A stretch of 64,000 nt of DNA from Escherichia coli (GTDB lineage Bacteria > Pseudomonadota > Gammaproteobacteria > Enterobacterales > Enterobacteriaceae). This document shows, piece by piece, positions 1-64,000 of this stretch. How positions within the stretch are numbered: position 1 is the first letter of the stretch; every line of letters starts with the position of its first letter. A program made the position numbers and the translations under genes. The notes beneath the pieces are model-generated. The model was not told the origin of the DNA. It saw only the letters and a list, made by a program, of their open reading frames with translations, and did no database searches. The stretch is from assembly GCF_050320075.1 (NCBI RefSeq), contig NZ_CP190018.1; one strand, written 5' to 3'.

Positions 1-2
1 AT

Positions 3-155
3 AACGTTAAGGGCGTTGCAGAGGGTTCTAAGGCCATCAGAATCACAACGGACCAACTGGAACTACTCAAAGCACAGTCCGCAGTAGCAGGTTGCTCAAT
101 GATTCAGGTGTTAAGCGCAAAGGTCCATCAATTAGCGGATAGGCTGGGGGTTTAA
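3..155 (+). CDS. 3' end of an unknown ORF running in from upstream of the window (partial, about 50 codons visible)
   Basis: Open frame from position 3 with no stop until TAA at 153-155; that stop overlaps the ATG at 155 of the next ORF (TAATG). Not in the ORF track because it has no start inside the window. Confidence 0.3.
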   Translation, partial: NVKGVAEGSKAIRITTDQLELLKAQSAVAGCSMIQVLSAKVHQLADRLGV

Positions 156-580
156 TGCTATGCACATTTGATTATCATGCGTTTTATCGCCATAGAGGCC
201 ACCTTGTCCGTGAGAATAGCGGAACATGGAAAGATTTAACTCGTAATGCTGAACCCTTCACACACCAGCAATTAAAATCCCGCTTCTCCAGATGGAAGAA
301 TGCACCAGCAGATACTGGTGATTTTGAGATTATCCATACCTTCGATTATGCCTCAGAAGATGACCTTCACGATGCAATTAAGCTGATTGAAGACTTCAAT
401 ACCTCAGAAGATGTGGATGGTGACAAATATAAATCCCGTGGTAACCGCTATAACCGTGATGATATCACTCAGGCCATAAATGCTGGTCAATCTCAGCGAT
501 ACATTACAGAAAAATATGGTATTTCACGGAGACAGTATTTCTACGTTAAATCATTGATTAATAAAGACAATTCAAAATAA
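155..580 (+). CDS. hypothetical protein, 141 aa, with a C-terminal helix-turn-helix-like segment
   Basis: ORF-track ORF; ATG overlaps the upstream stop (TAATG); C-terminal stretch DDITQAINAGQSQRYITEKYGISRRQYFYV resembles a DNA-binding HTH; AT-rich codon usage like the rest of the element. Confidence 0.5.
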   Translation: MLCTFDYHAFYRHRGHLVRENSGTWKDLTRNAEPFTHQQLKSRFSRWKNAPADTGDFEIIHTFDYASEDDLHDAIKLIEDFNTSEDVDGDKYKSRGNRYNRDDITQAINAGQSQRYITEKYGISRRQYFYVKSLINKDNSK

Positions 581-717
581 CCATCTCAGTAACGGTAGAA
601 TGCACTTTACAGGCAGAGTTGCACCTTAATTTGATAAATTACCTTACCAGCCAGTGCAACTCCCTCTGTAACCCGCATGATTACTGGTCTCAGAATGGCT
701 ATTTTAAGAGGTCTGAG

Positions 718-1065
718 ATGTGTTTTGTAGGAGATTTAAAAATGAACAACTTCCCATTACAGATTTTCGTTGATAACGACACCGCTATGATGGTGCAAAG
801 CTTCAGTGATGCAGGTATTAGCATTGATTTTGACAGGCTGTTAAAGCTAATGGCTGATAATGAAGAAAACGTCTCTGACTTTATTCACTCGGTGGAGTTT
901 AACGAGCCTCGAATGATGTTACCAATTACAGACAGTAATATGAAAAGATTGGTTATTGAGCAAACGAACAAATACAGTATTTCCCCAGAGCAATTTTTGA
1001 AAGGTGCTGTGACAATCCTGTACAGCGATAATATTTTGGTTACGGATTCCGTGAGGGTTCACTAA
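718..1065 (+). CDS. hypothetical protein, about 115 aa (alternative start at 742)
   Basis: ORF-track ORF 619..1065 begins at a TTG; a better start is ATG 718 preceded by AAGAGG (706-711), or ATG 742 preceded by GGAG. No recognisable motif. Confidence 0.45.
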   Translation: MCFVGDLKMNNFPLQIFVDNDTAMMVQSFSDAGISIDFDRLLKLMADNEENVSDFIHSVEFNEPRMMLPITDSNMKRLVIEQTNKYSISPEQFLKGAVTILYSDNILVTDSVRVH

Positions 1066-1142
1066 TGGGCTTAATAATTGCTTGGACGTTGCTTGGCTTA
1101 TTTGTTGGTTGCTGGGTAGGCAGCACAGTAAATAGAAATTGA
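1065..1142 (+). CDS. candidate 25-aa hydrophobic micro-protein (MGLIIAWTLLGLFVGCWVGSTVNRN)
   Basis: ATG at 1065-1067 overlaps the TAA stop of the preceding ORF (TAATG); a single predicted transmembrane stretch followed by a polar tail; too short to appear in the ORF track. Confidence 0.3.
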   Translation: MGLIIAWTLLGLFVGCWVGSTVNRN

Positions 1143-1166
1143 TGTTACCAATCTGTTAAAAAGCTG

Positions 1167-1195
1167 TTGACAAATAACCTTAAGCATGAGATGAT
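1167..1195 (+). promoter_or_regulatory. sigma70-like promoter candidate (TTGACA, 17-bp spacer, TGn-GATGAT)
   Basis: Perfect -35 hexamer TTGACA at 1167-1172, 17-bp spacer, TG at 1187-1188 and a weak -10 GATGAT at 1190-1195; followed immediately by a short GAGAG/CTCTC hairpin and a T-run. Confidence 0.35.
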
Positions 1196-1359
1196 GGTAA
1201 TAGGGGAGAGCAACTCTCTCTTATTTTTCTTTCAAAATAATCCGATGGATGGATATTCTGAATTGGAAAGGTGCAATGCTTTTCGTCATGGCCTTTCAGT
1301 TTAGTCTGAGAGGCTATCTCAAAAAGTGCTTAATCATTCATTGAACCCTTTACAGCTTT

Positions 1360-1388
1360 GCCCTAACTCATGATTAGGGCTTTCTTTA
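1360..1388 (+). terminator. intrinsic-terminator-like hairpin (GCCCTAA / TTAGGGC) followed by TTTCTTT
   Basis: Perfect 7-bp inverted repeat at 1360-1366 and 1374-1380 with a 7-nt loop, then a U-rich tract. Confidence 0.4.
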
Positions 1389-1636
1389 AGAGTTTTTAAA
1401 CAGAGCTTTTAAAGAAAGTTTTTCCTGAAACTTCGTTAACGTTAAAGCAAACCTTCAAAGCCCTTCACAGATGAGGATGATTCCATGAATATCCGAATCA
1501 CCTATGTTTAGGGCTTTTTTCAGCTTTTAAAAAGCATACTTGGCAAACGCCTTTTAAGCCTCTTCTAAGTTCGAGGATGTCAGGTGTGCTTTTTAAAAAC
1601 TGAAACATAAATTATCTTAGAAGAGGAAAGGTATTA

Positions 1637-2341
1637 ATGGCTATCCGTGATGAAAATGAAATGATTATTGAAAACAAACCAAGTGCACTTGATATTCACG
1701 AATTAAGTTTGCGTGAATCTTTTGATAGAGCTTGGCGGGAATCACACGAAGTAAATAAAGGTCCATATATTCCACCAGAACCACTCGAGATTCCAAGAGT
1801 TGAAATTGATTTTTCTATGAACGAACGGTGTGAACTTGATTTGAAGTTGAAGCTACAACGCCGATATTTCCAAGCTATTAAAGACTCTCAAGAAGCAATG
1901 AGAAGTGTTTATGAGAAAATTCAGTCCAAGCTTGAAGACGAAATTGACGAAATGGCTATTTTGATGGAGCTTCAAACCAATCCTTATGCTTATTTCTCTC
2001 GACTAGACCGTGACGGTTGGGGGTATGACCCTGTAGAGATTGGTAAAGTGATTGCAGATTTACCAGAAGGTCAAAGGGTTATTCGTACGGAAAGGGCCAT
2101 CAGAGCGCCACATCAACTGTCTCTAATTGTTGCTGATAAATCACAAGCTGAGCTTGAAGAAATTGCCAAAGAGAAACTGATGAAAGCAAGAGAAAATGAG
2201 ATTAATTTGCTGAAATCAAGACTGGCTAAGCTGATTAGTGACCATCAAGCGCTGGCTAAGGAGTACCGTCAAGAGTTGGCACAGATTATCAGCTTCAATG
2301 ATTTTCTGAGTGTTCCACGAGAATTTAGCAAGGCTGTTTGA
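1637..2341 (+). CDS. hypothetical acidic protein, 234 aa
   Basis: Strong RBS (AGAGGAAAGG) 7 nt upstream of the ATG; glutamate- and lysine-rich with an apparently helical C-terminal half; no motif recognised. Confidence 0.6.
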   Translation: MAIRDENEMIIENKPSALDIHELSLRESFDRAWRESHEVNKGPYIPPEPLEIPRVEIDFSMNERCELDLKLKLQRRYFQAIKDSQEAMRSVYEKIQSKLEDEIDEMAILMELQTNPYAYFSRLDRDGWGYDPVEIGKVIADLPEGQRVIRTERAIRAPHQLSLIVADKSQAELEEIAKEKLMKARENEINLLKSRLAKLISDHQALAKEYRQELAQIISFNDFLSVPREFSKAV

Positions 2342-2364
2342 TTATGAATTAAAAGAGGTGATTA

Positions 2365-2583
2365 ATGTATGAAGACCGTTTGGAAACTATCAAGGCAGTT
2401 TGTGAAAAACTTAAAAACCAACCACGTAAACCAAAAACGGTAAAGAGTAAGCATCAGCCTGTCACCTCAAACAGCAAAATAAAGATTCGCAAAATTCCTT
2501 CGTGGTGCATTGACCGTATTCCGGTTGGTTCAAGAATTATTCGTGAAGATGGTGATTATCATTGGGTATCAGTTGTTGGTTAG
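2365..2583 (+). CDS. hypothetical small basic protein, 72 aa
   Basis: RBS AAAGAGGTGA upstream of the ATG; lysine/arginine-rich; followed by an intrinsic terminator. Confidence 0.5.
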   Translation: MYEDRLETIKAVCEKLKNQPRKPKTVKSKHQPVTSNSKIKIRKIPSWCIDRIPVGSRIIREDGDYHWVSVVG

Positions 2584-2598
2584 TTAGTAAAAATCTAC

Positions 2599-2638
2599 GG
2601 GAGAGATTATCGAGTGATATCGGTAGCTCTCCCTTTTT
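2599..2638 (+). terminator. rho-independent terminator
   Basis: GGGAGAG (2599-2605) pairs with CTCTCCC (2627-2633), followed by TTTTT. Confidence 0.55.
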
Positions 2639-2671
2639 CGTATATGAACACTTAAGAGGTGAAAAATATGA

Positions 2672-4804
2672 ATGAGCAAATTCACAGTTGATAGTTTTAT
2701 CGTTGAATTAAGCTTCAATGAAAACATTATTAAGGGCTTGCAAAGAGTTGAAAAGGCAGCTTTGCAGTCAGCACAAAGAATTGAAAAGAACCTAAATAAA
2801 GGTTTCAGGATTAATACAAAGCAGCTTGATAGTAATTTAACGGCTTCTTTAGGGCAGCTTGAAAGGAAGTTTAATAAGGCCTTTGACAAGATTGAACAGA
2901 GAGCAAGAAATACTAAAGCTTTCCAGTTTACCACCAGATTTAATGACACTGTTAATCCTCCAAAACAACCGAGACAGCCACGAATTAGCGGCAACAGAGC
3001 AATCACAGCAGCTTACTCAGCGAATATGAGCAAGCTAAAAGGCTTTGACCCTATTTTGCAGAAATACATCAAATCTCAGTTTTACGGGCTATCTGCTAAA
3101 GCCGGTTCAATGGATTCTTCAAAATTCAATGAGAAGTTAGCTCAGTTAAACGCTTCAGTCAGAGAAGCAATTGCTAAAGCCAGAGGTCATACATCCACCA
3201 GCATTAATGGTGACAGAGCAGCTAATAGTCTTGATAACCTGTCTTCAGCAGCAGTTAAAACAGCAGGTGCATTTATCTCAATGCAGGCTGTATTAGCCAG
3301 TTATCAGAAGATTATGGAAATTGGTTTACAGCGTGCAAGTGCTGAACGTTCAATTGATTTCGTATTTGATAAAGATGCAGGTCAAGTAAAAGAGTTCACA
3401 AAGTCATTAGCTCAAACAACGGGTTTAGATATCGCTGAACTGCAATCACAGTTTGCTGGTTTTGGTGCTTCAGCTAAAGAGTCTATGGGCATTCAAGGTT
3501 CTGAAGAACTTTTTAAAAATATGATTGGCTATGCTCGTCTGATGGGGAGAAGTGAAGAAGAGATTAAGCGAGCACTGACAGCATTATCACAGATGGCTGG
3601 TAAGGGTCAGGTTATGGCTGAAGAGCTTAAGGGGCAATTAGCTGAAGCTGTTCCTGGTATGGTTCAGGTATTCGCTAAAGCAACCGGAAGGAATGAACAA
3701 GAGCTATTTGATGCCATGAAGAAGGGGGCTTTAAAATCTGCCGATACTCTTCAGAAGGTCACTCAGGAACTGAATAAACAAATCACCGCTAAAGGTGGCT
3801 GGAAAGCTATTTCAGAAAGTACACAGGCACAACTAGGGAACCTGAAAAACTCTTGGAATACCACGCTTGATAGTATCTTCAGAGGTTCTGAAGATGGTCT
3901 GCAAGATTTTACAAGAAGCTTAACAACGCTTTTAAACGCTCTTGGTGGAAGTGGTAAAAGTCTTGGTGAATCTCTTGGTAGTCTCATGACTTCTATGTCA
4001 CATGGTGTCGATTCATTGACTGATATCAGCTACAGGGTAAGAGCATTCTTCGATGAGGTGACATTAGCTTACCGTTCACTAAATGACACTCAGAAAAAAA
4101 TTGTTGATGGTTTATCTGATGGGTTAATTGATGGTTTGAAGATGCTTGCCGTAGCTGTTACTGCTCAAAAGGCTGCAAATGTAGCTGGAGGCTTGTTAAA
4201 CCTTGCAAATGCTGTTACTTCATTCGGTGATGCTGTTAATAAAGCTAAAGCTGGCAAGGCTGGTTCTTCAGGTGGTGCGCTAAATAAAGTTGGTAGAGTT
4301 GTTCTTTATGCTGAGTTGGTGAACTTTGCTCTTGATAATTTAAACCCTGAAGCGGCTAAGAATCCGAACTTACACCAATCAGGTATTGGAACAGAGACAA
4401 ACTTCAACCCTGAATACAAAGGCGATTCATCTAAACCAAACCAAATTAATGATGGATGGGCTAAGATTGGTAGTTCTATCGCTGACTGGTTTAATGGTGC
4501 GGCTAATAAAATTGCTAACTTCCAAGACCCGATGAATAACTTTGTTAATAACACACAATCAACTCCACCAGCTATCACAGGTGACATGGTTAATAGCAAT
4601 GCTCAACTTGCTATGGCTGTATCAGAGTTAGGAAGAAAGGTAGACGCTTTAACAGTAGAAGCTAAGAAGCCTTTATCAGTTAATATCAAAGGTGAAGCAA
4701 TTGTTAGACCGGATGAACCAGCTTTCTTTACTTTCAATCAATCAGCTAATGACCAGTTCACGCAGGATATGCTCTTAAGTTCAAGCTATCCAGAGGAAGA
4801 ATGA
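2672..4804 (+). CDS. phage tail tape-measure-domain protein (TMP-like), 710 aa
   Basis: RBS AAGAGGTG upstream; helical, alanine/glycine/lysine-rich; the segment ALTALSQMAGKGQVMAEELKGQLAEAVPGMVQVFAKATGRNEQELFDAMKKGALKSADTLQKV matches, from memory, the conserved core of phage tape-measure proteins. Confidence 0.6.
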   Translation: MSKFTVDSFIVELSFNENIIKGLQRVEKAALQSAQRIEKNLNKGFRINTKQLDSNLTASLGQLERKFNKAFDKIEQRARNTKAFQFTTRFNDTVNPPKQPRQPRISGNRAITAAYSANMSKLKGFDPILQKYIKSQFYGLSAKAGSMDSSKFNEKLAQLNASVREAIAKARGHTSTSINGDRAANSLDNLSSAAVKTAGAFISMQAVLASYQKIMEIGLQRASAERSIDFVFDKDAGQVKEFTKSLAQTTGLDIAELQSQFAGFGASAKESMGIQGSEELFKNMIGYARLMGRSEEEIKRALTALSQMAGKGQVMAEELKGQLAEAVPGMVQVFAKATGRNEQELFDAMKKGALKSADTLQKVTQELNKQITAKGGWKAISESTQAQLGNLKNSWNTTLDSIFRGSEDGLQDFTRSLTTLLNALGGSGKSLGESLGSLMTSMSHGVDSLTDISYRVRAFFDEVTLAYRSLNDTQKKIVDGLSDGLIDGLKMLAVAVTAQKAANVAGGLLNLANAVTSFGDAVNKAKAGKAGSSGGALNKVGRVVLYAELVNFALDNLNPEAAKNPNLHQSGIGTETNFNPEYKGDSSKPNQINDGWAKIGSSIADWFNGAANKIANFQDPMNNFVNNTQSTPPAITGDMVNSNAQLAMAVSELGRKVDALTVEAKKPLSVNIKGEAIVRPDEPAFFTFNQSANDQFTQDMLLSSSYPEEE

Positions 4805-4967
4805 TTTCTTATATATCCGTGTGCTACGTGATTTCTTCTGAACAGATATACCCACTAAAAATTATTTTTTACGTAGCTCACGCTTAACAGAGAAAATACT
4901 TATATATCAAAGGCTTGGTTAAAAATGATTAAAATACACTAAGCCTTTGAAATCAAAGGAGAATTTA

Positions 4968-5741
4968 ATGATTTACTCTAATCAGATTCGTTACAGTGGT
5001 AAAGATGGCGTTTACTTTCATCTACAAGGCCAGCCAGATAATTTCTTGTCACTATCAGCTACTGAGAACATGGAATTTGACAGCCCTATGATGGTTACCA
5101 CTCAAAATATGCAATCAGGGCAGACTGTCACAGATAATGTAATGCGTTCACCCAGAACTATTTCAATCAGTGGTGTGGTTGTAGTTGGTGAATCCGGTAG
5201 TATCCTTATCTCAAGAGATAATAAGCTGGTGGAAAACTTCATAGACACTCTTGAAAACTGGCGTGACCAGAAGCAAATTATCTCAGTTGTCTGTAAAGAT
5301 GGTATTAAGATTGACGACTCAATTATTACAAACTTTAAAGCCTCTAAAGATGTTGGTATTGCCAATGGTCTTAGAATCCAATTAACTTTTCAGGAAATTA
5401 ACTTTAAAGCTATTGTGGGTCAGACTGATATCTCGGCTGCGACCGGAAGGACTTCTACCACAAGTGATGGTGGTGCTACCAGTAAAAAGAATACAGGGAA
5501 CACTACGACAAGCTTAGGTAACGGTATGTTGATGTGTCAGGAGCTATATAATCGCTCTACGAGTGAACTTACTAATGAGCAACTTCAAGCCCGTATCAAT
5601 TGTGGTAAAAATGTCAGAGTTAAGAACGGAAAAAGCACCTTCTCAGATGCCGCTAATGAGCAAGCTTCAAAGGTGCTTAATAATGCTGGTACAGGTAGTA
5701 CTTTGAAGAAGTATTCTGTTAATCCTAACAAGCGATACTGA
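4968..5741 (+). CDS. hypothetical protein, 257 aa; possibly a distal-tail-like protein, judged only by position after the tape-measure gene
   Basis: ORF-track ORF 4947..5741 begins at a TTG; preferred start is ATG 4968 preceded by AAGGAG. The N-terminal half looks beta-strand-rich and the C-terminal half is Ser/Thr/Gly/Asn-rich. Confidence 0.5.
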
Positions 5742-5755
5742 CGATAGAATCTCAA

Positions 5756-7279
5756 CTATATGATAACCTCATCAACATCTATTAAACCCCTCTCAGTGAC
5801 TTCAGAAAGCGACTGTATAGCCTCTGTAACGTTGTCTGAGGGGTTTTCTGTTATTGGTAAGGTGATTGCTTTACCGTTGTGAAAAGTTACTTTACAGCGA
5901 CGTTTAGCAGTATTTAAAACGACCTCTTTAACAGCACTTTTGATTATCAGTTGTGCTTCAATCCTTCCCGCCTTTGTAGTCAAGTCACAATCAGACAAAC
6001 AACCCACATCAATAGATTTAAGGCGTTGTGTCTCCTTCTCGATATCCGCATCAACTTGTGATAGCTCATTCTTTAGTTGTCTTAGTTTGCTGGTAATAGC
6101 GGACAAGTCTTCAATTTCAAGTGATAGCTGTACCAGCTTTTCAATATTGCTTGAGATGTGTTCACGGTGTAGCTTCAGTGTGTCTATGGTATTCGTCATA
6201 TCGCTATCAAATCGGTCAAGACGAGATAGCAGGGCAAGCAATGTACCATCGGTTTGCTTACGTGAAAGTCCTTTAGCACTACAACGGTTTTCATTACGAA
6301 GAGGACAACGATAAATCCCGTTTCTTGTATCGCTAAAGCCTGTGATAATCAAAGCATGACCACATTCAGAACAACGGATAACACCTTTGAAAAGATTCAC
6401 AGCCATTGGCTTATCTGAAGCAGGTTTTCTACCGTAACGAGCATATGATAGTTGTTGAACTTTGTAGAATGTTGTTTCATCTATAATTGCAGGATAATAA
6501 CCAGATATCTCCTCACAGCCTTTAGGTGTGAAGTAACCAATTACAGAGCGATTCTTCAAAAGGTCTTGCACTGAGGTTTGACCAAACTTACCTGCTTTGT
6601 ACTGGTTAAGCGTCTGGTGACCTTCAGCATTAAGAGTTCTGACAATCTCCCAGATAGACTTACCCTCTAACCGTAGCTGAAAGCACCTCTTCACAGTCTC
6701 CACTTTCTCAGGTATCACAGAGAAGCTTTTACGGTCATCATTAAGCTTAAGCCATGCAGGACAACGCCTAGAAATCTTGATACCAGCTTTAGCAGCTTCT
6801 TTCTTTGCATCCCATGCAGCTTGTATACGCTCAGCCTTACGTAATGATTCCTCATGCGCCCTTTGCATTATCAAAATGCTTTTAATCAGAGCTAACGGGT
6901 CTTTAAGAGATTCCCTTGTGTAATGTTCACCATCGGACAGGGTGACTACATCTACACCAGAGCGAAGAATGTTTCTGAGTAGCTCACTTGCTTGGTCTAC
7001 GTCCTGACGTGAGAGACGGTCTAAACTCTCGATTAGTAGTGTATCACCAGCTTTAACAAGCCCTTTCTCGATAGCGGTTAAAAAGTCACCTAAGCCACCT
7101 TTCAAGTGCTTACCAGTGAACCCGCTAACGCCTAAATCACGAAAAGTAAGGGATTCATCCAGATAGTACTCAGGATGAGCCTTAAGCCAATCAGTGACCA
7201 TCTTAGCCTGTCGTCTTAATGAGTCGCCTCTGGATTGCTTCTCAGATGAAAACCGGATGTAACTGATTGCACGTTTCAT
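5756..7279 (-). CDS. large serine recombinase (phage-type serine integrase), 507 aa
   Basis: N-terminal resolvase-type catalytic domain (ISYIRFSSEKQSRGDSL...LLIESLDRLSRQ), a central recombinase region, a cysteine-rich zinc-ribbon-like motif (CSECGHALIITG...YRCPLRNENRCSAKG) and a coiled-coil C-terminus; convergent with the cargo genes and adjacent to the host junction. Confidence 0.85.
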   Translation of the reverse strand: MKRAISYIRFSSEKQSRGDSLRRQAKMVTDWLKAHPEYYLDESLTFRDLGVSGFTGKHLKGGLGDFLTAIEKGLVKAGDTLLIESLDRLSRQDVDQASELLRNILRSGVDVVTLSDGEHYTRESLKDPLALIKSILIMQRAHEESLRKAERIQAAWDAKKEAAKAGIKISRRCPAWLKLNDDRKSFSVIPEKVETVKRCFQLRLEGKSIWEIVRTLNAEGHQTLNQYKAGKFGQTSVQDLLKNRSVIGYFTPKGCEEISGYYPAIIDETTFYKVQQLSYARYGRKPASDKPMAVNLFKGVIRCSECGHALIITGFSDTRNGIYRCPLRNENRCSAKGLSRKQTDGTLLALLSRLDRFDSDMTNTIDTLKLHREHISSNIEKLVQLSLEIEDLSAITSKLRQLKNELSQVDADIEKETQRLKSIDVGCLSDCDLTTKAGRIEAQLIIKSAVKEVVLNTAKRRCKVTFHNGKAITLPITENPSDNVTEAIQSLSEVTERGLIDVDEVII

Positions 7280-7346
7280 TGTTCACCTCACCAATAGCAG
7301 TTGGGCTTGTACCAACCCCTAGATTGTATCGCTTTAGATGGTGTAT

Positions 7347-7841
7347 TTAAACGTGTCTAATAAAAATCACCCGATTAACGCCGCGCTGATGTAAACCGCG
7401 ATTAAGCGTTTGTTCCTCTTCCCCTTTGGCGAAAAACTGTGGATGGCGGACTTCCACACCATAATTAAATTCGCCGGGAAGGGAATCGAGAAAATGCCAA
7501 AGCGCAGGCAGATCCCGTGGGCCAAATGTGGCAGGCAGTTGCAGCCAGTATTGCCCAATGCGCGGCGCTAACGGTGACATGCGGGTCAAAAATTCAGTCA
7601 CTAAATCATCGCAATGCCGTAATGCTGCCTGATGCGAAATGGTCGCCGGAAACTTAAAACAGAAGCGAAAATTATCTGTGGTCTGCTCACGCCAGCGCAG
7701 GACAACCTCGGATTTCGGCAGGGCGTAAAGCGTGGTGTTGCCCTCCACACAGTTAAAGTGGCGGGCATACTCTTCAAGGCTGGTGATCCCCAACCGCACC
7801 CATTTAGGATGCGACCATTGCGGCAGACCGATGTAAATCAT
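7347..7841 (-). pseudogene. yecE: yecE (DUF72 family), 5' portion only: reading frame interrupted by the insertion
   Basis: N-terminus [29 protein letters not shown] matches recalled YecE; the frame stops after 164 codons (intact YecE is about 272 aa from memory) exactly where GC-rich host sequence changes to the AT-rich element. Confidence 0.7.
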
Positions 7842-8404
7842 AATGCGTTGAGGATCTCTTCCACACTGCGCACACGGGCGATGCGTGGGTAGATATGGTT
7901 GATGCTGTTATTGTGCTGCTCGGCGCTGGCGGCGCTGCAGGCGTCTTCGGCAATCACCAGATTAAAACCGAGTTCCCAGGCATTGCGGGCGGTGGATTCA
8001 ACACCGATATTGGTCGAGATCCCACATAATACTATTGTATCGATACCCCGGCGGCGTAATTGCAACTCCAGATCTGTACCGTAAAACGCCCCCCACTGAC
8101 GTTTGATGATTTCGATATCACTGTCAGTTGCACCTAATGCAGCAGGATGTTGCCACCAGTTTTCGGGCAACACTTTAGCGGGGGAAGGGGCATCAACCGG
8201 CTGTTTTAATGCTTCGGCGTAATCGGCAGACCAGCCAACGCGCACCAGAAACACGGGCTGACCGCTGGCGCGAAATTTCACCGCCAGCTTCCCGGCGCGA
8301 TTAACCACCTCATCGGCAGTATGTGGACCTCCGGCAAAAGGTAAGATGCCTTCTTGTAAATCAATCACCACCAGCGCGGTGGTTTTAGCATTAAGTTCAA
8401 GCAT
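7838..8404 (-). CDS. yecD: isochorismatase-family hydrolase YecD
   Basis: [23 protein letters not shown]...; ORF-track ORF trimmed to the internal Met that gives a 188-aa product. Confidence 0.85.
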
Positions 8405-8713
8405 GATGACTCCTGACAAAACAAAATCGTGCCTCTCACCTTAATGCGATTAGCCGATGGCGGAACGACAAATTTTGTTAATTTTTATGAGTTCGGGCAA
8501 CACCTTTATAGCAAACTGGCGTAGAGTCTGATTTCAGGCCCGATATAAAGTGGTAACGAGGCGTTCCAGCGCGGGCCAGACTCTTACGGTGCGGCAGAAT
8601 TTCCAGTATAATAGCCGCCTTTTTTCATTCAGTTGTGACATACAGCTAACGCTGCGACTTGGTCACCTGCGCAGCAGGGGGCATCCGCCGGCAGCTAAGT
8701 TAAGGGATATCTC

Positions 8714-10486
8714 ATGCGTACAGAATATTGTGGACAGCTCCGTTTGTCCCACGTGGGGCAGCAGGTGACTCTGTGTGGTTGGGTCAACCGTCGTCGTGAT
8801 CTTGGTAGCCTGATCTTCATCGATATGCGCGACCGCGAAGGTATCGTGCAGGTATTTTTCGATCCGGATCGTGCGGACGCGTTAAAGCTGGCCTCTGAAC
8901 TGCGTAATGAGTTCTGCATTCAGGTCACGGGCACCGTACGTGCGCGTGACGAAAAAAATATTAACCGCGATATGGCGACTGGCGAAATCGAAGTACTGGC
9001 GTCCTCGCTGACTATCATCAACCGTGCAGATGTTCTGCCGCTTGACTCTAACCACGTCAACACCGAAGAAGCGCGTCTGAAATACCGCTACCTCGACCTG
9101 CGTCGCCCGGAAATGGCTCAGCGCCTGAAAACCCGCGCTAAAATCACCAGCCTGGTGCGCCGTTTTATGGATGACCACGGCTTCCTCGACATCGAAACTC
9201 CGATGCTGACCAAAGCCACGCCGGAAGGCGCGCGTGACTACCTGGTGCCTTCTCGTGTGCACAAAGGTAAATTCTACGCACTGCCGCAATCCCCACAGTT
9301 GTTCAAACAGCTGCTGATGATGTCCGGCTTTGACCGTTACTATCAGATCGTTAAATGCTTCCGTGACGAAGACCTGCGCGCTGATCGTCAGCCTGAATTT
9401 ACTCAGATCGATGTGGAAACTTCTTTCATGACCGCGCCGCAAGTGCGTGAAGTGATGGAAGCGCTGGTGCGTCATCTGTGGCTGGAAGTGAAGGGCGTGG
9501 ATCTGGGCGATTTCCCGATAATGACCTTTGCGGAAGCAGAACGCCGTTATGGTTCTGATAAACCGGATCTGCGTAACCCGATGGAACTGACTGACGTTGC
9601 CGATCTGCTGAAATCTGTTGAATTTGCAGTATTTGCAGGTCCGGCGAACAATCCGAAAGGGCGCGTTGCCGCTCTGCGTGTTCCGGGTGGCGCATCGCTG
9701 ACCCGTAAGCAGATCGACGAATACGGTAACTTCGTTAAAATCTACGGCGCGAAAGGTCTGGCTTACATCAAAGTTAACGAACGCGCGAAAGGTCTGGAAG
9801 GTATCAACAGCCCGGTAGCGAAGTTCCTTAATGCAGAAATCATCGAAGCCATCCTGGATCGTACTGCCGCGCAAGATGGCGATATGATTTTCTTCGGTGC
9901 CGACAACAAGAAAATTGTTGCCGACGCGATGGGCGCACTGCGCCTGAAAGTGGGTAAAGACCTTGGTCTGACCGACGAAAGCAAATGGGCACCGCTGTGG
10001 GTTATCGATTTCCCGATGTTTGAAGACGACGGTGAAGGCGGCCTGACGGCAATGCACCATCCGTTCACCTCACCGAAAGACATGACTGCTGCAGAACTGA
10101 AAGCTGCACCAGAAAATGCGGTGGCGAACGCTTACGATATGGTCATCAATGGTTACGAAGTGGGCGGTGGTTCTGTGCGTATCCATAATGGTGATATGCA
10201 GCAGACGGTGTTTGGTATTCTGGGTATCAACGAAGAGGAACAGCGCGAGAAATTCGGCTTCCTGCTCGACGCCCTGAAATACGGTACTCCGCCGCACGCA
10301 GGTCTGGCATTCGGTCTTGACCGTCTGACGATGCTGCTGACCGGCACCGACAATATCCGTGACGTTATCGCCTTCCCGAAAACCACGGCGGCGGCGTGTC
10401 TGATGACTGAAGCACCGAGCTTTGCTAACCCGACTGCACTGGCTGAGCTGAGCATTCAGGTTGTGAAGAAGGCAGAGAATAACTGA
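8714..10486 (+). CDS. aspS: aspartate--tRNA ligase
   Basis: 590-aa ORF with class II aminoacyl-tRNA synthetase motifs ([28 protein letters not shown]). Confidence 0.95.
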
Positions 10487-10603
10487 TATGACTCAAATAC
10501 ACGAAATCATTCGCGTTGCATCGAGGCGGCAACTGAGTGAACTCCCATGAGCATAGATAACTATGTGAATGGGATGAGCGAAGGCAGTCAACGAAGAGGC
10601 AGC

Positions 10604-11056
10604 GTGAAGGATAAAGTGTATAAGCGTCCCGTTTCGATCTTAGTGGTCATCTATGCGCAAGATACGAAACGGGTGCTGATGTTGCAGCGGCGTGACGATC
10701 CCGATTTCTGGCAGTCGGTAACCGGCAGCGTGGAAGAGGGTGAAACCGCGCCGCAAGCTGCCATGCGCGAAGTAAAGGAAGAGGTCACCATCGATGTTGT
10801 CGCTGAACAACTGACCTTAATTGACTGTCAGCGCACGGTAGAATTTGAAATTTTTTCACATTTACGTCATCGCTATGCGCCGGGCGTGACGCGTAATACG
10901 GAATCATGGTTCTGTCTTGCGCTCCCGCACGAACGCCAGGTCGTCTTCACTGAACATCTGGCCTACAAGTGGCTTGATGCGCCTGCTGCGGCGGCGCTCA
11001 CTAAGTCCTGGAGCAACCGGCAGGCGATTGAACAGTTTGTAATTAACGCTGCCTGA
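10604..11056 (+). CDS. nudB: dihydroneopterin triphosphate diphosphatase (Nudix hydrolase)
   Basis: Nudix box [21 protein letters not shown]; GTG start chosen to give the 150-aa product. Confidence 0.85.
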
Positions 11057-11084
11057 ACAGGCAGGGCTATCTGGAGATATTTTT

Positions 11085-11825
11085 ATGGCAGGTCATAGTA
11101 AATGGGCCAACACCAGACATCGTAAAGCTGCGCAGGATGCTAAGCGCGGTAAAATCTTCACTAAAATCATTCGTGAGCTGGTAACCGCGGCTAAGCTGGG
11201 CGGTGGTGACCCGGACGCTAACCCGCGTCTGCGTGCAGCAATTGATAAAGCATTGTCTAACAACATGACCCGTGACACTCTGAACCGCGCAATTGCACGT
11301 GGTGTGGGCGGTGATGATGATGCAAACATGGAAACCATCATCTACGAAGGTTACGGTCCTGGCGGCACGGCAATCATGATTGAATGTCTGTCTGACAACC
11401 GCAACCGTACCGTTGCTGAAGTGCGTCATGCATTCAGCAAATGTGGTGGTAACCTCGGTACTGATGGTTCCGTAGCCTATCTGTTCAGCAAAAAAGGCGT
11501 GATCTCCTTCGAGAAAGGCGATGAAGACACCATCATGGAAGCAGCTCTGGAAGCGGGTGCTGAAGACGTTGTGACCTATGATGACGGCGCGATTGACGTC
11601 TACACTGCATGGGAAGAAATGGGTAAAGTACGCGACGCTCTGGAAGCGGCAGGTCTGAAAGCAGACAGCGCGGAAGTTTCCATGATCCCGTCCACCAAAG
11701 CTGATATGGATGCTGAAACCGCACCGAAACTGATGCGTCTGATCGATATGCTGGAAGATTGCGACGACGTGCAGGAAGTCTACCATAACGGTGAAATCTC
11801 CGATGAGGTTGCAGCGACTCTCTGA
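11085..11825 (+). CDS. yebC: YebC/PmpR-family transcriptional regulator
   Basis: [27 protein letters not shown], the YebC-family signature. Confidence 0.9.
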
Positions 11826-11859
11826 TGGGGCCTGCTAAACAGCAAAACGGAGACGCGTG

Positions 11860-12381
11860 ATGGCTATTATTCTCGGCATTGACCCGGGTTCGCGCGTGAC
11901 CGGCTATGGCGTCATCCGCCAGGTAGGCAGGCAACTCTCCTACCTGGGTAGCGGATGCATACGCACCAAAGTGGATGATTTACCGTCTCGTCTGAAGCTC
12001 ATCTATGCGGGCGTGACGGAAATCATCACCCAGTTCGAGCCTGATTATTTCGCCATTGAACAAGTCTTTATGGCGAAGAACGCTGACTCAGCCCTGAAAC
12101 TGGGTCAGGCGCGCGGCGTGGCGATTGTGGCGGCGGTGAATCAGGAATTGCCGGTATTTGAATATGCGGCACGTCAGGTAAAGCAAACGGTGGTAGGTAT
12201 TGGTAGTGCTGAAAAAAGCCAGGTGCAGCATATGGTCCGCACCTTGCTGAAACTGCCCGCTAATCCACAGGCGGATGCTGCCGATGCATTAGCTATCGCG
12301 ATTACCCATTGTCACGTCAGTCAGAATGCGATGCAGATGAGCGAATCGCGGCTGAACCTGGCGAGAGGGCGACTGCGTTAA
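11860..12381 (+). CDS. ruvC: crossover junction endodeoxyribonuclease RuvC
   Basis: [18 protein letters not shown]; conserved position upstream of ruvAB. Confidence 0.9.
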
Positions 12382-12382
12382 G

Positions 12383-12985
12383 TTATACCGCCTCGGTCAG
12401 TTCCGGCTGAGGCGTTTCCACTCCCTCCGCATGAATCAACACCAAACCCGGATGATGCCACAAACTGGCTGGCGTGACGGTTTTACGCTCCCACGGAATA
12501 GAACCCAGGAACCAGAATTTCCAGAAAGTGAGTTTTGCATTCGGATTGCTATTTAACAATTCTCCAAACGTCTCTATTTCACCCACCGGAATACATAGCG
12601 CCTCTTTATAAATATCAAAAACAAATTTTGAACAGAACTGGCGCGAAGATTCGTATTTAAAACCGGTGTGGTAAAGTTTGCGTAGCCGGGAGGGAACCTG
12701 TTCAACAATTCGTTGTTTTTGTTGTTCTGTCAGCCCAGCGTCTAATCGCTTTATAGCATAGCGTTGATTAGACGAACGTTTAATAAAACGAGATAGCGTG
12801 GTGATGGTTGAAAGGGGAACCCGGCTTTCTGCAACCAGGAAGTCTTCACCGTTATGACCGATAATGATCCCGACGTGATTACTCCAGCAATTTGATGCAG
12901 CTGATATTTGACCAAATAAGGCAGCACCTATACATGTAAAGACGATATCTCCAATTTCATATTCAGCAGGGTAATTAATATTCAC
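12383..12985 (-). CDS. yebB: DUF830-family protein YebB
   Basis: ORF-track ORF trimmed to a GTG start ([16 protein letters not shown]...) that gives about 200 aa; start assignment is uncertain. Confidence 0.7.
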
Positions 12986-13259
12986 GTTGTCATTCCATTG
13001 AAATAGATACGAATATACGTAATAGCATAAAAAATTTATTTTTTCAGGAGGCGCAATGTATATTTTTATTACGCATTTCTTCACTGAATATGTAATATTA
13101 AAATATTTGCTTCCAATATAACCTGTAGAACAAATTATACTGTGCCATTTTTCAGATCATCGGGACACCTCGCAAGTTTTCTTCATCCTTCGCTGGATAT
13201 CTATCCAGCATTTTTTTATCATACAGCATTATCTTTGATTCATTACGCAGGAGCGTCAT

Positions 13260-13871
13260 GTGATAGGCAGACTCAGAGGCATCATCATTGAAAAACAACC
13301 CCCGCTGGTGTTAATTGAAGTGGGCGGCGTAGGCTATGAAGTGCATATGCCGATGACCTGTTTTTATGAACTCCCTGAAGCGGGTCAGGAAGCGATCGTT
13401 TTCACCCACTTTGTGGTGCGTGAAGACGCGCAACTGCTGTACGGTTTTAACAATAAACAAGAGCGCACATTGTTCAAAGAGTTGATCAAAACCAACGGCG
13501 TCGGCCCGAAGTTAGCGCTGGCGATCCTCTCCGGAATGTCAGCGCAGCAGTTCGTTAATGCCGTTGAGCGTGAAGAAGTGGGGGCACTGGTGAAACTGCC
13601 GGGTATTGGCAAAAAAACCGCCGAACGCTTGATTGTTGAAATGAAAGACCGATTTAAAGGTTTGCATGGCGATCTCTTTACGCCAGCCGCCGACCTGGTA
13701 CTCACGTCTCCTGCCAGCCCGGCGACCGACGATGCTGAACAAGAAGCGGTTGCCGCGCTGGTGGCGCTGGGCTATAAACCACAAGAAGCAAGCCGCATGG
13801 TGAGCAAAATCGCTCGCCCTGACGCCAGCAGTGAAACATTAATTCGCGAAGCCCTACGCGCCGCGTTATGA
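13260..13871 (+). CDS. ruvA: Holliday junction branch-migration complex subunit RuvA
   Basis: [28 protein letters not shown]. Confidence 0.95.
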
Positions 13872-13876
13872 GGTAA

Positions 13877-14890
<1,014 letters not shown>

Positions 14891-15020
14891 GTCGGATCGG
14901 TCGCTCGCGGCGCATCCGACACTGGCAGTGTTGCCTGATGCGCCGCTATTCGCGTCTTATCAGGCATATACCAGAGATAGCGAACCACAGGTCGGATAAG
15001 GCGCTCGCGCCGCATCCGAC
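14891..15020. repeat. REP/BIME cluster (three palindromic REP units)
   Basis: GTCGGATCGG...CGCATCCGAC, GCCTGATGCG...CTTATCAGGC and GTCGGATAAGG...CGCATCCGAC units between ruvB and znuB. Confidence 0.7.
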
Positions 15021-15039
15021 AAATGTGTTCAGCGAAAGA

Positions 15040-15825
15040 TTAGCTGGCCTGTTTTTTCATCATACTGAGAATAAATAACAGTGCCGCGCATAGCACCACC
15101 GACGGGCCTGCTGGTGTATCGTAAAATGCGGAAAAGGTTAAACCGCCAGTCACTGCCACCATCCCCACCAAAACAGCGACACCTGCCATCTGTTCCGGCG
15201 TGCGGGCAAAGCGACGTGCAGTAGCAGCAGGAATAATTAGCAACGAAGTAATAATCAACGCGCCGACAAATTTCATCGCTACACCAATCGTCAATGCCGT
15301 CACCAGCATCAACAACAATTTCACGCGCTGTAATTTCACACCATCAACAAACGCCAGATCCGGGCTAATCGTCATCGACAGCAAATTGCGCCATTGCCAG
15401 AACAAAATCGCCACCACGATGACCACGCCAATTGCAATAGAGATGAGATCTTCTGGCGTCACTGCCAGCAAATCACCGAACAGGTAAGCCATCAAATCAA
15501 CACGAATATTAGACATCAGACTAACGACCACCAGGCCCAGCGACAGGGCACTGTGCGCCATTATCCCTAATAACGTGTCGATCGCCAGCTGTGGACGCTT
15601 CTCCAGCCATACCAGACCGCCCGCCAGCAGCAGCGTAACTGCAATCACCGCATAGAATGGATTCACGTCCAGCAACAAACCAAACGCGACACCAAGTAAT
15701 GAGGCATGGGCCAGCGTATCACCGAAATAAGACATACGACGCCAGACCACAAACGAACCCAGCGGACCCGCGGCACAGGCGAGCATGATCCCGGCTAACC
15801 AACCGGGAAATAATAATTCAATCAT
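15040..15825 (-). CDS. znuB: zinc ABC transporter permease
   Basis: 261-aa polytopic membrane protein; conserved position in the znu locus. Confidence 0.9.
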
Positions 15826-16577
15826 GAGCGATCATTTCCCCGACGCAAAACAATTCGTCCCTGTAAATCGTGACGATGATTATGATGATGGCGATAGATA
15901 CCCAGTTGTTCAGCACCACGAGGACCAAACATAGAAATAAACTCCGGATGCAGGGAAACAACTTCCGGTGTACCGGAACAACAAATGTGGTGATTCAGGC
16001 AAAGCACTTCATCGGTTTTTGCCATTACCAGATGCAGATCGTGAGAGACCATTAAAACGCCACAATCCAGTTCGCGACGCAACTGGTCAATAAGGTCATA
16101 TAACGCCACCTGACCATTCACATCCACGCCCTGAGTGGGTTCATCCAGCACTAATAATTGCGGTCGATTTAACAATGCTCGCGCTAACAATACACGCTGT
16201 GTTTCGCCACCCGAGAGCTTTTGCATCGGTGCGTTAATCAGATGCCCGGCCTGGACACGTTTCAGTGCAGGCAAAATATCTTCTTTATGTGTGCCAGGGC
16301 GTAAGCGTAAAAAACGGTTTACGGTAAGTGGCAACGTGGTGTCGAGATACAGCTTCTGCGGTACATAGCCGATGCGCAGTTTTCCGTTGCGCTTGATAAC
16401 CCCTTCATCGGGTGTTACCAGCCCGAGCACTACCCGTACCAGTGTCGACTTACCTGCGCCATTTGGCCCAAGTAAAGTCAAAATTTTTCCAGGTTTAAGT
16501 TCCAGCGACACATCAGAGAGGACGCGGCGTTGGCCAAAAGAAACCGAGACATTTTCCAGGGAAACCAGACTTGTCAT
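15822..16577 (-). CDS. znuC: zinc ABC transporter ATP-binding protein
   Basis: Walker [13 protein letters not shown] signature LSGGETQR, His-rich C-terminus. Confidence 0.9.
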
Positions 16578-16601
16578 GTTAATTTTAGTCTTGCAGTAGT
16601 C

Positions 16602-16624
16602 ATGAAATGTTATAATATCACACT
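16602..16624. promoter_or_regulatory. Zur box in the znuC/znuA divergent promoter
   Basis: Near-palindromic GAAATGTTATAATATCACAC between the divergent znuC and znuA starts, matching the recalled Zur operator. Confidence 0.55.
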
Positions 16625-16655
16625 TCTCATATTCATTACGATGATTGGTCGCATT

Positions 16656-17588
16656 ATGTTACATAAAAAAACGCTTCTTTTCGCAGCATTATCCGCCGCT
16701 CTCTGGGGCGGTGCAACACAGGCCGCAGATGCTGCCGTTGTCGCTTCGCTTAAACCCGTTGGGTTCATCGCTTCTGCCATTGCTGATGGGGTAACAGAAA
16801 CGGAGGTTTTACTACCTGACGGCGCTTCAGAACATGATTATTCACTGCGTCCATCAGATGTAAAACGCTTACAGAACGCGGACTTAGTCGTTTGGGTTGG
16901 CCCGGAGATGGAAGCGTTCATGCAAAAACCGGTAAGTAAATTACCTGAAGCGAAACAGGTAACGATTGCGCAGCTAGAGAATGTGAAACCGCTGCTGATG
17001 AAAAGTATTCACGGCGATGATGATGATCACGACCACGCGGAAAAAAGTGACGAAGATCACCATCACGGCGATTTCAACATGCATCTTTGGCTTTCCCCAG
17101 AGATAGCGCGGGCTACAGCGGTTGCAATCCATGGAAAATTAGTGGAACTTATGCCGCAAAGTCGAGCCAAACTTGACGCCAACCTGAAGGATTTTGAGGC
17201 ACAATTAGCCTCAACCGAAAAGCAGGTTGGTAACGAGCTCGCGCCGCTCAAGGGGAAAGGTTATTTCGTTTTTCACGATGCTTACGGCTATTTCGAAAAA
17301 CAGTTCGGACTGACACCGCTTGGTCATTTTACCGTTAACCCTGAGATTCAACCTGGCGCGCAGCGTTTACATGAAATAAGAACACAGTTGGTTGAGCAAA
17401 AAGCAACCTGCGTTTTTGCTGAGCCACAGTTCAGGCCAGCGGTCGTTGAGAGCGTCGCACGAGGGACATCCGTTCGTATGGGAACGTTGGATCCCCTGGG
17501 GACGAATATCAAACTGGGTAAAACAAGCTATTCAGAATTCCTGAATCAATTAGCCAACCAGTATGCGAGCTGCCTGAAAGGAGATTAA
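16656..17588 (+). CDS. znuA: zinc ABC transporter periplasmic binding protein
   Basis: Signal peptide [23 protein letters not shown] and a His/Asp-rich loop ([21 protein letters not shown]); the ORF-track start at 16530 is an in-frame upstream artefact. Confidence 0.9.
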
Positions 17589-17603
17589 TGAGGAAGTGAT
17601 TAC

Positions 17604-18926
17604 GTGCAACAGATAGCCCGCTCTGTCGCCCTGGCGTTTAATAATTTACCGCGACCACACCGCGTTATGTTGGGGTCGCTCACCGTTCTTACTCTGGCCG
17701 TCGCTGTCTGGCGGCCCTATGTTTATCACCGCGATGCCACGCCAATTGTCAAAACCATTGAGCTGGAACAGAACGAAATTCGTTCGCTCTTACCTGAAGC
17801 CAGTGAGCCGATTGATCAAGCTGCACAAGAAGATGAAGCCATTCCCCAGGATGAACTGGATGACAAAATCGCCGGTGAAGCGGGCGTGCATGAATATGTT
17901 GTTTCCACTGGCGATACGCTAAGCAGCATTCTCAATCAGTATGGTATTGATATGGGTGATATCACCCAACTGGCTGCTGCCGACAAAGAATTGCGTAACC
18001 TGAAAATCGGTCAACAACTCTCCTGGACATTAACCGCGGACGGCGAACTGCAGCGCCTCACCTGGGAAGTGTCTCGTCGTGAAACCCGAACCTATGACCG
18101 TACTGCCGCTAACGGTTTTAAAATGACCAGCGAAATGCAGCAAGGAGAGTGGGTCAACAATCTGCTGAAAGGTACCGTCGGGGGAAGCTTTGTTGCCAGC
18201 GCCAGAAACGCCGGTTTAACCAGCGCCGAAGTGAGCGCAGTGATTAAAGCCATGCAGTGGCAAATGGATTTCCGCAAACTGAAAAAAGGCGATGAATTTG
18301 CGGTGTTAATGTCACGAGAAATGCTTGATGGTAAACGTGAGCAAAGCCAACTGCTGGGCGTACGTTTGCGTTCAGAAGGTAAAGATTATTACGCAATCCG
18401 CGCTGAAGATGGCAAATTCTATGATCGTAACGGTACTGGTCTGGCGAAAGGATTCTTGCGATTCCCGACGGCGAAACAGTTCCGTATCTCGTCTAACTTT
18501 AACCCGCGTCGTACTAATCCGGTGACTGGTCGTGTTGCGCCACACAGAGGTGTTGATTTCGCCATGCCACAGGGTACGCCGGTGCTTTCAGTGGGTGACG
18601 GTGAAGTGGTGGTTGCCAAACGCAGTGGCGCAGCAGGTTATTATGTGGCTATTCGTCATGGTCGCAGCTACACCACGCGTTATATGCACTTGCGCAAGAT
18701 TCTGGTGAAACCGGGACAGAAGGTGAAACGTGGCGACCGTATCGCGCTTTCCGGTAATACCGGACGTTCAACCGGGCCGCATCTGCACTATGAAGTATGG
18801 ATAAACCAGCAGGCCGTAAACCCGCTGACGGCAAAACTGCCGCGTACCGAAGGGCTGACCGGCTCCGATCGTCGCGAATTCCTGGCGCAGGCCAAAGAGA
18901 TTGTGCCGCAGCTACGGTTTGATTAA
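17604..18926 (+). CDS. mepM: murein DD-endopeptidase MepM (M23 peptidase with LysM domain)
   Basis: 440-aa ORF with a LysM segment and M23 motifs ([15 protein letters not shown]). Confidence 0.9.
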
Positions 18927-18943
18927 TTAACATCCATTCGCAG

Positions 18944-18974
18944 CCGGTACGCAGTCAGTACCGGCTTTTTTTAT
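18944..18974 (+). terminator. rho-independent terminator after mepM
   Basis: GCCGGTAC-GCAGTCA-GTACCGGC followed by TTTTTTT. Confidence 0.6.
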
Positions 18975-19045
18975 TTGGTGCGGGGCAAGTTGCGCCGCTA
19001 CACTATCACCAGATTGATTTTTGCCTTATCCGAAACTGGAAAAGC

Positions 19046-20017
19046 ATGGAAACGAAAAAAAATAATAGCGAATACATTCCTGAGTTTGATAAATCCTTTC
19101 GCCACCCGCGCTACTGGGGAGCATGGCTGGGCGTAGCAGCGATGGCGGGTATTGCTTTAACGCCGCCAAAGTTTCGCGACCCCATTCTGGCACGGCTGGG
19201 ACGTTTTGCCGGACGCCTGGGAAAAAGCTCACGCCGTCGTGCGTTAATCAATTTGTCGCTCTGCTTTCCAGAACGTAGTGAAGCTGAACGCGAAGCGATT
19301 GTTGATGAGATGTTTGCCACCGCGCCGCAAGCGATGGCAATGATGGCTGAGTTGGCAATACGCGGGCCGGAGAAAATTCAGCCGCGCGTTGACTGGCAAG
19401 GGCTGGAGATTATCGAAGAGATGCGACGTAATAACGAGAAAGTGATCTTTCTGGTGCCGCACGGTTGGGCCGTCGATATTCCTGCCATGCTGATGGCCTC
19501 GCAAGGGCAGAAAATGGCAGCGATGTTCCATAATCAGGGCAACCCGGTTTTTGATTATGTCTGGAACACGGTGCGTCGTCGTTTTGGCGGTCGTCTGCAT
19601 GCGAGAAATGATGGTATTAAACCATTCATCCAGTCGGTACGTCAGGGGTACTGGGGATATTATTTACCCGATCAGGATCATGGCCCAGAGCACAGCGAAT
19701 TTGTTGATTTCTTTGCCACCTATAAAGCGACGTTGCCCGCGATTGGTCGTTTGATGAAAGTGTGCCGTGCGCACGTTGTACCGCTGTTTCCGATTTATGA
19801 TGGCAAGACGCATCGCCTGACGATTCAGGTGCGCCCACCGATGGATGATCTGTTAGAGGCAGATGACCATACGATTGCGCGGCGGATGAATGAAGAAGTC
19901 GAGATTTTTGTTGGTCCGCGACCAGAACAATACACCTGGATATTAAAATTGCTGAAAACTCGCAAGCCGGGCGAAATCCAACCGTATAAGCGCAAAGATC
20001 TTTATCCCATCAAATAA
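19046..20017 (+). CDS. lpxM: lipid A myristoyltransferase LpxM
   Basis: [27 protein letters not shown], LpxL/LpxM acyltransferase family. Confidence 0.9.
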
Positions 20018-20111
20018 AAAAAGCCTCTCGCGAGGAGAGGCCTCCGCCTTGTGATAAGTTCAAGTTTGCTTCAGAAGATTCGAAATCTGTTGAACTATAA
20101 TTGAACTGTAG

Positions 20112-20141
20112 GCCGGATGAGGCGTTTTCGCCGCATCCGGC
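20112..20141. repeat. REP element
   Basis: GCCGGATGAGGCGTTTTCGCCGCATCCGGC palindrome between lpxM and pykA. Confidence 0.6.
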
Positions 20142-20148
20142 AACGTAC

Positions 20149-21591
20149 TTACTCTACCGTTAAAATACGCGTGGTATTAGTAGAACCCACGGTACTCATC
20201 ACGTCGCCCTGGGTGACAATCACCAGGTCACCAGACATCAAGTAACCTTTATCGCGCAGCAGATTAACCGCTTCGCTGGCAGCTGCTACGCCGTCATTAG
20301 CGCTATCAAAGTGCACCGGCGTAACGCCGCGATAGAGAGCAGTCAGGTTCAGCGTACGTTCATGGCGTGACATGGCGAAAATTGGCAGACCAGAGCTGAT
20401 ACGGGAGGTCATCAGCGCCGTACGACCCGATTCGGTCATGGTGATGATCGCCGTAACGCCTTTCAGGTGGTTAGCCGCGTACATTGCTGACATGGCAATA
20501 GCTTCTTCCACATTGTCGAACTGCACGTCCAGACGGTGTTTAGAAACGTTGATGCTCGGGATTTTTTCCGCACCCAGGCAAACGCGCGCCATGGCTGCAA
20601 CAGTTTCTGAAGGATACTGACCAGCAGCAGTTTCTGCAGAAAGCATCACAGCGTCAGTACCATCCAGAACGGCGTTTGCTACGTCCATGACTTCTGCACG
20701 CGTCGGCATCGGGTTAGTAATCATTGACTCCATCATCTGGGTCGCCGTGATTACTGCGCGGTTAAGCTGACGCGCACGACGGATCAACGCTTTCTGAATG
20801 CCGACCAGTTCCGGGTCGCCAATTTCCACACCGAGGTCGCCACGTGCAACCATTACCACGTCAGAGGCGAGGATGATGTCATCCATTGCATCCTGGCTGC
20901 AAACGGCTTCCGCACGTTCAACCTTGGCAACAATTTTCGCATCACAGCCTGCATCGCGTGCCAGGCGACGGGCATAGTTCAGATCTTCGCCGCAGCGTGG
21001 GAAGGAGACAGCCAGGTAATCTACGCCAATTAACGCCGCAGTCTTAATGTCTGCTTTGTCTTTTTCGGTCAGCGCTTCAGCCGACAAACCGCCGCCAAGT
21101 TTGTTGATACCTTTATTGTTGGAGAGGGGACCACCGACGGTGACTTCGGTGAACACTTTCATGCCCTGAACTTCCAGTACTTTTAACTGGACGCGACCAT
21201 CGTCCAGCAGCAGGATGTCACCAGGCACGACGTCAGCAGGCAGGCCTTTGTAGTCGATACCGACTTTTTCTTTGTCGCCTTCACCTTTACCCAGGTTGGC
21301 GTCGAGCAGGAATTTATCCCCAATATTGAGGAAAACTTTGCCTTCTTTAAAGGTGGATACACGAATTTTGGGCCCCTGGAGGTCACCCAGAATAGCCACA
21401 TGACGCCCCAGTTTTGCGGCAATTTCACGAACTTTATCCGCGCGCATTTTGTGATCTTCAGGCGAGCCGTGAGAAAAGTTCATACGTACAACGTTGGCAC
21501 CCGCTGCGATAACTTTTTCAAGATTATTATCGCGATCTGTTGCTGGGCCTAACGTGGTAACGATTTTTGTTCTGCGAAGCCTTCTGGACAT
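20149..21591 (-). CDS. pykA: pyruvate kinase II
   Basis: [19 protein letters not shown]...; ORF-track ORF trimmed to the 480-aa start. Confidence 0.9.
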
Positions 21592-21718
21592 GTAATACTC
21601 CGTTGACTGAAACAACCAGGTGTTGCTTGAACATGAAATCCGAATGAAATAACGCCGCGATGGCTATAAATTAATCTCATTCGGATGTCGTATAAGATTA
21701 GGACAGTGACAGTCGTTT

Positions 21719-22588
21719 TTAGCGATCGTCACTTAAATTAAGTAACTGCTTATCAAAACGCGATTCCTTCAGCGCTTCCTTGACCCGCTTCAAGTTATCT
21801 CTGAATTTTGCACCGCGTCGCAAAGTAAATCCTGTCGCCAGCACATCTATCACGGTCAGCTGTGCAAGTCGAGAAACCATGGGCATATAAATGTCAGTAT
21901 CTTCCGGTACGTCGAGGGTAATTGCTAGCGTGGCTTCCCGGGCGAGCGGGGTACCTGCAGAGGTGAGGGCAATCACCATGGCGTCGTTTTCGCGTGCCAG
22001 CTGCGCCAGCTCGACCAGATTTTTTGTTCTTCCCGTGTGAGAAATCAGCACCACCACGTCTCCGTCGCTACAATTCATACAACTCATGCGTTGCAGCACA
22101 ATATCATCGGAGTACACCACCGGAACATTAAAACGAAAGAACTTATTCATCGCATCGTGGGCAACAGCGGCAGAAGAGCCTAATCCGAAAAAGGCGATTT
22201 TTTTTGCCTGAGTGAGTAAGTCGACGGCGCGGTTGATGGCAGATTTATCCAATGAATGACGGACATGATCGAGCGTTGCCATTGCGGACTCAAATATTTT
22301 CCCCGTGTATGATTCAACGCTGTCATCTTCATTGACGTTGCGATTAACATAGGGAGTGCCATTCGCCAGACTTTGTGCCAGATGAAGTTTAAAATCAGGA
22401 AAACCGCGCGTGTCCATGCTGCGACAGAAACGATTCACCGTCGGTTCGCTAACATTGGCTTCCAGCGCCAGAGCAGCAATACTCGAATGGATCGCGTTAT
22501 CGGGCGAAGCCAGAATGACCTCGGCAACTTTGCGCTCTGATTTGCTCAAATGTTCCAGCTGAGACTGGATTTTTTCCAGCATATTCAT
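21719..22588 (-). CDS. hexR: RpiR/HexR-family transcriptional regulator
   Basis: N-terminal HTH and C-terminal SIS domain; divergent from zwf. Confidence 0.9.
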   Translation of the reverse strand: MNMLEKIQSQLEHLSKSERKVAEVILASPDNAIHSSIAALALEANVSEPTVNRFCRSMDTRGFPDFKLHLAQSLANGTPYVNRNVNEDDSVESYTGKIFESAMATLDHVRHSLDKSAINRAVDLLTQAKKIAFFGLGSSAAVAHDAMNKFFRFNVPVVYSDDIVLQRMSCMNCSDGDVVVLISHTGRTKNLVELAQLARENDAMVIALTSAGTPLAREATLAITLDVPEDTDIYMPMVSRLAQLTVIDVLATGFTLRRGAKFRDNLKRVKEALKESRFDKQLLNLSDDR

Positions 22589-22925
22589 GATGTAAAGAGA
22601 CTCACGGGTAATGACGATTTCCGCACTGAAAGAAATCGAAATGCAGTTTTGTCAGATATTACGCCTGTGTGCTGTGTTAATGACAAAAGCAGATAAAAAA
22701 GTTGTTATTTTTTTTCATAACATGATCAGTGTCAGATTTTTACCCAATGGAAAACGATGATTTTTTTATCAGTTTTGCCGCACTTTGCGCGCTTTTACCG
22801 TAATCGCACGGGTGGATAAGCGTTTACAGTTTTCGCAAGCTCGTAAAAGCAGTACAGTGCACCGTAAGAAAATTACAAGTATACCCTGGCTTAAGTACCG
22901 GGATAGTTAACTTAAGGAGAATGAC

Positions 22926-24401
22926 ATGGCGGTAACGCAAACAGCCCAGGCCTGTGACCTGGTCATTTTCGGCGCGAAAGGCGACCTTGCGCGTCGTAAA
23001 TTGCTGCCTTCCCTGTATCAACTGGAAAAAGCCGGTCAGCTCAACCCGGACACCCGGATTATCGGCGTAGGGCGTGCTGACTGGGATAAAGCGGCTTATA
23101 CCAAAGTTGTCCGCGAGGCGCTCGAAACTTTCATGAAAGAAACCATTGATGAAGGTTTATGGGACACCCTGAGTGCACGTCTGGATTTTTGTAATCTCGA
23201 TGTCAATGACACTGCTGCATTCAGCCGTCTCGGCGCGATGCTGGATCAAAAAAATCGTATCACCATTAACTACTTTGCCATGCCGCCCAGCACTTTTGGC
23301 GCAATTTGCAAAGGGCTTGGCGAGGCAAAACTGAATGCTAAACCGGCACGCGTAGTCATGGAGAAACCGCTGGGGACGTCGCTGGCGACCTCGCAGGAAA
23401 TCAACGATCAGGTTGGCGAATACTTCGAGGAGTGCCAGGTTTACCGTATCGACCACTATCTTGGTAAAGAAACGGTGCTGAACCTGTTGGCGCTGCGTTT
23501 TGCTAACTCTCTGTTTGTGAACAACTGGGACAATCGCACCATCGATCATGTTGAGATTACCGTGGCAGAAGAAGTGGGGATCGAAGGGCGCTGGGGCTAT
23601 TTTGATAAAGCCGGTCAGATGCGCGACATGATCCAGAACCACCTGCTGCAAATTCTTTGCATGATTGCGATGTCTCCGCCGTCTGACCTGAGTGCAGACA
23701 GCATCCGCGATGAAAAAGTGAAAGTACTGAAGTCTCTGCGCCGTATTGACCGCTCCAACGTACGCGAAAAAACCGTACGCGGGCAATATACTGCGGGCTT
23801 CGCCCAGGGCAAAAAAGTGCCGGGATATCTGGAAGAAGAGGGCGCGAACAAGAGCAGCAATACAGAAACCTTCGTGGCGATCCGCGTCGACATTGATAAC
23901 TGGCGCTGGGCCGGTGTGCCATTCTACCTGCGTACTGGTAAACGTCTGCCGACCAAATGCTCTGAAGTCGTGGTCTATTTCAAAACACCTGAACTGAATC
24001 TGTTTAAAGAGTCGTGGCAGGATCTACCGCAAAATAAACTGACTATCCGTCTGCAACCTGATGAAGGCGTGGATATCCAGGTACTGAATAAAGTTCCTGG
24101 CCTTGACCACAAACATAACCTGCAAATCACCAAGCTGGACCTGAGCTATTCAGAAACCTTTAATCAGACGCATCTGGCGGATGCCTATGAACGTCTGCTG
24201 CTGGAAACCATGCGTGGTATTCAGGCACTGTTTGTTCGTCGTGATGAAGTGGAAGAAGCCTGGAAATGGGTAGACTCCATTACTGAGGCGTGGGCGATGG
24301 ACAATGATGCGCCGAAACCGTATCAGGCCGGAACCTGGGGACCCGTTGCCTCGGTGGCAATGATTACCCGTGATGGTCGTTCCTGGAATGAGTTTGAGTA
24401 A
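22926..24401 (+). CDS. zwf: glucose-6-phosphate 1-dehydrogenase
   Basis: [20 protein letters not shown]-binding motif and RIDHYLGKE active-site motif. Confidence 0.95.
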
Positions 24402-24425
24402 TATCTGCGCTTATCCTTTATGGTT

Positions 24426-24441
24426 ATTTTACCGGTAACAT
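24426..24441. promoter_or_regulatory. GntR-type operator candidate upstream of edd
   Basis: Perfect palindrome TTACCGGTAA (24429-24438) within TTTTACCGGTAACAT, resembling the recalled GntR operator consensus. Confidence 0.4.
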
Positions 24442-24635
24442 GATCTTGCACAGATTGTAGAACAATTTTTACACTTTCAGGCCTCGTGCGGATTCACCCA
24501 CGAGGCTTTTTTTATTACACTGACTGAAACGTTTTTGCCCTATGAGCTCCGGTTACAGGCGTTTCAGTCATAAATCCTCTGAATGAAGCGCGTTGTGAAT
24601 CATCCTGCTCTGACAACTCAATTTCAGGAGCCTTT

Positions 24636-26447
24636 ATGAATCCACAATTGTTACGCGTAACAAATCGAATCATTGAACGTTCGCGCGAGACTCGCTCTGC
24701 TTACCTCGCCCGGATAGAACAAGCGAAAACTTCGACCGTTCATCGTTCGCAGTTGGCATGTGGTAACCTGGCACACGGTTTCGCTGCCTGCCAGCCAGAA
24801 GACAAAGCCTCTTTGAAAAGCATGTTGCGTAACAATATCGCCATCATCACCTCCTATAACGACATGCTCTCCGCGCACCAGCCTTATGAACACTATCCAG
24901 AAATCATTCGTAAAGCCCTGCATGAAGCAAATGCGGTTGGTCAGGTTGCGGGCGGTGTTCCGGCGATGTGTGATGGTGTCACCCAGGGGCAGGATGGAAT
25001 GGAATTGTCGCTGTTAAGCCGCGAAGTGATTGCGATGTCTGCGGCGGTGGGGTTGTCCCATAACATGTTTGATGGTGCGCTGTTCCTCGGAGTGTGCGAC
25101 AAGATTGTTCCGGGTCTGACTATGGCAGCCCTGTCGTTTGGGCATTTGCCTGCGGTGTTTGTGCCGTCTGGACCGATGGCAAGCGGTTTGCCAAATAAAG
25201 AAAAAGTGCGTATTCGCCAGCTTTATGCCGAAGGTAAAGTGGACCGCATGGCATTACTGGAGTCAGAAGCCGCGTCTTATCATGCGCCGGGAACATGTAC
25301 TTTCTACGGTACTGCCAACACCAACCAGATGGTGGTGGAGTTTATGGGGATGCAGTTGCCAGGCTCTTCTTTTGTTCATCCGGATTCTCCGCTGCGCGAT
25401 GCTTTGACCGCAGCCGCTGCGCGCCAGGTTACACGCATGACCGGTAATGGTAATGAATGGATGCCGATCGGTAAGATGATCGATGAGAAAGTGGTGGTGA
25501 ACGGTATCGTTGCACTGCTGGCGACCGGTGGTTCCACTAACCACACCATGCACCTGGTGGCGATGGCTCGCGCGGCCGGTATTCAGATTAACTGGGATGA
25601 CTTCTCTGACCTTTCTGATGTTGTACCGCTGATGGCACGTCTCTACCCGAACGGTCCGGCCGATATTAACCACTTCCAGGCGGCAGGTGGCGTACCGGTT
25701 CTGGTGCGTGAACTGCTCAAAGCAGGCCTGCTGCATGAAGATGTCAATACGGTGGCTGGTTTTGGTCTGTCTCGTTATACCCTTGAACCATGGCTGAATA
25801 ATGGTGAACTGGACTGGCGGGAAGGGGCGGAAAAATCACTCGACAGCAATGTGATCGCTTCCTTCGAACAACCTTTCTCTCATCATGGTGGGACAAAAGT
25901 GTTAAGCGGTAACCTGGGCCGTGCGGTTATGAAAACCTCTGCCGTGCCGGTTGAGAACCAGGTGATTGAAGCGCCTGCGGTTGTTTTTGAAAGCCAGCAT
26001 GACGTTATGCCGGCTTTTGAAGCGGGTTTGCTGGACCGCGATTGTGTCGTTGTTGTCCGTCATCAGGGGCCAAAAGCGAACGGAATGCCAGAATTACATA
26101 AACTCATGCCGCCACTTGGTGTATTATTGGACCGGTGTTTCAAAATTGCGTTAGTTACTGATGGACGACTCTCCGGCGCTTCAGGTAAAGTGCCGTCAGC
26201 TATCCACGTAACACCAGAAGCCTACGATGGCGGGCTGCTGGCAAAAGTGCGCGACGGGGACATCATTCGTGTGAATGGACAGACAGGCGAACTGACGCTG
26301 CTGGTAGACGAAGCGGAACTGGCTGCTCGCGAACCACACATTCCTGACCTGAGCGCGTCACGCGTGGGAACAGGACGTGAATTATTCAGCGCCTTGCGTG
26401 AAAAACTGTCCGGTGCCGAACAGGGCGCAACCTGTATCACTTTTTAA
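24636..26447 (+). CDS. edd: phosphogluconate dehydratase
   Basis: 603-aa ILVD/EDD-family dehydratase. Confidence 0.95.
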
Positions 26448-26483
26448 GACGACAAATTTGTAATCAGGCGAGAGAAAACTCTG

Positions 26484-27125
26484 ATGAAAAACTGGAAAAC
26501 AAGTGCAGAATCAATCCTGACCACCGGCCCGGTTGTACCGGTTATCGTGGTAAAAAAACTGGAACACGCGGTGCCGATGGCTAAAGCGTTGGTTGCTGGT
26601 GGGGTGCGCGTTCTGGAAGTGACTCTGCGTACCGAGTGTGCAGTTGACGCTATCCGTGCTATCGCCAAAGAAGTGCCTGAAGCGATTGTGGGTGCCGGTA
26701 CGGTGCTGAATCCACAGCAGCTGGCAGAAGTCACCGAAGCGGGTGCACAGTTCGCAATTAGCCCGGGTCTGACCGAGCCGCTGCTGAAGGCTGCTACCGA
26801 AGGGACTATTCCTCTGATTCCGGGGATCAGCACTGTTTCCGAACTGATGCTGGGTATGGACTACGGTTTGAAAGAGTTCAAATTCTTCCCGGCTGAAGCT
26901 AACGGCGGTGTGAAAGCCCTGCAGGCGATCGCGGGTCCGTTCTCCCAGGTCCGTTTCTGCCCGACGGGTGGTATTTCTCCGGCTAACTACCGTGACTACC
27001 TGGCGCTGAAAAGCGTGCTGTGCATCGGTGGTTCCTGGCTGGTTCCGGCAGATGCGCTGGAAGCGGGCGATTACGACCGCATTACTAAGCTGGCGCGTGA
27101 AGCTGTAGAAGGCGCTAAGCTGTAA
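26484..27125 (+). CDS. eda: KHG/KDPG aldolase
   Basis: 213-aa [26 protein letters not shown]. Confidence 0.95.
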
Positions 27126-27128
27126 AAG

Positions 27129-27160
27129 TCAAAATGCCCGATCCTCGATCGGGCATTTTG
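27129..27160. terminator. bidirectional intrinsic terminator between eda and purT
   Basis: AAAATGCCCGATC-CTC-GATCGGGCATTTT, a perfect hairpin flanked by A- and T-runs. Confidence 0.6.
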
Positions 27161-27179
27161 GTAGCGTTTTTCGCCGGGG

Positions 27180-28358
27180 TTAAGCTTGTACTTTTATCTG
27201 TGCTGCGGCGTGCTTTGCGCGCTCAATCGCTTCATCAACACTCTCAGCGGTCGCCAGCGCAACACCCAGACGACGGCTGCCATCAATTTCCGGCTTACCA
27301 AATAAACGAATCTGTAGGCCTGCGCCTACGGCATTCTGCACATTATCAAACGTGACATTCTCACTGGTCAGTTGTGGCAGGATAACGGCAGAAGCTGCAG
27401 GACCATACTGACGGATCCCGCCAACCGGAAGTCCGAGAAAGGCTCGCACATGCAGGGCAAACTCCGAGAGATCCTGAGAAATTAACGTCACCATCCCGGT
27501 ATCATGTGGGCGAGGGGAGACCTCACTGAAAATCACCTCATCACCACAGACAAACAGCTCGACACCAAACAGCCCATAACCGCCCAGTGCCAGCACCACT
27601 TTACGGGCAATTTCTTGCGCACGTTCCAAAGCCAGCTGGCTCATTTGCTGTGGTTGCCAGGATTCACGATAGTCGCCATCTTCCTGGCGATGACCTACCG
27701 GTGCACAGAAATGGACGCCATCCACCGCGCTGACGGTTAGCAGGGTAATTTCGAAATCAAACTTGACGACGCCTTCAACAATTACGCGGCCCGCTCCGGC
27801 GCGACCGCCTTGCTGAGCGTACTCCCATGCATGAGCAAGTTGCTCTGCAGAACGAATAAACGTCTGCCCCTTGCCGGAGGAACTCATCACCGGTTTAACA
27901 ATGCAGGGATAGCCGATTTCAGCAACCGCCTTGCGGAAAAGGTTTTCGTTATCGGCAAAACGATAAGTGGAAGTGGGCAGCTGCAGCTCTTCTGCCGCCA
28001 GGCGACGGATACCCTCGCGATTCATCGTTAATTTCGTTGCGCGCGCGCAGGGGACAACATTCAGTCCTTCCTCTTCAAGTTGGATCAGCATATCGGTGGC
28101 AATAGCTTCGATCTCCGGCACGATATAATGTGGTTTTTCCAGTTCAACCACACGGCGTAATGCATCACCATCAAGCATATTAATGACATGGGAGCGATGC
28201 GCGACATGCATAGCTGGCGCGTCGGCATAGCGATCGACGGCAATCACCTCTACGCCGAGACGCTGACACTCGATTGCCACTTCTTTACCCAGTTCACCGG
28301 AGCCTAATAACATCACGCGAGTTGCTGCCGGACGCAGCGCAGTGCCTAATAACGTCAT
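27180..28358 (-). CDS. purT: formate-dependent phosphoribosylglycinamide formyltransferase
   Basis: 392-aa ATP-grasp protein [27 protein letters not shown]. Confidence 0.95.
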
Positions 28359-28394
28359 AACGAATATCCCCTGATTAATTCCGCGCGCAGTATA

Positions 28395-28410
28395 AACGAA
28401 AACGTTTGCG
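28395..28410. promoter_or_regulatory. PurR box upstream of purT
   Basis: ACGAAAACGTTTGCGC (reads ACGCAAACGTTTTCGT on the purT strand), the canonical PurR operator palindrome. Confidence 0.55.
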
Positions 28411-28452
28411 CGTGTCTTTATTGCTGATATTGATTTTCCAACCGAAAAGAAA

Positions 28453-28472
28453 TATACTGTATAAAATCACAG
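28453..28472. promoter_or_regulatory. LexA (SOS) box upstream of yebG
   Basis: TACTGTATAAAATCACAGTT, a CTGT-N8-ACAG box about 20 bp upstream of yebG. Confidence 0.6.
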
Positions 28473-28491
28473 TTATTATGAGAGGCTGCAA

Positions 28492-28782
28492 ATGGCGGTT
28501 GAAGTTAAATACGTAGTCATTCGTGAGGGCGAAGAGAAAATGTCGTTTACCAGCAAAAAGGAAGCCGATGCTTATGACAAAATGCTTGATACGGCGGATC
28601 TGCTTGACACCTGGCTGACAAATTCTCCAGTGCAAATGGAAGACGAGCAACGTGAAGCCCTTTCGCTATGGCTGGCAGAACAAAAAGATGTGCTGAGCAC
28701 CATTCTGAAAACCGGCAAATTACCGTCCCCACAGGTCGTCGGTGCTGAATCCGAAGAGGAAGATGCCTCACACGCGGCCTGA
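28492..28782 (+). CDS. yebG: SOS-inducible protein YebG
   Basis: 96-aa ORF MAVEVKYVVIREGEEKMSF. Confidence 0.85.
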   Translation: MAVEVKYVVIREGEEKMSFTSKKEADAYDKMLDTADLLDTWLTNSPVQMEDEQREALSLWLAEQKDVLSTILKTGKLPSPQVVGAESEEEDASHAA

Positions 28783-28800
28783 AGCAACTTGCGCTCCTGA

Positions 28801-29205
<405 letters not shown>

Positions 29206-29531
29206 TGGCTTCTGATAATTCGATTGACCGTTGGCGGATGCGGCGCGAGTGCCTTATCCGCCCCACAACGCACCACAATCGTAGGCCTGAGAAGACGCAA
29301 CAGCGTCGCATCGGGCAATCAGCATCAAACAGTGCTACTCAAAACGTCAAACTACTTTCACCTAAAATACCCTTATCATCTGATATACAGTGAACACCTT
29401 ACCTGGCGGGAATTTCTTTGAATAACGGCCAACCGCCCCGCTTATTTGCGCATCTTTTGTCTCGATATACATTTTCTGACATCCTCATCCGCTATGCTAC
29501 AGGCACTAAAAATGGTTATTGAGGAGCAAAT

Positions 29532-30191
29532 ATGGCTAACTGGTTAAATCAACTGCAATCCCTGCTTGGGCAAAGCAGTTCTTCTGCCTCCTCGTCTGCG
29601 GATCAGGGATTGGGCAAACTTTTAGTGCCGGGCGCATTAGGCGGACTGGCTGGGCTGCTGGTCGCAAATAAATCAGCACGTAAACTTCTTACGAAATATG
29701 GCACCAACGCGTTGCTGGTTGGCGGCGGAGCGGTAGCGGGTACGGTGCTGTGGAATAAATACAAAGATAAAATTCGCGCGGCGCATCAGGACGAACCGCA
29801 GTTTGGCGCGCAAAGTACGCCGCTGGATGAGCGTACTGAACGTTTGATCCTTGCGCTGGTCTTTGCCGCTAAAAGTGATGGTCATATTGATGCCAAAGAA
29901 CGTGCGGCAATCGATCAGCAATTGCGTGAAGCCGGCGTGGAAGAGCAGGGGCGTGTACTCATTGAGCAGGCAATCGAACAACCGCTGGATCCACAACGCC
30001 TGGCTACCGGGGTCCGCAATGAAGAAGAGGCGCTGGAAATCTATTTCCTGAGCTGCGCGGCTATTGATATTGACCATTTTATGGAACGCAGTTACCTGAA
30101 TGCACTGGGTGACGCGCTGAAAATCCCCCAGGACGTTCGTGAAGGCATTGAACGCGATCTCGAACAACAAAAACGCACTTTGGCGGAATAA
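29532..30191 (+). CDS. yebE: DUF533-family inner-membrane protein YebE
   Basis: 219-aa [28 protein letters not shown]. Confidence 0.85.
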
Positions 30192-30354
30192 TTCCGCTCT
30201 CTGGATAGCCTGAAGTTGACTATTTCGGGCTATCCAGAACCGCACAGCCATTTGAGCAGGCTGATTTTCTCTGTCTGCATAACATTCGATATCCGCGCCA
30301 TTACCTGTCATCATGTGACTGCTCCCCGCCCTGTCGGGCGAGGCTTCCCACTTC

Positions 30355-31524
30355 TTAAGCCGCAACCGTCTGTGTGACGGATTTACGCTGGCCTCCATGG
30401 GCAGAAACGACGAGTCCCGCCGCTTGTAATTCCAGTATGCCCTTGCGTTTGATGTTGAGCGCCGCGTTGATATCGCGGTCATGTTCAACTCCACACTCTG
30501 GACACTGCCAGATGCGCTTATGTAATGGCATCTCCGACATTTTGTGACCGCAGCAGTGGCAGGTCTTCGAACTGGCGAACCATTGATCCAGTTTCACCAG
30601 ATGCACACCTTTCTCTGTTGCTTTGTATTCCAGTTTTGTGATGAATCCAGACCATCCAGCATCGCCTATCGCACGAGCCAGATGGTGATTTTTCATCATA
30701 TTTGCCATTTTCAATGTCTCGACAATTACCGCTTGGTTTTCGTCAACAATTGCGCGAGATAACTTGTGCTGGAAATCGGCACGGGCACCGGCTACCCGTT
30801 CGTGAACGGCTGCAAGTTGTATTCTGGCTTTGCGCCTGTTTGCGCTCCCTTTTTTCTTACGGGACAGTGCTTTCTGCTTCCGGCGCAGGTTGCGACTTGC
30901 ATTGATTAGGTGGCGGGGACTGGCAATTTTATTGCCGTCCGATTTGATGACAAAATGCGCCAGCCCCATATCCAGCCCTGTCACATTTGATATCAGTGCG
31001 GGCTTTGCCGGCGCTTCCATCCCGTCGTCACAGAGTAACGACGCGTAGTATTTCCCGGTTGCGCTGCGGCTCAACGTGATACTTTTCAGCATTCCCGTAA
31101 TTTCACGATGTAAACGCGCTTCAATCGGCAAGATTTTCGGTATTTTTATCGCAGCATCAAGGACTTTTATGCCAACACAATGGTAGCTCGATTGTCTGCC
31201 GTGTTTACTTTTAAAGGTAGGTTTACCTGCTTTCAGTTTCGGATTGAAAAAGTTAGAAAAAGCCACGTCGAGGTTAATTACCGCCTGCTGCAACGCAATA
31301 GAATCATATTCTTTAAGCCATCCATACCGGCGGGATTTCTTCGCCACTGCAAGCAGTGGTTTGAGGTCTTTACGCGGGTTTAAATTTACGCGGTGCCGCT
31401 GGTAAGAATGTTTCTTGATATGCAGAGCTTTGTTGTACGCAAAACGCACTGCACCGAACTGGGCGTTGATAAATTCAGCCTGTTCTGGTGTCGGGTAGAT
31501 GCGTACTTTTGTTGCTCTTAACAT
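30355..31524 (-). CDS. tnpB: IS200/IS605-family TnpB (OrfB; RuvC-like RNA-guided nuclease family)
   Basis: 389-aa ORF with an OrfB N-terminal HTH region, a RuvC-like core and a C-terminal zinc finger (CHCCGHKMSEMPLHKRIWQCPECGVEHDRDINAALNI). Confidence 0.85.
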   Translation of the reverse strand: MLRATKVRIYPTPEQAEFINAQFGAVRFAYNKALHIKKHSYQRHRVNLNPRKDLKPLLAVAKKSRRYGWLKEYDSIALQQAVINLDVAFSNFFNPKLKAGKPTFKSKHGRQSSYHCVGIKVLDAAIKIPKILPIEARLHREITGMLKSITLSRSATGKYYASLLCDDGMEAPAKPALISNVTGLDMGLAHFVIKSDGNKIASPRHLINASRNLRRKQKALSRKKKGSANRRKARIQLAAVHERVAGARADFQHKLSRAIVDENQAVIVETLKMANMMKNHHLARAIGDAGWSGFITKLEYKATEKGVHLVKLDQWFASSKTCHCCGHKMSEMPLHKRIWQCPECGVEHDRDINAALNIKRKGILELQAAGLVVSAHGGQRKSVTQTVAA

Positions 31525-31580
31525 AATCAGCGCTCATTGATATAATGCTTTTATTTTAACACTTTAGGTAAATATATCAA

Positions 31581-32006
31581 TTGAGTAATCATGATGATTT
31601 ACTGGCGGGATTTCTCCGCAAACGACACAGTGTCAGTAAGCTGGTTGTGCACCTTATTTTTACGACAAAGTATCGACGCAAACTATTCGACAGTCAGATG
31701 ATCGCTCAGTTGCGTGAGGCTTTTGGCTCCGCTGCGGCAAAGCTTGAATGCGAAATTATTGAGATGGACGGGGAGCCAGACCATGTACACCTGCTGGTTG
31801 CCTACCCGCCAAAACTGGCGGTCAGTGTGATGGTCAATAATTTAAAATCGGTATCATCACGTTTGCTACGCCAGCAGAACGCGCATTTACGCATGCAGAG
31901 TAAAACGGGGCTTTTGTGGTCGAGATCGTACTTTGTCTGTAGCACCGGAGAGGCAACGATTGAAACGCTCAGAGCCTACGTTCAGAGTCAGTCAACACCT
32001 GATTGA
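31581..32006 (+). CDS. tnpA: IS200/IS605-family TnpA (HuH Y1 transposase)
   Basis: 141-aa ORF with a TTG start; HuH motif HVHLLV and a catalytic-Tyr region WSRSYFVCSTG. Confidence 0.8.
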   Translation: MSNHDDLLAGFLRKRHSVSKLVVHLIFTTKYRRKLFDSQMIAQLREAFGSAAAKLECEIIEMDGEPDHVHLLVAYPPKLAVSVMVNNLKSVSSRLLRQQNAHLRMQSKTGLLWSRSYFVCSTGEATIETLRAYVQSQSTPD

Positions 32007-32135
32007 TCTTTAAAGCCCTGCGGGCTTTTCGCCTTATATCCCCGCCCGCATTGGGCGAGGGTTTACGGCGTTTTTCGCTAAGCAATGACTACCCTGTTTC
32101 GCTTGCATCTCCGGTGAGTTTTGCCACCCTTATAA

Positions 32136-34882
<2,747 letters not shown>

Positions 34883-34905
34883 GGCATGCTCCAGGCCGAA
34901 AAAGC

Positions 34906-35562
34906 CTAGCGTAATGGAATGATATCGCCTTGCCAACCCTGTGATGAACGCTGACCGACTAACAATAATGAACCACGATCGGCGCGAACGATGAGACGAC
35001 CATGTTCATCCCATAGTGCACTGTTACCACGGGCATTTGCCATCAGCACGGCAATTGAGTACTGATGTGAAAAAAATTGTAAGCGGCGGGTAGATGCCAG
35101 TAGGTCGGGTTCCCCCAGACATTGCCCTGTCGTAAACAGTGAACAGGTCGGATCCATATCCATACCTTCCGGTTGTTCATCGACCACCGTGATGGTTCTG
35201 GAACGACGGCCCAGACATGCACCATGACTCTGATGGTAGATCCCTGGTGTTTTTCGCCACGGTGCGAACACCGCAATTCCACGAATAAAGCGATCGTTAT
35301 ATTCAACGGGAAGGCCGGCAATGATGGTCATTCGCCAGGTCGTTGCAGCATAACAAAGCGGGTCTAACAGCGAGAGATCGGGTGGGGCAGGAAGGGCACG
35401 TCGCGAATAATCACACCCCAGTAAAGAAAGCGATGGAAAAACTAACAGCTGACATTGTTGCCTGGCGGCGGCCCTCACAAACTCCAGATGATGAGCTACC
35501 TGTTCGGTCAGTGAGGTTTTACGAGGCTCATATTGCGCTGCTGCAACTTTCCAGAACGACAT
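34906..35562 (-). CDS. yobB: carbon-nitrogen hydrolase-family protein YobB
   Basis: 218-aa ORF in the conserved position between exoX and holE. Confidence 0.8.
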   Translation of the reverse strand: MSFWKVAAAQYEPRKTSLTEQVAHHLEFVRAAARQQCQLLVFPSLSLLGCDYSRRALPAPPDLSLLDPLCYAATTWRMTIIAGLPVEYNDRFIRGIAVFAPWRKTPGIYHQSHGACLGRRSRTITVVDEQPEGMDMDPTCSLFTTGQCLGEPDLLASTRRLQFFSHQYSIAVLMANARGNSALWDEHGRLIVRADRGSLLLVGQRSSQGWQGDIIPLR

Positions 35563-35663
35563 AATGACTTCCTTTTCAAAATGACTGCAAATTATGGGTG
35601 CGGTTTAGAAAATACTCATAATTTAGCAGGCGTTATGTAAGAAAGTGTAACTCTGTATAAGTT

Positions 35664-35894
35664 TTATTTAAGTTTGGGCTCGTAAGGTAAACGTGACAGA
35701 TTGACCGAAGCCAAACGGTGGGCGATAAGCCGCTCGCGAAACCAGCTGCGCAAATGTTCAGGCTGTTCACGTTCAACCGCTTCAGCGATCACCGGCATAT
35801 TGTAGCGTTCTTTAAATGCCACCCCGGCCGCCGCCAAATCGACATTCACTTTATCCATTTCTGTTTGATCCAGTTTAGCCAGATTCTTCAGCAT
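35664..35894 (-). CDS. holE: DNA polymerase III theta subunit
   Basis: [35 protein letters not shown]; trimmed to 76 aa. Confidence 0.85.
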
Positions 35895-36032
35895 TCTTAA
35901 TCTCCTCATCATTCGCGGGCAAAAGTTACTAAGAGTGAGCCTGGATGGCAAGCCGGAATTGATGATCCTCGACTCAGACATTAGACAAGGTTATGCTCTG
36001 TAAAAAAGTTATTACAAAAAGGAATAGATAAT

Positions 36033-36407
36033 ATGGCTTCAACTGCACGCTCCCTTCGCTACGCGCTGGCAATCCTGACCACTTCGTTGGTGACACCTTC
36101 CGTCTGGGCACATGCGCATTTAACGCATCAGTATCCTGCGGCAAATGCGCAAGTGACAGCTGCCCCGCAGGCAATCACTTTAAACTTCTCGGAAGGCGTT
36201 GAAACAGGATTCAGTGGTGCAAAAATCACGGGGCCAAAAAACGAAAATATTAAAACATTACCGGCGAAGCGGAATGAGCAGGACCAAAAGCAACTGATTG
36301 TTCCACTGGCCGATTCGCTGAAACCCGGAACCTACACCGTTGACTGGCATGTTGTTTCGGTGGACGGGCATAAAACGAAAGGACACTACACCTTTAGCGT
36401 GAAATAA
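36033..36407 (+). CDS. yobA: CopC-family periplasmic copper-binding protein
   Basis: 124-aa ORF with a signal peptide and the HAHL motif directly after the cleavage site. Confidence 0.85.
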   Translation: MASTARSLRYALAILTTSLVTPSVWAHAHLTHQYPAANAQVTAAPQAITLNFSEGVETGFSGAKITGPKNENIKTLPAKRNEQDQKQLIVPLADSLKPGTYTVDWHVVSVDGHKTKGHYTFSVK

Positions 36408-36410
36408 ATC

Positions 36411-37283
36411 ATGCTGGCGTTTACCTGGATCGCGCTGCGATTTATCCATTTCACCTCGCTGATGCTGGTCTTTGGCTTCGCAATGTACGGTGCCTGGCTG
36501 GCCCCCTTAACGATTCGTCGCTTGCTGACGAAGCGTTTTCTGCGTTTACAACAGCACGCTGCCGTCTGGAGTTTGATCAGTGCCACTGCAATGCTCGCCG
36601 TTCAGGGCGGGTTGATGGGAACGGGATGGACAGATGTATTTTCGCCAAACATTTGGCAGGCTGTTTTGCAAACGCAGTTTGGTGGCGTCTGGTTATGGCA
36701 AATTGTTCTCGCCCTCGTAACGCTGATCGTCGCCCTTATGCAACCGCGGAATATGCCACGTTTGATGTTTATGCTCACTACCGCGCAATTTATTCTGCTG
36801 GCGGGAGTCGGGCATGCGACGCTGAATGAAGGGGTAACGGCGAAAATCCATCAGACTAATCACGCGATTCACCTGATCTGTGCGGCGGCGTGGTTTGGGG
36901 GATTACTGCCGGTGCTCTGGTGTATGCAACTCATCAAAGGTCGTTGGCGACACCAGGCTATTCAGGCGCTGATGCGTTTTTCCTGGTGCGGGCATTTTGC
37001 GGTGATCGGCGTACTGGCAAGCGGCGTGCTTAATGCATTGTTGATTACCGGATTTCCCCCCACGCTTACGACTTACTGGGGCCAACTCTTATTGCTCAAA
37101 GCCATCCTGGTGATGATTATGGTGGTCATCGCGCTGGCTAATCGTTATGTTCTTGTACCGCGCATGAGGCAGGATGAAGATCGTGCGGCACCCTGGTTTG
37201 TGTGGATGACTAAACTCGAATGGGCGATAGGTGCGGTAGTGCTGGTGATCATCAGCCTGCTTGCGACTCTCGAACCTTTTTGA
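36411..37283 (+). CDS. yebZ: CopD-family inner-membrane protein
   Basis: 290-aa polytopic membrane protein immediately downstream of yobA. Confidence 0.85.
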   Translation: MLAFTWIALRFIHFTSLMLVFGFAMYGAWLAPLTIRRLLTKRFLRLQQHAAVWSLISATAMLAVQGGLMGTGWTDVFSPNIWQAVLQTQFGGVWLWQIVLALVTLIVALMQPRNMPRLMFMLTTAQFILLAGVGHATLNEGVTAKIHQTNHAIHLICAAAWFGGLLPVLWCMQLIKGRWRHQAIQALMRFSWCGHFAVIGVLASGVLNALLITGFPPTLTTYWGQLLLLKAILVMIMVVIALANRYVLVPRMRQDEDRAAPWFVWMTKLEWAIGAVVLVIISLLATLEPF

Positions 37284-37295
37284 TGGATTACGAAA

Positions 37296-37637
37296 ATGAT
37301 GAAAAAAAGTATTCTGGCGTTTCTGTTACTCACCAGTTCTGCAGCGGCGCTGGCTGCACCGCAGGTGATTACCGTTAGCCGTTTTGAAGTGGGTAAAGAC
37401 AAATGGGCGTTTAATCGCGAAGAGGTGATGCTGACTTGCCGACCGGGTAATGCTTTGTATGTCATCAACCCAAGTACCCTCGTGCAGTATCCTTTAAACG
37501 ATATCGCACAAAAGGAAGTTGCCAGTGGGAAGACTAAAGCCCAACCCATTTCGGTGATTCAGATTGATGATCCTAACAATCCCGGCGAAAAAATGAGTCT
37601 GGCACCGTTTATAGAACGAGCTGAAAAACTCTGTTAA
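37296..37637 (+). CDS. yebY: DUF2511 protein YebY
   Basis: 113-aa ORF with a signal peptide. Confidence 0.85.
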
Positions 37638-37667
37638 TTACCTAAAATAGCCTTTTGATTTCCAATA

Positions 37668-37712
37668 AAAAAACCGCCTCAGTTCTTTCACCAGAACGGG
37701 CGGTTTTTAACA
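37668..37712. terminator. bidirectional intrinsic terminator after yebY
   Basis: AAAAACCGCC...GGCGGTTTTT hairpin with flanking A- and T-runs. Confidence 0.55.
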
Positions 37713-37795
37713 TTTAAGCTGATGGCCACCGCGCTTTTTATTGACCATTTTGCACGCAAACTGGAAAACCTGGCGTCGTCATCTATTCTTAAAGG

Positions 37796-37898
37796 GCAAG
37801 GCAACTAAGCCTGCATTAATGCCAACTTTTAGCGCACGGCTCTCTCCCAAGAGCCATTTCCCTGGACCGAATACAGGAATCGTGTTCGGTCTCTTTTT
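37796..37898 (+). ncRNA. sdsR: small RNA SdsR (RyeB); the antisense sRNA RyeA (SraC) is expected to overlap on the - strand
   Basis: GCAAGGCAACTAAGCCTGCATTAATGCCAACTTTTAGCGCACGGCTCTCTCCCAAGAGCC...CGAATACAGGAATCGTGTTCGGTCTCTTTTT matches the recalled SdsR sequence, including its terminator hairpin and U-tail; located between yebY and pphA as expected. Confidence 0.7.
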
Positions 37899-38032
37899 AT
37901 CTGTTAAAAGCCAGAAGCATTCCCTTCGCTGACTTTATAGTCAACCATAACACACACTCTACTGTCTGAGTCCAGCGTTTTTTAACATTCTTGTTAAGAT
38001 TATGTGATCTTTAGCGCGGGAGGAAAATATTG

Positions 38033-38689
38033 ATGAAACAGCCTGCGCCCGTTTATCAGAGAATTGCGGGTCATCAATGGCGACATATCTGGCTTTCAGG
38101 CGATATACACGGTTGTCTTGAGCAGTTGCGCCGCAAATTATGGCATTGTGGTTTTGATCCGTGGCGAGATTTACTTATCTCAGTGGGAGACGTTATCGAT
38201 CGTGGGCCGCAAAGTTTACGTTGCCTGCAGTTACTGGAACAACATTGGGTTCGTGCGGTAAGAGGCAATCATGAACAGATGGCGATGGATGCGCTGGCAT
38301 CCCAGCAGATGTCTTTATGGTTGATGAATGGCGGCGACTGGTTTATTGCGCTGGCAGATAATCAACAGAAACAAGCGAAAACGGCGCTGGAAAAATGTCA
38401 GCATTTGCCCTTTATTCTTGAAGTACACAGTCGCACCGGCAAGCATATTATTGCTCATGCCGATTATCCAGATGATGTTTATGAATGGCAAAAGGACGTC
38501 GATTTGCATCAGGTCTTGTGGAGCCGCTCGCGATTAAGTGAACGCCAAAAAGTGCAGGGAATTACAGGTGCTGATCATTTCTGGTTTGGTCATACACCGT
38601 TGCGCCATCGCGTGGATATTGGCAACCTGCATTATATTGATACAGGTGTTGTCTTTGGGGGCGAACTGACTGTTGTGCAATTGCAATAA
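38033..38689 (+). CDS. pphA: serine/threonine protein phosphatase 1
   Basis: Metallophosphatase motifs GDIHGC and GDVIDRG...GNHE. Confidence 0.9.
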   Translation: MKQPAPVYQRIAGHQWRHIWLSGDIHGCLEQLRRKLWHCGFDPWRDLLISVGDVIDRGPQSLRCLQLLEQHWVRAVRGNHEQMAMDALASQQMSLWLMNGGDWFIALADNQQKQAKTALEKCQHLPFILEVHSRTGKHIIAHADYPDDVYEWQKDVDLHQVLWSRSRLSERQKVQGITGADHFWFGHTPLRHRVDIGNLHYIDTGVVFGGELTVVQLQ

Positions 38690-38881
38690 TTAAAAATCAC
38701 CGTACTCCTGTGCAGGTCGCCAGAAACCATCTATAAAATCCTCAATCGGAAAACAACCGCCATGGCGGATCCGTTGATCGCTCATAGAATAAAGACACTG
38801 CTGTTCCGTGTTGTAGACATCCACAACAATATCTTCACAACCGCCATCCAGGTAGCAAACAAAAAGTACCAGCGCGAACAT
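38690..38881 (-). CDS. yebW: small protein YebW
   Basis: ORF-track ORF trimmed to the internal Met (MFALVLFVCYLDGG...), giving 63 aa. Confidence 0.5.
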   Translation of the reverse strand: MFALVLFVCYLDGGCEDIVVDVYNTEQQCLYSMSDQRIRHGGCFPIEDFIDGFWRPAQEYGDF

Positions 38882-38985
38882 TTCATCCCCGAAGTGTGGT
38901 GCCGTACCGTTAAGTTTAGGAGAGATTTTACAACGGGGGAATAACCAGGACAAATAACCCGCCATGCCGACGGGTTCTTTTTGGA

Positions 38986-39222
38986 TTAGGCAAGACGCAT
39001 AATCCAGGCATCAGATTGTTGATCGTAACGGGTACGGTAAAGGACAGAGTGTTCGCCATTTAGCAGGGCAGGGATACTGGTTTCAGCATCCCAGGCATCC
39101 AGTTGCATACATAAATCGGGGTCAGATTTACAAGGAATGGTTAACGTTCGATCACCCGGCGATTCGCCGTGTAATTCGCCGTCGTCGATTTCAAAAGCGC
39201 CTATGCGCACACTGGTTTTCAT
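38986..39222 (-). CDS. yebV: small protein YebV
   Basis: MKTSVRIGAFEIDDGELHGESPGDRTL..., 78 aa after trimming. Confidence 0.7.
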   Translation of the reverse strand: MKTSVRIGAFEIDDGELHGESPGDRTLTIPCKSDPDLCMQLDAWDAETSIPALLNGEHSVLYRTRYDQQSDAWIMRLA

Positions 39223-39339
39223 CTTCGTGCTCTCCATTTAGCTGCCGATTGTGGTACGACCAGTCCGATCGCACCATTTTTCAGCCTAGTTGAGGCAGCC
39301 GAATGTGCCAGTCAAAAAGTGCGCTTTTTTTGTGCGCTG

Positions 39340-40779
39340 TCAGGCGTTACCGGTAAAAAGTTTCCCATCGCGCACCAGTTCACGCGGGTAGCTGTTTTTC
39401 AGTCGCGAACCAATTCGTTTGGCTAAACCAATCGGCTGATGCTGGAAAGTAACCAATACATCATCCGCTACTGGCGCGGCTTGCGGGTAAACATCGCGCC
39501 CGCGATACCACTCCTCCGCTTCCTGCGCCGTTAGTTCAAAAGCGTTCACATTGTCGGGTGAGGCAAGGGCAATAACCGCTTCATGCTGCCAGCGATAACC
39601 TTTGTTATGCGTTTCGGCAAGTTTAATCCCCAGGCGAGAAAATCGGACTTTACCGATCAGGGCTTCAATGCCCACCGGGAACAACCACAGTTCTTTGTCA
39701 CGCTGCCAGAGGCGCAGGTTTTCATCCCAGTTTAAGCCAACACCTGCAGCCGCCTGACGAATTTGTCCAGCTTCGCGATCTTTCACCGGGCTAAACGGGA
39801 AATTGCCCACTTTGTATTTTGGGGCGGGTAAGACGGGGATCGCCTGAGTTTTACGCAGACGAGCAACGAAGAAGCCTTCGCAGTCGTAAATTTGTGGGAA
39901 AACATGCAAAAAGCCTTCTTCGGTCAGCGCCTTATTTGCACCAGGGAAGAGATCGCCAAGCGGTAAAAACTCTACTGCATCGGGGTAAGTCTCTTTAAGC
40001 CACCGGCAGACGGCTTCATTTTCTTCCTGGTTTAAGGTACAGGTCGAGTAAACCAGCGTACCGCCAGGGCGTAATGCATGAAAGGCGCTGTCGATCAGTT
40101 CCCGTTGGGTAGCTGCGATTTCCTGATTGCTTTCTGGTGACCAGTTTTTTAGCGCATCGGGATCTTTACGCACCACGCCTTCGCCGGAGCAGGGAGCGTC
40201 CAGCAAAATGGCATCGAACATTTCTGGCACTGCCGCACCAAATACACGGCCATCAAAATGCGTGAGCGCAACATTACGGATGCCACAGCGGCTGATATTG
40301 GCATGTAACACTTTTACCCGACTGGCGGAAAACTCATTGGCAAGGATAGCCCCTTCGTTATTCATCCGCGCGGCAATTTGCGTCGTTTTGGAGCCTGGCG
40401 CAGCAGCGACATCCATCACCCGCTGTGGTGCATTACCGTCAGCAAACAAGGCGGCAACGGGCAACATTGAACTGGCTTCCTGAATATAAAACAGGCCGCT
40501 TAAATGCTCGGCGGTACTACCCAATGGCAATGCATCTTCATCGTCGCGTTCAATCCAGAAACCTTCTTCACACCACGGAATTGGCGTAAGCGTCCAGCCA
40601 TAAGAGGCGGTTAATTGCAGGAAATCAGCAACGGAGATTTTCAGCGTATTAACGCGAATGCTGCGGCGCAACGGGCGCTGACAGGCGGCAAGAAAATCAT
40701 CAAAAGAGAGCGTCGAAGGCATCGCTTCGCGCATTTGCGTCAGAAAGGCGTCCGGGAAATAAACGGTGTGTTGGGCCAC
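39340..40779 (-). CDS. rsmF: 16S rRNA m5C1407 methyltransferase
   Basis: NOL1/NOP2/Sun-family SAM-dependent methyltransferase with the DAPCSGEG motif; about 479 aa with a GTG start. Confidence 0.9.
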
Positions 40780-40858
40780 GAGCATATACCACTGGCAAAA
40801 AAACAGGCGCGCAGTTTAGCATAAACGCTCCGGCGCAGGCACGCCGGAGCAGTGGGCA

Positions 40859-43492
40859 TTATTTGGGAAGCGCAGTACCCCATTCACGCCACTCTTTCGG
40901 TTCACTTTCCTGCAACAGGAAGTGCTTGCCTTCCTGGGCTTTCGGTGCCAGTGGCGTACCTGGAGGCGTGGCGAAGGCGATGCCGCCACGGATAAACTGG
41001 TTAAAGGTGCCGGTTTTCACTACGCCGCCCGTCAGACCAAAGTCCAGACTGTAACCCGATGCCAACCAGAAGACGGAATTGTTACGCACCAGGTGTTGAT
41101 AGCGTTTACTGATGCGCATCGCAATCATCACGCGATCTGACAATGTCCCCAGCGTCATTCCGGTAACCGTACCGACTTCCAGACCACGGAACAGCACAGG
41201 CGTACCGATGCCTAACGAACCGGCTTCCGGCGCTTCAACAATAATGCTTAAGCCATCCAGGTAACGCGAATCAGTTATGGTGGCCTCTTGTAATTCAAAG
41301 TCGCGGCGAGGATTGCCCCGGCCTGGTTCGACGTTGATATACGGCTGGAGGATAGTATCAAGATGCTCAACGCCAGCTGCCGAAATTTGCGGTGTGACCA
41401 CTGAGAAGCGTGTACCACCGCGAGCAAAGGTCTGAACATATTCCGGATAGAGCACCGCCTTTGCCTGTACTTCATTGCGCGCGGTAATCAGATCCAGCGT
41501 CTGGATTTGCCCGATATCAATACCGAGATAGCGAATTGGCATCCCGACCGCCAGTTTTCCGGCATCGAAAGCGTGAAGCGTAATCTGCCCGCCAACCGCA
41601 CGGGCCGCTGTTTCGGAAGCATACAGAATACGCTTGTCGCCTTTACGCTGACTGGCGCTGGCACCGCTGAGGTTATCGAAGCTAATAGCCCCCTTTAATG
41701 CTCTGGAGAGCGGGGATGCCTGTACAGTCAGACCACTACCATTCAGCTGAACTTTCGCCCCACCTTCTGCCCAGAACACGCTGTTGCTGGTCAGAAGGTT
41801 GCGATACTCCGGCTTAATATGCAGATCGATATCAAACGCGTTAGCTCGCGGACGCACGGTAATAACTTCACCAACTTCAAATTTACGGTACAGCACTACC
41901 GATCCTGCCTGCACATCCGGCAGCGTCTCTGCACTCAAACTCACGGTTGTGGTGGGTAAATCGCTAAGGCTGTTCTCCAGCGCTTTTTCCAGATTGGCAT
42001 ACAGTGGATAGCTGGCTTTCATCTCGCCTTTATCGCCTGGCAGAATACGTATCCCGCCGTTAATCCATTCTGAGGCGCTGGCACCAAGAAACTCAACGCC
42101 ATCCAGCCCCACCTTCACGTCGACACGGCTGTTGACGACAAATTTGCTATCGCCTTTTACCAGTTCGCGATGCTGAGGCTCGATAGCGACGGTAAAGGTG
42201 ACGCCTTTGCTGGTGAGTTTACGATCAATAACCTGGCCTACCTGCACGCCGTGAAGAATGAGCGGCTGACCAGCATCAATGCCGTAACTTTCTGGTGCTG
42301 TCAGGGTCAGTGTCAGAACATCCGGCTCTTGTAGCAGGGCTTTTTCACCTGGCACAACAACGAACTCTTTGCGTGGCTCGCCATCGCCGGGCACCAACTC
42401 AAAGGTTTTTCCGGTCAGCAGGGCGCTGAGATTGGCATCGCTAAGGGATAATTTCGGGTTGCGTAATTCGATGCGGGTATTTTCACGAAGCAGGGTGACG
42501 ACGCTGGGATCAACGGTCATTTCCCCAGTGACTTTACCACCAGGATTTAAATCCAGTTTAGTCAGCTGTCCGACTTCCAGCCCCTGATACATTAACGGCG
42601 TCGAGTCGGCGGTTAATCCGGCCCCACTCGGCAGTTCCAGTTTTATTATTACGCCACGCTGGCTGTGGGCGAGATCTTCATACAGACCAAAGGTATCTTC
42701 CGCCTCGGCAGGTTTCGACTCTTCTGGTGAATCGAAGGCAATCGCACCGTTAACCAGTGCCGCCAGACTTTCCAGTTTCACCTTCGCGCCACTGATACTG
42801 ACGTTGGCATCAACGCCGGAAACGTTCCAGAAACGGCTACCTTTTTTCACCAGATCGGTAAAACGCCGCTCGATCAGGACATCAATCACCACGCCTTGCT
42901 TATTGGGATTGATGGCATAGTCGTAGACTTTACCCACCGGGATCTTACGGAAATAGACCAATGAACCACTGTTCAGTGAACCGAGATCGGGGGCTTGCAG
43001 GTGGATCATCAGATCGCCATTATCCAGCCGATACTTCGGTTGGGTATCGAGTGCGACAAAGTGATCCTGCTCTTTACCTTTACCTGGCATCATGCCGATA
43101 TAGTTACCACCGACGAGGGCATCCAGCCCGGAGACACCTGCCAGCGAGGCCTTTGGCGTCACCAGCCAGAACTGTGTCTCTTCGCGCAGCGCATCTTTCA
43201 TATCAGACTTGATGCTGACCTTGACTTCAATCTTACGAAGATCGTCGCTCAGGCTGATATCCTGCACAGTTCCGACTTCAACGCCCTGATAACGAACAGG
43301 GGTGCGGCCCGGGACAATACCATCCGCCGACATAAAGTCGATGGTGACGGTATTACCCCGGTCCTGATAACTGTCCCAAATCAGCCAACCAGCAATCATT
43401 AGCGCGATGAACGGCAGCAGCCAGAAAGGTGAGATACGGCGTTTATTTTTAATCTGCGCTTCAGTCGTCGAAGCGGGCGTTTCCTGACTCAT
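40859..43492 (-). CDS. letB: lipophilic envelope-spanning tunnel protein LetB (multi-MCE-domain)
   Basis: About 877 aa with an N-terminal TM helix and repeated MCE domains; ORF trimmed to [10 protein letters not shown]. Confidence 0.9.
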
Positions 43493-44744
43493 GTGCATCC
43501 CAAAGTAAGCGGCTGTCCAGCCATTCCACAGCAAGAATAGTCAAAATTACCGCTGCGCCGAAATAAAACGCAGCCGGTCCCATAGTAAAAGCGAGGATCT
43601 GATCGCGATTAATCAGCGACATGGTTAAAGATATGACAAACAGGTCGAGCATCGACCAGCGACCAATCCAGGTCACCATCCGCAGTAACAGAATGCGTGT
43701 GCGTAAACCTTGCTGGCATTTAAAATGAATACTCAACAGTAAAGTGAACATGACGATCACTTTAGTAAACGGTACCAGAATACTGGCGATAAACACGATT
43801 CCCGCAACGGCAATGTTGCTACTTGCCAGCGACATAATTCCGGAAAGAATTGTATCTTCCTGCCGTCCTCCGTTCAGATAAATGATAGAAATAGGCAACA
43901 GGTTGGCAGGTAACAACAAAACGATTGACGCTAACAGCGCCGCCCAGCATTTTTGCAGACTATGACGGCGACGCAGGCGTAGCGGGATATGGCAACGCGG
44001 GCAGCGACCACGCTGATCAGGATAGCCGGTAAAATGGCACCCAAGACAGACACGGAGTTTCTCGTCCCTACGCGTAGCGGGGCGCTGCGGATAAAATCGC
44101 TCCCACAGTTCTTCGACATTAAGATGTGACAACGTCACCGTCGTTAAAATCACCAACGCCACAAAAGAGAACAAGCCGACACCCGCCTGGATATGGGCAT
44201 AATCCTGTACCTTTATAGAAGCAACGCCAATGCCGACCAGGTAGATATCCAGCATTACCCACTCTTTAAGTCGTTCAAGCATCAGCAGTACCGGACGTAA
44301 ATTCATTCCCAGTCGGTTACCAAACCATAAATAAGCTATGGAGGTCACCAGAATGAGGGGGGCACCGATAACGCAGAAAAAGACCATCGACCCCGTTATC
44401 GCATCGCCCTGTTTGGTCATTTGCCAGATGCCTTGCATAACGTTGGCGTCAATACGAATGCCTAACAGCCAGATATGCAACAGCGGTTCGCCCCAGGCAA
44501 ACGGCATAAGCAACAGCATGGTGAAGGCCATTGCCGCCAGGCGCGTTAGCGACCAGTCGCGCCCGTCACGAATTTTTGCCTGACAGCGCGGACAATAGGC
44601 ACTTTGATGAGAATTTATCTCGGGCAGGCTAAATAGCATGTCACATTGCGGGCAACGTTGGTAATCACCACGCGGCAGTTCCTCACCGATAGCCCTCACT
44701 GTTATCTTTTTTGTCGGCGTAATTTGTGGTGTGTTAAGAGCCAT
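43461..44744 (-). CDS. letA: PqiA-like inner-membrane protein LetA
   Basis: 427 aa with paired zinc-ribbon-like Cys motifs and multiple TM segments; overlaps the letB start. Confidence 0.9.
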
Positions 44745-44873
44745 GACGTGCCAAATGTAATAAGAATTAACATTAATCTTAACCCATGATGGGAATGATC
44801 TTGAGCATTAACGCATTTAATGCTTATTTTAATAGGCTGGCAGTTCCTGGTAAGACAACCAAGTGATTATATA

Positions 44874-45371
44874 ATGAACAAAACAGAATTTTACGCGGAT
44901 TTAAATCGCGACTTTAACGCGCTGATGGCAGGAGAAACCAGTTTTCTGGCAACGCTTGCGAACACCAGTGCGTTGTTATATGAGCGTCTCACTGACGTAA
45001 ACTGGGCAGGTTTTTATTTGCTTGAGGACGATACACTGGTGCTCGGACCATTTCAGGGCAAAATTGCCTGTGTCCGGATACCCGTCGGGCGCGGCGTGTG
45101 CGGCACTGCGGTTGCCCGCAATCAAGTGCAGCGTATCGAGGATGTTCATGCGTTTGACGGGCATATTGCCTGTGATGCGACGAGTAATTCTGAAATTGTT
45201 CTGCCGCTGGTGGTGAAAAATCAGATTATTGGTGTTCTCGACATCGACAGTACCGTCTTCGGTCGCTTTACAGACGAGGACGAGCAAGGCTTACGTCAGC
45301 TTGTGGCACAGCTTGAAAAGGTGCTTGCAACGACGGATTACAAAAAATTCTTTGCGAGCGTCGCAGGATAA
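44874..45371 (+). CDS. msrC: free methionine-(R)-sulfoxide reductase (GAF domain)
   Basis: MNKTEFYADLNRDFNALMAGETSF; trimmed to 165 aa. Confidence 0.85.
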   Translation: MNKTEFYADLNRDFNALMAGETSFLATLANTSALLYERLTDVNWAGFYLLEDDTLVLGPFQGKIACVRIPVGRGVCGTAVARNQVQRIEDVHAFDGHIACDATSNSEIVLPLVVKNQIIGVLDIDSTVFGRFTDEDEQGLRQLVAQLEKVLATTDYKKFFASVAG

Positions 45372-45467
45372 TCAACGGATAACGTAGCATTTACTGATAG
45401 CGTCATTATAATGACGCCTGTTCATGCCTGCGCTTGTTGGCTACGTCCGTTGTAATCAGGAAATTTC

Positions 45468-46166
45468 ATGGAAAATCAACCTAAGTTGAATAGCAGTAAA
45501 GAAGTAATCGCGTTTCTGGCCGAACGTTTTCCCCACTGTTTCAGTGCGGAAGGTGAAGCGCGTCCGCTGAAAATCGGTATTTTTCAGGATTTGGTCGATC
45601 GTGTTGCCGGGGAAATGAACCTGAGCAAAACGCAATTACGATCCGCTTTACGTCTCTACACTTCGAGCTGGCGTTATCTTTACGGTGTTAAACCCGGCGC
45701 AACGCGTGTCGATCTTGACGGCAACCCATGCGGTGAGCTGGACGAGCAACATGTAGAGCATGCTCGCAAGCAGCTTGAAGAAGCGAAAGCGCGTGTTCAG
45801 GCACAGCGTGCTGAACAGCAAGCGAAAAAACGCGAAGCTGCCGCAGCTGTTGGTGAGAAAGAAGACGCACCGCGACGCGAACGCAAGCCACGTCCGACCA
45901 CGCCACGCCGCAAAGAAGGCGCTGAACGTAAACCTCGTGCGCAAAAGCCGGTAGAGAAAGCGCCAAAAACAGTAAAAGCACCTCGCGAAGAACAGCACAC
46001 CCCGGTTTCTGACATTTCAGCTCTGACTGTCGGACAAGCCCTGAAGGTGAAAGCGGGTCAAAACGCGATGGATGCCACCGTATTAGAAATCACCAAAGAC
46101 GGCGTCCGCGTCCAGCTGAATTCGGGTATGTCTTTGATTGTGCGCGCAGAACACCTGGTGTTCTGA
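45468..46166 (+). CDS. proQ: RNA chaperone ProQ
   Basis: 232-aa ORF with a FinO-like N-terminal domain and a lysine/alanine-rich linker. Confidence 0.9.
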
Positions 46167-46185
46167 AACGGAGGCCGGGCCAGGC

Positions 46186-48234
46186 ATGAACATGTTTTTT
46201 AGGCTTACCGCGTTAGCTGGCCTGCTTGCAATAGCAGGCCAGACCTTCGCTGTAGAAGATATCACGCGTGCTGATCAAATTCCGGTATTAAAGGAAGAGA
46301 CGCAGCATGCGACGGTGAGTGAGCGCGTAACGTCGCGCTTCACCCGTTCTCATTATCGCCAGTTCGACCTCGATCAGGCATTTTCGGCCAAAATCTTTGA
46401 CCGCTATCTGAATCTGCTCGATTACAGCCACAACGTGCTGCTGGCAAGCGATGTTGAACAGTTCGCGAAAAAGAAAACCGAGTTAGGCGATGAACTGCGT
46501 TCAGGCAAACTCGACGTTTTCTACGATCTCTACAATCTGGCGCAAAAGCGTCGTTTTGAACGTTACCAGTACGCTTTGTCGGTACTGGAAAAGCCGATGG
46601 ATTTCACCGGTAACGACACTTATAACCTTGACCGCAGCAAAGCGCCCTGGCCGAAAAACGAGGCTGAGTTGAACGCGCTGTGGGACAGTAAAGTCAAATT
46701 CGACGAGTTAAGCCTGAAGCTGGCAGGAAAAACGGATAAAGAAATTCGTGAAACCCTGACTCGCCGCTACAAATTTGCCATTCGTCGTCTGGCGCAAACC
46801 AACAGCGAAGATGTTTTCTCGCTGGCAATGACGGCGTTTGCGCGTGAAATCGACCCGCATACCAACTATCTTTCCCCGCGTAATACCGAACAGTTCAACA
46901 CTGAAATGAGTTTGTCGCTGGAAGGTATTGGCGCAGTTCTGCAAATGGATGATGACTACACCGTTATCAATTCGATGGTGGCAGGTGGTCCGGCAGCGAA
47001 GAGTAAAGCTATCAGCGTTGGTGACAAAATTGTCGGTGTTGGTCAAACAGGCAAGCCGATGGTTGACGTGATTGGCTGGCGTCTTGATGATGTGGTTGCC
47101 TTAATTAAAGGGCCGAAGGGCAGTAAAGTTCGTCTGGAAATTTTACCTGCTGGTAAAGGGACCAAGACCCGTACTGTAACGTTGACCCGTGAACGTATTC
47201 GCCTCGAAGACCGTGCGGTTAAAATGTCGGTGAAGACCGTCGGTAAAGAGAAAGTCGGCGTTCTGGATATTCCAGGTTTCTATGTGGGTTTGACAGACGA
47301 TGTCAAAGTGCAGTTGCAGAAACTGGAAAAACAGAATGTCAGCAGTGTCATCATCGACCTGCGTAGCAATGGCGGTGGGGCGTTGACCGAAGCGGTATCG
47401 CTCTCCGGTCTGTTCATTCCATCCGGTCCGATTGTTCAGGTCCGTGATAACAACGGTAAAGTTCGTGAAGACAGCGATACCGATGGGCAGGTTTTCTATA
47501 AAGGCCCGCTGGTGGTGCTGGTTGACCGCTTCAGTGCTTCGGCTTCAGAAATCTTTGCCGCGGCAATGCAGGATTACGGTCGTGCGCTGGTTGTGGGTGA
47601 ACCGACGTTTGGTAAAGGCACCGTTCAGCAATACCGTTCATTGAACCGTATTTACGATCAGATGTTACGTCCTGAATGGCCAGCGCTGGGTTCTGTGCAG
47701 TACACGATCCAGAAATTCTATCGCGTTAACGGCGGCAGTACGCAACGTAAAGGCGTAACGCCAGACATCATCATGCCGACGGGTAATGAAGAAACGGAAA
47801 CTGGTGAGAAATTCGAAGATAACGCGCTGCCGTGGGATAGCATCGATGCCGCGACCTATGTGAAATCAGGCGATTTAACGGCCTTTGGACCGGAGCTGCT
47901 GAAGGAACATAATGCGCGTATCGCGAAAGATCCTGAGTTCCAGAACATCATGAAGGATATCGCGCGCTTCAACGCCATGAAGGACAAGCGCAATATCGTT
48001 TCTCTGAATTACGCTGTGCGTGAGAAAGAGAATAATGAAGATGATGCGACGCGTCTGGCGCGTTTGAACGAACGTTTTAAACGCGAAGGTAAACCGGAGT
48101 TGAAGAAACTGGATGATCTACCGAAAGATTACCAGGAGCCGGATCCTTATCTGGATGAGACGGTGAATATCGCACTCGATCTGGCGAAGCTTGAAAAAGC
48201 CAGACCCGCGGAACAACCCGCTCCCGTCAAGTAA
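46186..48234 (+). CDS. prc: tail-specific protease (C-terminal processing protease)
   Basis: About 682 aa with a signal peptide, a PDZ domain and an S41 peptidase domain. Confidence 0.9.
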   Translation: MNMFFRLTALAGLLAIAGQTFAVEDITRADQIPVLKEETQHATVSERVTSRFTRSHYRQFDLDQAFSAKIFDRYLNLLDYSHNVLLASDVEQFAKKKTELGDELRSGKLDVFYDLYNLAQKRRFERYQYALSVLEKPMDFTGNDTYNLDRSKAPWPKNEAELNALWDSKVKFDELSLKLAGKTDKEIRETLTRRYKFAIRRLAQTNSEDVFSLAMTAFAREIDPHTNYLSPRNTEQFNTEMSLSLEGIGAVLQMDDDYTVINSMVAGGPAAKSKAISVGDKIVGVGQTGKPMVDVIGWRLDDVVALIKGPKGSKVRLEILPAGKGTKTRTVTLTRERIRLEDRAVKMSVKTVGKEKVGVLDIPGFYVGLTDDVKVQLQKLEKQNVSSVIIDLRSNGGGALTEAVSLSGLFIPSGPIVQVRDNNGKVREDSDTDGQVFYKGPLVVLVDRFSASASEIFAAAMQDYGRALVVGEPTFGKGTVQQYRSLNRIYDQMLRPEWPALGSVQYTIQKFYRVNGGSTQRKGVTPDIIMPTGNEETETGEKFEDNALPWDSIDAATYVKSGDLTAFGPELLKEHNARIAKDPEFQNIMKDIARFNAMKDKRNIVSLNYAVREKENNEDDATRLARLNERFKREGKPELKKLDDLPKDYQEPDPYLDETVNIALDLAKLEKARPAEQPAPVK

Positions 48235-48239
48235 TATCA

Positions 48240-48275
48240 ATCAGGCACAAGAAATTGTGCCTGATTTTTTAACAG
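48240..48275 (+). terminator. rho-independent terminator after prc
   Basis: AATCAGGCACAA-GAAA-TTGTGCCTGATT followed by TTTTT. Confidence 0.6.
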
Positions 48276-48425
48276 CGGCAAGATGCCGTAAATCAGATGC
48301 TACAAAATGTAAAGTTGTGTCTTTCTGGTGACTTACGCACTATCCAGACTTGAAAATAGTCGCGTAACCCATACGATGTGGGTATCGCATATTGCGTTTT
48401 GTTAAACTGAGGTAAAAAGAAAATT

Positions 48426-49307
48426 ATGATGCGAATCGCGCTCTTCCTGCTAACGAACCTGGCCGTAATGGTCGTTTTCGGGCTGGTACTGAGCCTGACA
48501 GGGATACAGTCGAGCAGCGTTCAGGGGCTGATGATCATGGCCTTGCTGTTCGGTTTTGGTGGTTCCTTCGTTTCGCTTCTGATGTCCAAATGGATGGCAT
48601 TACGATCTGTTGGCGGGGAAGTGATCGAGCAACCGCGTAACGAAAGGGAACGTTGGCTGGTCAATACTGTAGCAACCCAGGCTCGTCAGGCGGGGATCGC
48701 TATGCCGCAAGTGGCTATCTACCATGCGCCGGACATCAACGCTTTTGCAACCGGTGCGCGCCGTGATGCCTCTCTGGTTGCTGTCAGCACCGGTTTGCTG
48801 CAGAACATGAGCCCGGATGAAGCCGAGGCGGTAATTGCTCACGAAATCAGCCACATCGCCAATGGTGATATGGTCACCATGACGCTGATTCAGGGCGTGG
48901 TGAACACCTTCGTTATCTTTATTTCCCGTATTCTGGCGCAGCTTGCCGCGGGTTTTATGGGCGGAAATCGTGATGAAGGTGAAGAGAGCAACGGCAACCC
49001 GCTGATCTACTTTGCGGTTGCAACGGTTCTGGAACTGGTGTTTGGTATTCTGGCGAGCATTATCACCATGTGGTTCTCGCGTCATCGTGAATTCCATGCT
49101 GATGCCGGTTCGGCAAAACTGGTTGGTCGCGAGAAAATGATTGCCGCGCTGCAGCGCCTGAAAACCAGCTATGAACCGCAAGAAGCAACCAGCATGATGG
49201 CTTTCTGTATTAACGGTAAGTCGAAATCGCTCAGTGAGTTGTTCATGACTCACCCGCCGCTGGATAAACGTATTGAAGCTCTGCGTACGGGTGAATACCT
49301 GAAGTAA
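48426..49307 (+). CDS. htpX: membrane zinc metalloprotease HtpX
   Basis: HEISH zinc-binding motif in a 293-aa membrane protein. Confidence 0.95.
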
Positions 49308-49320
49308 TATGAAGTAAATA

Positions 49321-49350
49321 CTAAAAAGCGCGTCCTGATCGACGCGCTTT
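49321..49350. terminator. bidirectional intrinsic terminator between htpX and yebQ
   Basis: AAAAAGCGCGTC-CTGAT-CGACGCGCTTTTTTT. Confidence 0.6.
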
Positions 49351-49352
49351 TT

Positions 49353-50726
49353 TTATGCCCTGGCTCGTGGCTGAGTGATACGTAGACCACTGACACAGGC
49401 AGCAATTACTGCCAGAATAGCCGCAGCCATCAGCGAGACGTGCGTACCATTATCACCAAACTGATTTAGCATCAGCGCCACCAGCGCCGCGCCACTACTC
49501 TGACCCAATAGACGAGCCGTCCCTAACATGCCACTGGCCCCACCGCTACGTTCGCGCGGAGCGGAGGTAATAATGGTGTGGTTATTGGGTGACTGAAATA
49601 AGCCAAATCCAGCGCCACATAAGATCATCGGCCAGATAATATTGATATCCGCAGGTGACGCGGGCAGCAGAACCAGGGAAAAAAGCCCCGCAGCCATGAT
49701 GAACAACCCTAAAGCTCCCAGCAATCCTGCATGTACGCGTTCAATCAAATAGCCTGCCAGCGGAGCCATCACCATTGTTGCTAACGGCCACGGTGTCAGA
49801 AGTAAACCTGTTTCGACTTCACTACGCCCGAGCACGGTTTGCAGGTAAAAGGGCAGGGAAACCATTGCCAGCATTTGTGCGCAGAAAGAGCAAACAGATG
49901 TGCAAATAGAAAGTGAAAACAGCGGGATACGCAGTAAATCCACCGGTAGCAGCGGTACGGGAAGAGAAAGCTGGCGGCGAATAAAGAAAATACCAACGAC
50001 AACCATTACCACCAGTTCCGCGCCAATCAACGTCAGCGATTGCCCCTGAGCGAAACCACTCAATGCAGTAATAAGCAGGCCGAAGGTTAACGCGTTCATC
50101 ACGGCGCTGGGCAGGTCGAAACGGGGTTTACTGGCACGAGAGCCATTGGGTGGCAGAAAACGCATCGCCAGAAGCAGGGCGATAATACCCAACGGTACGT
50201 TGATTAAAAATAACCATTTCCAGGATGCGATGGAGAGGATTGCTGCAGCAATTGTCGGACCGGCAGCAGAAGATACGGCAACAATAAACGAGTTTATGCC
50301 CATCCCTCTACCCAGAAAACGTTGTGGATAGATCAGGCGGATAAGTGCGGTATTAACGCTCATCAACGCTGCACCGCCGAAACCTTGTATGACACGCGCA
50401 AGGGTGAGCATTTGCAGCGAATCAGAAAGGGCGCAGAACAGTGAAGACAACAGAAAAACGACCAGACCGCATTTATAAATACGTCGATAGCCAAACATAT
50501 CGCCCAGAAACGAAAACGAGAGCAGGGAGATGACAATGGCGATTTGATAGGCGTTCACTACCCAGATGGAACTGGCTGGCGTGGCATGAAGGTCCGTGGC
50601 GATTGTTGGCAGGGCGACGTTGGCGATTGCGCCGTCAAGGACAGCCATCGAAATACCAATCACAATGGTTAATATCGCACCGTATCGCTGGGGCAATGGC
50701 AGGCCGTCGGCCTGAACTTTTGGCAT
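49353..50726 (-). CDS. yebQ: MFS transporter YebQ
   Basis: Polytopic MFS protein; ORF-track ORF trimmed to MPKVQADGLPLPQRYG, about 457 aa. Confidence 0.85.
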   Translation of the reverse strand: MPKVQADGLPLPQRYGAILTIVIGISMAVLDGAIANVALPTIATDLHATPASSIWVVNAYQIAIVISLLSFSFLGDMFGYRRIYKCGLVVFLLSSLFCALSDSLQMLTLARVIQGFGGAALMSVNTALIRLIYPQRFLGRGMGINSFIVAVSSAAGPTIAAAILSIASWKWLFLINVPLGIIALLLAMRFLPPNGSRASKPRFDLPSAVMNALTFGLLITALSGFAQGQSLTLIGAELVVMVVVGIFFIRRQLSLPVPLLPVDLLRIPLFSLSICTSVCSFCAQMLAMVSLPFYLQTVLGRSEVETGLLLTPWPLATMVMAPLAGYLIERVHAGLLGALGLFIMAAGLFSLVLLPASPADINIIWPMILCGAGFGLFQSPNNHTIITSAPRERSGGASGMLGTARLLGQSSGAALVALMLNQFGDNGTHVSLMAAAILAVIAACVSGLRITQPRARA

Positions 50727-50902
50727 AGGAATTTTATATCTTTGGTGAATAATCAACAGGGGTATGATTCTAGCACTGATATTCACGGTGGATGTCGCAG
50801 AATTGTAACTAACCGACAAAAGATGGATTGCGACCACCCTGGCGCGAAATTATAATAAAAAACAGTTCTGATTTTTATAAAACACTCGCAATGAGGTGAT
50901 AA

Positions 50903-51694
50903 ATGGCTAACGCAGATCTGGATAAACAGCCTGATTCTGTATCTTCCGTGCTGAAAGTTTTTGGCATTTTGCAGGCGCTGGGTGAAGAGCGCGAAATAGG
51001 GATAACCGAGCTGTCGCAGCGCGTCATGATGTCAAAAAGCACCGTTTATCGCTTTTTACAGACCATGAAAACCTTAGGTTATGTGGCGCAGGAAGGGGAG
51101 TCGGAGAAATATTCCCTGACCCTGAAATTGTTTGAACTGGGCGCTCGCGCGTTACAAAACGTCGATTTAATTCGTAGCGCAGATATCCAGATGCGTGAGA
51201 TCTCCCGCCTGACCAAAGAAACTATCCACCTCGGCGCACTGGACGAAGACAGTATTGTTTACATTCACAAAATTGACTCTATGTACAATTTGCGCATGTA
51301 TTCACGGATTGGGCGTCGTAATCCGCTGTACAGCACCGCGATTGGTAAGGTACTGCTGGCATGGCGCGATCGCGATGAAGTGAAGCAAATTCTTGAGGGC
51401 GTGGAGTATAAACGCAGTACCGAGCGGACCATCACCAGTACAGAAGCGTTATTACCCGTTCTGGACCAGGTGCGTGAGCAGGGGTATGGCGAAGATAACG
51501 AAGAGCAGGAAGAAGGGCTGCGATGCATTGCGGTTCCGGTATTTGATCGCTTTGGCGTGGTCATTGCCGGTCTTAGCATCTCCTTCCCGACGTTGCGTTT
51601 CTCTGAAGAGCGTTTACAGGAATATGTCGCAATGTTGCATACCGCGGCGCGCAAAATTTCTGCCCAAATGGGTTATCACGACTATCCGTTCTGA
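50903..51694 (+). CDS. kdgR: IclR-family transcriptional regulator KdgR
   Basis: 263-aa ORF with an N-terminal HTH and an IclR effector domain. Confidence 0.9.
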   Translation: MANADLDKQPDSVSSVLKVFGILQALGEEREIGITELSQRVMMSKSTVYRFLQTMKTLGYVAQEGESEKYSLTLKLFELGARALQNVDLIRSADIQMREISRLTKETIHLGALDEDSIVYIHKIDSMYNLRMYSRIGRRNPLYSTAIGKVLLAWRDRDEVKQILEGVEYKRSTERTITSTEALLPVLDQVREQGYGEDNEEQEEGLRCIAVPVFDRFGVVIAGLSISFPTLRFSEERLQEYVAMLHTAARKISAQMGYHDYPF

Positions 51695-51837
51695 TGAGAG
51701 TAAGAACCTGTCTGAATATCAAACAGACAGGTTCTTTATTTAGCATGAGAAAAATAAAGTTGAAGGTGGCGTTATATTAAACGCACTTGCGATAAGAATA
51801 TTTTACTCATGAGTGAGAATCTGGTTATTTATTACCC

Positions 51838-52077
51838 TTAACCATTATCGACCACAATATTGCTTTTACGTAACAACGGGCAATCTGTTATCCCCAGAAA
51901 ACCACTTTTAGTGTGCAGGTATTGTACCGTGCTGGTGCCTCTGGCGGTCAGATAGGTACATTGCAAACCTAATCCCGCGGCATTCTCTTTGCTTCCAATC
52001 AAAACGCCATATCCGCTGAGTAATAATCCTATCCATACCAGTGCTATCAGCATAACTGTGCGAATGATGAATCGCAT
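51838..52077 (-). CDS. yobH: small membrane protein YobH
   Basis: 79-aa ORF with an N-terminal hydrophobic helix. Confidence 0.7.
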   Translation of the reverse strand: MRFIIRTVMLIALVWIGLLLSGYGVLIGSKENAAGLGLQCTYLTARGTSTVQYLHTKSGFLGITDCPLLRKSNIVVDNG

Positions 52078-52234
52078 TACAACCTCTTCTCTTTTTATGT
52101 TCGCTTAATCGTAGCGGCAATATGCGCTGAAGCAAGCGACTCATTCTGAAAAAGCACGAATATCGACATAGTTAGGCGCTGTTTAACTAACGCATGCTAG
52201 TTTAATGACATAAGGTAGGTGAAACGGAGATTGG

Positions 52235-52378
52235 AGTGAAAAAGTTTCGATGGGTCGTTCTGGTTGTCGTGGTGTTGGCTTGCTTGCTGCTTTGGGCGCA
52301 GGTATTCAACATGATGTGCGATCAGGATGTACAATTTTTCAGCGGAATTTGTGCCATTAACCAGTTTATCCCGTGGTG
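52235..52378 (+). CDS. mgrB: PhoQ-inhibiting small membrane protein MgrB (47 aa)
   Basis: GTG start; translation [47 protein letters not shown] matches recalled MgrB; too short for the ORF track. Confidence 0.8.
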
Positions 52379-52453
52379 ATATCATTTTTTCAGCACTAGA
52401 TTTTCTTCCTCTCCAGCAGTGGTAGAATAGCGCCTCTACTCAGAGGTGGTGAA

Positions 52454-52741
52454 ATGAACGAAGTTGTAAATTCAGGCGTGATGAACATTGCGTCTTTGGT
52501 TGTATCGGTGGTGGTTCTTTTTATCGGGCTTATCTTGTGGTTTTTTATCAATCGTGCCAGTTCACGGACTAACGAACAGATTGAACTGCTTGAGGCGTTG
52601 CTGGATCAGCAAAAACGTCAAAATGCTCTGTTACGTCGTTTGTGCGAAGCAAACGAACCTGAGAAAGCAGATAAAAAGACCGTTGAGAGTCAAAAATCGG
52701 TTGAAGACGAAGATATTATTCGTCTGGTCGCCGAACGATAA
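52454..52741 (+). CDS. yebO: small membrane protein YebO
   Basis: 95-aa ORF MNEVVNSGVMNIASLVVSVVVLFIGLILWFF. Confidence 0.8.
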   Translation: MNEVVNSGVMNIASLVVSVVVLFIGLILWFFINRASSRTNEQIELLEALLDQQKRQNALLRRLCEANEPEKADKKTVESQKSVEDEDIIRLVAER

Positions 52742-53410
52742 TCCTTCCTCAATCTTGAGTAACCCCGTCGTTGAAGGGTTACTCAATTCATCCTGATTAT
52801 ACGCACTGTCATGGTGCAACTGCTTCAAATTAAAACTCTGGTCTGACTTCAAATAATTATCATATTATTTATTTGCGTAACGGGATATCAGAAAAAGATA
52901 TTTAGCCCATTAATTTATTAGGATGTTTACATCGGATTTGTGATTAAGCGTGGTATTATTTATTAGCGAAACGTTTCTCTCTTGATTTTTTTGCGCATTC
53001 ATCAATTTTTCTTATTTTAAATTTACAATACCTTTGGCGATTGACTTCTCTTTGGGGTGATCGATAGCCGTTAACTGACTGTTTTATGAGAAAAATTGAT
53101 ATAACTTTTTATTCATTGCATAGCAGAAAATGTGATATTGCACGCACTATGTAATAACTTCTCCCACTGGCCTGGAACAACTGAACTTATTGAACTATGT
53201 TAGAAAATACGTCAGTTTAAGTATCTGCCTGAACTGGCAAGGTTAAGCACAATGATATATCGGCGCGTATTCCGTTGCATAAGTGTGCAAAAAAAGTGGA
53301 AGACGTATCGAGATTTGTGCGTCTGATCGAGACATGTTTAAAAATGGCTTGCCATAATTAACGTTGTATGTGATAACAGATTTCGGGTTAAACGAGGTAC
53401 AGTTCTGTTT

Positions 53411-53554
53411 ATGTGTGGCATTTTCAGTAAAGAAGTCCTGAGTAAACACGTTGACGTTGAATACCGCTTCTCTGCCGAGCCTTATATTGGTGCCTCATGC
53501 AGTAATGTGTCAGTTTTATCTATGTTATGCCTGCGGGCGAAGAAAACAATCTAA
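53411..53554 (+). CDS. yobF: small protein YobF (47 aa)
   Basis: [47 protein letters not shown], 13 bp upstream of cspC; too short for the ORF track. Confidence 0.75.
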
Positions 53555-53566
53555 GGAATTTTTCAA

Positions 53567-53776
53567 ATGGCAAAGATTAAAGGTCAGGTTAAGTGGTTCA
53601 ACGAGTCTAAAGGTTTTGGCTTCATTACTCCGGCTGATGGCAGCAAAGACGTGTTCGTACACTTCTCTGCAATCCAGGGTAATGGTTTCAAAACTCTGGC
53701 TGAAGGTCAGAACGTTGAGTTCGAAATTCAGGACGGTCAGAAAGGTCCGGCAGCTGTTAACGTAACAGCTATCTGA
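53567..53776 (+). CDS. cspC: cold-shock-family protein CspC
   Basis: [37 protein letters not shown]. Confidence 0.95.
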
Positions 53777-53822
53777 TCGAATCCACTGATCTGAAGTGTG
53801 AATACGCTTCAATCTCGCTATA

Positions 53823-53850
53823 AAGCCTCGTCGAATGCGAGGCTTTTTAC
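53823..53850 (+). terminator. rho-independent terminator after cspC
   Basis: AAAGCCTCG-TCGAATG-CGAGGCTTTTT. Confidence 0.6.
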
Positions 53851-53941
53851 TTTGCTTTATCTTCGCTCCAGTCGTTCGGATATTTGCCCGCCGCGTGATT
53901 CGCGTTACACTTGCGGCCTTTAGTATCCTGCCGGAGTTGTC

Positions 53942-54751
53942 ATGTCGTTTTCCTGTCCACTTTGCCATCAGCCTCTTTCGCGTGAAAAAAACAGCTATAT
54001 CTGTCCCCAGCGACATCAGTTTGATATGGCGAAAGAAGGGTATGTCAATCTGCTGCCCGTTCAGCATAAACGGTCTCGTGATCCGGGCGACAGCGCGGAA
54101 ATGATGCAAGCACGCCGCGCATTCTTAGATGCCGGACATTATCAGCCGCTGCGTGATGCAATTGTCGCTCAACTGCGGGAACGGCTTGATGAAAAGGCCA
54201 CAGCGGTGCTGGATATTGGCTGTGGTGAAGGGTATTACACACACGCATTTGCCGATGCGTTGCCCGAAATCACCACGTTTGGCCTGGATGTCTCGAAGGT
54301 AGCGATAAAAGCGGCGGCGAAACGATATCCGCAGGTCACTTTTTGTGTTGCTTCCAGCCACCGTTTGCCGTTTTCCGATACCAGTATGGACGCCATAATA
54401 CGTATTTACGCGCCGTGTAAAGCAGAAGAATTAGCGCGAGTAGTGAAGCCTGGCGGTTGGGTCATTACTGCCACGCCGGGACCGCGACATTTGATGGAGC
54501 TGAAGGGGCTGATTTACAATGAAGTACATCTTCATGCACCTCATGCAGAACAACTGGAAGGTTTTACATTACAGCAGAGTGCTGAGTTGTGTTATCCGAT
54601 GCGTCTTCGCGGTGATGAAGCCGTCGCATTATTGCAGATGACGCCGTTTGCCTGGCGTGCGAAGCCAGAAGTCTGGCAAACACTGGCAGCAAAAGAAGTG
54701 TTCGACTGCCAGACGGACTTTAATATTCACCTCTGGCAGCGTTCTTATTAA
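53942..54751 (+). CDS. rlmA: 23S rRNA m1G745 methyltransferase
   Basis: N-terminal zinc-binding Cys motif (CPLCHQPL...YICPQRH) and SAM-binding motif [11 protein letters not shown]. Confidence 0.9.
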
Positions 54752-55314
54752 CCGTGGAAGTGCGTCCAGAGGATCTGGACGCCGATGCCGATCAGCACCA
54801 GCCCGCCGAGAATTTCCGCTTTTTTCCCAATAATTGAGCCGATAAAGCGACCAACCATCATCCCTAATGTCGACATAATCAAGGTTGCACAACCAATGGC
54901 CAATGCGGTCGCGATAATGTTGACCTGAAGGAAAGCAAGACCAACACCCACAGCCATGGCATCCAGGCTGGTGGCAATCGCGGTGGTTACCAGTAGCCAG
55001 AAACCGTGTCGACGGCGCGGCTCTTCATCTTCATCATCTGCGCCACGAAAACCCTCAATAATCATTCGCCCGCCGAGGAATATCAGCAGCACAAACGCAA
55101 TCCAGTGGTTCCATTCAAGAACAAACCGGCTGGCTAACATGCCCATTCCCCAGCCGATCAGCGGCGTCAGGGTTTCGACGGCACCAAAAATAAGGCCGGT
55201 TCGCAACGCTTCAGAAAATTTCGGTTTATGGAGGGTGGCACCTTTACCGATTGATGCAGCAAATGCATCCATCGACATACCAAACGCAAGAAGAACAGTA
55301 GCAGTGATATTCAT
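54748..55314 (-). CDS. mntP: manganese efflux pump MntP
   Basis: [25 protein letters not shown]; 188 aa after trimming. Confidence 0.9.
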
Positions 55315-55329
55315 GACAACGTCCTGACC

Positions 55330-55550
55330 GGGGTATCCATAAAACACATCATCGCCCCCAGCAAACATGCATACATGAACAACAAGCCGCGATGGTTTTC
55401 GCGTTCATGCAGGCATAGCGATTGATGTGCATATGGTCTCGCCTGACTGAAAGTGTTCAGTCCGTACGTGCCACGTTTTGCAACGAGTATGTTGACACGT
55501 ACATTTCCGGAATCTGGAAATCGGCTACTCCCCAAATGAGGGCGCAACCT
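55330..55550 (-). ncRNA. yybP-ykoY-type manganese riboswitch in the mntP leader; boundaries approximate
   Basis: The long mntP 5' leader contains the conserved GGGGAGUAG element (plus-strand CTACTCCCC at 55525-55533). Confidence 0.5.
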
Positions 55551-55685
55551 TAACATATTTTGAGAATATAAAACAACTGTTGGAATATATTATTTCATTG
55601 CTTTATTGATAACGATTTTCATTTAGATTTATATATCAATGAAACGTTAAAATAAATAACAAATAAGGGAAGAGGTAATATAGCC

Positions 55686-55737
55686 TTAGCTATGTCTGAT
55701 TATTAAAAATACACTAAACATAGCTTTGGCTAAATTC
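55686..55737. promoter_or_regulatory. MntR-box-like inverted repeat upstream of mntP
   Basis: AGCTATGT (55688-55695) and ACATAGCT (55718-55725) form an inverted repeat; the AAACATAGC half-site resembles the recalled MntR operator. Confidence 0.4.
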
Positions 55738-55742
55738 ATAAC

Positions 55743-56201
55743 TTATTGAGTTGAAACGAGAAGCTTATAAATTTTTTCCAGATCGTCGATATTTCGAACG
55801 CGGATTAACAGCCGACGCTGTTCTAATTGCATCACCAACACGCCATCTTCCGACAAGTTCATCGCTTTGATTCGGCTATATTCAATCCAGACATTGGCGA
55901 AGAAAAAACCTTTTTGTTTAAAGATGATCTTCGGAACGCGGATCCAGAATATATAAAAACCCATCAGAGCCAGTGCACTTAATAACCATGTTGTTATTAG
56001 CGCGCCATGATTCGTGACGTTGTTATAGATAAGAATGACAATCAATCCGACGAAGATAACGCTATCGATGCGACCACGCCGGAGCAAAGGAATTGCCAGC
56101 AGAGTGGGGCCGTTACGGCGGGGCATGATGAACTGATCGTAGATCGCGAAGGCCAGGAGTGCGGCGATGAAAAGAATCAGTACCAGGTCCGTGATTGTCA
56201 T
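55743..56201 (-). CDS. yobD: inner-membrane protein YobD
   Basis: ORF-track ORF trimmed to [18 protein letters not shown], giving 152 aa. Confidence 0.75.
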
Positions 56202-56256
56202 TAATCCTCCAGATAAAAAAAACGGGGCCAAAAGGCCCCGGTAGTGTACAACAGTC

Positions 56257-57117
56257 TTACAGTCCCAGCAGGCCGCAAGCGTAACCAGCGATACCGATGA
56301 CGAAGAAGCCAACGATGATCCACAGCGGGTTAACTTTTTTGCGCAGTAGCCACATACAAGCAAAGGTCAGCAGCAGTGGTACCAGGCCTGGCATTAACTG
56401 GTCCAGAATAGTCTGGACAGTGGTAACGTGCTCTTTGCCCGTCTGGTCAGTAATGCGAGAGACAACCAGCGGGATGTTGACATGCGTCCACTTGTTAACT
56501 AATGCCCCCATGACAAACAGGCCGAGGATAGACGCCCCTTCCGTCAGTTTTTGCAGGAAACCACCACCCATATCTTTAACGATATCGATACCTTTGGAGT
56601 AACCATACGCTACGCCGTAGTAACGGGTTGCCAGACGCACCAGGTTAAACAAGATGAAGAACAGCAGCGGACCTAACAGGCTGCCGCTCATTGCGATACC
56701 GGCACCCAGCGCTGCAAATACCGGACGTACGGTTCCCCAGAAGATCGGATCGCCTACACCAGCCAGCGGCCCCATCAAACCGACTTTGATACCGTTGATA
56801 GCACCGTCATCGATCTCTGCGCCATTAGCACGCTGTTCTTCCAGCGCCAGGGTTACGCCGAGAATCGGCGCAGCCACGAACGGCTGGGTGTTAAAGAACT
56901 CCAGGTGACGGCGAATAGCTTGTTTACGAGCTTCGTTGTTCTCAGGGTAGAGGCGACGAATTGCCGGTACCATAGAGAAGCAGAAACCCAGTGCCTGCAT
57001 ACGTTCGAAGTTCCATGAACCCTGGAAGAGGTTAGAACGCAGGAAGACGCCACGAATATCACTTTGAGTGAGTTTTTTCTCGGTGGTAGTTTGAGTTGTA
57101 TCAACCATTTCGCTCAC
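56257..57117 (-). CDS. manZ: mannose PTS enzyme IID
   Basis: 286-aa [31 protein letters not shown]. Confidence 0.95.
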
Positions 57118-57120
57118 CTG

Positions 57121-57921
57121 TTAGTCCAGTTCGTTATCGAGATCGTTGTTACCAGCTGCCTGAGCAGGCGCACCGGCTACGCGGTTGTATTTCGGGCTAA
57201 GTTGGATGTAGAGCACTGCCATAACAGTACCAATCACACCCAGAGCAACCAGGTTAAAGTTGGTGAATGCTGCGGTTACGAAGCCGAGGTAGAAGAACGG
57301 CATCAGGTAGCCAGCACGCATCATGTTGATAACCATCGCATAGCCAACCACCACGATCATGCCACCGGCGATATTCAGACCATTGGTCACCACTTCCGGA
57401 ATCGCGTTCAGCATGTTCTGTACTTCGCTGGTACCAACAGACAGCGCAACGATGACGGCCGGAATAGCCACACGCATTGCTTGCAGGAACAGAGAAGAAA
57501 CGTGGATCCAGGAAATCGCTGTCAGGTTGCCGTTATCAGCAGCCTTATCCGCAGCGTGCTGGAAAGCAACGGTAATAGTACGAACGATGATGGTCAGTAC
57601 CTGGCCCGCAGCGGCCAGAGGGATTGCCAGTGCAATACCTGCACCAATGCTCTGATGACCTGCGATAACCAGAATAGTAGAAATGATGGAAGCCAGAGCG
57701 GCGTCAGGCGCAACTGCAGCACCGATGTTCATCCAGCCCAGCGCGATCATTTCCAGCGTACCACCGATAATAATACCGGTTTTCATATCGCCAAGAACGA
57801 TACCCACCAGGGTACACGCGATTAGCGGACGGTGAAACTGAAATTCATCGAGGATTGATCCCATACCTGCGATACAGGCTACGATAAATACCAGCACAAT
57901 TTGAAGAGTGGTAATCTCCAT
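57121..57921 (-). CDS. manY: mannose PTS enzyme IIC
   Basis: 266-aa polytopic membrane protein MEITTLQIVLVFIVACIAG. Confidence 0.95.
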   Translation of the reverse strand: MEITTLQIVLVFIVACIAGMGSILDEFQFHRPLIACTLVGIVLGDMKTGIIIGGTLEMIALGWMNIGAAVAPDAALASIISTILVIAGHQSIGAGIALAIPLAAAGQVLTIIVRTITVAFQHAADKAADNGNLTAISWIHVSSLFLQAMRVAIPAVIVALSVGTSEVQNMLNAIPEVVTNGLNIAGGMIVVVGYAMVINMMRAGYLMPFFYLGFVTAAFTNFNLVALGVIGTVMAVLYIQLSPKYNRVAGAPAQAAGNNDLDNELD

Positions 57922-57983
57922 TGTACTTCTCCTGTTTACGTAAGACTTAAGTGTGAAAACTGAGTGATAATCAACACAATACG

Positions 57984-58955
57984 TTACTTATCGATTTTGC
58001 TGATCAGATCCATCATTTTCAGTTTCGGATCGGTGGAAACCTTACGGACTTCCAGCTCAATACCGCGCGCATTCAGTTTCTTGAACGCCTCGATATCTTT
58101 TTCATCAACCGAAACCGCGTTATTCACCTGGGTTTTACCCTGACGGAATGCCATACCACCGACGTTAACAGAGGTGATTTTCACGCCGCCTTCAACGAGA
58201 CGCTCTACATCTGTTGGGTTGGTAAATAACAGCATTACGCGTTCGCCAGCATATTTCGGGTTGTTGTAGACGCGAATCATTTTGGCAACATCAACTACGT
58301 GTGCTGTTACGCCCGGAGGTGCAACCTGGGTGAGCAGTGTCTTACGAACGGTATCCGCAGCCACTTCATCACTAACAACAATAATACGGGAGACATTGGT
58401 TTCTTTGGTCCAGCGGGTGGCGACCTGACCGTGAATCAGACGGTCGTCGATACGCGCAAGGCCAATAACCATGTAGTCGTTTGGTCCCATTGGTTTTGCC
58501 GGAGTTGGAGCCGCTTTTGGTGCTGCGGCAGCGGGTGCTGGCGCGGCTTTTTCAACCGGTTTGGCTTTCAGTGCTTTCACGCCTTCACGGCCTGTTTCTA
58601 CTGCCAGCGCCACCAGTTCATCAAAGCTTGGGTCATCATCACGGGCCATTAACGTTTCCACGAGCATTGGAATGTTAACGCCTGCAATGACTTCATAATG
58701 CTCTTTGTCGACGACAATGCGGCTGGCAGCATTGAACGGGCTGCCTCCCCATGTATCAACGAGAAACAGCACGCCTTTAGTGGTGTCGAGTTTTGCCAAC
58801 TGAGCGTTGTACTTTTCAATCAGCGTTTCGGCATTTTCACCTGGAACGAAATCGATCCAGCCGACGTTTTCCTGCTCGCCTAACAGCATTTCTGCCGTTT
58901 TAAGCAACTGCTCTGCAGCCCAACCATGTGTGCCTATAACAATAGCAATGGTCAC
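57984..58955 (-). CDS. manX: mannose PTS enzyme IIAB
   Basis: 323-aa ORF MTIAIVIGTHGWAAEQLL with an alanine/proline linker between the IIA and IIB domains. Confidence 0.95.
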   Translation of the reverse strand: MTIAIVIGTHGWAAEQLLKTAEMLLGEQENVGWIDFVPGENAETLIEKYNAQLAKLDTTKGVLFLVDTWGGSPFNAASRIVVDKEHYEVIAGVNIPMLVETLMARDDDPSFDELVALAVETGREGVKALKAKPVEKAAPAPAAAAPKAAPTPAKPMGPNDYMVIGLARIDDRLIHGQVATRWTKETNVSRIIVVSDEVAADTVRKTLLTQVAPPGVTAHVVDVAKMIRVYNNPKYAGERVMLLFTNPTDVERLVEGGVKITSVNVGGMAFRQGKTQVNNAVSVDEKDIEAFKKLNARGIELEVRKVSTDPKLKMMDLISKIDK

Positions 58956-59417
58956 TTGCTACCTCCTTTATTATCGTTAACACCTCAACGTGCCAGATGT
59001 ATTTTTGAATCGTCGTCCACAATCGAATCGATTCAGATAAGGGCTACAACCAAAAACCCCTGCGTTTCGCGATTTATTTTAGATATCGAAAAAATTATTT
59101 TATGTGATGAAGATCCGTAATTTAACTTTCGATTAGCAGAAATTTCGAAAGGTAAAATATCCTTGTCACATTCGTTTGCAAAGGAAGGTAAATCTTTGCC
59201 AAATCAGAGGCGTCTCTGATATGTTTAACTCCCGTTTAACAACCATGGAGTATAGGGCAGTAGCCCGCAGTATGGATCGTCACCGACGTCATTTCAGCAT
59301 CAGGCCTTTTAACGCCTGCCTTTCTGGCACTCTATGCCGCACCTTTCGTTTGCATTTTGTCGTTACGCCTGCATTATTTCTGGCGTCGAATAGCTATTCC
59401 TTAAGCAGGAGCTTGTC

Positions 59418-60974
59418 ATGGAATTCTTAATGGACCCCTCAATTTGGGCGGGGCTACTCACGCTTGTTGTTCTCGAAATTGTGCTGGGTATCGATAACCT
59501 GGTCTTCATCGCCATTCTTGCTGACAAACTGCCGCCAAAACAACGCGATAAAGCGCGTTTGCTGGGATTATCACTGGCGCTGATTATGCGTCTGGGGCTG
59601 CTGTCGCTGATTTCATGGATGGTCACGCTGACCAAACCGCTATTTACCGTTATGGATTTTTCCTTCTCCGGACGCGACCTGATTATGTTGTTCGGGGGGA
59701 TATTCTTGCTGTTCAAAGCAACAACCGAACTGCATGAACGGCTGGAAAACCGCGATCATGATTCCGGCCACGGTAAAGGCTACGCCAGTTTCTGGGTGGT
59801 CGTCACACAGATCGTCATCCTTGACGCCGTCTTCTCGTTGGATGCGGTAATTACGGCAGTAGGGATGGTTAACCATCTGCCGGTGATGATGGCGGCGGTA
59901 GTGATTGCGATGGCGGTTATGCTGCTGGCATCGAAACCGCTGACGCGATTTGTTAACCAGCATCCAACGGTGGTGGTGCTCTGTCTGAGCTTCCTGTTAA
60001 TGATAGGTCTGAGTCTGGTGGCAGAAGGTTTCGGTTTCCACATTCCGAAAGGTTACCTGTATGCCGCGATTGGCTTCTCGATCATCATCGAAGTGTTTAA
60101 CCAGATTGCGCGTCGCAACTTTATTCGTCACCAGTCGACTTTGCCGCTGCGTGCGCGTACTGCCGATGCCATCCTGCGTTTGATGGGCGGGAAACGTCAG
60201 GCCAATGTTCAGCACGATGCCGATAACCCGATGCCGATGCCGATCCCGGAAGGTGCGTTTGCCGAAGAAGAACGTTACATGATTAACGGCGTATTGACGC
60301 TGGCGTCGCGTTCTCTGCGCGGGATCATGACGCCGCGCGGTGAAATAAGCTGGGTTGACGCTAATCTCGGGGTCGATGAAATCCGCGAGCAGCTGCTCTC
60401 CTCACCGCACAGTCTGTTCCCGGTATGTCGCGGTGAACTGGATGAAATCATCGGTATCGTACGTGCTAAAGAACTGCTGGTGGCGCTGGAAGAGGGCGTT
60501 GATGTGGCGGCGATAGCTTCGGCGTCTCCGGCAATTATCGTTCCGGAAACCCTTGACCCGATCAACCTGCTGGGCGTGCTGCGTCGTGCTCGCGGGAGCT
60601 TTGTTATCGTGACCAACGAGTTTGGTGTGGTACAAGGTCTGGTCACGCCGCTGGATGTGCTGGAAGCCATTGCGGGTGAATTCCCGGACGCAGACGAAAC
60701 GCCGGAAATCATTACCGATGGTGACGGCTGGCTGGTAAAAGGCGGTACAGATTTGCATGCCTTGCAGCAGGCGCTTGATGTTGAGCACCTTGCCGATGAC
60801 GATGATATCGCGACGGTCGCGGGCCTCGTGATCTCGGCAAATGGTCACATTCCCCGTGTGGGCGATGTGATTGATGTAGGGCCACTGCATATCACCATCA
60901 TTGAAGCCAATGATTATCGTGTTGATCTGGTTCGCATTGTTAAAGAGCAACCGGCGCACGATGAAGATGAGTAA
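59418..60974 (+). CDS. yoaE: TerC-family membrane protein with CBS pair and CorC/HlyC domain
   Basis: 518-aa ORF with an N-terminal TerC-like membrane domain and C-terminal CBS/transporter-associated domains. Confidence 0.9.
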
Positions 60975-60977
60975 GCG

Positions 60978-62576
60978 TTAACGTAACGGCATAATGGGCG
61001 TGATATGTCCATTATGCCGGGCGGGCGGCGGTTGGCTGCCCGCCAGCCATTTGGGAAAATCACGTAGCGGCATCGGCTGTGCGTACAAATACCCTTGCAA
61101 AATATGCACGCCATGACGGCGCAAATACTTCGCCTGTTCTTGCGTTTCCACGCCCTCCGCCACCAGTTCAATATTCAGTCTTTGCCCCAGCGCGATGATG
61201 ATATCGGTCACCGTCGAGTTAACCGCGTCAGAACCTATAGCTGCGGTAAATGACTTATCAATTTTCAGCACGTCAGGACGTAATGTTTCAAGCCAGGAAA
61301 ATGAACTATTGCCTGTGCCGAAGTCATCAATCGCCAGTTTGACGTTTTTACGATGCAGCTCGCGGGCAATCCGATAATCAACATCCAGTAAGGCATCGCG
61401 TTCGGTGATTTCGAGGATCAGTTGCTGAATCGGGTGAGCGCTAAACCAGTACTGATTGAGATCTTTTATCAGCACACCACGGCGAAAATGACTGGGTGCG
61501 ACGTTAATGCCAACATGAAACTGACTACTCATTGGGAAAACATGCCGCTGACGGATGGTTTCTGCCATCACATAGCGGGTCAGTGGCACAATTAAATGAT
61601 GTTCTTCCGCGATAGGAATAAACACATCCGGTGAAATCCAGCCCTGACGTGGATTGTTCCAGCGCAGCAAAATCTCTACAACAATACATTGCTGGCTGCG
61701 CGCATTAAGCAAAGGCTGGCAGAACAATTCGAACTCATGTTGCGCCAGGCCCAGATTGATTTCGCGGGAAAAACTCATCCGGTAAGCGGTCGCCAGCCAG
61801 GCGATATAGCCCACCAGTAAACTTAGCAGCACCGCCAGCGGTAATTGTGTTGGAAGATAGTGCCATGCCAGCGCCGTAGCCCCCGGACCATTAACGTTAA
61901 TGGTAAAAGGAAAGCGTTGCGAAGAAACCTGATAGTTTTCATTGTCTTCAGGTTGCGGAAGGGAATCTACCAGCCCATTACCATAGAGCAAATGCCGTTT
62001 GTCCACCGTCAGGCTGGCGCTACTGATTTGCGGCAGTTGTGGCTCAAGGAGCATTGCCGTCAGTAAGTCGATGTTAATCATCTCCATGACCCCAGCATTG
62101 CTACTGCCCGCTGCAGGTGTCCATTGAATCAAAACCGGACTGCCTTTAATCAGGGCACGGTCGATCGTCAGGCGTAAAAGTGGTTGCGGTGCAGGAAGTT
62201 CAGCCAGAATGTCCACGACGGGCACATTGCGATAACCAAAAATGCTGGAGCAATAAAGTGTGCCGTCTTGCACCAGGCCAATGGATCGCACAGTTTGGAG
62301 TTTTGCCGCCTGTTTACGTAATGGCAAATGGGCGACAGAGCAGGGCAGACCAATCAGCGGAAGCAAGACTTCGCTACCTGCCTGTAGGGGAAGCAGTACT
62401 TTATCTAATTCCTCTACAGCGTGATTGGCGAATTGTACTACCCGTTGTTGATTTAAGTTACGCTGTGAAATAAATCGCACGCTCAGGGTCGAAGCGAGCG
62501 TAACGAGTGCGCAAATCGTACAAACAATCATTCGATTACGGCGATAGGTTTTAATGATCCGTTGTGCTTTTTGCAT
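60978..62576 (-). CDS. pdeD: EAL-domain c-di-GMP phosphodiesterase
   Basis: N-terminal membrane/periplasmic sensor and C-terminal EAL domain (EITE...DDFGTG); trimmed to MQKAQRIIKTYRRNRM. Confidence 0.85.
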   Translation of the reverse strand: MQKAQRIIKTYRRNRMIVCTICALVTLASTLSVRFISQRNLNQQRVVQFANHAVEELDKVLLPLQAGSEVLLPLIGLPCSVAHLPLRKQAAKLQTVRSIGLVQDGTLYCSSIFGYRNVPVVDILAELPAPQPLLRLTIDRALIKGSPVLIQWTPAAGSSNAGVMEMINIDLLTAMLLEPQLPQISSASLTVDKRHLLYGNGLVDSLPQPEDNENYQVSSQRFPFTINVNGPGATALAWHYLPTQLPLAVLLSLLVGYIAWLATAYRMSFSREINLGLAQHEFELFCQPLLNARSQQCIVVEILLRWNNPRQGWISPDVFIPIAEEHHLIVPLTRYVMAETIRQRHVFPMSSQFHVGINVAPSHFRRGVLIKDLNQYWFSAHPIQQLILEITERDALLDVDYRIARELHRKNVKLAIDDFGTGNSSFSWLETLRPDVLKIDKSFTAAIGSDAVNSTVTDIIIALGQRLNIELVAEGVETQEQAKYLRRHGVHILQGYLYAQPMPLRDFPKWLAGSQPPPARHNGHITPIMPLR

Positions 62577-62706
62577 GCGGGCCACCCTGTAAGCGTATGG
62601 CGACAAACGCCTGACGCAACAGTGGAAGTGTAGTGGGGAATATTACAGCAGACGAGAAACCGGGGATAAATTCGCCCATCCGTTGCAGATGGGCGAGTAA
62701 GAAGTA

Positions 62707-64000
62707 TTAGTCACACTGGACTTTGATTGCCAGACCACCGCGTGAGGTTTCGCGGTATTTAGCGTTCATGTCCTTACCGGTTTCATACATCGTTTCGATG
62801 ACCTTATCCAGCGAGACGCGCGGTGCACTGGTGCGACGCAGGGCCATCCGCGCGGCGTTAATCGCCTTGACTGACGCAATGGCATTACGCTCAATGCACG
62901 GCACCTGAACTTGCCCTGCAACAGGGTCACAGGTCAAACCGAGGTTGTGCTCCATGCCAATTTCCGCCGCCACACAAACCTGTTCCGGGCTACCGCCCAA
63001 CAGCTCGGCAAGGCCCGCAGCAGCCATTGAACAGGCAACACCCACTTCGCCCTGGCAACCGACTTCCGCACCGGAAATAGACGCGTTCATTTTATACAGT
63101 GCACCAATCGCGCCCGCTGCCATAAAGTAACGGGTATAGATGTCCGGGCTAACCGATTCAATAAAGTGGTCATAATAAGCCAGCACTGCCGGAACAATGC
63201 CACAAGCACCGTTGGTTGGCGCAGTTACCACACGACCACCGGCGGCGTTTTCTTCGTTAACTGCCAGCGCAAACATGTTTACCCAGTCAATGACATTCAT
63301 CGGATCGTTAGACAGTTTATCGCTGGAAACTAACATCCGGCGCAGGGCCGACGCACGACGCGGCACGCGCAGCGGGCCTGGCAGTACGCCTTCGGTGTTC
63401 ATCCCGCGATCGATACATGCCTGCATGGTTTGCCAGACATGAGCGAAATACTCGTCGATCTCTTTCTTGCTGTGCAGCGCCAGTTCGTTCTGCATAGCGA
63501 GACCAGACAGCGAATAGCCGGTTTCATTGCAGTACGCCAGCAGTTCGGTGGCAGATTTGAACGGATACGGCACGCTCACTTCGTTGGCGGCATCCTGACC
63601 AAAGTGTTCTTCATCGACGATAAAACCGCCGCCGATGGAATAATAAGTTTTGCTGTAGACGACTTCATCGCCGTTATAGGCGTGGATTTGCATACCGTTT
63701 TCATGCAGCGGCAGGTTGCCGTTATGAAAACGCATCCCGTTGTCGCGCGGGAAATCCACTTCATGCCGTCCCTGTGCCAGCAGCAGACGTTCGCGCTCTT
63801 CTACGTCGCGAATAAAACCGGGAATACTGTCGATATCCACGGTGGCAGGTTCGTTACCTGCAAGACCCATAATAATGGCGATATCGGTGTGGTGGCCTTT
63901 ACCCGTCAGCGACAGTGAACCATAAACGTCCACGGCAACGCGAGTAACGCTATCCAGTAAGCCTTTTTCGACCAGATCATCGACGAACTGTTTACCCGCC
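62707..64000 (-). CDS. sdaA: L-serine dehydratase 1 (partial: N-terminus lies beyond the window end)
   Basis: C-terminus ...[15 protein letters not shown] and Fe-S serine dehydratase family sequence; the ORF runs off the 3' edge of the window. Confidence 0.9.

Follow-up and report, generated by a model that had tools for sequence, protein, structure and literature searches.

PurR is a repressor of the LacI/GalR type, and its operator at purT lies close to the LexA box of the divergently transcribed gene yebG. Both sites are already known, having been established experimentally in Escherichia coli K-12 (Cho 2011, PMC3159470; Belliveau 2018, PMC6003448). For purT, a PurR ChIP-chip peak with the motif ACGAAAACGTTTGCGT has been described in K-12, and adenine represses the gene in a PurR-dependent manner (Cho 2011, PMC3159470). 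The account that Belliveau 2018 gives of the same spacer, analysed by Sort-Seq, places a repressor site between the purT -35 and -10 elements that is seen only with adenine and whose energy matrix resembles that of PurR (r = 0.82); DNA affinity chromatography with hypoxanthine enriched PurR, deleting purR abolished the repressor signal, and simple repression fits the purT promoter (PMC6003448). For yebG, an SOS box has been reported in K-12 together with UV induction and a MEME SOS motif (Thomassen 2010), and in the yebG part of the Sort-Seq account mitomycin C induces the gene, sites for LexA and RNA polymerase are identified, and the polymerase site lies 9 bp further downstream than an earlier computational annotation had put it (Belliveau 2018, PMC6003448). 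In Salmonella, yebG is 41-fold induced and has a single LexA box 17 bp from its ATG (PMC8072944).

The DNA analysed here, a stretch of 64 kb that we refer to as the window, comes from an E. coli chromosome. A 501-bp query taken around the purT-yebG spacer has a match in 5425 of 5426 complete E. coli genomes. The query is 100% identical to the top matches listed, including CFSAN061763, and the features beneath it are annotated as purT and yebG; the names of both genes are thus those of the RefSeq annotation of a collinear genome that is identical across the query. Transfer of coordinates from CFSAN061763 was restricted to 7363..49358, beyond which insertions separate the two sequences. The gene order is zwf, edd, eda (kdgA) and purT on the minus strand, followed by yebG, yebF and yebE on the plus strand, and the spacer between the divergent genes purT and yebG measures 133 bp (28359..28491), with 37% G+C (Table 1). 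The corresponding genes of K-12 MG1655 (b1849/b1848) are likewise separated by 133 bp, the LexA box there is identical to that of the window, and the PurR box has the same position between the purT -35 and -10 hexamers. In an alignment of 171 columns, which reach 19 bp into each gene, K-12 and the window differ by four substitutions, one of which lies inside the PurR box (position 28411, C in the window and T in K-12). An earlier note on this DNA had described an intact core region, with a PurR box and a LexA box side by side at 28390..28475 between divergent genes, and we were able to confirm this description: both motifs lie within that interval, and the spacer has the K-12 length with few substitutions. 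The purT-yebG region is thus unaltered E. coli core genome. No terminators were found in a scan of 28250..28900, and at Rfam gathering thresholds the purT-yebG spacer contained no RNA family.

Several features of the window outside this region were also recorded. Its first 7362 nucleotides form the terminal part of a prophage that abuts yecE, with genes for tape measure, baseplate and recombinase proteins, and at least 80% of this stretch is present in just 14 of the 5426 complete E. coli genomes; CFSAN061763, the closest collinear genome, has yecM-cutC-torYZ-cmoAB-yecN in its place. Between yebE and ptrB there is a 1763-bp insertion relative to K-12 (30315..32077). This element, ISEc46 of the IS200/IS605 family, carries a gene for the RNA-guided endonuclease TnpB/InsQ at 30355..31524 on the minus strand and tnpA from 31581 on the plus strand. 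At about 49349..49358, between htpX and yebQ, the window is without a 711-bp IS200C copy that CFSAN061763 carries. The Rfam matches elsewhere in the window, in the regions 37758..37902 and 53391..53851, are the overlapping antisense small RNA pair SraC/RyeA (minus strand) and SdsR/RyeB (plus strand) and a cspA-type thermoregulator, the latter presumably a leader upstream of the cold-shock gene annotated cspE.

Table 1. Features of the purT-yebG control region. Conservation is the mean majority-base frequency over 44 aligned spacers, the window counted among them.
Feature	Position	Strand	Conservation	Basis and remarks
purT, formate-dependent GAR transformylase, 392 aa	27180..28358	-		ORF; RefSeq annotation, same coordinates in collinear genome; Pfam ATP-grasp and PurT_C
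purT -10-like hexamer TATACT	28389..28394	-	0.97	Consensus scan
PurR operator, 16-bp imperfect palindrome	28396..28411	.	0.96	Plus strand ACGAAAACGTTTGCGC, purT strand GCGCAAACGTTTTCGT; weight matrix, conservation
purT -35-like hexamer AAGACA	28413..28418	-	0.80	Consensus scan; conserved in Enterobacteriaceae, different in Erwiniaceae
Stretch between both -35 hexamers			0.46	
yebG -35-like hexamer TTGATT	28430..28435	+	0.70	Consensus scan; placement tentative
yebG promoter spacer			0.45	
yebG -10-like hexamer TATACT	28453..28458	+	0.97	Consensus scan; conservation partly confounded by overlap with LexA box
LexA (SOS) box TACTGTATAAAATCACAGTT, 20 bp	28455..28474	.	0.99 (CTGT and ACAG arms)	Core CTGT-N8-ACAG CTGTATAAAATCACAG at 28457..28472; weight matrix, conservation
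yebG, DNA-damage-inducible protein, 96 aa	28492..28782	+		ORF; RefSeq annotation; Pfam YebG 4e-34
yebF, downstream gene	28849..29205	+		Annotation; reported under LexA control along with yebG

The PurR operator was scored with a matrix built from 27 ChIP-supported sites (Cho 2011, Table 1) from which the purT site itself had been excluded. It reaches 21.3 bits and ranks first among all positions of the 64-kb window, the next match having 13.1 bits; none of 200 shuffled windows attained its score, and it outscores 23 of the 27 training sites. That next match, at 50030..50045 with 13.07 bits, equals the mean maximum of the shuffled windows and was rejected as a chance occurrence. Compared with ACGNAAACGTTTGCNT, the box is a 16-bp imperfect palindrome with the central CG. 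The earlier note was right that a canonical PurR box is present, but the sequence that it quoted for the purT strand, ACGCAAACGTTTTCGT, is wrong at base 1, where the window reads GCGCAAACGTTTTCGT, so that quotation and window (ACGAAAACGTTTGCGC on the plus strand) agree at 15 of 16 bases. When the window is aligned with MG1655, the quoted string proves to be the allele of K-12, which has T at 28411, so that the note gave the K-12 sequence and not that of the window. Given the published work on K-12, we would expect the allele of the window to be bound by PurR, and purT to be regulated by it, in the same way.

For LexA, the bare CTGT-N8-ACAG pattern is not significant in the window, with two matches against 0.78 expected and two or more in 17 of 100 shuffles, and the full 20-bp matrix was therefore used; the second match of the bare pattern, at 2459, was set aside as chance. 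The matrix was built from 17 SOS boxes (Thomassen 2010, Table 4), again with the yebG site excluded, and its bit scores were used in place of the classical LexA heterology index. The yebG site scores 20.3 bits and ranks second in the window, a score attained by one of 200 shuffles. The top match, with 21.3 bits, is the LexA box of ruvAB (CGCTGGATATCTATCCAGCA, 13191..13210, upstream of ruvA), which is itself a member of the training set. The yebG 20-mer fits TACTG(TA)5CAGTA, with CTG-N10-CAG arms, is identical to the K-12 and published yebG box, and overlaps the -10-like hexamer of yebG; 17 bp separate it from the yebG ATG. The weight-matrix scans that the earlier note had proposed as a check were accordingly passed by both sites, and the CTGT-N8-ACAG core that it had read is the core of a LexA box identical to that of K-12. 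By analogy with K-12, LexA would bind this box in the window and yebG would be induced by DNA damage. The Salmonella enterica box (PMC8072944) has the same 17-bp distance to the ATG and goes with strong DNA-damage induction, but its middle eight bases differ.

Variation in the middle of the box is also found within E. coli. A 56-mer covering the LexA region of the window is exact in 3570 of 5394 genomes, and the yebG LexA box is polymorphic in its middle bases with the CTGT and ACAG arms kept (L085..L088), an O157:H7 strain having TACTGTATAGAATCACAGTT and two other strains TACTGTATAAAACCACAGTT. In E. coli MS 21-1 (L089), similarity to the window breaks off midway through the LexA box, at about 28460, and all DNA upstream of this junction is unrelated; a ClbS/DfsB-family gene stands in the place of purT, and this genome keeps neither the yebG -10 nor the left arm of the box.

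A consensus scan of the spacer returned AAGACA-18-TATACT on the minus strand and TTGATT-17-TATACT on the plus strand, each matching 9 of 12 consensus positions. The PurR box occupies the 18-bp spacer of the former, the putative purT promoter, in agreement with Belliveau 2018, where the PurR site is placed between -35 and -10. The plus-strand match is tentatively taken as the yebG promoter, on the consensus scan and on a conservation that is confounded by the overlap with the LexA box. Between the two -35-like hexamers there are 11 bp, and the promoters would therefore stand back to back without overlapping. The earlier note had put the two operators within about 60 bp of each other, which describes the distance between their centres well (61 bp), their facing edges being 45 bp apart.

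We propose that the spacer consists of two back-to-back sigma-70 promoters, each with its own repressor acting by simple steric repression, and that the two work as independent switches; we put the probability of this reading at roughly 0.93. A PurR dimer with its corepressor, hypoxanthine or guanine, would bind the operator of purT, and since this operator fills the gap between the purT -35 and -10 elements, RNA polymerase would be excluded when purines are plentiful. On the other side, a LexA dimer would cover the -10 hexamer of yebG as well as the probable start of its transcription, and would thereby block initiation at yebG, and with it expression of the downstream yebF, until DNA damage leads to RecA-stimulated self-cleavage of LexA and yebG initiation is released. 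The PurR and LexA switches would thus be independent, lying side by side through gene neighbourhood and without cooperation between the sites.

It could be argued that the purT switch of the window is set differently from that of K-12, because of the substitution in the operator. Position 28411 is the outermost base of the operator, and of the 27 other published sites 22 have T there and 5 have C, so that the C of the window costs 2.5 bits relative to the T of K-12 in the PurR matrix. The substitution is also common: exact 54-mer counts over about 5420 genomes gave 1442 for the allele of the window (about 27% of complete E. coli) and 3667 for that of K-12, which makes them the two main E. coli alleles. 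On the matrix loss, PurR affinity for the allele of the window could be somewhat lower than for that of K-12, and a stronger version of the argument holds that the C (read on the purT strand, a G at base 1) reduces PurR binding enough for purT to be partly derepressed in this lineage, for which both the matrix loss and the frequency of the two alleles may be cited. However, the purHD operator of K-12 (ACGAAAACGTTTGCGC; Cho 2011, Table 1) is a 16-mer identical to the purT operator of the window and is bound in vivo, although it sits at another promoter, whose -35/-10 context is not the same by default. Moreover, the same C is found in several other genera, Klebsiella, Salmonella arizonae, Erwinia and Intestinirhabdus among them, which suggests that it is tolerated, and the base affected is the outermost one of the operator. 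We consider partial derepression of purT unlikely, and C at 28411 probably has little or no functional effect. The related proposal, that purines repress purT to measurably different degrees in different E. coli lineages, depending on the C/T polymorphism, seems to us slightly more doubtful again; there is a precedent for an operator polymorphism of this kind in a SNP of the Salmonella yebG LexA box that alters expression heterogeneity (PMC8072944). A common single-base polymorphism in the PurR operator is nonetheless the one small lead that this locus offers.

Independence of the two switches can be set against an alternative in which PurR and LexA, or the two polymerases, are coupled through the spacing of about 60 bp, such that DNA damage affects purT or purines affect yebG. 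A survey with one genome per species carrying YebG gave 80 loci, of which 59 have purT and yebG adjacent and divergent, with a spacer of 128 to 141 bp and in one locus 261 bp; they belong to Escherichia, Citrobacter, Salmonella, Kosakonia, Klebsiella, Raoultella, Erwinia, Pantoea and other genera of the Enterobacteriaceae and Erwiniaceae. Both boxes are present at each of the 59, with scores of 18.8 to 23.8 bits for PurR and 16.9 to 29.5 bits for LexA, and in the orthologues of these two families 14 to 19 bp separate the LexA box from the yebG ATG. With the near-universal presence of the region in E. coli, this bears out the remark of the earlier note that the arrangement is conserved biology. 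In most of the 59 adjacent loci the centre-to-centre distance of the two boxes is 59 to 63 bp, and this constancy, together with the short distance of 11 bp between the -35-like hexamers, is what would favour coupling. Two fixed promoter geometries in a short spacer already predict a constant spacing, however, and six species with adjacent genes have other spacings, namely 69 to 73 bp (L006, L026 to L028), 59 bp (L040) and 188 bp (L049). Coupling is also disfavoured by the conservation profile of the spacer, in which the sequence between the -35 hexamers is poorly conserved (Table 1), and by the Belliveau 2018 account of this locus, where the features are directional, each promoter is given its own sites alone and simple repression suffices for purT (PMC6003448).

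A further argument against coupling comes from the species in which the two genes lie apart. In 20 loci of Yersinia, Serratia, Edaphovirga and Chimaeribacter (L054, L056, L057, L059 to L062, L066 to L069, L072 to L076, L078 to L080 and L082), purT and yebG are 1.7 to 2.1 kb apart, and each box is kept with its own gene, so that adjacency is dispensable. Upstream of purT, the PurR box (20.2 to 23.8 bits) is found there at a distance of 57 to 88 bp, and upstream of yebG, the LexA box at one of 16 to 38 bp. Counting adjacent and separated loci together, 79 of the 80 have a PurR box upstream of purT (18.8 to 23.8 bits), and 79 likewise have a LexA box upstream of yebG (16.9 to 29.5 bits); the remaining locus, Yersinia nurmii (L055), had no purT match in the flank and a best LexA score of 7.6 bits upstream of yebG. 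That the boxes stay with their own genes when these are separated suggests that their side-by-side layout reflects the neighbourhood of the genes and no joint mechanism, and we regard coupling as very improbable. In Yersinia pestis (L079), the one separated locus for which open reading frames were listed, the gap holds a 460-aa DEAD-box helicase gene on the yebG strand (1025..2407), which appears DbpA-like by its sequence motifs.

The last alternative, that the motifs are chance matches without a regulatory role, to which the behaviour of the bare CTGT-N8-ACAG pattern in the window might seem to lend itself, is refuted by full-matrix scores that far exceed the window and shuffle background, by the strong conservation of the boxes across genera, unlike that of the flanking spacer, and by the published K-12 experiments on an identical LexA box and a near-identical PurR box, and next to nothing of it survives.

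Two independent switches in one spacer therefore remain our preferred reading, and the interpretation given in the earlier note, of a known PurR/LexA control region, holds, its sole error being the one misquoted base of the PurR box. Leave-one-out matrix scans recover exactly the sites established by experiment, which makes the locus a useful positive control, and the region may be regarded as a textbook pair of independent repressor-operator systems. A known system with a comparable layout is uvrA/ssb, which is also a divergent pair with an SOS box in its spacer. There, however, one box serves both genes, whereas at purT-yebG the LexA box serves yebG alone and purT has a repressor of its own from an unrelated family, PurR.

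Follow-up and report, generated by a model that had tools for sequence, protein, structure and literature searches.

IS605 and IS608 of Helicobacter pylori encode a Y1 HUH transposase, carry subterminal hairpins and insert 3' of a tetranucleotide without target duplication. The target of IS608 is TTAC, and its tetranucleotides AAAG and GAAT relate to TTAC and TCAA. In the ISGst elements, most copies of which are tnpB-only, TnpA and TnpB share the LE-side motif, the RE flank supplies the guide, and the nuclease targets the donor joint or empty allele (PMC10055086). The helix layout of the omega-RNA of ISDra2 from Deinococcus radiodurans has been solved by cryo-EM (PMC10097598). In this study, we compared an element lying between ptrB and yebE of Escherichia coli with these systems. 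The analysed stretch, hereafter the window, comprises 64,000 nucleotides of contig NZ_CP190018.1 (NCBI RefSeq assembly GCF_050320075.1).

An initial annotation had placed an intact IS200/IS605-family element at 30290-32100 and had proposed a comparison with an IS-free yebE-ptrB region. Alignment to the yebE-ptrB intergenic region of K-12 MG1655 showed that the occupied site is longer than the empty one by exactly 1,763 bp; the alignment was unambiguous and revealed no duplication. The empty site of K-12 reads ...CCTGTCATCAT up to the insertion point and CTAAGCAATGAC... from there on. This alignment fixed the element at 30315-32077. The element was present in the annotated span, well beyond chance, but the limits given for it were about 25 nt too wide on each side. 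The element and its target motif are as follows.

30315..32077, minus strand (tnpB sense, used as the top strand): complete ISEc46 element, 1,763 bp, with LE at 32077 and RE at 30315
32078..32081, minus strand: target motif and predicted TAM 5'-TTAG-3', directly 5' of LE (CTTAG if 32082 is counted)

As is characteristic of IS200/IS605 elements, the insertion lies 3' of a short specific motif (TTAG) without target-site duplication. The element has no terminal inverted repeats and carries subterminal imperfect palindromes at both ends on one strand. The subterminal hairpins, the absence of target duplication and the insertion 3' of a tetranucleotide are common to ISEc46, IS605 and IS608. RefSeq names the element ISEc46, IS200/IS605 family, which is the ISfinder name as used in RefSeq/PGAP annotation. 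Its coding sequences are labelled 'IS200/IS605-like element ISEc46 family transposase' and 'RNA-guided endonuclease InsQ/TnpB family protein'. The RefSeq-labelled ISEc46 sequences are 99.3-100% identical, and hundreds of complete E. coli genomes have them at the yebE-ptrB site; those of CFSAN061763 and of the ST38-type isolate 28Eco12 are 100% identical. Copies in other genomes are likewise 1,763 bp long. The element is ISEc46 itself, with no difference at the DNA level. ISEc46 is publicly annotated without an ncRNA, IS boundaries or a TAM. We found no paper on the ISEc46 omega-RNA, its TAM or the activity of its TnpB, and the ISEc46 literature that we found consisted of mobile-element inventories only.

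The two proteins of the element were then compared with profile and structure collections.

31581..32006, plus strand: tnpA, Y1 HUH transposase, 141 aa, with a TTG start as in RefSeq (Pfam, NCBIfam and IS608 TnpA alignment)
30355..31524, minus strand: tnpB, predicted RNA-guided nuclease, 389 aa (Pfam, NCBIfam and PDB match)

TnpA covered the whole Pfam Y1_Tnp profile (positions 1-121 of 121, E = 5e-39) and scored 141.8 bits against NCBIfam transpos_IS200, for which the cut-off is 55. The sequence is only distantly similar to that of IS608 TnpA (E = 5e-19), but both are Y1 HUH transposases with equivalent catalytic residues. In the alignment to IS608 TnpA (2a6m), H68/H70, Y133 and Q137 corresponded to H64/H66, Y127 and Q131. 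TnpB matched three Pfam domains (HTH_OrfB_IS605, OrfB_IS605 and Cas12f1-like_TNB) and scored 341 bits against NCBIfam guided_TnpB (cut-off 100). The stricter NCBIfam model IS200_TnpB (NF038281) gave 382.9 bits, less than its cut-off of 425. That model is of the 'exception' type and serves naming, and TnpB easily passed the broader subfamily one, so this miss touches naming only and not family membership. The closest natural solved relative of TnpB was ISDra2 TnpB (8bf8, 8exa and 8h1j; E = 4e-73, residues 4-380), and the D-E-D triad and zinc finger are conserved in both. The RuvC residues D185/E269/D351 correspond to D191/E278/D361 of ISDra2, and the zinc-finger (TNB) cysteines C322/C325 and C341/C344 are present.

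The interpretation given in the initial annotation was upheld wherever it could be checked. The assignment to the IS200/IS605 family is confirmed by the Pfam/NCBIfam transposase matches, the ends and the RefSeq name ISEc46. Both proteins had been described as full length; the complete Y1_Tnp profile is covered in TnpA with its catalytic residues intact, and the 389-aa ORF of TnpB contains all three Pfam domains. Mutation of the RuvC residues had been raised as evidence that would count against the proposal, and D185, E269 and D351 were all found intact. The system had also been called known rather than novel, which was correct, as the RefSeq names ISEc46 and InsQ/TnpB were already attached to the two coding sequences.

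tnpA and tnpB are transcribed divergently, as in IS605, with a 56-bp spacer between them, whereas the two genes are co-directional in ISDra2. The TTG start of tnpA sits in a weak ribosome-binding context. Promoter-like sites were located by consensus scan only.

31518..31580: divergent promoter-like sites, spanning the tnpB 5' end and the tnpA-tnpB spacer
31518-31546, plus strand: promoter-like site of tnpA, TTAACA-17-TATAAT, 11/12 consensus matches
31580-31553, minus strand: promoter-like site for tnpB and the omega-RNA precursor, TTGATA-16-TAAAAT, 10/12 consensus matches

Both sites have an upstream TG. A sequence scan downstream of RE found no intrinsic terminator.

An omega-RNA had been expected on the minus strand at 30290-30480, at the 3' end of tnpB, with its guide taken from the flank next to yebE. 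We therefore examined this region using an alignment of 65 relatives, and the following features were predicted.

30315..30425, minus strand: predicted omega-RNA scaffold, about 111 nt (position -1 is 30315; the covariance-model match reaches 30432)
30419-30425 / 30405-30411, minus strand: stem S1
30414-30416 with 30317-30319, minus strand: pseudoknot of GAC in the stem-1 loop with GUC
30397-30401 / 30347-30351, minus strand: stem S2
30387-30393 / 30358-30363, minus strand: stem S3a
30376-30380 / 30366-30370, minus strand: stem S3b
30336-30343 / 30324-30331, minus strand: stem S4
30299..30314, minus strand, read 30314->30299: predicted 16-nt guide AUGAUGACAGGUAAUG, in the yebE-side flank immediately 3' of the RE boundary

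RNAalifold and pair counts in the 65 relatives placed five helices in the last ~111-118 nt before the RE boundary, and the last helix ends 9 nt short of it. Compensatory changes were found in 17 of the 31 nested pairs, and 97.9% of cells were paired, compared with 35-57% when the partners were slid. None of 500 shuffled controls was as good as the real structure. Synonymous variation falls from about codon 365, that is, over the last ~25 codons of tnpB. Third-position entropy decreased from ~1.1 bits to 0.60 and 0.45 bits in codons 365-389, with no drop in amino-acid entropy. G-U pairs were frequent in the helices; pairs 54:70 and 57:67 were mostly G-U, and 139:169 was mostly U-G. A single-sequence fold of 30299-30480 (z = -2.1) gave a partly different structure and was set aside for the comparative data.

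A covariance model, R1, was built from the relatives with the ISDra2-like locus left out of training. The model scored 133.5 bits at the ISEc46 scaffold. ISDra2 itself was absent from the plasmid collection searched, which held only ~82%-identical relatives, and a Deinococcus aquaticus copy was used instead. R1 found this untrained ISDra2-like locus (L089, 1802-1922) with 33.9 bits and E = 6e-6. The match was full length (model positions 1-118) and ended at the RE boundary of that locus. The order of elements in the predicted ISEc46 omega-RNA is as in ISDra2, with helices within 1-5 nt and stems 2-4 within 1-3 nt. S2 lies at -87..-83/-37..-33 in ISEc46 and at -84..-81/-35..-32 in ISDra2, S3a at -79..-73/-49..-44 and -77..-71/-48..-42, and the S4 tetraloop at -21..-18 and -20..-17, respectively (PMC10097598). 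The ISEc46 RNA is predicted from sequence, whereas the ISDra2 RNA has been solved experimentally.

The predicted 3-nt pseudoknot, in which the S1 loop pairs with -5..-3, is GAC:GUC in ISEc46 and GAA:UUC in ISDra2. Within the family, GAC (-102..-100) and GUC (-5..-3) were paired in 97.3% of cells with no double changes, and a U-U mismatch was present in 5 of 62 sequences. As these 3 bp are nearly invariant, the family gives the pseudoknot no internal covariation support. The pair at -5 is A-U in Deinococcus and C-G in ISEc46; this one change fits the pseudoknot but stands alone. RNAalifold also proposed a nested 3-bp pairing of -127..-125 with -5..-3. We rejected this pairing because it does not vary and falls within a conserved Lys-Gly codon pair, and because the ISDra2 counterpart is the stem-1-loop pseudoknot, for which GAC is available.

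A scan of 29000-33500 against Rfam 15 gave no match at E <= 1 within 30315-32077, and a whole-window scan gave no match at the gathering threshold in the IS. The only Rfam matches nearby were weak REP/naRNA4-like ones outside the IS. Computational support for the predicted omega-RNA is good. The expectation of a structured RNA at the tnpB 3' end was borne out: the helices covary, synonymous variation is suppressed there, and the predicted RNA is homologous to the omega-RNA solved for ISDra2. The region 30290-30480 holds both the scaffold (30315 to ~30425) and the guide (30299-30314), and AUGAUGACAGGUAAUG follows directly after the RE boundary on the yebE side, as had been claimed. The description of the function as unannotated holds for the RNA only, which matches no Rfam family and is absent from the RefSeq annotation.

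The motifs at the two ends of the element are as follows.

32040..32060, minus strand: LE subterminal hairpin CCTCGCCC-AATGC-GGGCGGGG, read from the sequence and conserved across relatives
30324..30343, minus strand: RE subterminal hairpin CCUCGCCC-GACA-GGGCGGGG, a covarying helix identical with S4
30315..30318, minus strand: transposon-encoded motif 5'-TCAC-3' at the RE cleavage site (cleavage after GTCAC), conserved in relatives

TTAG was found 5' of LE at three independent E. coli sites, including a second chromosomal site (L003) and a plasmid tnpB-only copy (L090). Of 80 related loci fetched, LE could be located in 62, and nearly all of these likewise have TTAG before LE. The predicted TAM of ISEc46 differs from TTGAT in ISDra2 and from the ISGst TAM, and the target differs from TTAC in IS608. 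The tetranucleotides AAAC and GAAG lie 5' of the LE and RE hairpins and presumably relate to TTAG and TCAC as in IS608. AAAC (32061-32064, just 5' of the LE hairpin) is likely to be the TnpA 'DNA guide' for TTAG, by analogy with IS608 and ISGst2 (PMC10055086). The RE hairpin showed compensatory changes in three of its eight pairs in the alignment of relatives, and its position is that of stem 4 and the tetraloop in ISDra2. This hairpin doubles as the TnpA recognition hairpin in ssDNA and as stem 4 of the predicted omega-RNA. The RE terminus ...GGGGAGCAGTCAC was present in almost all relatives, and the flanks were completely divergent right after it. The RE motif GTCAC resembles the TEM of ISGst2, TTCAC (PMC10055086). 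Because TCAC differs from the TAM, the occupied site is not a predicted TnpB target. When the window was searched for the TAM followed by the target, the only match was the RE junction, with three mismatches, all within the TAM.

The guide length of 16 nt was borrowed from ISDra2 (PMC10097598). In the empty allele, the guide match directly follows CTTAG, and the uninterrupted 60-nt joint of this allele was found in 5,022 of 5,426 genomes. ISEc46 and the ISGst elements have a common logic, in which TnpA and TnpB share the LE-side motif and the RE flank serves as the guide, while the ISEc46 copy has its own tnpA. We conclude, with a probability of roughly 0.85, that 30315-32077 of the window is an intact, autonomous ISEc46 inserted 3' of TTAG between ptrB and yebE, whose TnpB and predicted omega-RNA would target the empty site. 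The mechanism proposed here draws on PMC10097598 and PMC10055086, and in part on PMC10278001. By inference from ISDra2 and ISGst, the tnpB transcript would read through RE into the flank. TnpB would bind the 3' part of this transcript and trim it to a ~111-116-nt scaffold with the 16-nt guide, and the ribonucleoprotein would cut DNA in which 5'-TTAG is followed by the guide sequence. The DNA cut in this way would be the scarless donor joint left after TnpA excision, or the empty yebE-ptrB allele. The occupied site would be safe because TCAC, not TTAG, stands before the guide-matching sequence.

IS200/IS605 transposition uses ssDNA hairpins at both ends (PMC10055086), and the covarying helices could be ssDNA structures for TnpA excision and integration, with no RNA and no guide RNA. 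The RE hairpin (S4), which has sequence in common with the LE hairpin, certainly serves TnpA, and DNA and RNA pairing are indistinguishable by covariation alone. However, TnpA substrates require only a subterminal hairpin and an adjacent guide tetranucleotide, whereas S1-S3 are found 44-111 nt in from the end and lack an LE counterpart. G-U pairs are stable in RNA, but G-T pairs are weak in DNA and become A-C mismatches on the complementary strand. The layout is also that of the ISDra2 omega-RNA, which was solved as RNA by cryo-EM, and R1 detects the ISDra2-like locus. An exclusive role of these helices in ssDNA is highly improbable on this evidence. A role of TnpB in host regulation was also considered, since domesticated TnpB relatives are reportedly known in Enterobacteriaceae and this copy is stably fixed beside host genes. 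In that case, TnpB would be a TldR-like, nuclease-independent regulator, and its flank-derived guide would repress a host gene. A TldR was taken to be a protein that has lost its RuvC residues, no longer lies with tnpA between IS ends, and has a conserved guide directed at a host promoter. In ISEc46, neither the RuvC triad nor the zinc finger is damaged, and tnpB still lies beside tnpA in an element whose ends are intact. The guide is whatever flank follows RE, different at every insertion, and the sole TAM and target match in the window is the RE junction itself. A TldR-like function is thus scarcely credible.

The distribution of the element bears on whether it is still active. ISEc46 was found at the yebE-ptrB site in ~450 of 5,426 complete E. 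coli genomes, and at least 80% of the IS was present in 455 of the 5,426. Five of six chromosomal matches sampled were at this site, and the only other chromosomal site among the sampled E. coli matches was an IclR-family gene adjoining yfaY. Because only two chromosomal sites occur among the sampled matches, current transposition activity may be very low. The copy could accordingly be a fixed, effectively immobile relic whose TnpB and omega-RNA are silent or non-functional in E. coli; the TTG start of tnpA in its weak context and promoter calls that are consensus matches only would fit this. On the other hand, six yebE-ptrB copies compared were 99.3-100% identical, and the ORFs, catalytic residues, ends and RNA structure were kept in all of them. 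These copies lie in different ptrB/yebE backgrounds, and the IS differs among them by 0.06-0.74% while the 800-bp flanks differ by 0.25-1.87%, unlike a neutrally decaying relic. Plasmids carry a tnpB-only derivative and several remnants at other sites, which indicates that the family has moved within Enterobacteriaceae. We consider a relic improbable, and an intact, autonomous ISEc46 remains the preferred reading.

The empty allele, TTAG-ATGATGACAGGTAATG, is carried by ~92% of genomes. After DNA exchange, TnpB and its omega-RNA could cut this allele, and repair could copy the IS into it. The yebE-ptrB copy might then pass from one E. coli lineage to another as a gene drive does, beyond vertical inheritance. 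Homing of this kind would explain why the IS is less diverged than its flanks in the six copies. Low IS divergence may also be caused by stronger purifying selection on the gene-dense IS, by short recombination tracts or by sampling noise, as only 800 bp of flank were compared. Spread by homing is a tentative and rather unlikely suggestion.

ISEc46 is a catalogued element, RefSeq already describes its TnpB as an RNA-guided endonuclease, and how TnpB works with an omega-RNA is well understood. All that is newly defined here is the extent of the predicted RNA and the predicted TAM of ISEc46, together with exact IS boundaries for annotation. The finding is correct but ordinary; it has little weight as a discovery, and the gain is mainly in annotation. 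The predicted scaffold and guide are missed by Rfam and by genome annotation, and TTAG is the predicted TAM of a TnpB that occurs naturally in E. coli. With the boundaries, the predicted omega-RNA and the TAM defined, experiments on retention or homing in this host would be easy to design.

DNA identical to the element, with yebE and ptrB on either side, is labelled 'IS200/IS605-like element ISEc46 family transposase' and 'RNA-guided endonuclease InsQ/TnpB family protein' in a megablast search of 5,426 complete E. coli genomes. The element is the catalogued IS ISEc46; its system is a textbook one, as the initial annotation had said in calling it known and not novel. The genes concerned are as follows.

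29532-30191, plus strand: yebE, neighbour on one side
30355-31524, minus strand: tnpB ORF, 389 aa, matching Pfam HTH_OrfB_IS605, OrfB_IS605 and Cas12f1-like_TNB
31581-32006, plus strand: tnpA ORF, 141 aa, divergent from tnpB, covering the full Y1_Tnp profile
32163-34223, plus strand: ptrB, neighbour on the other side

Among NCBIfam models, TnpB scored 341 bits with guided_TnpB (cut-off 100) and TnpA 141.8 bits with transpos_IS200 (cut-off 55); TnpB was below the cut-off of the stricter naming model IS200_TnpB (382.9 vs 425). Residues 4-380 of TnpB aligned to the solved TnpB of ISDra2, a Deinococcus radiodurans IS (8bf8/8exa/8h1j, E = 4e-73). D185, E269 and D351 occupied the columns of the catalytic ISDra2 residues D191, E278 and D361; therefore, the RuvC residues are intact, and the mutations that the initial annotation had named as counting against it are absent. 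The cysteine pairs C322/C325 and C341/C344 were present. In TnpA, H68/H70, Y133 and Q137 aligned with H64/H66, Y127 and Q131 of Helicobacter pylori IS608 TnpA (2a6m).

The yebE-ptrB site is empty in K-12 MG1655, which aligned to the window in two clean blocks joining at ...CCTGTCATCAT|CTAAGCAATGAC... This places the insertion at 30315-32077 (1,763 bp), with neither target duplication nor junction ambiguity. The initial annotation was right about the presence of an element, but its extent, 30290-32100, ran some 25 nt past each end. On the tnpB-sense (minus) strand, from left end (LE, 32077) to right end (RE, 30315), the whole reads 5'-...TGCTTAG | CGAAAAACGCCGTAAA-CCCTCGCCC-AATGC-GGGCGGGG ... 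CCTCGCCC-GACA-GGGCGGGG-AGCAGTCAC | ATGATGACAGGTAATG...-3', where CCCTCGCCC-AATGC-GGGCGGGG is the LE hairpin and CCTCGCCC-GACA-GGGCGGGG the RE hairpin. A scan with one genome per species gave 80 related loci (TnpB identity 63-99%) from Photorhabdus, Serratia, Rahnella, Idiomarina, Halomonas-group bacteria and others. TTAG directly preceded LE in nearly all of the 62 relatives with LE located; RE ended in ...AGTCAC, and the flanks beyond were unrelated. Judged from sequence, the target motif of ISEc46 is 5'-TTAG and the motif at the RE-internal cleavage site is TCAC. By family logic, 5'-TTAG is also the predicted TnpB target motif (TAM). This layout agrees with the scheme of the ISGst elements, whose transposon-encoded motif is TTCAC.

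For 65 distinct relatives, we aligned the final 160 nt before the RE boundary. The RNAalifold consensus contained 34 pairs, 17 of them with compensatory changes. The 31 nested pairs showed standard pairing in 97.9% of cells, compared with 35-57% when partners were slid by 1-3 columns, and double changes in 204 cells vs 56.5 ± 5.0 in shuffles. None of 500 shuffles matched the observed values, and the result was repeated on a trimmed alignment. Four helices lie wholly or partly within the tnpB ORF. We aligned 50 homologues by codon and took the entropy of third positions for the majority amino acid; it averaged ~1.1 bits over most of tnpB, and was 0.60 in codons 365-377 and 0.45 in codons 378-389; amino-acid entropy in codons 365-389 showed no drop (0.74-1.09 bits). 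The fall started near codon 366, ~-113 from the RE end, where the helices start. A covariance model made from the trimmed alignment had exactly one match in the 64-kb window (30315-30432, minus strand, 133.5 bits), as expected since this sequence is in its training set. It also matched a Deinococcus locus outside that set over its full length (33.9 bits, E = 6e-6), stopping at the inferred RE boundary. No Rfam family matched the region. The predicted helices, numbered with -1 at 30315, are listed here.

S1, minus strand: -111..-105 with -97..-91
S2, minus strand: -87..-83 with -37..-33
S3a, minus strand: -79..-73 with -49..-44
S3b, minus strand: -66..-62 with -56..-52
S4, minus strand: the RE hairpin, -29..-22 with -17..-10, tetraloop -21..-18

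In the 116-nt ISDra2 omega-RNA scaffold solved by cryo-EM, stem 1 pairs -116..-111 with -91..-86, stem 2 -84..-81 with -35..-32 and stem 3a -77..-71 with -48..-42; stem 3b spans -70..-49, the stem 4 tetraloop is -20..-17, and a pseudoknot joins -5..-3 to -105..-103 (PMC10097598). The almost invariant stem-1 loop GAC of ISEc46 (-102..-100) is able to pair with GUC (-5..-3), with too little variation within the family to show covariation; at the equivalent place in the Deinococcus aquaticus ISDra2-like copy, GGA pairs with UUC. Four independent lines of computational evidence (covariation, coding constraint, architecture and homology search) thus support a predicted omega-RNA from the tnpB 3' end and RE, where the initial annotation had expected one.

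It is unlikely that the helices serve solely as single-stranded DNA. The subterminal hairpins suffice for TnpA, S1-S3 are without counterpart at LE, and the helix layout matches that of the solved ISDra2 RNA. Since G-U pairs are frequent in the helices, RNA is favoured over DNA pairing. The catalytic triad is intact, and tnpA and both IS ends are present, which excludes a TldR-like domesticated regulator.

A query with the IS alone found at least 80% of it in 455 of the 5,426 genomes. Five of six sampled chromosomal copies were at yebE-ptrB; the sixth, preceded by ...TCTTAG, breaks an IclR-family regulator gene adjoining yfaY. That just two chromosomal sites occur among the sampled matches would fit a silent relic, but every functional feature is kept and divergence is lower inside the IS than in its flanks; we regard this reading as rather unlikely. 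Six copies at yebE-ptrB in differing allele backgrounds (L004-L008 against window 29915-32477) differed by 0.06-0.74% in the IS vs 0.25-1.87% in 800 bp flanks (L006 vs L008: 0.11% vs 1.87%). Homing or spread by recombination may explain the difference; so may stronger selection on the IS, or noise. The difference is thin evidence for TnpB-driven homing among E. coli lineages, which we regard as doubtful.

A derivative without tnpA (LE-tnpB-RE), preceded by ...GTTTAG, lies on E. coli plasmid pBS15R-A_1 (L090, 1418-2748, ~80% identity to ISEc46). In it, ~120 nt of LE and leader are fused straight to tnpB and RE, with its own flank as putative guide, AAACTGACCATTAAAG; similar tnpB-only matches occur on hundreds of Escherichia and Salmonella plasmids. 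The 99% identical ISEc46 copy in a MAG labelled Collinsella sp. (L009) comes with the yebE-ptrB flanks of E. coli, and the contig therefore probably entered the bin as E. coli contamination. A MAG labelled Candidatus Paceibacterota, an unexpected taxon, held a copy with 88% identical TnpB (L011). In several Photorhabdus copies (L013, L019, L026, L031, L032, L040, L050), the LE or RE hairpin was split at its loop by foreign sequence, …GGGTGTCGCAAAAGG… or its complement, which suggests a second mobile element targeting these hairpins.

Promoter-like sites over the tnpB 5' end and the 56-bp tnpA-tnpB spacer, consensus matches only, could drive both genes. If ISEc46 works as ISDra2 and the ISGst elements do, the tnpB transcript would run on through RE, and its 3' portion would be bound and trimmed by TnpB (PMC10278001). 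The guide would be the 16 nt directly past the RE boundary, AUGAUGACAGGUAAUG (30314->30299, minus strand), in the yebE-side flank from which the initial annotation had it read, and the complex would cut DNA with that sequence after TTAG. The K-12 empty allele reads CTTAG|ATGATGACAGGTAATG; TTAG with guide-matching sequence is arranged so only in the empty allele or excision donor joint, and the uninterrupted 60-nt joint was found in 5,022 of 5,426 genomes. At the occupied locus, GTCAC precedes the guide-matching sequence. Because this sole near-match in the window has 3 mismatches, all in the TAM, ISEc46 would not target itself. A 39-nt near-perfect inverted repeat (30200-30238, TCTGGATAGCC...GGCTATCCAGA) closely follows the yebE stop codon; on the minus strand it lies 76-115 nt downstream from RE. 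It has a T-run on neither strand, and might affect where transcripts reading through from the IS have their 3' end.

In two remnants on IncI-type plasmids, which lie between pilV and a truncated rci gene (L091 1501-1798, L092 1501-1666), just the final 126-258 nt of tnpB are left, but the predicted omega-RNA scaffold is complete (128-136 bits with the covariance model). Both remnants have the same flank, TATTTGGATATCAAAC, adjoining the pilV shufflon, and are predicted orphan guide-RNA genes without a nuclease in cis. A solitary 38-nt RE hairpin and tail, GGGAAGCCTCGCCCGACAGGGCGGGGAGCAGTCAC, 100% identical to ISEc46, lies near hokD on plasmid pL73-2 (L093, 1501-1538), with no adjoining tnpB in this one fetched locus; it recurs on many other plasmids, and nothing is annotated beneath these matches. 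Between yebF and yebE (29187-29335), two REP-like repeats gave sub-threshold Rfam naRNA4 matches (32.5 and 28.3 bits vs gathering score 59.5). Known RNAs elsewhere in the window are these.

37758-37902: SraC/RyeA (minus strand) and SdsR/RyeB (plus strand), an overlapping sRNA pair
53391-53851: cspA-type thermoregulator leader

We found no paper on the ends, TAM or omega-RNA of ISEc46. The analysis adds, for this element, the exact position of both ends, the prediction of TTAG as TAM, and a predicted omega-RNA scaffold and guide that are absent from annotation and Rfam.

Follow-up and report, generated by a model that had tools for sequence, protein, structure and literature searches.

The two GC-rich hairpins that flank a transposase gene and a tnpB gene between yebE and ptrB are, with high confidence, IPL and IPR, the subterminal imperfect palindromes that belong to a complete ISEc46 copy. 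Throughout, the window denotes the whole stretch of DNA that was analysed, 64 kb in length. ISEc46 is a member of the IS605 group of the IS200/IS605 family, with tnpA and tnpB in divergent orientation, and has been placed in subgroup IS605c (PMC9956272). In identical RefSeq copies, tnpA is annotated by PGAP as 'IS200/IS605-like element ISEc46 family transposase'. The hairpins of ISEc46 and its cleavage sites are already known, and their recovery here is an ordinary finding. Its value for annotation lies in the exact boundaries of the element within the window (30315-32077) and in the assignment of its probable active strand; in addition, the TTAG that serves as target and predicted TAM, as well as the predicted TnpB guide sequence, are now given for ISEc46. 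Beyond correct annotation, the significance of the hairpin result is small.

The hairpins and the boundaries of the element

The element and its principal parts are as follows.

30315..32077, minus strand: complete ISEc46 copy, 1763 bp, without target-site duplication; the active (top) strand is probably the window minus strand
30324..30343, minus strand: IPR, the right-end imperfect palindrome; top strand CCTCGCCC-GACA-GGGCGGGG, with a T.G mismatch
30355..31524, minus strand: tnpB, 389 aa; RNA-guided nuclease by homology
31518..31580, no strand assigned: promoter-like sites in divergent orientation, within the spacer of 56 bp that separates tnpB from tnpA; consensus matches only
31581..32006, plus strand: tnpA, 141 aa, TTG start; Y1 HUH transposase, with transcription running towards the left end
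32040..32060, minus strand: IPL, the left-end imperfect palindrome; top strand CCTCGCCC-AATGC-GGGCGGGG

Direct reading of the plus strand gives CCCCGCCCTGTCGGGCGAGG at 30324-30343, which is CCCCGCCC-TGTC-GGGCGAGG, and CCCCGCCCGCATTGGGCGAGG at 32040-32060, which is CCCCGCCC-GCATT-GGGCGAGG. The pattern CCCCGCCC-N3-7-GGGCGAGG has exactly two matches on both strands of the 64 kb window, against 0.00 expected from 100 dinucleotide-preserving shuffles, and a search of the same 64 kb with one mismatch allowed per arm yielded no further copies. An earlier note on this DNA had reported matching hairpins near both ends of the IS, on the same strand and in the same orientation, and the two matches confirm it. 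Each hairpin consists of an 8-bp stem with a single mismatch, which is C.A on the plus strand and T.G on the minus strand, and both are predicted to fold in single-stranded DNA of either strand. Together they enclose the Y1 transposase gene and the tnpB gene. By the convention of the family, the hairpin at 32040-32060 is the left end and that at 30324-30343 is the right end.

The boundaries of the element follow from comparison with empty sites. In K-12 MG1655, the yebE-ptrB region reads ...CCTGTCATCAT/CTAAGCAATGACT..., and the window has 1763 additional bases exactly at the slash. The IS starts at 30315 with GTGACTGCT... and finishes at 32077 with ...GGCGTTTTTCG; the target bases are not duplicated, and comparison of these two ends revealed no inverted-repeat relation between them. 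A second ISEc46 insertion, in the IclR-family gene yfaX, possesses the identical two ends and likewise lacks a duplication, and when its flanks were joined in silico, the product had a contiguous match with 100% coverage in 3914 E. coli genomes. The earlier note had placed the IS ends just outside the hairpins, and these comparisons now locate them 9 nt outside the left-hand hairpin of the window and 17 nt outside the right-hand one. The yebE-ptrB insertion is common to 400 of 5426 complete E. coli genomes. Among eight spread-sampled full-length copies, seven lie at yebE-ptrB, and yfaX was the only new insertion site. Matches of 38 bp on plasmids, at first taken as solo right ends, proved to be copies of ISEc46 that an insertion of IS3 or IS1 had truncated next to hokD.

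Both genes are intact. TnpA matches the Pfam profile Y1_Tnp over its full extent (1-121, E=5e-39), and its HUH motif (HVH) and its tyrosine motif YxxxQ (YVQSQ) align with solved TnpA structures, with IS608 TnpA matched at E=5e-19. The full domain is obtained only if the RefSeq-annotated TTG start is used. The Y1 protein of ISEc46 is listed as 102 aa in PMC9956272 (Table S1), which results from the use of an ATG start, the TTG start giving 141 aa; one study regarded the 102-aa TnpA of ISEc46 as N-terminally truncated. TnpB contains the Pfam domains HTH_OrfB_IS605, OrfB_IS605 and Cas12f1-like_TNB, and it matches the ISDra2 TnpB structures 8EXA and 8H1J with E=4e-73. In the printed alignment with its top match, 9yyg, candidate RuvC acidic residues (GLDMG, VETL, HDRD) and CxxC pairs (zinc ribbon) are conserved. 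Between the two genes, a consensus scan assigned promoter-like scores of 11/12 to 31518-31546 on the plus strand and 10/12 to 31580-31553 on the minus strand.

Probable active strand, guides and cleavage sites

The short elements outside the hairpin stems are listed below, followed by the two ends as read on the top strand, with a slash at the tip of the IS.

30315..30323, minus strand: right-end tail, top strand AGCAGTCAC; AG lies directly 3' of IPR, and the terminal TCAC is C_R, the right cleavage site
30344..30347, minus strand: right guide G_R, read as GAAG on the top strand and adjoining IPR on its 5' side
32061..32077, minus strand: left-end linker of 17 nt, top strand CGAAAAACGCCGT-AAAC
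32061-32064 (plus-strand coordinates), minus strand: left guide G_L, AAAC, the last 4 nt of the linker, as read from the sequence
32078..32081, minus strand: target and left cleavage tetranucleotide TTAG, in flanking DNA outside the IS and found in the empty site of K-12; predicted to serve as the TnpB TAM as well
Left end (LE), top strand: TTAG/CGAAAAACGCCGT-AAAC-IPL-AT...
Right end (RE), top strand: ...GAAG-IPR-AG-CAG-TCAC/

The flank that adjoins the 30315 end varies at every site examined (TCATCAT, ATCAAGG, TCCATA, GATCC, CAGTTT). The flank that adjoins the 32077 end, on the other hand, is CTAA, or TTAG on the minus strand, at both E. coli sites, in a relative on the Salmonella spv plasmid and in a plasmid relative that lacks tnpA. 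Representative genomes were scanned for exact matches to the right-hand hairpin of the window together with the adjacent GTTTAC, which returned 26 loci, distributed over Enterovibrio, Photorhabdus, Xenorhabdus, Proteus, Endozoicomonas, Klebsiella, Vreelandella, Regiella, Phaseolibacter and two MAGs. When these were combined with the loci found earlier, TTAG adjoined LE in 28 of 33 distinct LE-plus-flank sequences from diverse gammaproteobacteria. The LE linker is 16-17 nt long in the relatives and variable in sequence, and the fifth flank base is free.

In the IS200/IS605 family, the right end follows tnpB, and the tnpB sense strand with the downstream right end defines the top strand. Since TTAG lies on the 32077 side and the minus strand is the sense strand of tnpB, the top strand of this copy is the window minus strand, and the 32077 side is therefore LE and the 30315 side RE. 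This bears on the form in which the hairpins were first described: their common orientation on one strand stands for either strand, and the form that TnpA should see is CCTCGCCC-loop-GGGCGGGG on the minus strand, the complement of the plus-strand form in which they had been written.

In IS608, TTAC lies 19 nt 5' of IPL and TCAA lies 10 nt 3' of IPR, and both sites are recognised through pairing with a guide of four bases located 5' of the hairpin foot, in which T-4 pairs with guide base 2 and C-3 with guide base 1 (PMC3201880). The two bases 3' of the hairpin, AG at RE and AT at LE, make triplets, and the A-10/G-9 rule of IS608 is given in the same paper (PMC3201880). The AG that follows IPR in ISEc46 occupies the triplet positions of IS608. 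In ISEc46, the left-end combination TTAG/AAAC gives the pairs T:A, T:A and G:C, and the right-end combination TCAC/GAAG gives T:A, C:G and C:G, such that all three expected pairs form at each end. The fit to the IS608 rule is found only on the window minus strand. Relative to IS608 (TTAC/AAAG and TCAA/GAAT), the fourth pair is altered on both sides, and this is the case at both ends; position -1 of the cleavage site is reported to pair with the fourth guide base, in work attributed to Barabas et al. from 2008. The fit of ISEc46 to the rule could aid the retargeting of its TnpA or the use of its TnpB.

If ISEc46 transposes as IS608 does, the minus (top) strand of the window would first become single-stranded, and each folded hairpin would then be bound by one monomer of a Y1 TnpA dimer. 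AAAC would pair with the flanking TTAG 17 nt 5' of IPL, and GAAG with TCAC at the tip of the IS, 9 nt 3' of IPR, and this pairing would place TTAG and TCAC in the TnpA active site for strand-specific cleavage. Excision would release the top strand in circular form, and it would reinsert 3' of a different TTAG without duplicating the target. The earlier note had identified the hairpins as the subterminal palindromes of an IS200/IS605 element, recognised by TnpA. The cleavage sites, the spacing and the guide complementarity all fit this identification and support it; recognition by TnpA itself is expected by analogy.

The plus strand shows positive GC skew over the entire window, which places the top (minus) strand of the IS on the leading-strand template. 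For excision as well as for insertion, the family favours a top strand that lies on the lagging-strand template (PMC5027513). This copy of ISEc46 thus lies in the orientation that the family generally disfavours, although the family preference is a statistical tendency and a single copy is no test of bias. The orientation of ISEc46 with respect to replication might contribute to the stability of the yebE-ptrB insertion.

Predicted omega RNA, relatives and alternative readings

The right-end hairpin may have a second role. The omega RNA of ISDra2-type elements covers the 3' end of tnpB and RE, after which the flank serves as guide. IPR begins 12 nt after the tnpB stop codon, and it would therefore be expected to form part of an omega RNA in ISEc46 as well, with the following extent.

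30295..30470, minus strand: predicted TnpB omega RNA; its extent is estimated, with a scaffold of approximately 30315-30470 over the 3' end of tnpB and RE, the IPR stem included
30295-30314, minus strand: predicted guide, top strand ATGATGACAGGTAATGGCGC

In this prediction, transcription would include the right-end hairpin, which would form the final stem of the TnpB omega RNA. The RNA of the minus strand is predicted to fold with z = -2.85, and IPR would form a perfect 8-bp stem in it, with U.G replacing the mismatch of the DNA. A consensus fold of eight relatives keeps every predicted pair in the 3' 90 nt, although divergence among them is small and covariation little. The changes in the IPR stem among relatives are exclusively C/U opposite G, and the last 120 nt are 90-100% conserved, compared with ~75% for the gene body. 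A scan of 29900-32500 (E<=1) found no omega RNA family in Rfam, the only hits being chance matches to snoR145 and mir-4662. The conservation of the right-end hairpin is compatible with a possible dual constraint, on DNA and on RNA. With the adjacent flank as guide and TTAG as TAM, TnpB would be expected to cut the empty yebE-ptrB site after excision.

Conservation among relatives follows the ends of the element. IPR is 100% conserved in relatives that are ~79% identical overall. One of these, a plasmid element of ~79% identity, has lost tnpA, yet the 40 nt of its RE are 100% identical and its LE is nearly intact, against ~75% for the body of tnpB; its LE was compared by eye, as a global alignment with free end gaps had left it unaligned. 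The ends of ISEc46 are more conserved than its interior, and the hairpins hardly vary in the close relatives that were found, with little true covariation within the ISEc46 lineage. Guide and target co-vary in relatives, as in a Proteus relative that combines the guide AAAA with the flank TTAT at 16 nt. TnpA relatives at a greater distance, found on a Klebsiella plasmid and in Proteus mirabilis, have different GC-rich hairpins (TCCCCGTC...GGGCGGGGA; CCACG...CGTGG and CCCCG...CGGGG) and retain the layout, with a hairpin close to either end and the two oriented alike. In the Proteus element, the two ends differ from each other by a compensatory change of A-T to C-G. In the Klebsiella plasmid relative, the right end (GAAT...TCAA) fits the guide rule, and application of the same rule yielded no clear left cleavage site, for which reason this relative was set aside.

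A further observation concerns relics of 46-48 bp, made up of a single hairpin together with the RE tail and the LE linker; TTAG usually still adjoins them. Examples are present in an E. coli prophage, on numerous E. coli plasmids, in Phaseolibacter flectens (twice) and in Regiella insecticola; the loop is of the RE type in the E. coli prophage and of the LE type in the E. coli plasmids, P. flectens and R. insecticola. That both loop types occur suggests an origin by deletion, through recombination or template switching between the identical hairpins. It is conceivable, if rather doubtful, that the hairpins also act as short direct repeats through which recombination or template switching deletes the interior of the IS and leaves such relics. 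The relics are a by-product of the analysis and only a mildly new observation, which offers a small lead on the decay of IS200/IS605 elements; if they should prove recurrent or still mobilisable, they would represent a concrete intermediate linking IS200/IS605 ends with REP-like repeats of a single hairpin.

Several other readings of the hairpins were considered. The most serious of these, albeit an unlikely one, holds that the hairpins are conserved mainly for a function in RNA, as the omega RNA stem at RE and as a 3' structure of the tnpA mRNA at LE, with recognition by TnpA secondary or lost in a copy that now hardly moves. The perfect U.G-containing stem of the RE hairpin in RNA, its C/U variants opposite G, the complete identity of RE in derivatives without tnpA, and the little recent movement suggested by 400 of 5426 genomes with one insertion site are all consistent with it. 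However, the LE hairpin lies outside the omega RNA and is nonetheless exactly conserved together with its guide at 26 loci, in many genera and at different sites. Conservation of hairpin and guide at different sites that each adjoin TTAG argues for transposition of the TnpA type, and the arms are moreover equal at both ends, as TnpA dimers require. A function in RNA would supplement the explanation by TnpA for RE and does not replace it. That the hairpins are instead intrinsic terminators of the outward-reading tnpB and tnpA, and not transposase sites, is highly improbable. Both stems are stable and GC-rich, and each follows a stop codon, at a distance of 12 nt from that of tnpB (minus strand) and of 34 nt from that of tnpA (plus strand), but neither was called by a terminator scan, no T-tract follows either stem, and a separate hairpin, AAAGCCC-TGC-GGGCTTT, is located at 32012-32028 directly after tnpA. 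Termination would also leave unexplained why identical arms occur in the same orientation at both ends and why guides and cleavage sites are complementary.

Very little likewise favours the reverse polarity, in which the window plus strand would be the active strand, with the left end at 30315 and the right end at 32077. The palindromes do fold on both strands, and tnpA is encoded on the plus strand. Yet the flank at 30315 is variable and that at 32077 is CTAA in 28 of 33 sequences, tnpB and the right end downstream of it define the minus strand as the top strand, and the IS608 guide rule fits the minus strand only, in agreement with the published TTAG/TCAC (PMC9956272). Least credible of all is the view that the hairpins are host repetitive extragenic palindromes of the REP type that flank the IS by chance. 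REP-like sequences are indeed present nearby, at ~29225-29320, and elsewhere in the window, but the hairpin motif occurs within the 64 kb only at the two ends of the IS, is lacking at the empty site of K-12, and accompanies the IS at other sites and in other species. The hairpins are thus best read as IPL and IPR of ISEc46, with the minus strand as top strand.

Comparison with known elements

An independent published survey gives, for ISEc46, TTAG as the LE cleavage site, TCAC as the RE cleavage site, a TnpB of 389 aa and a length of 1766-1775 bp (PMC9956272 Table S1). The cleavage sites and the length of TnpB are the same in the window, and 1763 bp, or 4 nt more with TTAG included, is compatible with the published length. 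There is no difference of substance between the two, the length of the Y1 protein being a matter of start-codon choice. The earlier note had named reference ends that lack the hairpins as grounds against its reading; the match between the published sites and the ends located in the window speaks indirectly against such a case.

Three other elements of the IS605 group in E. coli, IS609, ISEc41 and ISEc89, share with ISEc46 the family, the organisation and the host. Their cleavage sites, by contrast, are different (TTAT/TCAA, CCAT/TCAA). The hairpin motif of ISEc46 is found nowhere else in the window, and nothing else there carries it.

ISDra2 from Deinococcus radiodurans, the paradigm for TnpB and its omega RNA, possesses a TnpB that is a close homologue of that from ISEc46, and in both elements RE lies just after tnpB. 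It is for this reason that a guide RNA derived from the right end is expected in ISEc46. The target and TAM of ISDra2 are both TTGAT. In ISEc46, too, the TAM is expected to equal the target of TnpA; its omega RNA is a prediction, and nuclease activity of its TnpB would be expected from the homologue.

IS608 from Helicobacter pylori is the model case of 'peel and paste' transposition by way of single strands. IS608 and ISEc46 both have a Y1 HUH TnpA and subterminal imperfect palindromes in the same orientation, and in both the cleavage site lies well away from IPL on its 5' side and close to IPR on its 3' side, with 4-nt guides 5' of the hairpins in the same pattern of pairing. AT at LE and AG at RE after the hairpins, as well as the lack of target duplication, are also common to the two. 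The two elements differ in several respects: the hairpin sequence is not that of IS608, the target is TTAG instead of TTAC and the right end TCAC instead of TCAA, the spacing at LE and RE is 17 and 9 nt (16-17 nt at LE in relatives) compared with 19 and 10 nt, and tnpA and tnpB are divergent in ISEc46, whereas they are co-directional in IS608.

Single-hairpin relics of ISEc46-like elements

Relics of ISEc46-like elements that contain a single hairpin and measure only 46-48 bp were observed at several of the loci fetched from other genomes and plasmids:

L040:7457-7503, Phaseolibacter flectens
L041:3370-3416, Phaseolibacter flectens
L027, Regiella insecticola
L043:1493-1538, E. coli FDAARGOS_944 prophage, loop TGTC
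L044-L046:1501-1548, E. coli plasmids, adjoining yacAB

The relics consist of the terminal 9 nt of the right end (RE; GTGACTGCT), one hairpin, and the 17-nt linker of the left end (LE), and in most of them CTAAG or CTAAA comes next. The yacAB-adjacent relic is present in ~200 E. coli plasmid records. Since both loop types, GCATT and (in the prophage copy) TGTC, are found among the relics, it seems that they arose by recombination between the two hairpins, removing the interior of the IS.

Duplicated, nested and truncated ends

Copies resembling ISEc46 are numerous in the genome of the symbiont Candidatus Enterovibrio escacola, and at the end of those at L019 and L020 the LE hairpin and linker are duplicated in tandem (44 nt). 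On an E. coli plasmid, a decayed ISEc46 relative (78% identity) has a second, related hairpin just beyond its RE, at a distance of 5 nt; this hairpin looks like the left-end remnant of another family member, into which the IS inserted. Further ISEc46 copies on E. coli plasmids, adjacent to hokD, are cut off by IS3-family or IS1 insertions, leaving just 38 bp (RE tail and hairpin) or the 3' 816 bp.

L019:~13574-13643 and L020:116-185, Candidatus Enterovibrio escacola, CTTATAT-hairpin-GTTTACGGCGATATTG twice in tandem
L010:573-609, E. coli plasmid p24AR0180A, second hairpin, CCCCGCC-ATCCGTAT-TGGCGAGG
L011:2501-2538 and L013:1501-2316, E. coli plasmids, truncated copies by hokD

The tnpA gene and neighboring palindromes

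Translation of tnpA appears to start at a TTG codon (window 31581-31592, + strand), giving a protein that begins MSNHDD, and this TTG start is also found in the Salmonella relative. No obvious Shine-Dalgarno sequence precedes it. A published survey termed the ISEc46 TnpA, at 102 aa with an ATG start, N-terminally truncated. In the gap from tnpA to the LE hairpin IPL, immediately past the stop codon of the gene, lies a further hairpin that may act as the tnpA terminator; adjoining it, 3' of IPL on the top strand, is TAAGGCG, which is common to the Proteus and Klebsiella relatives. REP-like matches also occur near window 14908-15008 and 20112-20129, in addition to the yebF-yebE units.

32012-32028, hairpin AAAGCCC-TGC-GGGCTTT
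29225-29320, REP-like palindromic units (GGCGGATGCGGCG...; CGTCGCATCGGGC), yebF-yebE spacer

Spread and orientation of the insertion

Among 5426 complete E. coli genomes, 400 have the yebE-ptrB insertion of ISEc46 that is present in the window. It also occurs in L025, a contig binned as a Collinsella sp. MAG, which is therefore probably mis-binned E. coli DNA. Likewise, the full, near-identical element in L024, from a Candidatus Paceibacterota bin, probably reflects contamination or mis-binning.

Over window 1-64000 the + strand shows a positive GC skew, placing the top strand of ISEc46 on the leading-strand template. The orientation at 30315-32077 is thus opposite to the usual bias of the IS200/IS605 family, which favors the lagging-strand template.

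Follow-up and report, generated by a model that had tools for sequence, protein, structure and literature searches.

What the gap between yebY and pphA encodes in this stretch of Escherichia coli DNA, a small protein of 63 amino acids or a pair of RNAs read from opposite strands, is the question addressed here. The gap covers positions 37638-38032 (395 nt) of the window, by which we mean the whole stretch of DNA analysed, 64,000 nt in length. It is bounded upstream by yebY (37296-37637, + strand) and downstream by pphA, annotated as encoding phosphoprotein phosphatase 1 (38033-38689, + strand) and preceded by a GGAGG ribosome-binding site at 38020-38024. An earlier note, made from the sequence alone, had assigned positions 37640-38030, between yebY and pphA, to the SdsR/RyeA sense-antisense small-RNA locus. 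Both flanking genes are those it named and the locus was rightly chosen; the interval itself takes in nearly all of the intergenic region, not the RNAs as such. We conclude that this is almost certainly the E. coli sdsR/ryeA locus (ryeB/sraC), a convergent, fully overlapping pair of non-coding RNAs, and that the 63-aa open reading frame lying across it is accidental.

Identity of the yebY-pphA intergenic region

The full 64,000-nt window was scanned against Rfam at gathering thresholds, the check on which the earlier note had made its assignment depend. Three matches were returned, two of them in the yebY-pphA gap. On the + strand, SdsR_RyeB (RF00111) matches 37799-37898 over the whole of its model (1-100 of 100) at 114.4 bits against a gathering score of 38 (E 1.8e-21). 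On the - strand, SraC_RyeA (RF00101) matches 37902-37758, again over the whole model (1-145 of 145), at 175.1 bits against a gathering score of 37 (E 2.9e-40). The third match in the window is to the cspA thermoregulator (RF01766) at 53391-53851 (+, 137.7 bits), in the yobF-cspC region. Since the coding part of this match is a CspA-family paralogue that maps to K-12 cspC, the match is read as paralogy to cspA and not as a demonstrated thermosensor.

The curated record of K-12 MG1655 annotates two ncRNAs on opposite strands of the pphA-yebY gap, ryeA (b4432, 272 nt) and sdsR (b4433, 104 nt). Comparison with these annotated genes, which had likewise been proposed as a check, bore the assignment out: K-12 sdsR maps to 37795-37898 on the + strand with all 104 of its 104 nucleotides identical, and K-12 ryeA maps to 37936-37665 on the - strand with 268 of 272 identical. 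Over the intergenic regions as a whole, global alignment of K-12 MG1655 with the window gave 391 identical positions out of 395. The four differences, at 37716, 37725, 37731 and 37922, all lie in segments that belong to RyeA only, and none falls in the overlap with SdsR.

The 391-nt interval is present in 5,425 of 5,426 complete E. coli genomes. Identity over this interval (37640-38030) is 99% or higher in 1,794 E. coli genomes and between 95 and 99% in 3,631, and many chromosomes carry it with 100% identity. This spread, together with the position of all four K-12 differences outside the invariant SdsR, is consistent with a constraint that would act on sdsR only. In PGAP-annotated E. coli records, unlike the curated K-12 record, no feature is annotated under the interval. 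Nothing in the window sequence contradicts the sdsR/ryeA reading; the locus is already known, and it contains no departure from the K-12 reference that would suggest new biology.

Transcript ends, promoters and terminators

The ends and promoters of both RNAs were mapped in K-12 by Choi et al. 2019 (PMC6610125), and we placed them in the window by means of the mutagenesis and fusion primers published with that work. The sdsR(+11) primer BHI+11R ends at 37806, which sets the SdsR +1 at G37796, 1 nt downstream of the annotated end, in agreement with that work. The published 3' ends, +100 to +102, correspond to 37895-37897, and the RNA is about 101-104 nt long, the K-12 annotation giving 104 nt. 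SdsR folds at -35.2 kcal/mol with a z score of -4.1.

Immediately upstream lies the sigma-S promoter of sdsR (37762-37789, +), made up of a -35 element TGGAAA at 37762-37767, a 16-nt spacer, a C at -13 (37783), a -10 element TATTCT at 37784-37789 and a TAA discriminator. A C at -13, a 16-nt spacer and an A/T-rich discriminator are the hallmarks of sigma-S promoters according to Fröhlich et al. 2012, and all three were found here. The -10 hexamer TATTCT, at -12 to -7, is the one changed to CTCGAG in the published promoter mutant (PM_SdsRF, PM_SdsRR). The promoter as a whole is identical to that of K-12, and over 106 loci, among the matches listed, it is 80-82% conserved.

The Rho-independent terminator of SdsR (37864-37898, +) was located by a terminator scan combined with folding; its stem pairs 11 bp around a loop of 7 nt (37864-37892) and is followed by CUUUUU. 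The earlier note's placement of SdsR on the + strand with its terminator is therefore upheld. The interrupted U-tract (CUCUUUUUA) of this E. coli terminator would fit the read-through that has been reported for it.

The last 23 bp of sdsR (37876-37898) are known from the literature as a prophage attachment core, the att site of the Salmonella phage PhiW104 lying in the last 23 bp of ryeB; in the window the site is unoccupied. A lambdoid prophage carrying int, xis, ralR, recT and recE is inserted exactly at the 3' end of sdsR in 228 of 5,426 complete E. coli genomes, O26:H11 str. 11368 among them, and the junction abuts the equivalent of window position 37899, in agreement with the PhiW104 att site. 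In E. coli PV0838, for example, genes for an integrase, an excisionase, RalR, RecT and RecE lie at the end of sdsR (locus L124, 4140-4360; window 37876-37899). In such lysogens SdsR stays whole with a phage-derived terminator half (CGTATTCGGTCTTTTTTT), and RyeA loses its promoter and about its first 38 nt. A different insertion is found in E. coli FDAARGOS_944 (locus L125, 3249-3946), where IS1A has inserted some 10 nt into sdsR (window ~37805) and parts the sigma-S promoter from most of SdsR; the annotation of this strain also gives copD as truncated.

On the - strand, ryeA (sraC) extends over 37665-37936. At about 270 nt it is much longer than SdsR and than the 145-nt Rfam model, which takes in just its central part (37902-37758), and it contains the whole complement of SdsR, as the earlier note had expected of a RyeA on the opposite strand: sdsR lies wholly inside ryeA, which exceeds it by 38 nt on the 3' side of SdsR and by 130 nt on the 5' side. 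The RyeA +1 was placed at A37936, as the ryeA(+10) primer BHIA+10R ends at 37927, and 3RACE_RyeAF agrees. The sigma-70 promoter of ryeA (37944-37952, -) comprises a TG at 37952-37951, a t, and TATGGT at 37949-37944, and is identical to that of K-12. We read TGtTATGGT as a probable extended -10 element. Its TATGGT is the hexamer changed to CTCGAG in the published ryeA promoter mutant (RyeA-p3, PM_RyeAF); both -10 hexamers whose mutation abolishes expression in K-12 are thus unchanged in the window. A consensus promoter scan detected neither of the two mapped promoters and gave one unrelated weak match at 37621-37648, a miss that is expected where -35 boxes are weak and the promoters are of the sigma-S and extended -10 types.

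The published 3' ends of RyeA, +261 to +270, correspond to 37676-37667 and lie at the yebY terminator. This terminator is a bidirectional hairpin (37669-37708) that ends yebY on the + strand, with a run of five U at 37704-37708, and RyeA on the - strand, with a run of seven U at 37673-37667. It folds at -19.8 kcal/mol (z -6.4) on the + strand and at -20.6 kcal/mol (z -4.6) on the - strand. The terminator scan missed the hairpin, which is clear on folding, because of a bulge in its stem. Over the whole of RyeA the fold signal is weak (z -2.05, MFE frequency 0.0001), and a global RyeA structure was dropped for this reason. A 38-aa open reading frame on the - strand inside RyeA (37804-37688) was likewise set aside, having no family match and being absent from the protein collection.

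The Rfam match to RyeA carries less than its score suggests. RF00101 scores above threshold at every SdsR locus scored (L097, L082, L017, L044 and others), those of Yersinia, Serratia, Shewanella and Paraglaciecola included, and does so even in taxa that are reported to lack sraC; it was for this reason not accepted as proof of RyeA in its own right. As most of the model is made up of the SdsR reverse complement, a match to it is not independent of SdsR and should not be taken to show that RyeA is transcribed. Of the enterobacteria that Fröhlich et al. 2012 surveyed, only about half were reported to carry sraC, and the position of its promoter varied from one species to another. In K-12, RyeA has been demonstrated by primer extension, RACE, in vitro transcription and Northern blots, and the case for a RyeA transcript in the present DNA rests on the base-for-base identity of its promoter, start and terminator with those of K-12.

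Conservation and competing readings of the locus

An exact-pattern scan with the SdsR core, using one genome per species, returned at least 120 loci, which span Escherichia, Salmonella, Citrobacter, Klebsiella, Enterobacter, Serratia, Yersinia, Dickeya, Rahnella, Sodalis and others. Among the matches listed, the immediate upstream neighbour is yebY, on the same strand, in 107 of 120 loci, and pphA lies directly downstream in only five of the 94 with enough flanking sequence. These counts agree with the published description of sdsR as having a constant 5' neighbour and a variable 3' neighbour (Fröhlich et al. 2012). When 106 enterobacterial loci among the matches listed were compared with the window, mean identity was 0.80-1.00 at 37760-37899 and 0.24-0.68 elsewhere. 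The sharp edges of this conserved block indicate that the selected unit is the sdsR promoter together with SdsR, and not the arms that belong to RyeA only.

The Rfam structure of SdsR is conserved along with its sequence. Among the matches listed, 97 distinct sequences showed 96.3% pairing in this structure, against 22-47% in slid controls; eight pairs carry changes on both sides, and none of 500 shuffles reached any of the observed measures. The covariation signal is carried by the terminator helix, in which 99.7% of cells are paired and five of the 11 pairs show compensatory changes (the same 97 sequences among the matches listed). Helix 2 is uninformative in this respect, since its bases are fixed by the search pattern. 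Helix 1, with 76% of cells paired in the MAFFT alignment, was counted neither for nor against the structure, as its alignment is disturbed by indels in the variable 5' region.

Homologues of SdsR scoring above the gathering threshold also occur beyond the Enterobacterales, in Shewanella at 82-88 bits (L025, L044, L056, L059, L110) and in Paraglaciecola at 62.5 bits (L100, 11011-11110). These homologues have in common the invariant core UAGCGCACGGCUCU...AGAGCCAUUCCCCU, a terminator stem in which changes are compensated, and a -10 element resembling CTACACTAA. No yebY was found upstream of the Shewanella and Paraglaciecola loci.

The 63-aa frame (37741-37932, +) has a TTG start and was taken from a list of open reading frames. 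It exists there as the earlier note described it; the description of it as mis-called was overstated, the list being mechanical and no pipeline or protein database calling the frame. The judgement that it is almost certainly non-coding holds. Neither the TTG nor the in-frame ATG at 37819 has a Shine-Dalgarno-like 4-mer within the 20 nt that precede it, the product has no Pfam or NCBIfam match, and no CDS is annotated at these positions in K-12 or PGAP records. No exact copy of the 63-aa product occurs among about 15 billion predicted proteins, even though thousands of E. coli genomes are available. Since the TTG falls between the strong yebY terminator and the sdsR promoter, no mapped transcript carries it.

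The frame is also broken in relatives while the RNA stays invariant. In only six of 112 loci, among the matches listed, is any + strand frame open over the equivalent interval; the six include E. coli, E. albertii and one unrelated Paraglaciecola locus, and in-frame stops occur in Salmonella, Citrobacter, Klebsiella, Atlantibacter and Escherichia sp. ESNIH1. The invariant middle of the translated frame (PALMPTFSARLSPKSHFPGPNTGIVFGLF) is the invariant SdsR read as codons, and both ends diverge freely: K-12 differs by S61F, lysogens acquire a new C-terminus, and E. albertii has another start and another end. Neither a preserved frame, then, nor an initiation signal together with a known family or database entry was found for this product, and the frame is a by-product of a stop-free reading over a conserved RNA gene, not a coding sequence.

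These observations leave next to no likelihood to the reading in which the 63-aa frame is a real Escherichia-specific small protein and the locus a dual-function RNA plus peptide. The frame is open with its TTG in E. coli, and a related longer frame is open in E. albertii, as such a protein would require, but the start codon stands outside every mapped transcript, no Shine-Dalgarno sequence precedes either possible start, and the sole conserved stretch of peptide is translated SdsR. It is very improbable, too, that the RyeA-only segments (37665-37794 and 37899-37936) have a function of their own, such as trans pairing or strain-specific stability, or that rare read-through from yebY allows the 63-aa frame to be translated as an Escherichia-specific micro-protein. 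The pair of overlapping non-coding RNAs is the reading that we retain.

Within that reading, RyeA might be a dispensable antisense by-product, SdsR alone being selected and the "antitoxin" role incidental. The fall of conservation to background level immediately outside the sdsR promoter and SdsR speaks for this, as does the finding of an exact TGnTATGGT downstream of sdsR in only 26 of 115 loci, at variable distance, among the matches listed; moreover, about 4% of E. coli genomes have lost the RyeA promoter to a prophage at the sdsR 3' end and have kept SdsR. Against it, mutation of the ryeA promoter in K-12 has consequences: SdsR appears earlier, pphA rises about 4-fold in fusions, and the levels of tolC and yhcB shift. 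In addition, ryeA-ryeB is the most abundant stationary-phase cluster of RNase III-cleaved double-stranded RNA captured by p19, and the ryeA promoter in the window is identical to the active one of K-12. On balance we regard a dispensable RyeA as unlikely and retain the pair in which RyeA would act as the antagonist of SdsR.

For annotation, 37795-37898 (+) should be labelled sdsR and 37936-37665 (-) ryeA, and the 63-aa frame should be suppressed, since both RNAs are annotated in the curated K-12 record and the region is left blank by PGAP. As a sigma-S-dependent Hfq small RNA with a cis-antisense antagonist, the locus is a textbook case, and the significance of finding it here is small, being confined to annotation.

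Proposed mechanism and comparison with known systems

In the model that we propose, the anatomy is read from the window, and the dynamics, that is, expression, Hfq, RNase III and targets, are transferred from experiments in K-12 and Salmonella. The sigma-S promoter (TGGAAA, 16-nt spacer, cTATTCT) would drive SdsR from G37796 to its own terminator, and the sigma-70 extended -10 promoter (TGtTATGGT) would drive RyeA from A37936 through all of sdsR to the bidirectional yebY terminator. In vitro, E-sigma-S transcribes sdsR, and ryeA is transcribed by E-sigma70 only. By analogy with K-12, RyeA would predominate in exponential phase. SdsR in K-12 and Salmonella is expressed in stationary phase in an RpoS-dependent manner and regulates in trans with the help of Hfq; given the 100% sequence identity, both properties may be expected of the SdsR in the window.

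If the K-12 findings apply, SdsR and RyeA would pair over the full length of SdsR and RNase III would cut the duplex, each RNA thereby destroying the other. Transcription of ryeA would also, as in K-12, lower both sdsR transcription and sdsR-pphA read-through by transcriptional interference. In published work most transcription of pphA comes from read-through that starts at the sdsR promoter, and the interference by the ryeA promoter is probably due to polymerase collision. RyeA supplied in trans has no such effect. Overexpression of SdsR is toxic through repression of yhcB, and RyeA counteracts this toxicity. The label "toxin" reflects these published overexpression phenotypes, and the mutS target did not behave as expected in the promoter mutants.

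Compared with K-12 SdsR (RF00111, b4433), the gene in the window agrees in sequence, in its sigma-S promoter, in its layout of three hairpins with a Rho-independent terminator and in its upstream neighbour, yebY, with no difference within the gene. Compared with K-12 RyeA (RF00101, b4432), the start site, the -10 box, the terminator and the full overlap with sdsR are the same, and the window differs by four SNPs in RyeA-only segments.

Among toxin-antitoxin systems the pair is classed as type VIII, RNA toxin with RNA antitoxin, because of the mutual destruction of the two RNAs and because the toxicity of SdsR overexpression is countered by RyeA. TADB 3.0 recognises two experimentally validated type VIII kinds, SdsR-RyeA and creTA, and the arrangement that defines the former, RNAs on opposite strands that overlap (distance <0), is present in the window. 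Growth inhibition by SdsR and its relief by RyeA would be expected here by analogy with the published K-12 work. In creTA, as in SdsR-RyeA, toxin and antitoxin are both RNAs; the creTA RNAs, however, may lie on the same or on opposite strands and are linked to CRISPR-Cas, whereas SdsR and RyeA lie on opposite strands and overlap, and SdsR is in addition an ordinary trans-acting regulator. Type I systems resemble SdsR/RyeA in that the toxic partner is neutralised by an antisense RNA encoded on the other strand, with the involvement of RNase III. The type I toxin is a protein, while the "toxin" SdsR is a non-coding RNA whose overlapping reading frame is without evidence of translation. A 2021 eLife report (PMC8687705) describes a system that, although from a different organism and apparently unrelated in sequence to SdsR/RyeA, seems to share the same architecture, a trans-acting small RNA paired with a cis-encoded antagonist that is processed by RNase III.

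Follow-up and report, generated by a model that had tools for sequence, protein, structure and literature searches.

The closest described relatives of the locus analysed here are the mgrB and yobF genes of Escherichia coli K-12. K-12 MgrB, whose protein sequence is identical to the one discussed below, is a PhoP-activated membrane peptide that binds and inhibits PhoQ and thus provides negative feedback (Lippa and Goulian, PMC2789325). PhoQ binding and inhibition by MgrB have also been described in PMC8404706, where mutagenesis revealed that residues K2/K3, W20, C28, D31, F34, G37, C39, and W47 matter. For K-12 YobF, detection by ribosome profiling and tagging is summarized in PMC11429745 (citing Hemm et al. 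2008 and 2010). The same work found the protein to be induced translationally under low Mg and post-transcriptionally by heat and to be membrane-associated when His-tagged, and an E. coli yobF deletion lowered growth yield in low Mg, a defect complemented by the peptide while an ATG-to-TAA mutant failed to do so (PMC11429745). In Salmonella, the phenotype of a yobF deletion was attributed to polarity on cspC and a yobF plasmid gave no rescue (PMC8599858), and pairing of the OxyS RNA near the yobF Shine-Dalgarno (SD) sequence represses yobF-cspC and lowers cspC (PMC10965054). The yobF-cspC operon has two named promoters, yobFp1 and yobFp2, and in ageing colonies it represents a hotspot of mutation (PMC13162491).

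The stretch of E. coli DNA that we analysed, 64 kb long and called the window throughout, is collinear with positions 2254271-2318270 of E. coli YZLc1-3 (NZ_CP123240.1) and differs from it at only two bases (13439 and 19773), so that the RefSeq annotation of that record transfers directly; the K-12 MG1655 counterpart spans sdaA to yecE. A preliminary description of the window had proposed that two known genes of 47 codons, mgrB and yobF, are missing from its ORF track between positions 52235 and 53554. We listed ORFs in all six frames at a minimum of 20 amino acids (the default of the ORF lister being 60) and found, among ca. 40 such ORFs in the 2.3-kb mgrB-yobF stretch, two frames of 47 codons each, mgrB at 52236-52379 (+) beginning with GTG and yobF at 53411-53554 (+) beginning with ATG. 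The proposed interval thus ended correctly with the final base of the stop codon of yobF but began 1 nt 5' of the mgrB GTG. Both genes are absent from the track because of its 60-codon cut-off alone. Database comparison of the two proteins gave family, K-12, and RefSeq matches and no mismatch: DNA and protein are 100% identical to K-12 b1826 (mgrB) and b1824 (yobF), and RefSeq annotates both genes at the matching positions of YZLc1-3 and K-12. MgrB, which as a membrane peptide inhibits the sensor kinase PhoQ, matches Pfam PF13998 (E 2e-18, 66.3 bits, cut-off 27) and the NCBIfam equivalog NF007635 (89.9 bits, cut-off 40, covering residues 1-47 of 47), while YobF reaches 105 bits against PF10736 (DUF2627/DUF2527; cut-off 25) with residues 1-38 on the 38-position model. 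The mgrB SD sequence GGAG (52226-52229, +), 6 nt 5' of the GTG and conserved across species, has an anti-SD duplex energy of -6.6 kcal/mol and that of yobF reaches -7.2 kcal/mol, compared to a median of -6.4 kcal/mol for annotated genes of the window; about 5% of random positions reach -6.1 kcal/mol, which places both ribosome-binding sites (RBS) within about the top 5%. What the 60-codon track displays at these positions are a spurious 62-aa antisense frame over mgrB (52197-52385), a spurious 68-aa antisense frame over the yobF start (53243-53449), and spurious frames of 104 and 194 aa over cspC. The PhoQ feedback inhibitor gene mgrB and yobF, the first cistron and leader of yobF-cspC, are almost certainly catalogued genes that the 60-codon cut-off hid, which we base on the identity of the genes, their membership in families, their synteny, the patterns of conservation, and motifs in the sequence.

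The locus itself is widespread, with 5,417 of 5,426 complete E. coli genomes matching the 2.3-kb mgrB-yobF stretch over at least 80% of its length. Beyond E. coli, a scan of a single genome for each species detected relatives of yobF in 174 species, and we analysed the best 80 of these 174 loci; unless stated otherwise, the counts below refer to this sample. In all 76 loci with enough flanking sequence, mgrB lies 955-1,945 nt upstream of yobF on the same strand and is accompanied by yobH and yebO. The 95-aa yebO gene (52454-52741, +; RefSeq-annotated, Pfam YebO E 7e-36) is located between mgrB and yobF and syntenic in 76 of the 80 loci. It is followed by an AT-rich spacer (52760-53300, 36% GC) that is not conserved between genera, and blastn against the 80 loci detected conservation only from about 53300 onward and neither a hidden gene nor a conserved element in the 670 nt between yebO and yobF, where the K-12 annotation has no feature either. 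On its 3' side, yobF adjoins the co-oriented 69-aa cspC (53567-53776, +; K-12 b1823) in every species examined. The product of this gene carries the PGAP label cspE, and it scores 170 bits against the NCBIfam CspC subfamily and 145 bits against CspE.

The two small genes evolve differently. The yobF ORF is intact in 80 of 80 Enterobacteriaceae loci and also present in Serratia, Rouxiella, Brenneria, and Apirhabdus, and all of the 74 YobF homologues found carry PF10736 except for one partial sequence; the Yersinia entry for YobF is 26 aa long. Across 71 genomes, the third position is variable in only 18% of yobF codons, compared to 61% for cspC, its highly expressed neighbor (Fisher P = 4e-5), and 94% for mgrB (P = 6e-13), and positions 1 or 2 of yobF vary more often (37% of codons) than position 3, meaning that neither a third-position excess of change nor a coding periodicity was detected for yobF in these genomes. 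Mean pS amounts to 0.077 for yobF, 0.226 for cspC, and 0.70 for mgrB. In comparison to Serratia, Rouxiella, and Brenneria, yobF codons 1-26 have a pS of 0.06-0.13 and a pN of 0.08-0.11 (pN/pS about 1), whereas cspC has a pS of 0.45-0.53 and a pN of 0.006-0.02, so that, within shared genomes (the 80 loci and these three genera), conservation of synonymous sites is 3-8 times stronger in yobF than in cspC. The low variability of third positions, the low pS, and the pN/pS of about 1 indicate that conservation of yobF acts at the level of nucleotides. In Yersiniaceae and Pectobacteriaceae, too, this near-invariant DNA extends from a promoter block (AAAAATGGCTTGCCAT ... GTATGTGATAAC) to about codon 25. 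Beyond it, small indels shift the reading frame of the tail, which causes YobF to vary in length between 24, 38, 43, 46, 47, and 56 aa among the sample and the distant genera, whereas the distance between the yobF and cspC start codons stays at 153-163 nt (mostly 156-158) in the 76 loci for which the conserved start served as anchor and at 153-158 nt in Serratia, Rouxiella, and Brenneria.

Several features within and around this block offer candidates for what the nucleotides are conserved for. Its promoter region (53329-53377, +) contains a GAGACA-18-CATAAT match of the promoter scan (53329-53358) that overlaps TTGCCA (53349-53354)-17-TGTGATAAC (53369-53377), the latter being located within the block that shows no variation among 20 genera (AAAAATGGCTTGCCAT, GTATGTGATAAC), and these two candidate sites may correspond to yobFp1 and yobFp2. 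Downstream, the leader segment GGGUUAAACGAGGU (53385-53398, +) contains the yobF SD sequence GAGG (53394-53397), is invariant in the 20 genera except for one position, and pairs with nt 13-27 of K-12 OxyS in a computed duplex; together with the published repression, this pairing site explains a part of the RNA-level constraint on yobF. When the 5' regions of the window were ranked by OxyS duplex energy, yobF came 9th of 66, a ranking that is uninformative because duplexfold rewards long imperfect duplexes, and we thus only used the local complementarity. At the other end of the gene, the yobF stop codon TAA overlaps the SD sequence of cspC (TAAGGA, 53552-53557, +, with AAGGA conserved) 9 nt 5' of the cspC ATG. 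A small hairpin, GCC-UGCG-GGC, in the 3' part of yobF (53529-53538, +) can be aligned to the GCCgaaaGGC hairpin in the cspA model of Rfam at high posterior probability; its stem persists in 18-19 of 20 genera, whereas its loop is variable. The operon ends in an intrinsic terminator (53822-53846, +) that was found by the terminator scan and aligns as the terminal hairpin of Rfam RF01766. Folding the 20 genera with RNAalifold suggested a structure sequestering the yobF SD by pairing it with codons 27-29 around a long hairpin, yet none of its 48 pairs covaries in this sample; as the region hardly varies, leader structure is neither supported nor rejected by covariation. The E. coli leader alone is no more stable than its shuffles (MFE z = +0.89), and on this ground we no longer considered an RNA thermometer with a strong structure. 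The OxyS site, the overlap with the cspC SD, and the hairpin account for part of the conservation but not for the invariant yobF codons 3-25.

We read yobF as a dual-function element whose role as RNA carries most of its deep conservation. It encodes a peptide of 47 aa that is induced by stress and associated with the membrane, and its RNA doubles as the 5' leader of the cspC message, with the OxyS pairing site at the yobF RBS and the yobF stop on the RBS of cspC. The extreme nucleotide conservation probably reflects such a cis-acting role for cspC expression. How much the peptide itself contributes is a different matter: neither codon positions nor pN/pS nor the frameshifted tail revealed purifying selection on the amino acids of YobF beyond the nucleotide constraint. 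This result concerns how yobF is constrained and not whether the gene is yobF. Weak evidence for selection at the peptide level comes from the annotated frame, which has the lowest pN/pS of the three in Enterobacteriaceae (0.43 compared to 1.6 and 2.6). The importance of the YobF peptide accordingly rests on the published experiments, while the conservation measured here is at the level of nucleotides and not of the protein.

The same data lend themselves to a stronger statement, namely that yobF is mainly a cis-acting RNA leader or translated upstream ORF tuning cspC and that its peptide is largely a by-product with little or no function of its own. We regard this as possible but rather doubtful. 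It would readily accommodate that the pS of yobF is well below that of cspC in the same genomes, that third positions vary less often than the other two, that the frame of the tail is lost between genera while its nucleotide spacing to the cspC ATG is kept, and that the stop codon sits on the cspC SD, as well as the lowering of cspC by OxyS acting at the yobF SD (PMC10965054) and the polar nature of the Salmonella phenotype (PMC8599858). On the other hand, the peptide complements the E. coli deletion in trans at low Mg and loses this ability with the ATG-to-TAA change, His-tagged YobF fractionates with membranes (PMC11429745), the annotated frame has the lowest pN/pS, and neither a stable nor a covarying RNA structure was found. 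If the RNA indeed dominated, the yobF ORF would act mainly by being translated, be it through opening of the leader, coupling to the cspC RBS, or sensing of heat or Mg. In its broadest form, and only as a tentative suggestion that we consider rather doubtful, the ca. 140 nt comprising promoter, leader, and about the first 25 codons may form a near-invariant cis-regulatory module for the global RNA chaperone CspC across Enterobacterales, with the YobF peptide being secondary and lineage-variable. In that case, yobF would clearly exemplify a natural "coding leader" with two functions, in which the label of a coding gene draws annotation away from the actual site of selection. Our preferred reading of a dual-function element retains both the peptide and the leader.

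By comparison, mgrB evolves as a normal small protein-coding gene. Its GTG start is present in 75 of 76 loci, the encoded protein has 47 aa in 68 of these 76 and 48 aa in seven, and across the 76 species pS is 0.70 and pN 0.13, giving a pN/pS of 0.19 compared to 0.93 and 2.8 in the other two frames. Pairwise diversity at codon positions 1, 2, and 3 is 0.22, 0.08, and 0.43, respectively, making the third position the most variable, and the evolutionary evidence thus fully backs the status of mgrB as a real gene. The residues singled out by mutagenesis are all present here and vary little or not at all among 69 species, within an architecture in which N-terminal lysines are followed by a single hydrophobic helix containing W20 and a periplasmic tail bearing C28 and C39. 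Upstream of the gene, a direct repeat TAGTTA-GGCGC-TGTTTA (52169-52185, +) resembles the PhoP-box pattern, and its second half-site GTTTA is invariant in the 76 species while the first is nearly so. Given the published regulation of mgrB by PhoP (PMC2789325), this repeat is a putative PhoP site. Active PhoP drives transcription of mgrB, presumably via this repeat, and the resulting 47-aa single-pass inner-membrane peptide binds PhoQ through the transmembrane W20, the N-terminal lysines, and a periplasmic tail held by C28 and C39, damping PhoQ activity and closing the negative feedback loop.

The title of the NCBIfam model NF007635, "PhoP/PhoQ regulatory lipoprotein MgrB", implies another molecule, i.e., a lipoprotein processed at a lipobox whose last residue is C16, and not an uncleaved transmembrane peptide. 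The only candidate lipobox cysteine of MgrB is C16, and the sequence V-L-A-C16 is loosely lipobox-like. With L14 at position -2, however, it is a poor fit to the lipobox consensus. Lippa and Goulian mentioned a possible type II signal (PMC2789325), but four of 69 species have S, G, or A in place of C16, while C28 and C39 are invariant. In published work, a C16A mutant retained full function, and PhoQ binding needed the transmembrane region itself (PMC8404706). The lipoprotein label is unsupported because C16 is replaced in four species and the C16A mutant is functional, and we consider cleavage at C16 highly improbable. Still less credible, to the point of being negligible, is that mgrB and/or yobF are unexpressed chance frames in intergenic DNA, since, short as both are among the many ORFs of this stretch and the ca. 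300 intergenic start/stop combinations of 10-59 aa in the window, both proteins exceed the cut-offs of curated family models, both genes are syntenic across 76-80 species of the sample, mgrB carries a clear coding signature, and direct protein detection and phenotypes have been published for MgrB and YobF alike.

The suspicion that other genes below 60 codons had been missed in the same way, in particular in the phage-like element, was borne out. Two further annotated ones are yobI (21 aa; 13056-13121, +; RefSeq, NCBIfam NF038179 E 2.6e-16, SD -10.3 kcal/mol) and yoaL (52 aa; 59272-59430, +; RefSeq), a leader peptide overlapping the start of yoaE, and a stop codon in yoaL lowers expression of a yoaE-lacZ fusion (bioRxiv 10.1101/511675). 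The homologous K-12 region has no annotated genes below 60 codons beyond mgrB, yobF, yobI, and yoaL. A rescan of the window for all frames of 10-59 aa with RBS scoring screened 305 candidates, and eight unannotated intergenic small ORFs had a good RBS. Seven of these were rejected as no more than expected by chance, given that about 5% of random positions reach an equal SD score, and only the frame at 1065-1142 (+) gained independent support. This reasonable candidate for a small membrane protein of 25 aa (MGLIIAWTLLGLFVGCWVGSTVNRN) is located in the phage-like (yecE) island, and its ATG and the stop codon of the preceding gene overlap as TAATG. Other E. coli genomes supplied five diverged copies of the island, and in these the TAATG junction is followed by either a variant of the 25-aa peptide or an unrelated hydrophobic peptide of 21 aa (MELVIICFVLIGMIAGASIKV), and the DNA after the junction is among the least conserved of this island segment. 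The peptide matches no family in PHROGs or NCBIfam and is absent from a collection of 15 billion proteins by exact-sequence look-up and from every annotation checked; searches with Rfam, PHROGs, NCBIfam, and the exact-sequence look-up likewise returned nothing for the island gap (about 1200-1390) or its small ORF. In this gap, a candidate transcript of roughly 185 nt would extend from a TTGACA promoter up to a terminator at 1360-1380.

Loss of mgrB causes colistin resistance in Klebsiella and is clinically relevant, so annotation pipelines should not drop this gene. In this one 64-kb window, a 60-codon cut-off hides at least four catalogued genes (mgrB, yobF, yobI, and yoaL). As mgrB and yobF are already known, the proposal that they are encoded here is correct but ordinary and matters only as a quality note on ORF cut-offs. 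Only two hypotheses go beyond the textbook, namely that yobF is ultraconserved at the level of its RNA and that the island contains an unannotated small gene. The first is of modest value in pointing to uncharacterized RNA-level control of the global regulator CspC, and the 25-aa membrane peptide candidate of the yecE island is a by-product of similarly modest value.

Compared to K-12, the locus has no distinguishing feature. MgrB of K-12 (YobG, b1826) shares DNA, protein, GTG start, and functional residues with the mgrB of the window, is flanked by the same neighbors yobH and yebO, and is preceded by the same PhoP-box-like repeat; no difference is detectable, and this is one gene in another E. 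coli strain. The same holds for K-12 YobF (b1824, PF10736), which has the same DNA, protein, promoter block, and OxyS site and the same place 12 nt upstream of cspC. Across genera, the conserved core of the YobF family comprises only about the first 25-38 residues, and the tail of the 47-aa E. coli protein is unconserved. The cspA thermoregulator model of Rfam RF01766 matches 53391-53851 at 137.7 bits (gathering threshold 78), with most of the score coming from the cspC coding region, and aligns the small GCC...GGC hairpin and the terminator. The part of the model over the yobF leader, in contrast, aligns poorly, with many non-canonical pairs and low posterior probability. Direct alignment to the K-12 cspA and cspE leaders showed no real similarity, and we therefore rejected a leader shared between yobF and cspA or cspE; these two leaders contain no yobF-like ORF either. 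Closer in kind are leader peptides such as YoaL-yoaE and MgtL-mgtA, which like yobF are short translated ORFs in the leader of a downstream gene, and yobF resembles them further in its stop codon on the downstream RBS and its post-transcriptional regulation. Unlike these leader peptides, YobF has a reported trans-acting phenotype and associates with the membrane.

With a 60-codon cut-off, an ORF track would display spurious frames instead of the real small genes around the 47-aa genes mgrB and yobF, where spurious ORFs of 62 aa (52197-52385, minus strand) and 68 aa (53243-53449, minus strand) lie over mgrB and over the start of yobF, respectively, while two others of 104 aa (53451-53765, plus strand) and 194 aa (53525-54109, minus strand) lie over cspC. 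The latter gene (53567-53776, plus strand) carries the PGAP label cspE in many genomes, which is an inconsistency of naming: it occupies the position of K-12 cspC and scores 170 bits with the NCBIfam CspC subfamily model versus 145 bits with that of CspE.

YobF itself varies in length: a stop at codon 25 leaves only 24 aa in Yokenella regensburgei (locus L078, 3001-3075), and other genera (loci L054, L083 and others) have 38, 43 or 56 aa. The nucleotides around these variable ends remain aligned between genera, which argues that the C-terminal half of E. coli YobF is dispensable or lineage-specific. Upstream, the long spacer from yebO to the yobF promoter (52760-53300) has 36% GC and is unconserved between genera, with an abrupt onset of conservation toward yobF at ca. 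53300. Despite this unconserved sequence, mgrB and yobF are spaced by ca. 1 kb in all 76 species with enough flanking sequence to show both.

On the minus strand, a Mn2+ (yybP-ykoY) riboswitch lies 5' of mntP (55445-55541) and is missed by a default scan because its score of 41.9 bits falls just below the Rfam gathering score of 45. Downstream of it, we found a 12-codon ORF (55311-55349, minus strand; [14 protein letters not shown] -8.4 kcal/mol) whose end overlaps the mntP start as ATGA and which is not mentioned in the mntP paper that we checked. Alternatively, the apparent Shine-Dalgarno sequence of this ORF (GGGGG) could base-pair with CCCC in the expression platform.

The "phage-like element" of the preliminary description is an island of ca. 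12.2 kb that covers 1-7364, extends ca. 4.9 kb to the left of the window and splits yecE into two DUF72 fragments (2249054-2249401 of the collinear record NZ_CP123240.1 and 7365-7841 of the window). It encodes a large serine recombinase at its end (5756-7279, minus strand), a Dam-like methylase and annotated tape measure and baseplate proteins. Four of the five island proteins tested matched no PHROG family, almost no nucleotide relatives were found among sequenced phages, and segments of the island are present in 479 of 5,426 E. coli genomes.

Within its 571-nt unannotated gap, a hydrophobic ORF of 25 aa (1065-1142, plus strand) joins the upstream hypothetical gene at a TAATG overlap, with predicted translational coupling. 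Five diverged copies of the island keep a single-helix peptide at this position, either of 25 aa or of 21 aa, the shorter one being unrelated in sequence; the ORF matched none of the family models or database entries searched. The rest of the gap (1143-1636, plus strand) is strongly conserved non-coding DNA without any match in Rfam. Together with a near-consensus promoter at 1167-1195 (TTGACA-17-TG-GATGAT), two hairpins that resemble terminators, one at 1199-1225 and one at 1360-1380 (the latter keeps its stem despite a changed loop), suggest a putative transcript of ca. 185 nt.

Elsewhere in the window, the overlapping sRNA pair SdsR (RyeB, plus strand) and RyeA (SraC, minus strand) at 37758-37902 scores well above Rfam thresholds, and its presence is expected here. 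Between yebE and ptrB lies an IS200/IS605-family element (30355-32006) with an ISEc46 tnpA and a gene for a TnpB/InsQ RNA-guided endonuclease, whereas the corresponding region of K-12 lacks this element.

Follow-up and report, generated by a model that had tools for sequence, protein, structure and literature searches.

The gap of 669 bp between yebO and yobF in Escherichia coli probably serves the yobF-cspC operon as an extended upstream control region, continuous with the 3' end of the yebO unit, and not as one long leader. Transcription is initiated mainly at -26 from the promoter TTGCCA-17-GATAAC, located in a near-invariant block of 98 bp. An overlapping second proximal promoter would produce a start approximately 48 nt upstream of yobF. 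A distal promoter, P2, has its start at -202 and gives rise to a minority of transcripts, whose 202-nt leader extends across the proximal promoters. P2 (approximately -202 to -240) and the modules located at approximately -120 to -160 and -390 to -470 would be protein-binding or promoter elements, as their conservation suggests. They would be held at fixed distances, with the AT-rich DNA between them, which binds H-NS in vitro, evolving about as fast as unconstrained sequence. The first approximately 200 bp past yebO would consist of a terminator-like hairpin and otherwise unconstrained DNA, possibly what is left at the place where other genera have a metallo-hydrolase gene. The cspA-type post-transcriptional control of cspC would reside downstream, in the segment that contains yobF.

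The gap was analyzed as part of a 64,000-nucleotide stretch of E. coli DNA (the window), where the local order is kdgR, yobH (minus strand), mgrB, yebO (52454-52741), the gap, yobF (53411-53554), cspC (53567-53776) and rlmA. An earlier note, made from the sequence, had described an AT-rich region of approximately 670 bp before yobF-cspC, and the description was exact: the gap extends from 52742 to 53410, between the end of yebO at 52741 and the yobF ATG at 53411. Its GC content is 35.6% compared to 49.1% for the whole window, and 200-bp windows across it range between 31.5 and 39%, with the minimum at 31.5%. None of the other annotated intergenic gaps in the window, about 68 in all, is as long; the next ones measure 571, 428 and 395 bp. 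The DNA is 100% identical to that of strain YZLc1-3 over the query and 98.8% to that of K-12, in the reverse orientation with respect to MG1655, whose counterpart gap is also 669 bp long (NC_000913.3 1907592-1908260). Of 5426 complete E. coli genomes, 5423 contain the region with an identity of at least 95%, and it is single-copy. The features of the gap and the examples taken from the comparison loci are compiled in the table. Other observations were made in the same window. The cspC locus (53567-53776; b1823 in MG1655) is called cspE by PGAP in most RefSeq E. coli genomes, an annotation inconsistency. The window opens (1-7841) in a prophage-like segment with genes for a tape measure protein, a baseplate protein and a recombinase beside a truncated DUF72 gene, and an IS200/IS605-family element (tnpA plus TnpB) is located at 30355-32006, between yebE and ptrB.

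Table. Features of the yebO-yobF gap and examples from comparison loci (window positions unless a locus is named).
Feature	Position	Strand	Description
yebO-proximal stretch	52742..52938	.	No conservation outside Escherichia
Hairpin, 11-bp stem	52755..52786	+	14 nt past the yebO stop; fold z = -3.1; no U-tract
Module A, far-upstream island	52939..53025	+	TGTGA, LacI-family palindrome, promoter-like stretch
AGCGAAACGTTTCTCT	52965..52980	.	15/16 match to the rbsD operator core AGCGAAACGTTTCGCT; central CG
Module B	53082..53137	+	Mainly Escherichia, Salmonella, Citrobacter
Module C = distal promoter P2	53172..53209	+	-35 TGGAAC (53173-53178), -10 TATGTT (53196-53201), start 53209
P2 transcript leader	53209..53410	+	202 nt; first ~104 nt variable in sequence, constant in length; traverses P1
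Module D (GATATAT ... GCATAA-N3-TGC)	53255..53288	+	32/77 spacers, 22 bp from the proximal block
Proximal block	53313..53410	+	98 bp; 88-95% identity in the 79 comparison loci that include the block
Second proximal promoter GAGACA-18-CATAAT	53329-53358	+	Sigma-70, overlaps P1; start ~53363-53365
P1 promoter TTGCCA-17-GATAAC	53349-53377	+	Sigma-70-type; start 53384-53387
26-nt 5' UTR of the main transcript	within 53313..53410	+	SD GAGG at 53394-53397, where OxyS pairs
cspA-like mRNA	53391..53851	+	Rfam RF01766, 137.7 bits (gathering score 78); includes yobF, cspC
IS1 insertion example	L094 about 380-1150		Strain GDSC2227PM; further match H13
Hydrolase gene examples	L003 1468-2469; L038 1479-2474		Among loci L003-L082

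The main start of yobF is located 24-27 nt before the ATG, at window positions 53384-53387, in four published data sets. Kim et al. 2012 (PMC3415461, supplement) list a yobF start at 1905641 with 249 reads and a 26-nt 5' UTR, equivalent to window position 53385. A start at -25/-26 was also obtained by 5' RACE combined with 454 sequencing (PMC2760140), and both tagRNA-seq (PMC7075262) and a sigma-S ChIP-seq study (PMC4447067), in which the sigma-S peak spans 53242-53479, agree on it. The starts of Kim et al. 2012 were determined from exonuclease-enriched primary transcripts by 5' RACE sequencing in exponential phase, and the start-site lists used here come from exponential-phase cultures, in which promoters that work under other conditions would escape detection. 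The hexamers, the spacing and the mapped start of P1 fit a sigma-70-type promoter, which is likewise given by Shimada et al. 2014 (PMC3946193). When the E. coli region was compared by BLASTN with the comparison loci, a sharp conservation boundary was found at 53313; the block downstream of it was compared in 79 loci, one further locus being truncated at that point, and P1 is invariant across the 79. A Salmonella yobF::sfgfp construct (PMC10965054) begins at GTTGTATGTGATAACAG, equivalent to window position 53363, i.e., -48, in agreement with the second proximal promoter. Other factors have been connected to this stretch. The RpoN holoenzyme gave an in vitro SELEX peak at approximately 53374, at the proximal promoter, and the authors of that study suggest a role for it as a repressor of the operon when nitrogen is limiting; the small RNA OxyS has a pairing site near the yobF Shine-Dalgarno sequence.

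A second yobF start in the list of Kim et al. 2012 (PMC3415461) has the coordinate 1905817, is backed by 107 reads, gives a 5' UTR of 202 nt and corresponds to window position 53209; the upstream sequence printed for it is identical to that of the window, ending at 53209. P2 thus combines -35 and -10 hexamers at a 17-bp spacing with a mapped primary start, the hexamers matching at only 3-4 of 6 positions. The corresponding module C is present in 51 of 77 spacers at a fixed distance of 102-109 bp from the proximal block, with the family consensus TGGACG-17-TATGGT, and its conservation stops at the mapped P2 start. A similar start may exist in Salmonella. In strain 4/74, a SalComMac start is reported at 1893683 (PMC10965054, Table 1), and transposon insertions are described 172 and 181 nt past it ("5' UTR") and 546 nt past it ("in cspC") (PMC10965054). 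Taking the S. enterica locus L084 as the reference (yobF 2501-2644, cspC 2657-2866), the distance of the cspC insertion places the Salmonella start 181-390 nt upstream of yobF and therefore excludes the proximal starts. The Salmonella start, which was placed indirectly via the distances between reported coordinates, is consistent with a counterpart of the E. coli -202 start. The same S. enterica locus carries, at 3086-4831, a gene for a 581-aa penicillin-binding protein (PBP dimer and transpeptidase domains) between cspC and rlmA that is absent in E. coli.

For the comparison across genera, the YobF alignment was used to collect 80 loci, one per Enterobacteriaceae species. The order mgrB-yebO-...-yobF-cspC is kept in all 76 loci that extend far enough upstream. 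Upstream of 53313, BLASTN aligned the E. coli sequence over its whole extent to E. albertii alone, and in patches to Citrobacter; the modules were found by all-against-all comparison and nhmmer profiles over 77 spacers. Module A was detected by nhmmer in 73 of the 77, approximately 250-300 bp upstream of the proximal block. Its palindrome is followed in most genera by TTGATG-17-CATTAT, and conservation ends abruptly about 7-10 nt later; this promoter-like stretch is degenerate in E. coli. Module B reads GTGACA-17-CATAAA in Salmonella and Citrobacter and is also degenerate in E. coli, and the start list of PMC3415461 has no mapped E. coli start at either module A or module B. In the comparison of E. 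coli with E. albertii, identity is 79-98% in the modules, compared to 55-73% in most of the intervening segments, and complete in the 24 bp that immediately precede the proximal block. One of the loci (L069, CACSKA010000003.1), labelled Chryseobacterium sp. 18061, has the mgrB-yebO-yobF-cspC arrangement typical of Enterobacteriaceae and groups with Pluralibacter-like sequences; it is probably a mislabelled or contaminated assembly.

Other interpretations of these elements were considered. A coding function of module A was ruled out by indels of 2-4 nt and inconsistent reading frames. An inverted repeat in module A (TGCCTCA/TGAGGCA, TGCTTCA/TGAAGCA or TGCAT/ATGCA) shows apparent compensatory changes in several genera. 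The repeat might form a hairpin in those genera, but it is absent in Escherichia, Salmonella and Citrobacter and no U-tract follows it. The gap was also considered as a "promoter island", and this was rejected by a crude measure, a promoter consensus scan that found 3 promoter-like sites in the gap versus 3.4 in shuffled sequences.

The stretch next to yebO has a different character. The hairpin that begins 14 nt past yebO is the only notably stable RNA element of the gap and is probably the 3'-end or terminator hairpin of the mgrB/yebO transcripts; related species have different, species-specific hairpins at the same place after yebO. The mean identity of 52742-52938 is 30% to Salmonella and Citrobacter and 73% to E. 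albertii. At 52803-52817 there is an inverted repeat, GCAC-N7-GTGC (GCACTGTCATGGTGC), which recurs at a comparable position after yebO in E. albertii and several Citrobacter, despite the unconserved sequence that surrounds it. Some natural E. coli isolates have an IS1 insertion in this unconserved stretch of the gap, approximately 40-90 bp past yebO. In about 33 of the 80 loci, a gene for a 333-aa MBL-fold hydrolase (PF12706) is found between yebO and yobF, and in these loci 404-462 bp of AT-rich non-coding DNA separate the hydrolase gene from the conserved block. Remnants of the gene were found in three Buttiauxella genomes, and the E. cloacae complex (E. cloacae/hormaechei) has kept the last approximately 70 bp of it, which suggests that the gene is probably ancestral and was lost repeatedly and independently. 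No remnant was detected in E. coli by tblastn or by a profile search of six-frame translations with E values up to 10. By analogy, 52742-52938 may be the scar of the ancient loss of a metallo-hydrolase gene; since E. coli has no detectable remnant, the analogy is with Buttiauxella and the E. cloacae complex.

These observations bear on whether the gap has a function at all beyond its proximal promoters. It could consist of a decayed hydrolase scar and drifting, H-NS-coated DNA, with the modules as leftovers, as would agree with the hydrolase gene found in 33 loci and its remnants in other genomes, the very fast divergence of the inter-module DNA and the tolerated IS1 insertions. We consider this unlikely. 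The modules persist across genera where the flanking DNA is saturated with changes, and one of them is an experimentally mapped promoter. The hydrolase-bearing loci, furthermore, keep the same modules at the same distances within their 404-462 bp, so the long upstream region predates any gene loss, and E. coli itself retains nothing recognizable of the hydrolase gene. An extended control region remains the preferred reading of the DNA upstream of the proximal block.

The earlier note had taken the whole gap for a leader, and had compared it to the long structured 5' UTRs of cold-shock genes. The first of these ideas stands for the last 202 nt, as the leader of a minor transcript, but not for the remainder: the main leader has 26 nt, and no start is mapped in 52742-53208, which is approximately 70% of the gap, in the published exponential-phase lists. 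The next start listed upstream of 1905817 is that of yebO (PMC3415461). Of the two observations that the note had named as speaking against a leader, a start near yobF was found, at -26, whereas the absence of an upstream transcript was not, given the start at -202. The cold-shock comparison was correct in that a cspA-like leader (RF01766) does exist, but it lies downstream (53391-53851) and barely touches the gap. Given these coordinates of the RF01766 match, it is the yobF-containing segment that forms the cspA-type leader of cspC. The supposed RNA structure was not borne out, with no folding excess, consensus structure or covariation among 19 sequences. Folding did not exceed that of shuffles, either for the whole gap (z = -0.57) or for the 202-nt leader (z = -0.89), and RNAalifold applied to 19 genus-level P2-leader sequences predicted no pairs in the variable 104 nt and 0 compensatory pairs.

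Taken as a whole, a structured AT-rich 5' UTR of approximately 670 bp with cold-shock-type post-transcriptional control is exceedingly improbable. The 202-nt leader, the long regulatory leaders of other cspA-family mRNAs and the yebO hairpin, which lacks a U-tract and makes some read-through conceivable, could be seen as signs of it. However, the main start lies at -26 and the lists have no entry from -202 back to yebO, the cspA homology begins only at 53391, the folding and covariation results gave no indication of structure, and the conserved modules upstream of 53313 end at start sites, which is the pattern of promoters and not that of an RNA. The start-site maps largely refute a leader of that length. 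Within the segment with cspA homology, the yobF ORF lies inside 53391-53566, the stretch aligned to the cspA 5' UTR in the Rfam model. The first approximately 25 codons of yobF are near-invariant across Enterobacterales, and the C-terminus is variable in both length and sequence; this pattern suggests that the constraint on yobF may be partly at the RNA level and not at the protein level.

The gap might also hide an unannotated small RNA or small-protein gene, a possibility that the earlier note had raised and that we regard as very improbable. The length of the gap leaves room for one, module A resembles a promoter followed by unconserved sequence, and an in vitro run-off array study obtained signal from the intergenic probe set for this spacer. 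On the other hand, no start is mapped at module A in E. coli, and the MG1655 RefSeq annotation has no feature in the counterpart of the gap. When 51500-54500 was searched against Rfam at permissive thresholds, no further match was found in the gap apart from the 20 nt that the cspA match covers at its end. The best sub-threshold match had E = 0.94 and rested on the yebO hairpin, no small RNA family was matched, and a terminator consensus scan found no intrinsic terminator within the gap on either strand. With no family match at E < 0.9, no internal terminator and P1 and P2 as the only starts, the gap does not look like a small RNA gene. The claim of the earlier note that there is no ORF of at least 60 codons was correct for ORFs wholly within the gap. 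On the minus strand, one ORF of 73 aa (52631-52852) and one of 68 aa (53243-53449) straddle its edges, antisense to yebO or yobF; they are unannotated and have no Pfam match. Among 14 small ORFs of at least 12 codons, only one is intact outside Escherichia, in a single one of seven Salmonella/Citrobacter sequences, so that the gap yielded no conserved small ORF. Four of the 14 are intact in E. albertii, which is of little weight because all four run into the well-conserved promoter-proximal DNA from approximately 53255 onward. The gap is an ordinary, documented multi-promoter spacer and not a giant leader, a small RNA or a hidden gene.

The palindrome in module A provides the one element of the gap with a recognizable candidate regulator. 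The rbsD control region of MG1655 was read directly, and TCAGCGAAACGTTTCGCTGA was found just upstream of rbsD, which we take to be the RbsR operator known for the rbsDACBKR operon (Mauzy and Hermodson 1992, as cited in PMC10965054). The site at 52965-52980 is identical in the Salmonella locus (AGCGAAACGTTTCTCT), and it is the single place in the 64-kb window where the exact GCGAAACGTTTC occurs. The core GAAACGTTT is kept in 64 of the 77 spacers and has only 7 occurrences in 414 kb of flanking sequence; a match of at least 13/16 to the operator was found in 58 of 77 spacers, compared to 1 of 1540 shuffles. PurR, Cra and CRP sites, as well as sigma-32, sigma-E and sigma-54 promoters, were compared with the modules by eye using their consensus sequences, and in this comparison they fit poorly and RbsR was clearly the best operator match. 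Between the rbs operator and the site in the gap, the left half-site AGCGAAAC is identical, and the right half-site varies between genera.

The location of the candidate site differs from that of the rbs operator. While the latter lies shortly before the rbsD start codon, near its own promoter, the candidate site is approximately 430 bp before yobF. Its center precedes the P2 start by approximately 237 bp and the P1 start by approximately 413 bp, and the site is thus away from both promoters; a distance of approximately 240 bp from the nearest mapped start is an unusual placement for a repressor of the LacI family. Since the operator is of a near-perfect RbsR type, a sugar-responsive repressor, if it acts here, would probably work over a distance or control a promoter with little strength in E. 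coli. In the proximal promoter, the invariant spacer (53360-53367) includes TTAACGTTGT, whose AACGTT core is typical of LacI-family half-sites. One may speculate that TTAACGTTGT is a weak second site with which the far-upstream palindrome could form a loop.

Judging from the sequence, module A could be a working RbsR operator, maybe coupled to a third promoter in other genera or conditions, which would link ribose to yobF-cspC. We advance this tentatively and consider it unlikely. A published summary of RbsR genomic SELEX mentions 5 sites and 3-4 targets, and gives only these counts. In Salmonella, rbsR and cspC mutants were recovered in one screen for fast growth on succinate (PMC10965054), and this co-recovery is only suggestive of an RbsR link. 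If the operator were functional, it would directly explain the recovery of both kinds of mutants in the succinate screen, and it could also bear on the effect of RbsR on RpoS levels (PMC10965054).

Most of this picture was available before. Shimada et al. 2014 (PMC3946193) described an H-NS genomic SELEX site and, "within 670 bp spacer", multiple peaks of the RpoD holoenzyme, and the binding of H-NS to the AT-rich gap (GC 31.5-39%) is an in vitro result obtained by genomic SELEX. A 2026 paper names the operon promoters yobFp1, yobFp2 and cspCp8 and describes yobF-cspC as a mutational hotspot. The multiple promoters and the in vitro H-NS binding are thus already published, and the RbsR-like site is the only new lead. 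The RNA chaperone CspC has effects on RpoS, stress responses and virulence, and adaptive mutations recurrently hit yobF-cspC. The two mapped promoters together with the conserved far-upstream elements should aid in the interpretation of intergenic mutations and IS insertions at this locus, and the putative RbsR-like operator, recognized by its conserved sequence, offers one testable new lead from the gap.

The arrangement can be compared with known systems. Like the cspA mRNA with its 5' UTR/thermoregulator (RF01766), the mRNA of cspC, a cspA paralogue, has a cspA-like leader of approximately 180 nt. Unlike what had been supposed for the gap, this leader lies downstream of it, with the yobF ORF inside; the RF01766 alignment takes in no more than the final 20 nt of the gap, and the remaining gap has no homology to the cspA model. 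P1 (-26) and P2 (-202), which give one operon two leaders, are tandem promoters with alternative 5' UTRs of the kind described by Kim et al. 2012, and the two-leader arrangement is nothing unusual, considering that 26.5% of E. coli genes have multiple starts (Kim et al. 2012, PMC3415461). As a long spacer with multiple promoters and H-NS sites, the gap is comparable in type to the 847-bp mngB-cydA spacer, which has five cydAB promoters (Shimada et al. 2014, PMC3946193). The fixed spacing of the modules of the yobF gap across genera is described here and not by Shimada et al. 2014.

Follow-up and report, generated by a model that had tools for sequence, protein, structure and literature searches.

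The intergenic region between yobD and mntP in this Escherichia coli chromosome is the known native regulatory region of the manganese exporter gene mntP, that is, the K-12 system itself and no mere relative of it. We explain the region as a whole by layered control of mntP, exerted on transcription, through a riboswitch leader and through Rho, and assign this reading a probability of about 95%. The initial annotation had proposed that transcriptional and riboswitch control act on the same exporter, and both are documented (PMC11647493, PMC8632737, PMC12153347).

According to this reading, H-NS would silence the mntP promoter within an AT-rich tract. At high Mn2+, Mn-loaded MntR dimers would bind two 18-bp operators, centred some 147 and 187 bp ahead of the start site, and, jointly with Mn-Fur at a Fur-like block (approximately -63 to -88), relieve the silencing. 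The first ~110 nt of the 225-nt leader would then fold into a four-way-junction yybP-ykoY aptamer, in which Mn2+ held between the loops L1 (GGGGAGUAG) and L3 (ACAUACU) is expected to stabilise helix P1.1. Without Mn2+, nt 104-110, which form the 3′ strand of P1.1, would be drawn into a 17-bp switch helix with nt 185-203, leaving the GGGG of L1 free to pair with CCCC (nt 207-210) beside the ribosome-binding site; the resulting fold would be translationally inactive. The long untranslated leader also permits Rho-dependent premature termination, partly suppressed by the active riboswitch.

The identity of the locus was established computationally. The window, by which we mean the whole 64-kb stretch analysed, derives from the E. 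coli chromosome, and its positions 55315-55742 coincide exactly with the 428-bp gap between yobD and mntP. Both genes are read from the minus strand, where the order is manY, manZ, yobD (55743-56201, stop codon at 55743-55745), the intergenic region and mntP (ATG at 55314-55312, stop at 54748), while rlmA lies on the plus strand, convergent with mntP. Positions 55290-55800 are 100% identical to E. coli CFSAN061763, from whose RefSeq annotation the gene names were taken, and at least 80% of this interval is found in 5,416 of 5,426 complete E. coli genomes. The coding sequence is as follows.

54748-55314, minus strand: mntP, 188 aa, Mn2+ exporter (open reading frame list and RefSeq WP_001296134.1).

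An in-frame ATG at 55368 would lengthen the mntP reading frame by 18 codons into the leader (54748-55368); the RefSeq start is the ATG at 55314, with an AGGA Shine-Dalgarno sequence 7 nt upstream.

Between the yobD stop and the mntP start, 435 of 440 bases are identical to K-12 MG1655, whose mntP (yebN) is the same locus (Waters 2011; Dambach 2015; PDB 4Y1M). Aptamer, switch helix, both MntR boxes, Fur-like block and promoter block are all shared. The five differences are single-base changes, none of them in a paired or core aptamer position: the spacer of the proximal MntR box reads TAAG here against TTAG in K-12 (55684 region), and one change each falls in the Fur-like block, the P4 loop (C against U), the platform hairpin and the gap between Shine-Dalgarno sequence and ATG.

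The core motif of the yybP-ykoY riboswitch, which the initial annotation had placed on the mntP strand, is indeed present there: GGGGAGTAG occurs once in 64 kb, at 55525-55533 on the minus strand. Since 0.14 such occurrences are expected by chance per window, the motif alone is weak evidence. A search of 55200-55800 in E-value mode with the Rfam model RF00080 (Manganese, yybP-ykoY) returned a minus-strand match at 55445-55541 with 41.9 bits and E = 6e-10, which together with covariation places the aptamer on the mntP strand. The curated gathering score of the model is 45 bits. When all 64 kb were scanned with Rfam 15 under its default gathering thresholds, no RF00080 call appeared, the only matches being SraC/RyeA, SdsR/RyeB and a cspA-type one. 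The initial annotation had offered RF00080 as its check and the lack of a minus-strand hit as its refutation: the hit exists in E-value mode and is missing at the default threshold. Such a test is fragile, and read literally it would wrongly refute a crystallised riboswitch. By gathering score the leader falls outside the family (41.9 against 45 bits), this score being an annotation threshold and not a biological property. RefSeq likewise carries no riboswitch feature here, either in the 100%-identical CFSAN061763 record or in K-12 MG1655.

Two of the other calls of the default scan belong to the known overlapping antisense small-RNA pair at 37758-37902: SraC/RyeA on the minus strand, with 175 bits, and SdsR/RyeB on the plus strand, with 114 bits. 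The Rfam cspA thermoregulator model (RF01766) matches 53391-53851 on the plus strand with 137.7 bits, covering cspC (coding sequence 53567-53776) and its leader; this is a paralogue-type match, and the same model also matched beside mntP in other genera (loci L050 and L060).

Orthologous loci settle the family assignment. Eighty Enterobacteriaceae mntP loci were retrieved, and 76 of them carry GGGGAGTAG exactly once, 164-223 nt upstream of mntP. RF00080 matches the same position in all 20 of 20 diverse orthologous leaders (35.5-57 bits), nine above the cut-off and eleven below it (35.5-44.3 bits). Because every one of these leaders matches at the same place, the assignment is robust and the low score is a property of the model. 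Immediately followed by mntP in the same orientation, the element occupies the 5′ leader of a Mn2+ efflux gene. Mn2+ binding and raised expression have been reported for the K-12 sequence (PMC12153347, PMC11647493, PMC9603457), and the K-12 aptamer has been crystallised (PDB 4Y1M, per PMC12153347); the K-12 sequence is a founding, crystallised member of the RF00080 family.

For the structure of the leader we infer a transcription start at 55539 and count nucleotides from it, with helix names from PMC12153347. This +1 brings the published landmarks into register: A11 falls on the adenosine of L1 and A48 on the nucleotide that opens L3 (PMC12153347), and the aptamer ends near nt 110, which supports a 225-nt leader. 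Its upstream part contains the following features.

55539, minus strand: putative transcription start (+1), giving the 225-nt leader
55430-55538, minus strand: yybP-ykoY Mn2+ aptamer, nt 2-110, from the RF00080 match, covariation and K-12 identity
P1.1, nt 2-8 with nt 104-110
P1.2, nt 15-17 with nt 97-99
P2, nt 19-24 with nt 32-37
P3.1, nt 38-47 with nt 67-76
P3.2, nt 55-58 with nt 63-66, closed by a GCAA loop
P4, nt 78-84 with nt 89-95
55533-55525, minus strand: L1, GGGGAGUAG
55492-55486, minus strand: L3, ACAUACU (after GUCA)

A four-way junction with P1.1-P1.2-P2 stacked in one leg and P3.1-P3.2-P4 in the other was written from the sequence and then scored on 71 distinct Enterobacteriaceae leaders. 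Pairing reached 94.4% over the 38 modelled pairs, 18 of which show changes on both sides; none of 500 shuffles attained any of the five measures, and sliding the 3′ partners by 1-3 columns lowered pairing to 26-48%. The metal-site loops L1 and L3 are invariant or nearly so across the same leaders. These results bear directly on the proposal that the leader is no genuine manganese riboswitch, with GGGGAGUAG matching by chance and the sub-threshold score as the sign of it. The shortfall of 41.9 bits against 45 and the 0.14 expected occurrences of a single 9-mer speak for this proposal, to which we give next to no probability; it is already refuted by the strong covariation in all aptamer helices, by matches in 20 of 20 orthologues, 9 of them past the cut-off, by the E-value of 6e-10, and by near-identity to the crystallised K-12 aptamer (4Y1M per PMC12153347), from which this one is separated solely by the P4-loop base (C against U).

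Downstream of the aptamer the leader carries the elements of the switch.

55418-55436, minus strand: 5′ strand of the switch (OFF-state) helix, nt 104-122, from the minimum-free-energy (MFE) fold; nt 104-110 are shared with P1.1
55337-55355, minus strand: 3′ strand of the switch helix, nt 185-203, from the MFE fold and covariation
55367-55416, minus strand: platform hairpin, nt 124-173, from an inverted repeat and the fold, lineage-specific
55327-55362, minus strand: helix T, nt 178-184 (55362-55356) with nt 207-213 (55333-55327), 7 bp, from covariation
55322-55325, minus strand: Shine-Dalgarno AGGA, nt 215-218, read from the sequence

The unconstrained MFE fold of the full leader (-84.2 kcal/mol) contains the switch helix; enforcing the aptamer gives -79.0 kcal/mol, a cost of about 5 kcal/mol. 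The MFE fold retains P1.2, P2, P3 and P4, replaces P1.1 by pairing of nt 104-122 with nt 185-203, so that the 3′ strand of P1.1 finds its alternative partner in the expression platform, and pairs G7-G10 with C207-C210. Pairing in the switch helix amounts to 97.4% across 77 leaders, and 9 of its 17 pairs change in a compensatory way; no shuffle out of 500 reached this, and slid registers gave 19-46%. P1.1 and the switch helix are both conserved with compensation, and therefore both of these mutually exclusive conformations are under selection, which is the signature of a riboswitch. In cotranscriptional probing without Mn, invasion of P1.1 and L1 occurred when the transcript had reached about 205 nt (PMC12153347), and the 3′ strand of the switch helix is consistent with this 'riboswitching point'. 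The platform hairpin, described as the single platform helix (PMC12153347), is present in Escherichia, Citrobacter and Klebsiella, while many genera, Enterobacter, Kosakonia and Lelliottia among them, have nothing in its alignment columns; since it is missing there, it is dispensable for the core switch. The only terminator-like call of the region sits in the E. coli platform hairpin (55403-55388, CGCGAAAACCATCGCG then GCTTGTTGTT).

Helix T is 99.3% paired, and two of its pairs are compensatory in one clade, the Cedecea/Buttiauxella-like one, where ACUGGGG/CCCCGGU becomes GUUGGGG/CCCCAAC. It stops one nucleotide (C214) short of the Shine-Dalgarno sequence and crosses the switch helix, and because of this crossing it would belong to the other state; it may bear on gating of the ribosome-binding site. 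In the 77 species the Shine-Dalgarno G at nt 217 is invariant and the adjacent positions nearly so. Thermodynamic modelling of the leader did not clearly open the Shine-Dalgarno sequence when the aptamer was enforced, and for this reason we make no claim on the route by which the ribosome-binding site would be occluded. The riboswitch might instead serve mainly to shield the leader from Rho-dependent termination, ribosome access being secondary. Rho-dependent termination occurs within the leader and the first part of the mntP coding sequence and is suppressed in part by Mn (PMC11647493); published probing detected no Mn-dependent structural change at the ribosome-binding site (PMC12153347), and our modelling, with no clean opening of the Shine-Dalgarno sequence, agrees. 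We nevertheless consider this emphasis on Rho rather unlikely, if deserving of real weight, given that mntP is described as a translational riboswitch from reporter fusions (PMC12153347) and that the conserved CCCC/GGGG and helix T directly adjoin the Shine-Dalgarno sequence. The two routes are in any case coupled and not exclusive, since Rho loads on untranslated RNA.

The second E. coli member of the family, alx, is like mntP a translational Mn2+ riboswitch before a Mn exporter (PMC12153347). It lacks P2 and forms a three-way junction, whereas the mntP leader has P2, as covariation confirms, and forms a four-way junction; alx further differs in its L3, an intrinsic terminator and a response to alkaline pH. 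In the transcriptional yybP-ykoY riboswitches of Firmicutes (L. lactis yoaB, B. subtilis yybP and ykoY) the platform is an intrinsic terminator, in contrast to the platform of mntP, with its 17-bp long-range switch helix near the ribosome-binding site and Rho-dependent termination.

Upstream of the leader lie the candidate elements of transcriptional control.

55541-55577, minus strand: core promoter block, nearly invariant in 77 species
55576-55571, minus strand: -35-like TTGTTT, followed by an 18-nt spacer and a putative extended -10 (TGT-TAAGGT, 55555-55547), placed from the start-site position
55602-55627: Fur-box-like block (-63 to -88), 14/19 match to GATAATGATAATCATTATC, at least 90% conserved in 77 species
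55555-55742: AT-rich upstream region, 72-82% A+T, candidate H-NS target

A sigma-70 consensus scan did not call the putative promoter block, and its two matches were set aside as being at chance level (2 found, 2.4 expected). Five further sites in the window match as well as the Fur-like block (14/19), so that its match is not significant alone; the block was retained because it is highly conserved and because Fur binding at the mntP promoter is reported in PMC8632737 and PMC11647493, and the reported Fur site would correspond to 55602-55627. The AT-rich region is a likely H-NS target, and the mntP upstream region is listed as a 'promoter island' (PMC3661553). H-NS repression of mntP is relieved by MntR and Fur, as summarised in PMC8632737, and the AT-rich tract, the Fur-like block and the promoter block fit such relief of silencing by MntR and Mn-Fur. 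A TTAACG at 55650-55655 (minus strand), between the proximal MntR box and the Fur-like block, is invariant in 77 species.

The initial annotation had also described an MntR-like inverted repeat further upstream. Operators of the MntR type are present, but as two 18-bp operators and not as one site with a 22-nt gap; the motif it had noticed joins the two inner half-sites of two full operators. The 64 kb contain a single copy of that motif, AGCTATGT-N22-ACATAGCT, at 55688-55725, where 100 shuffles gave an expectation of 0; it extends to 19-nt arms (55677-55695 and 55718-55736) that are 84% complementary.

55718-55735: distal MntR operator, 18-bp palindrome, mntP strand ATTTAGC-CAAA-GCTATGT, centred at about -187.5
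55678-55695: proximal MntR operator, mntP strand ACATAGC-TAAG-GCTATAT, centred at about -147.5
55677-55736: the two operators together, a long inverted repeat with 19-nt arms around a 22-nt gap

The distal operator lies 8 nt after the yobD stop (plus strand ACATAGC-TTTG-GCTAAAT) and has two mismatches to the mntH operator, while the proximal one (plus strand ATATAGC-CTTA-GCTATGT) has one. The K-12 mntH operator reads ACATAGC-AAAG-GCTATGT and that of mntS ATATAGC-CTGT-GCTATAT, and both boxes conform to the palindrome A(C/T)ATAGC-N4-GCTAT(G/A)T. Searching the 64 kb for ACATAGC-N4-GCTATGT with up to two mismatches gave exactly two matches against 0.18 expected. Both operators are found in 70 of 77 Enterobacteriaceae species, in the pattern of a protein site: the cores ATAGC/GCTAT are invariant or nearly so, whereas the spacers are free, with 29-33 distinct versions (29 among 70 species for the proximal box). 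Their centres keep to 143.5-148.5 and 185.5-190.5 bp upstream of the start-site equivalent, in contrast to the distance from aptamer to ATG, which varies by 60 nt over the same species. According to PMC11275975, which cites Waters 2011, MntR has two sites in front of mntP, separated by more than 20 bp and lying some 170 bp from the promoter. Induction of mntP is MntR-dependent, and a strain without both mntR and the riboswitch fails to induce it (PMC11647493). These observations support the boxes as probable MntR operators, binding being taken second-hand from the literature.

The arrangement differs from that of other MntR targets. In B. subtilis, Mn-loaded MntR of the DtxR family likewise activates efflux genes, mneP and mneS, through several 18-bp sites (PMC11275975); there, four adjacent weak sites reach the -35 and the dimers touch (PMC11275975), whereas mntP has two sites, ~147 and ~187 bp upstream, with 22 bp between them and 40-45 bp between their centres. 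Such a layout implies that mntP is activated in another way, by relief of H-NS silencing. The mntH and mntS operators share with the mntP boxes the half-site A(C/T)ATAGC and the 4-nt spacer; they overlap promoters and repress, while the mntP boxes lie far upstream and activate.

We also found that the two operators co-vary as mirror images. Two pairing models were compared, using both operators of 69 species aligned without gaps. Pairing the distal with the proximal operator left 83.9% of cells paired (shuffled 78.4 ± 0.6, reached by 0 of 500 shuffles), with 97 cells changed on both sides (shuffled 51.6 ± 4.8) and a covariation score of 0.147 (0.018-0.059 in slid registers). Pairing each operator with itself gave 76.3% (shuffled 78.0), 21 cells changed on both sides (shuffled 32.6 ± 6.1) and a score of 0.054. 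Because only the inter-operator model beats shuffling, the non-palindromic positions mirror each other between operators and not within them, and the palindrome of the single operator was rejected as the source of complementarity at variable positions. The positions concerned are the 4-nt spacers and position 2/17, for example ATCG/CGAT in Enterobacter and CTGA/TCAG in Citrobacter. Thinning to 37 clades, the sole control for kinship, keeps the signal (3.67 of 6 variable pairs complementary against 2.57 expected), and the complementarity does not extend outside the 18-bp boxes.

One reading of this pattern, which we put forward tentatively and on balance doubt, is that the operators are arms of one evolutionarily maintained dyad of ~60 bp and not independent sites. 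A functional origin of the co-variation would suggest that long-range relief of silencing needs a higher-order MntR-DNA complex of two-fold symmetry, or else a cruciform or hairpin; the pattern also bears on how MntR activates from ~150-190 bp upstream. Templated (quasi-palindrome) correction between the arms is the parsimonious alternative; it would produce exactly the observed mirror pattern and needs no function. In the papers examined, which cite the original MntR work second-hand, mirror-image co-variation of the MntR boxes is not mentioned.

The inverted repeat at 55677-55736 might also act as a nucleic-acid hairpin, as a yobD terminator or 3′ stabiliser, instead of or besides holding MntR sites. 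It begins 8 nt past the stop codon of yobD, a gene found upstream in the same orientation in 76 loci; as RNA the repeat folds with -21.5 kcal/mol (z = -4.17), and the stretch from yobD to the mntP start has no other terminator-like site; the arm co-variation, with 83.9% against 78.4% paired and 97 against 51.6 doubly changed cells, 0 of 500 shuffles and persistence in 37 clades, points the same way. The stem, however, is AU-rich, and its tail ACCUCUUCCCUU has no U-run, where an intrinsic terminator has a GC-rich stem and a U-tract; no terminator was called at 55670-55742. If selection acted on a sense-RNA stem, G.U wobbles should exceed A.C mismatches, yet the sense strand shows 55 A.C mismatches and 20 G.U wobbles. 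The arms match the mntH and mntS operators with invariant half-sites, their complementarity stops at the edges of the 18-bp boxes, and Klebsiella and Raoultella keep both boxes without spacer complementarity. We thus regard a hairpin role as very improbable, the sense-strand RNA form being disfavoured by the A.C excess, the lack of a U-tract and the confinement of complementarity to the boxes, and retain MntR operators as the preferred reading of the repeat.

The control system of mntP is already known, and its confirmation adds no new biology. The practical point is that both the curated threshold of Rfam 15 and RefSeq annotation miss an experimentally proven riboswitch, and a missing RF00080 call in enterobacterial genomes is accordingly not evidence of absence. 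The locus offers a textbook case of a metal exporter under three levels of control, by a transcription factor that counteracts H-NS, by a riboswitch and by Rho.
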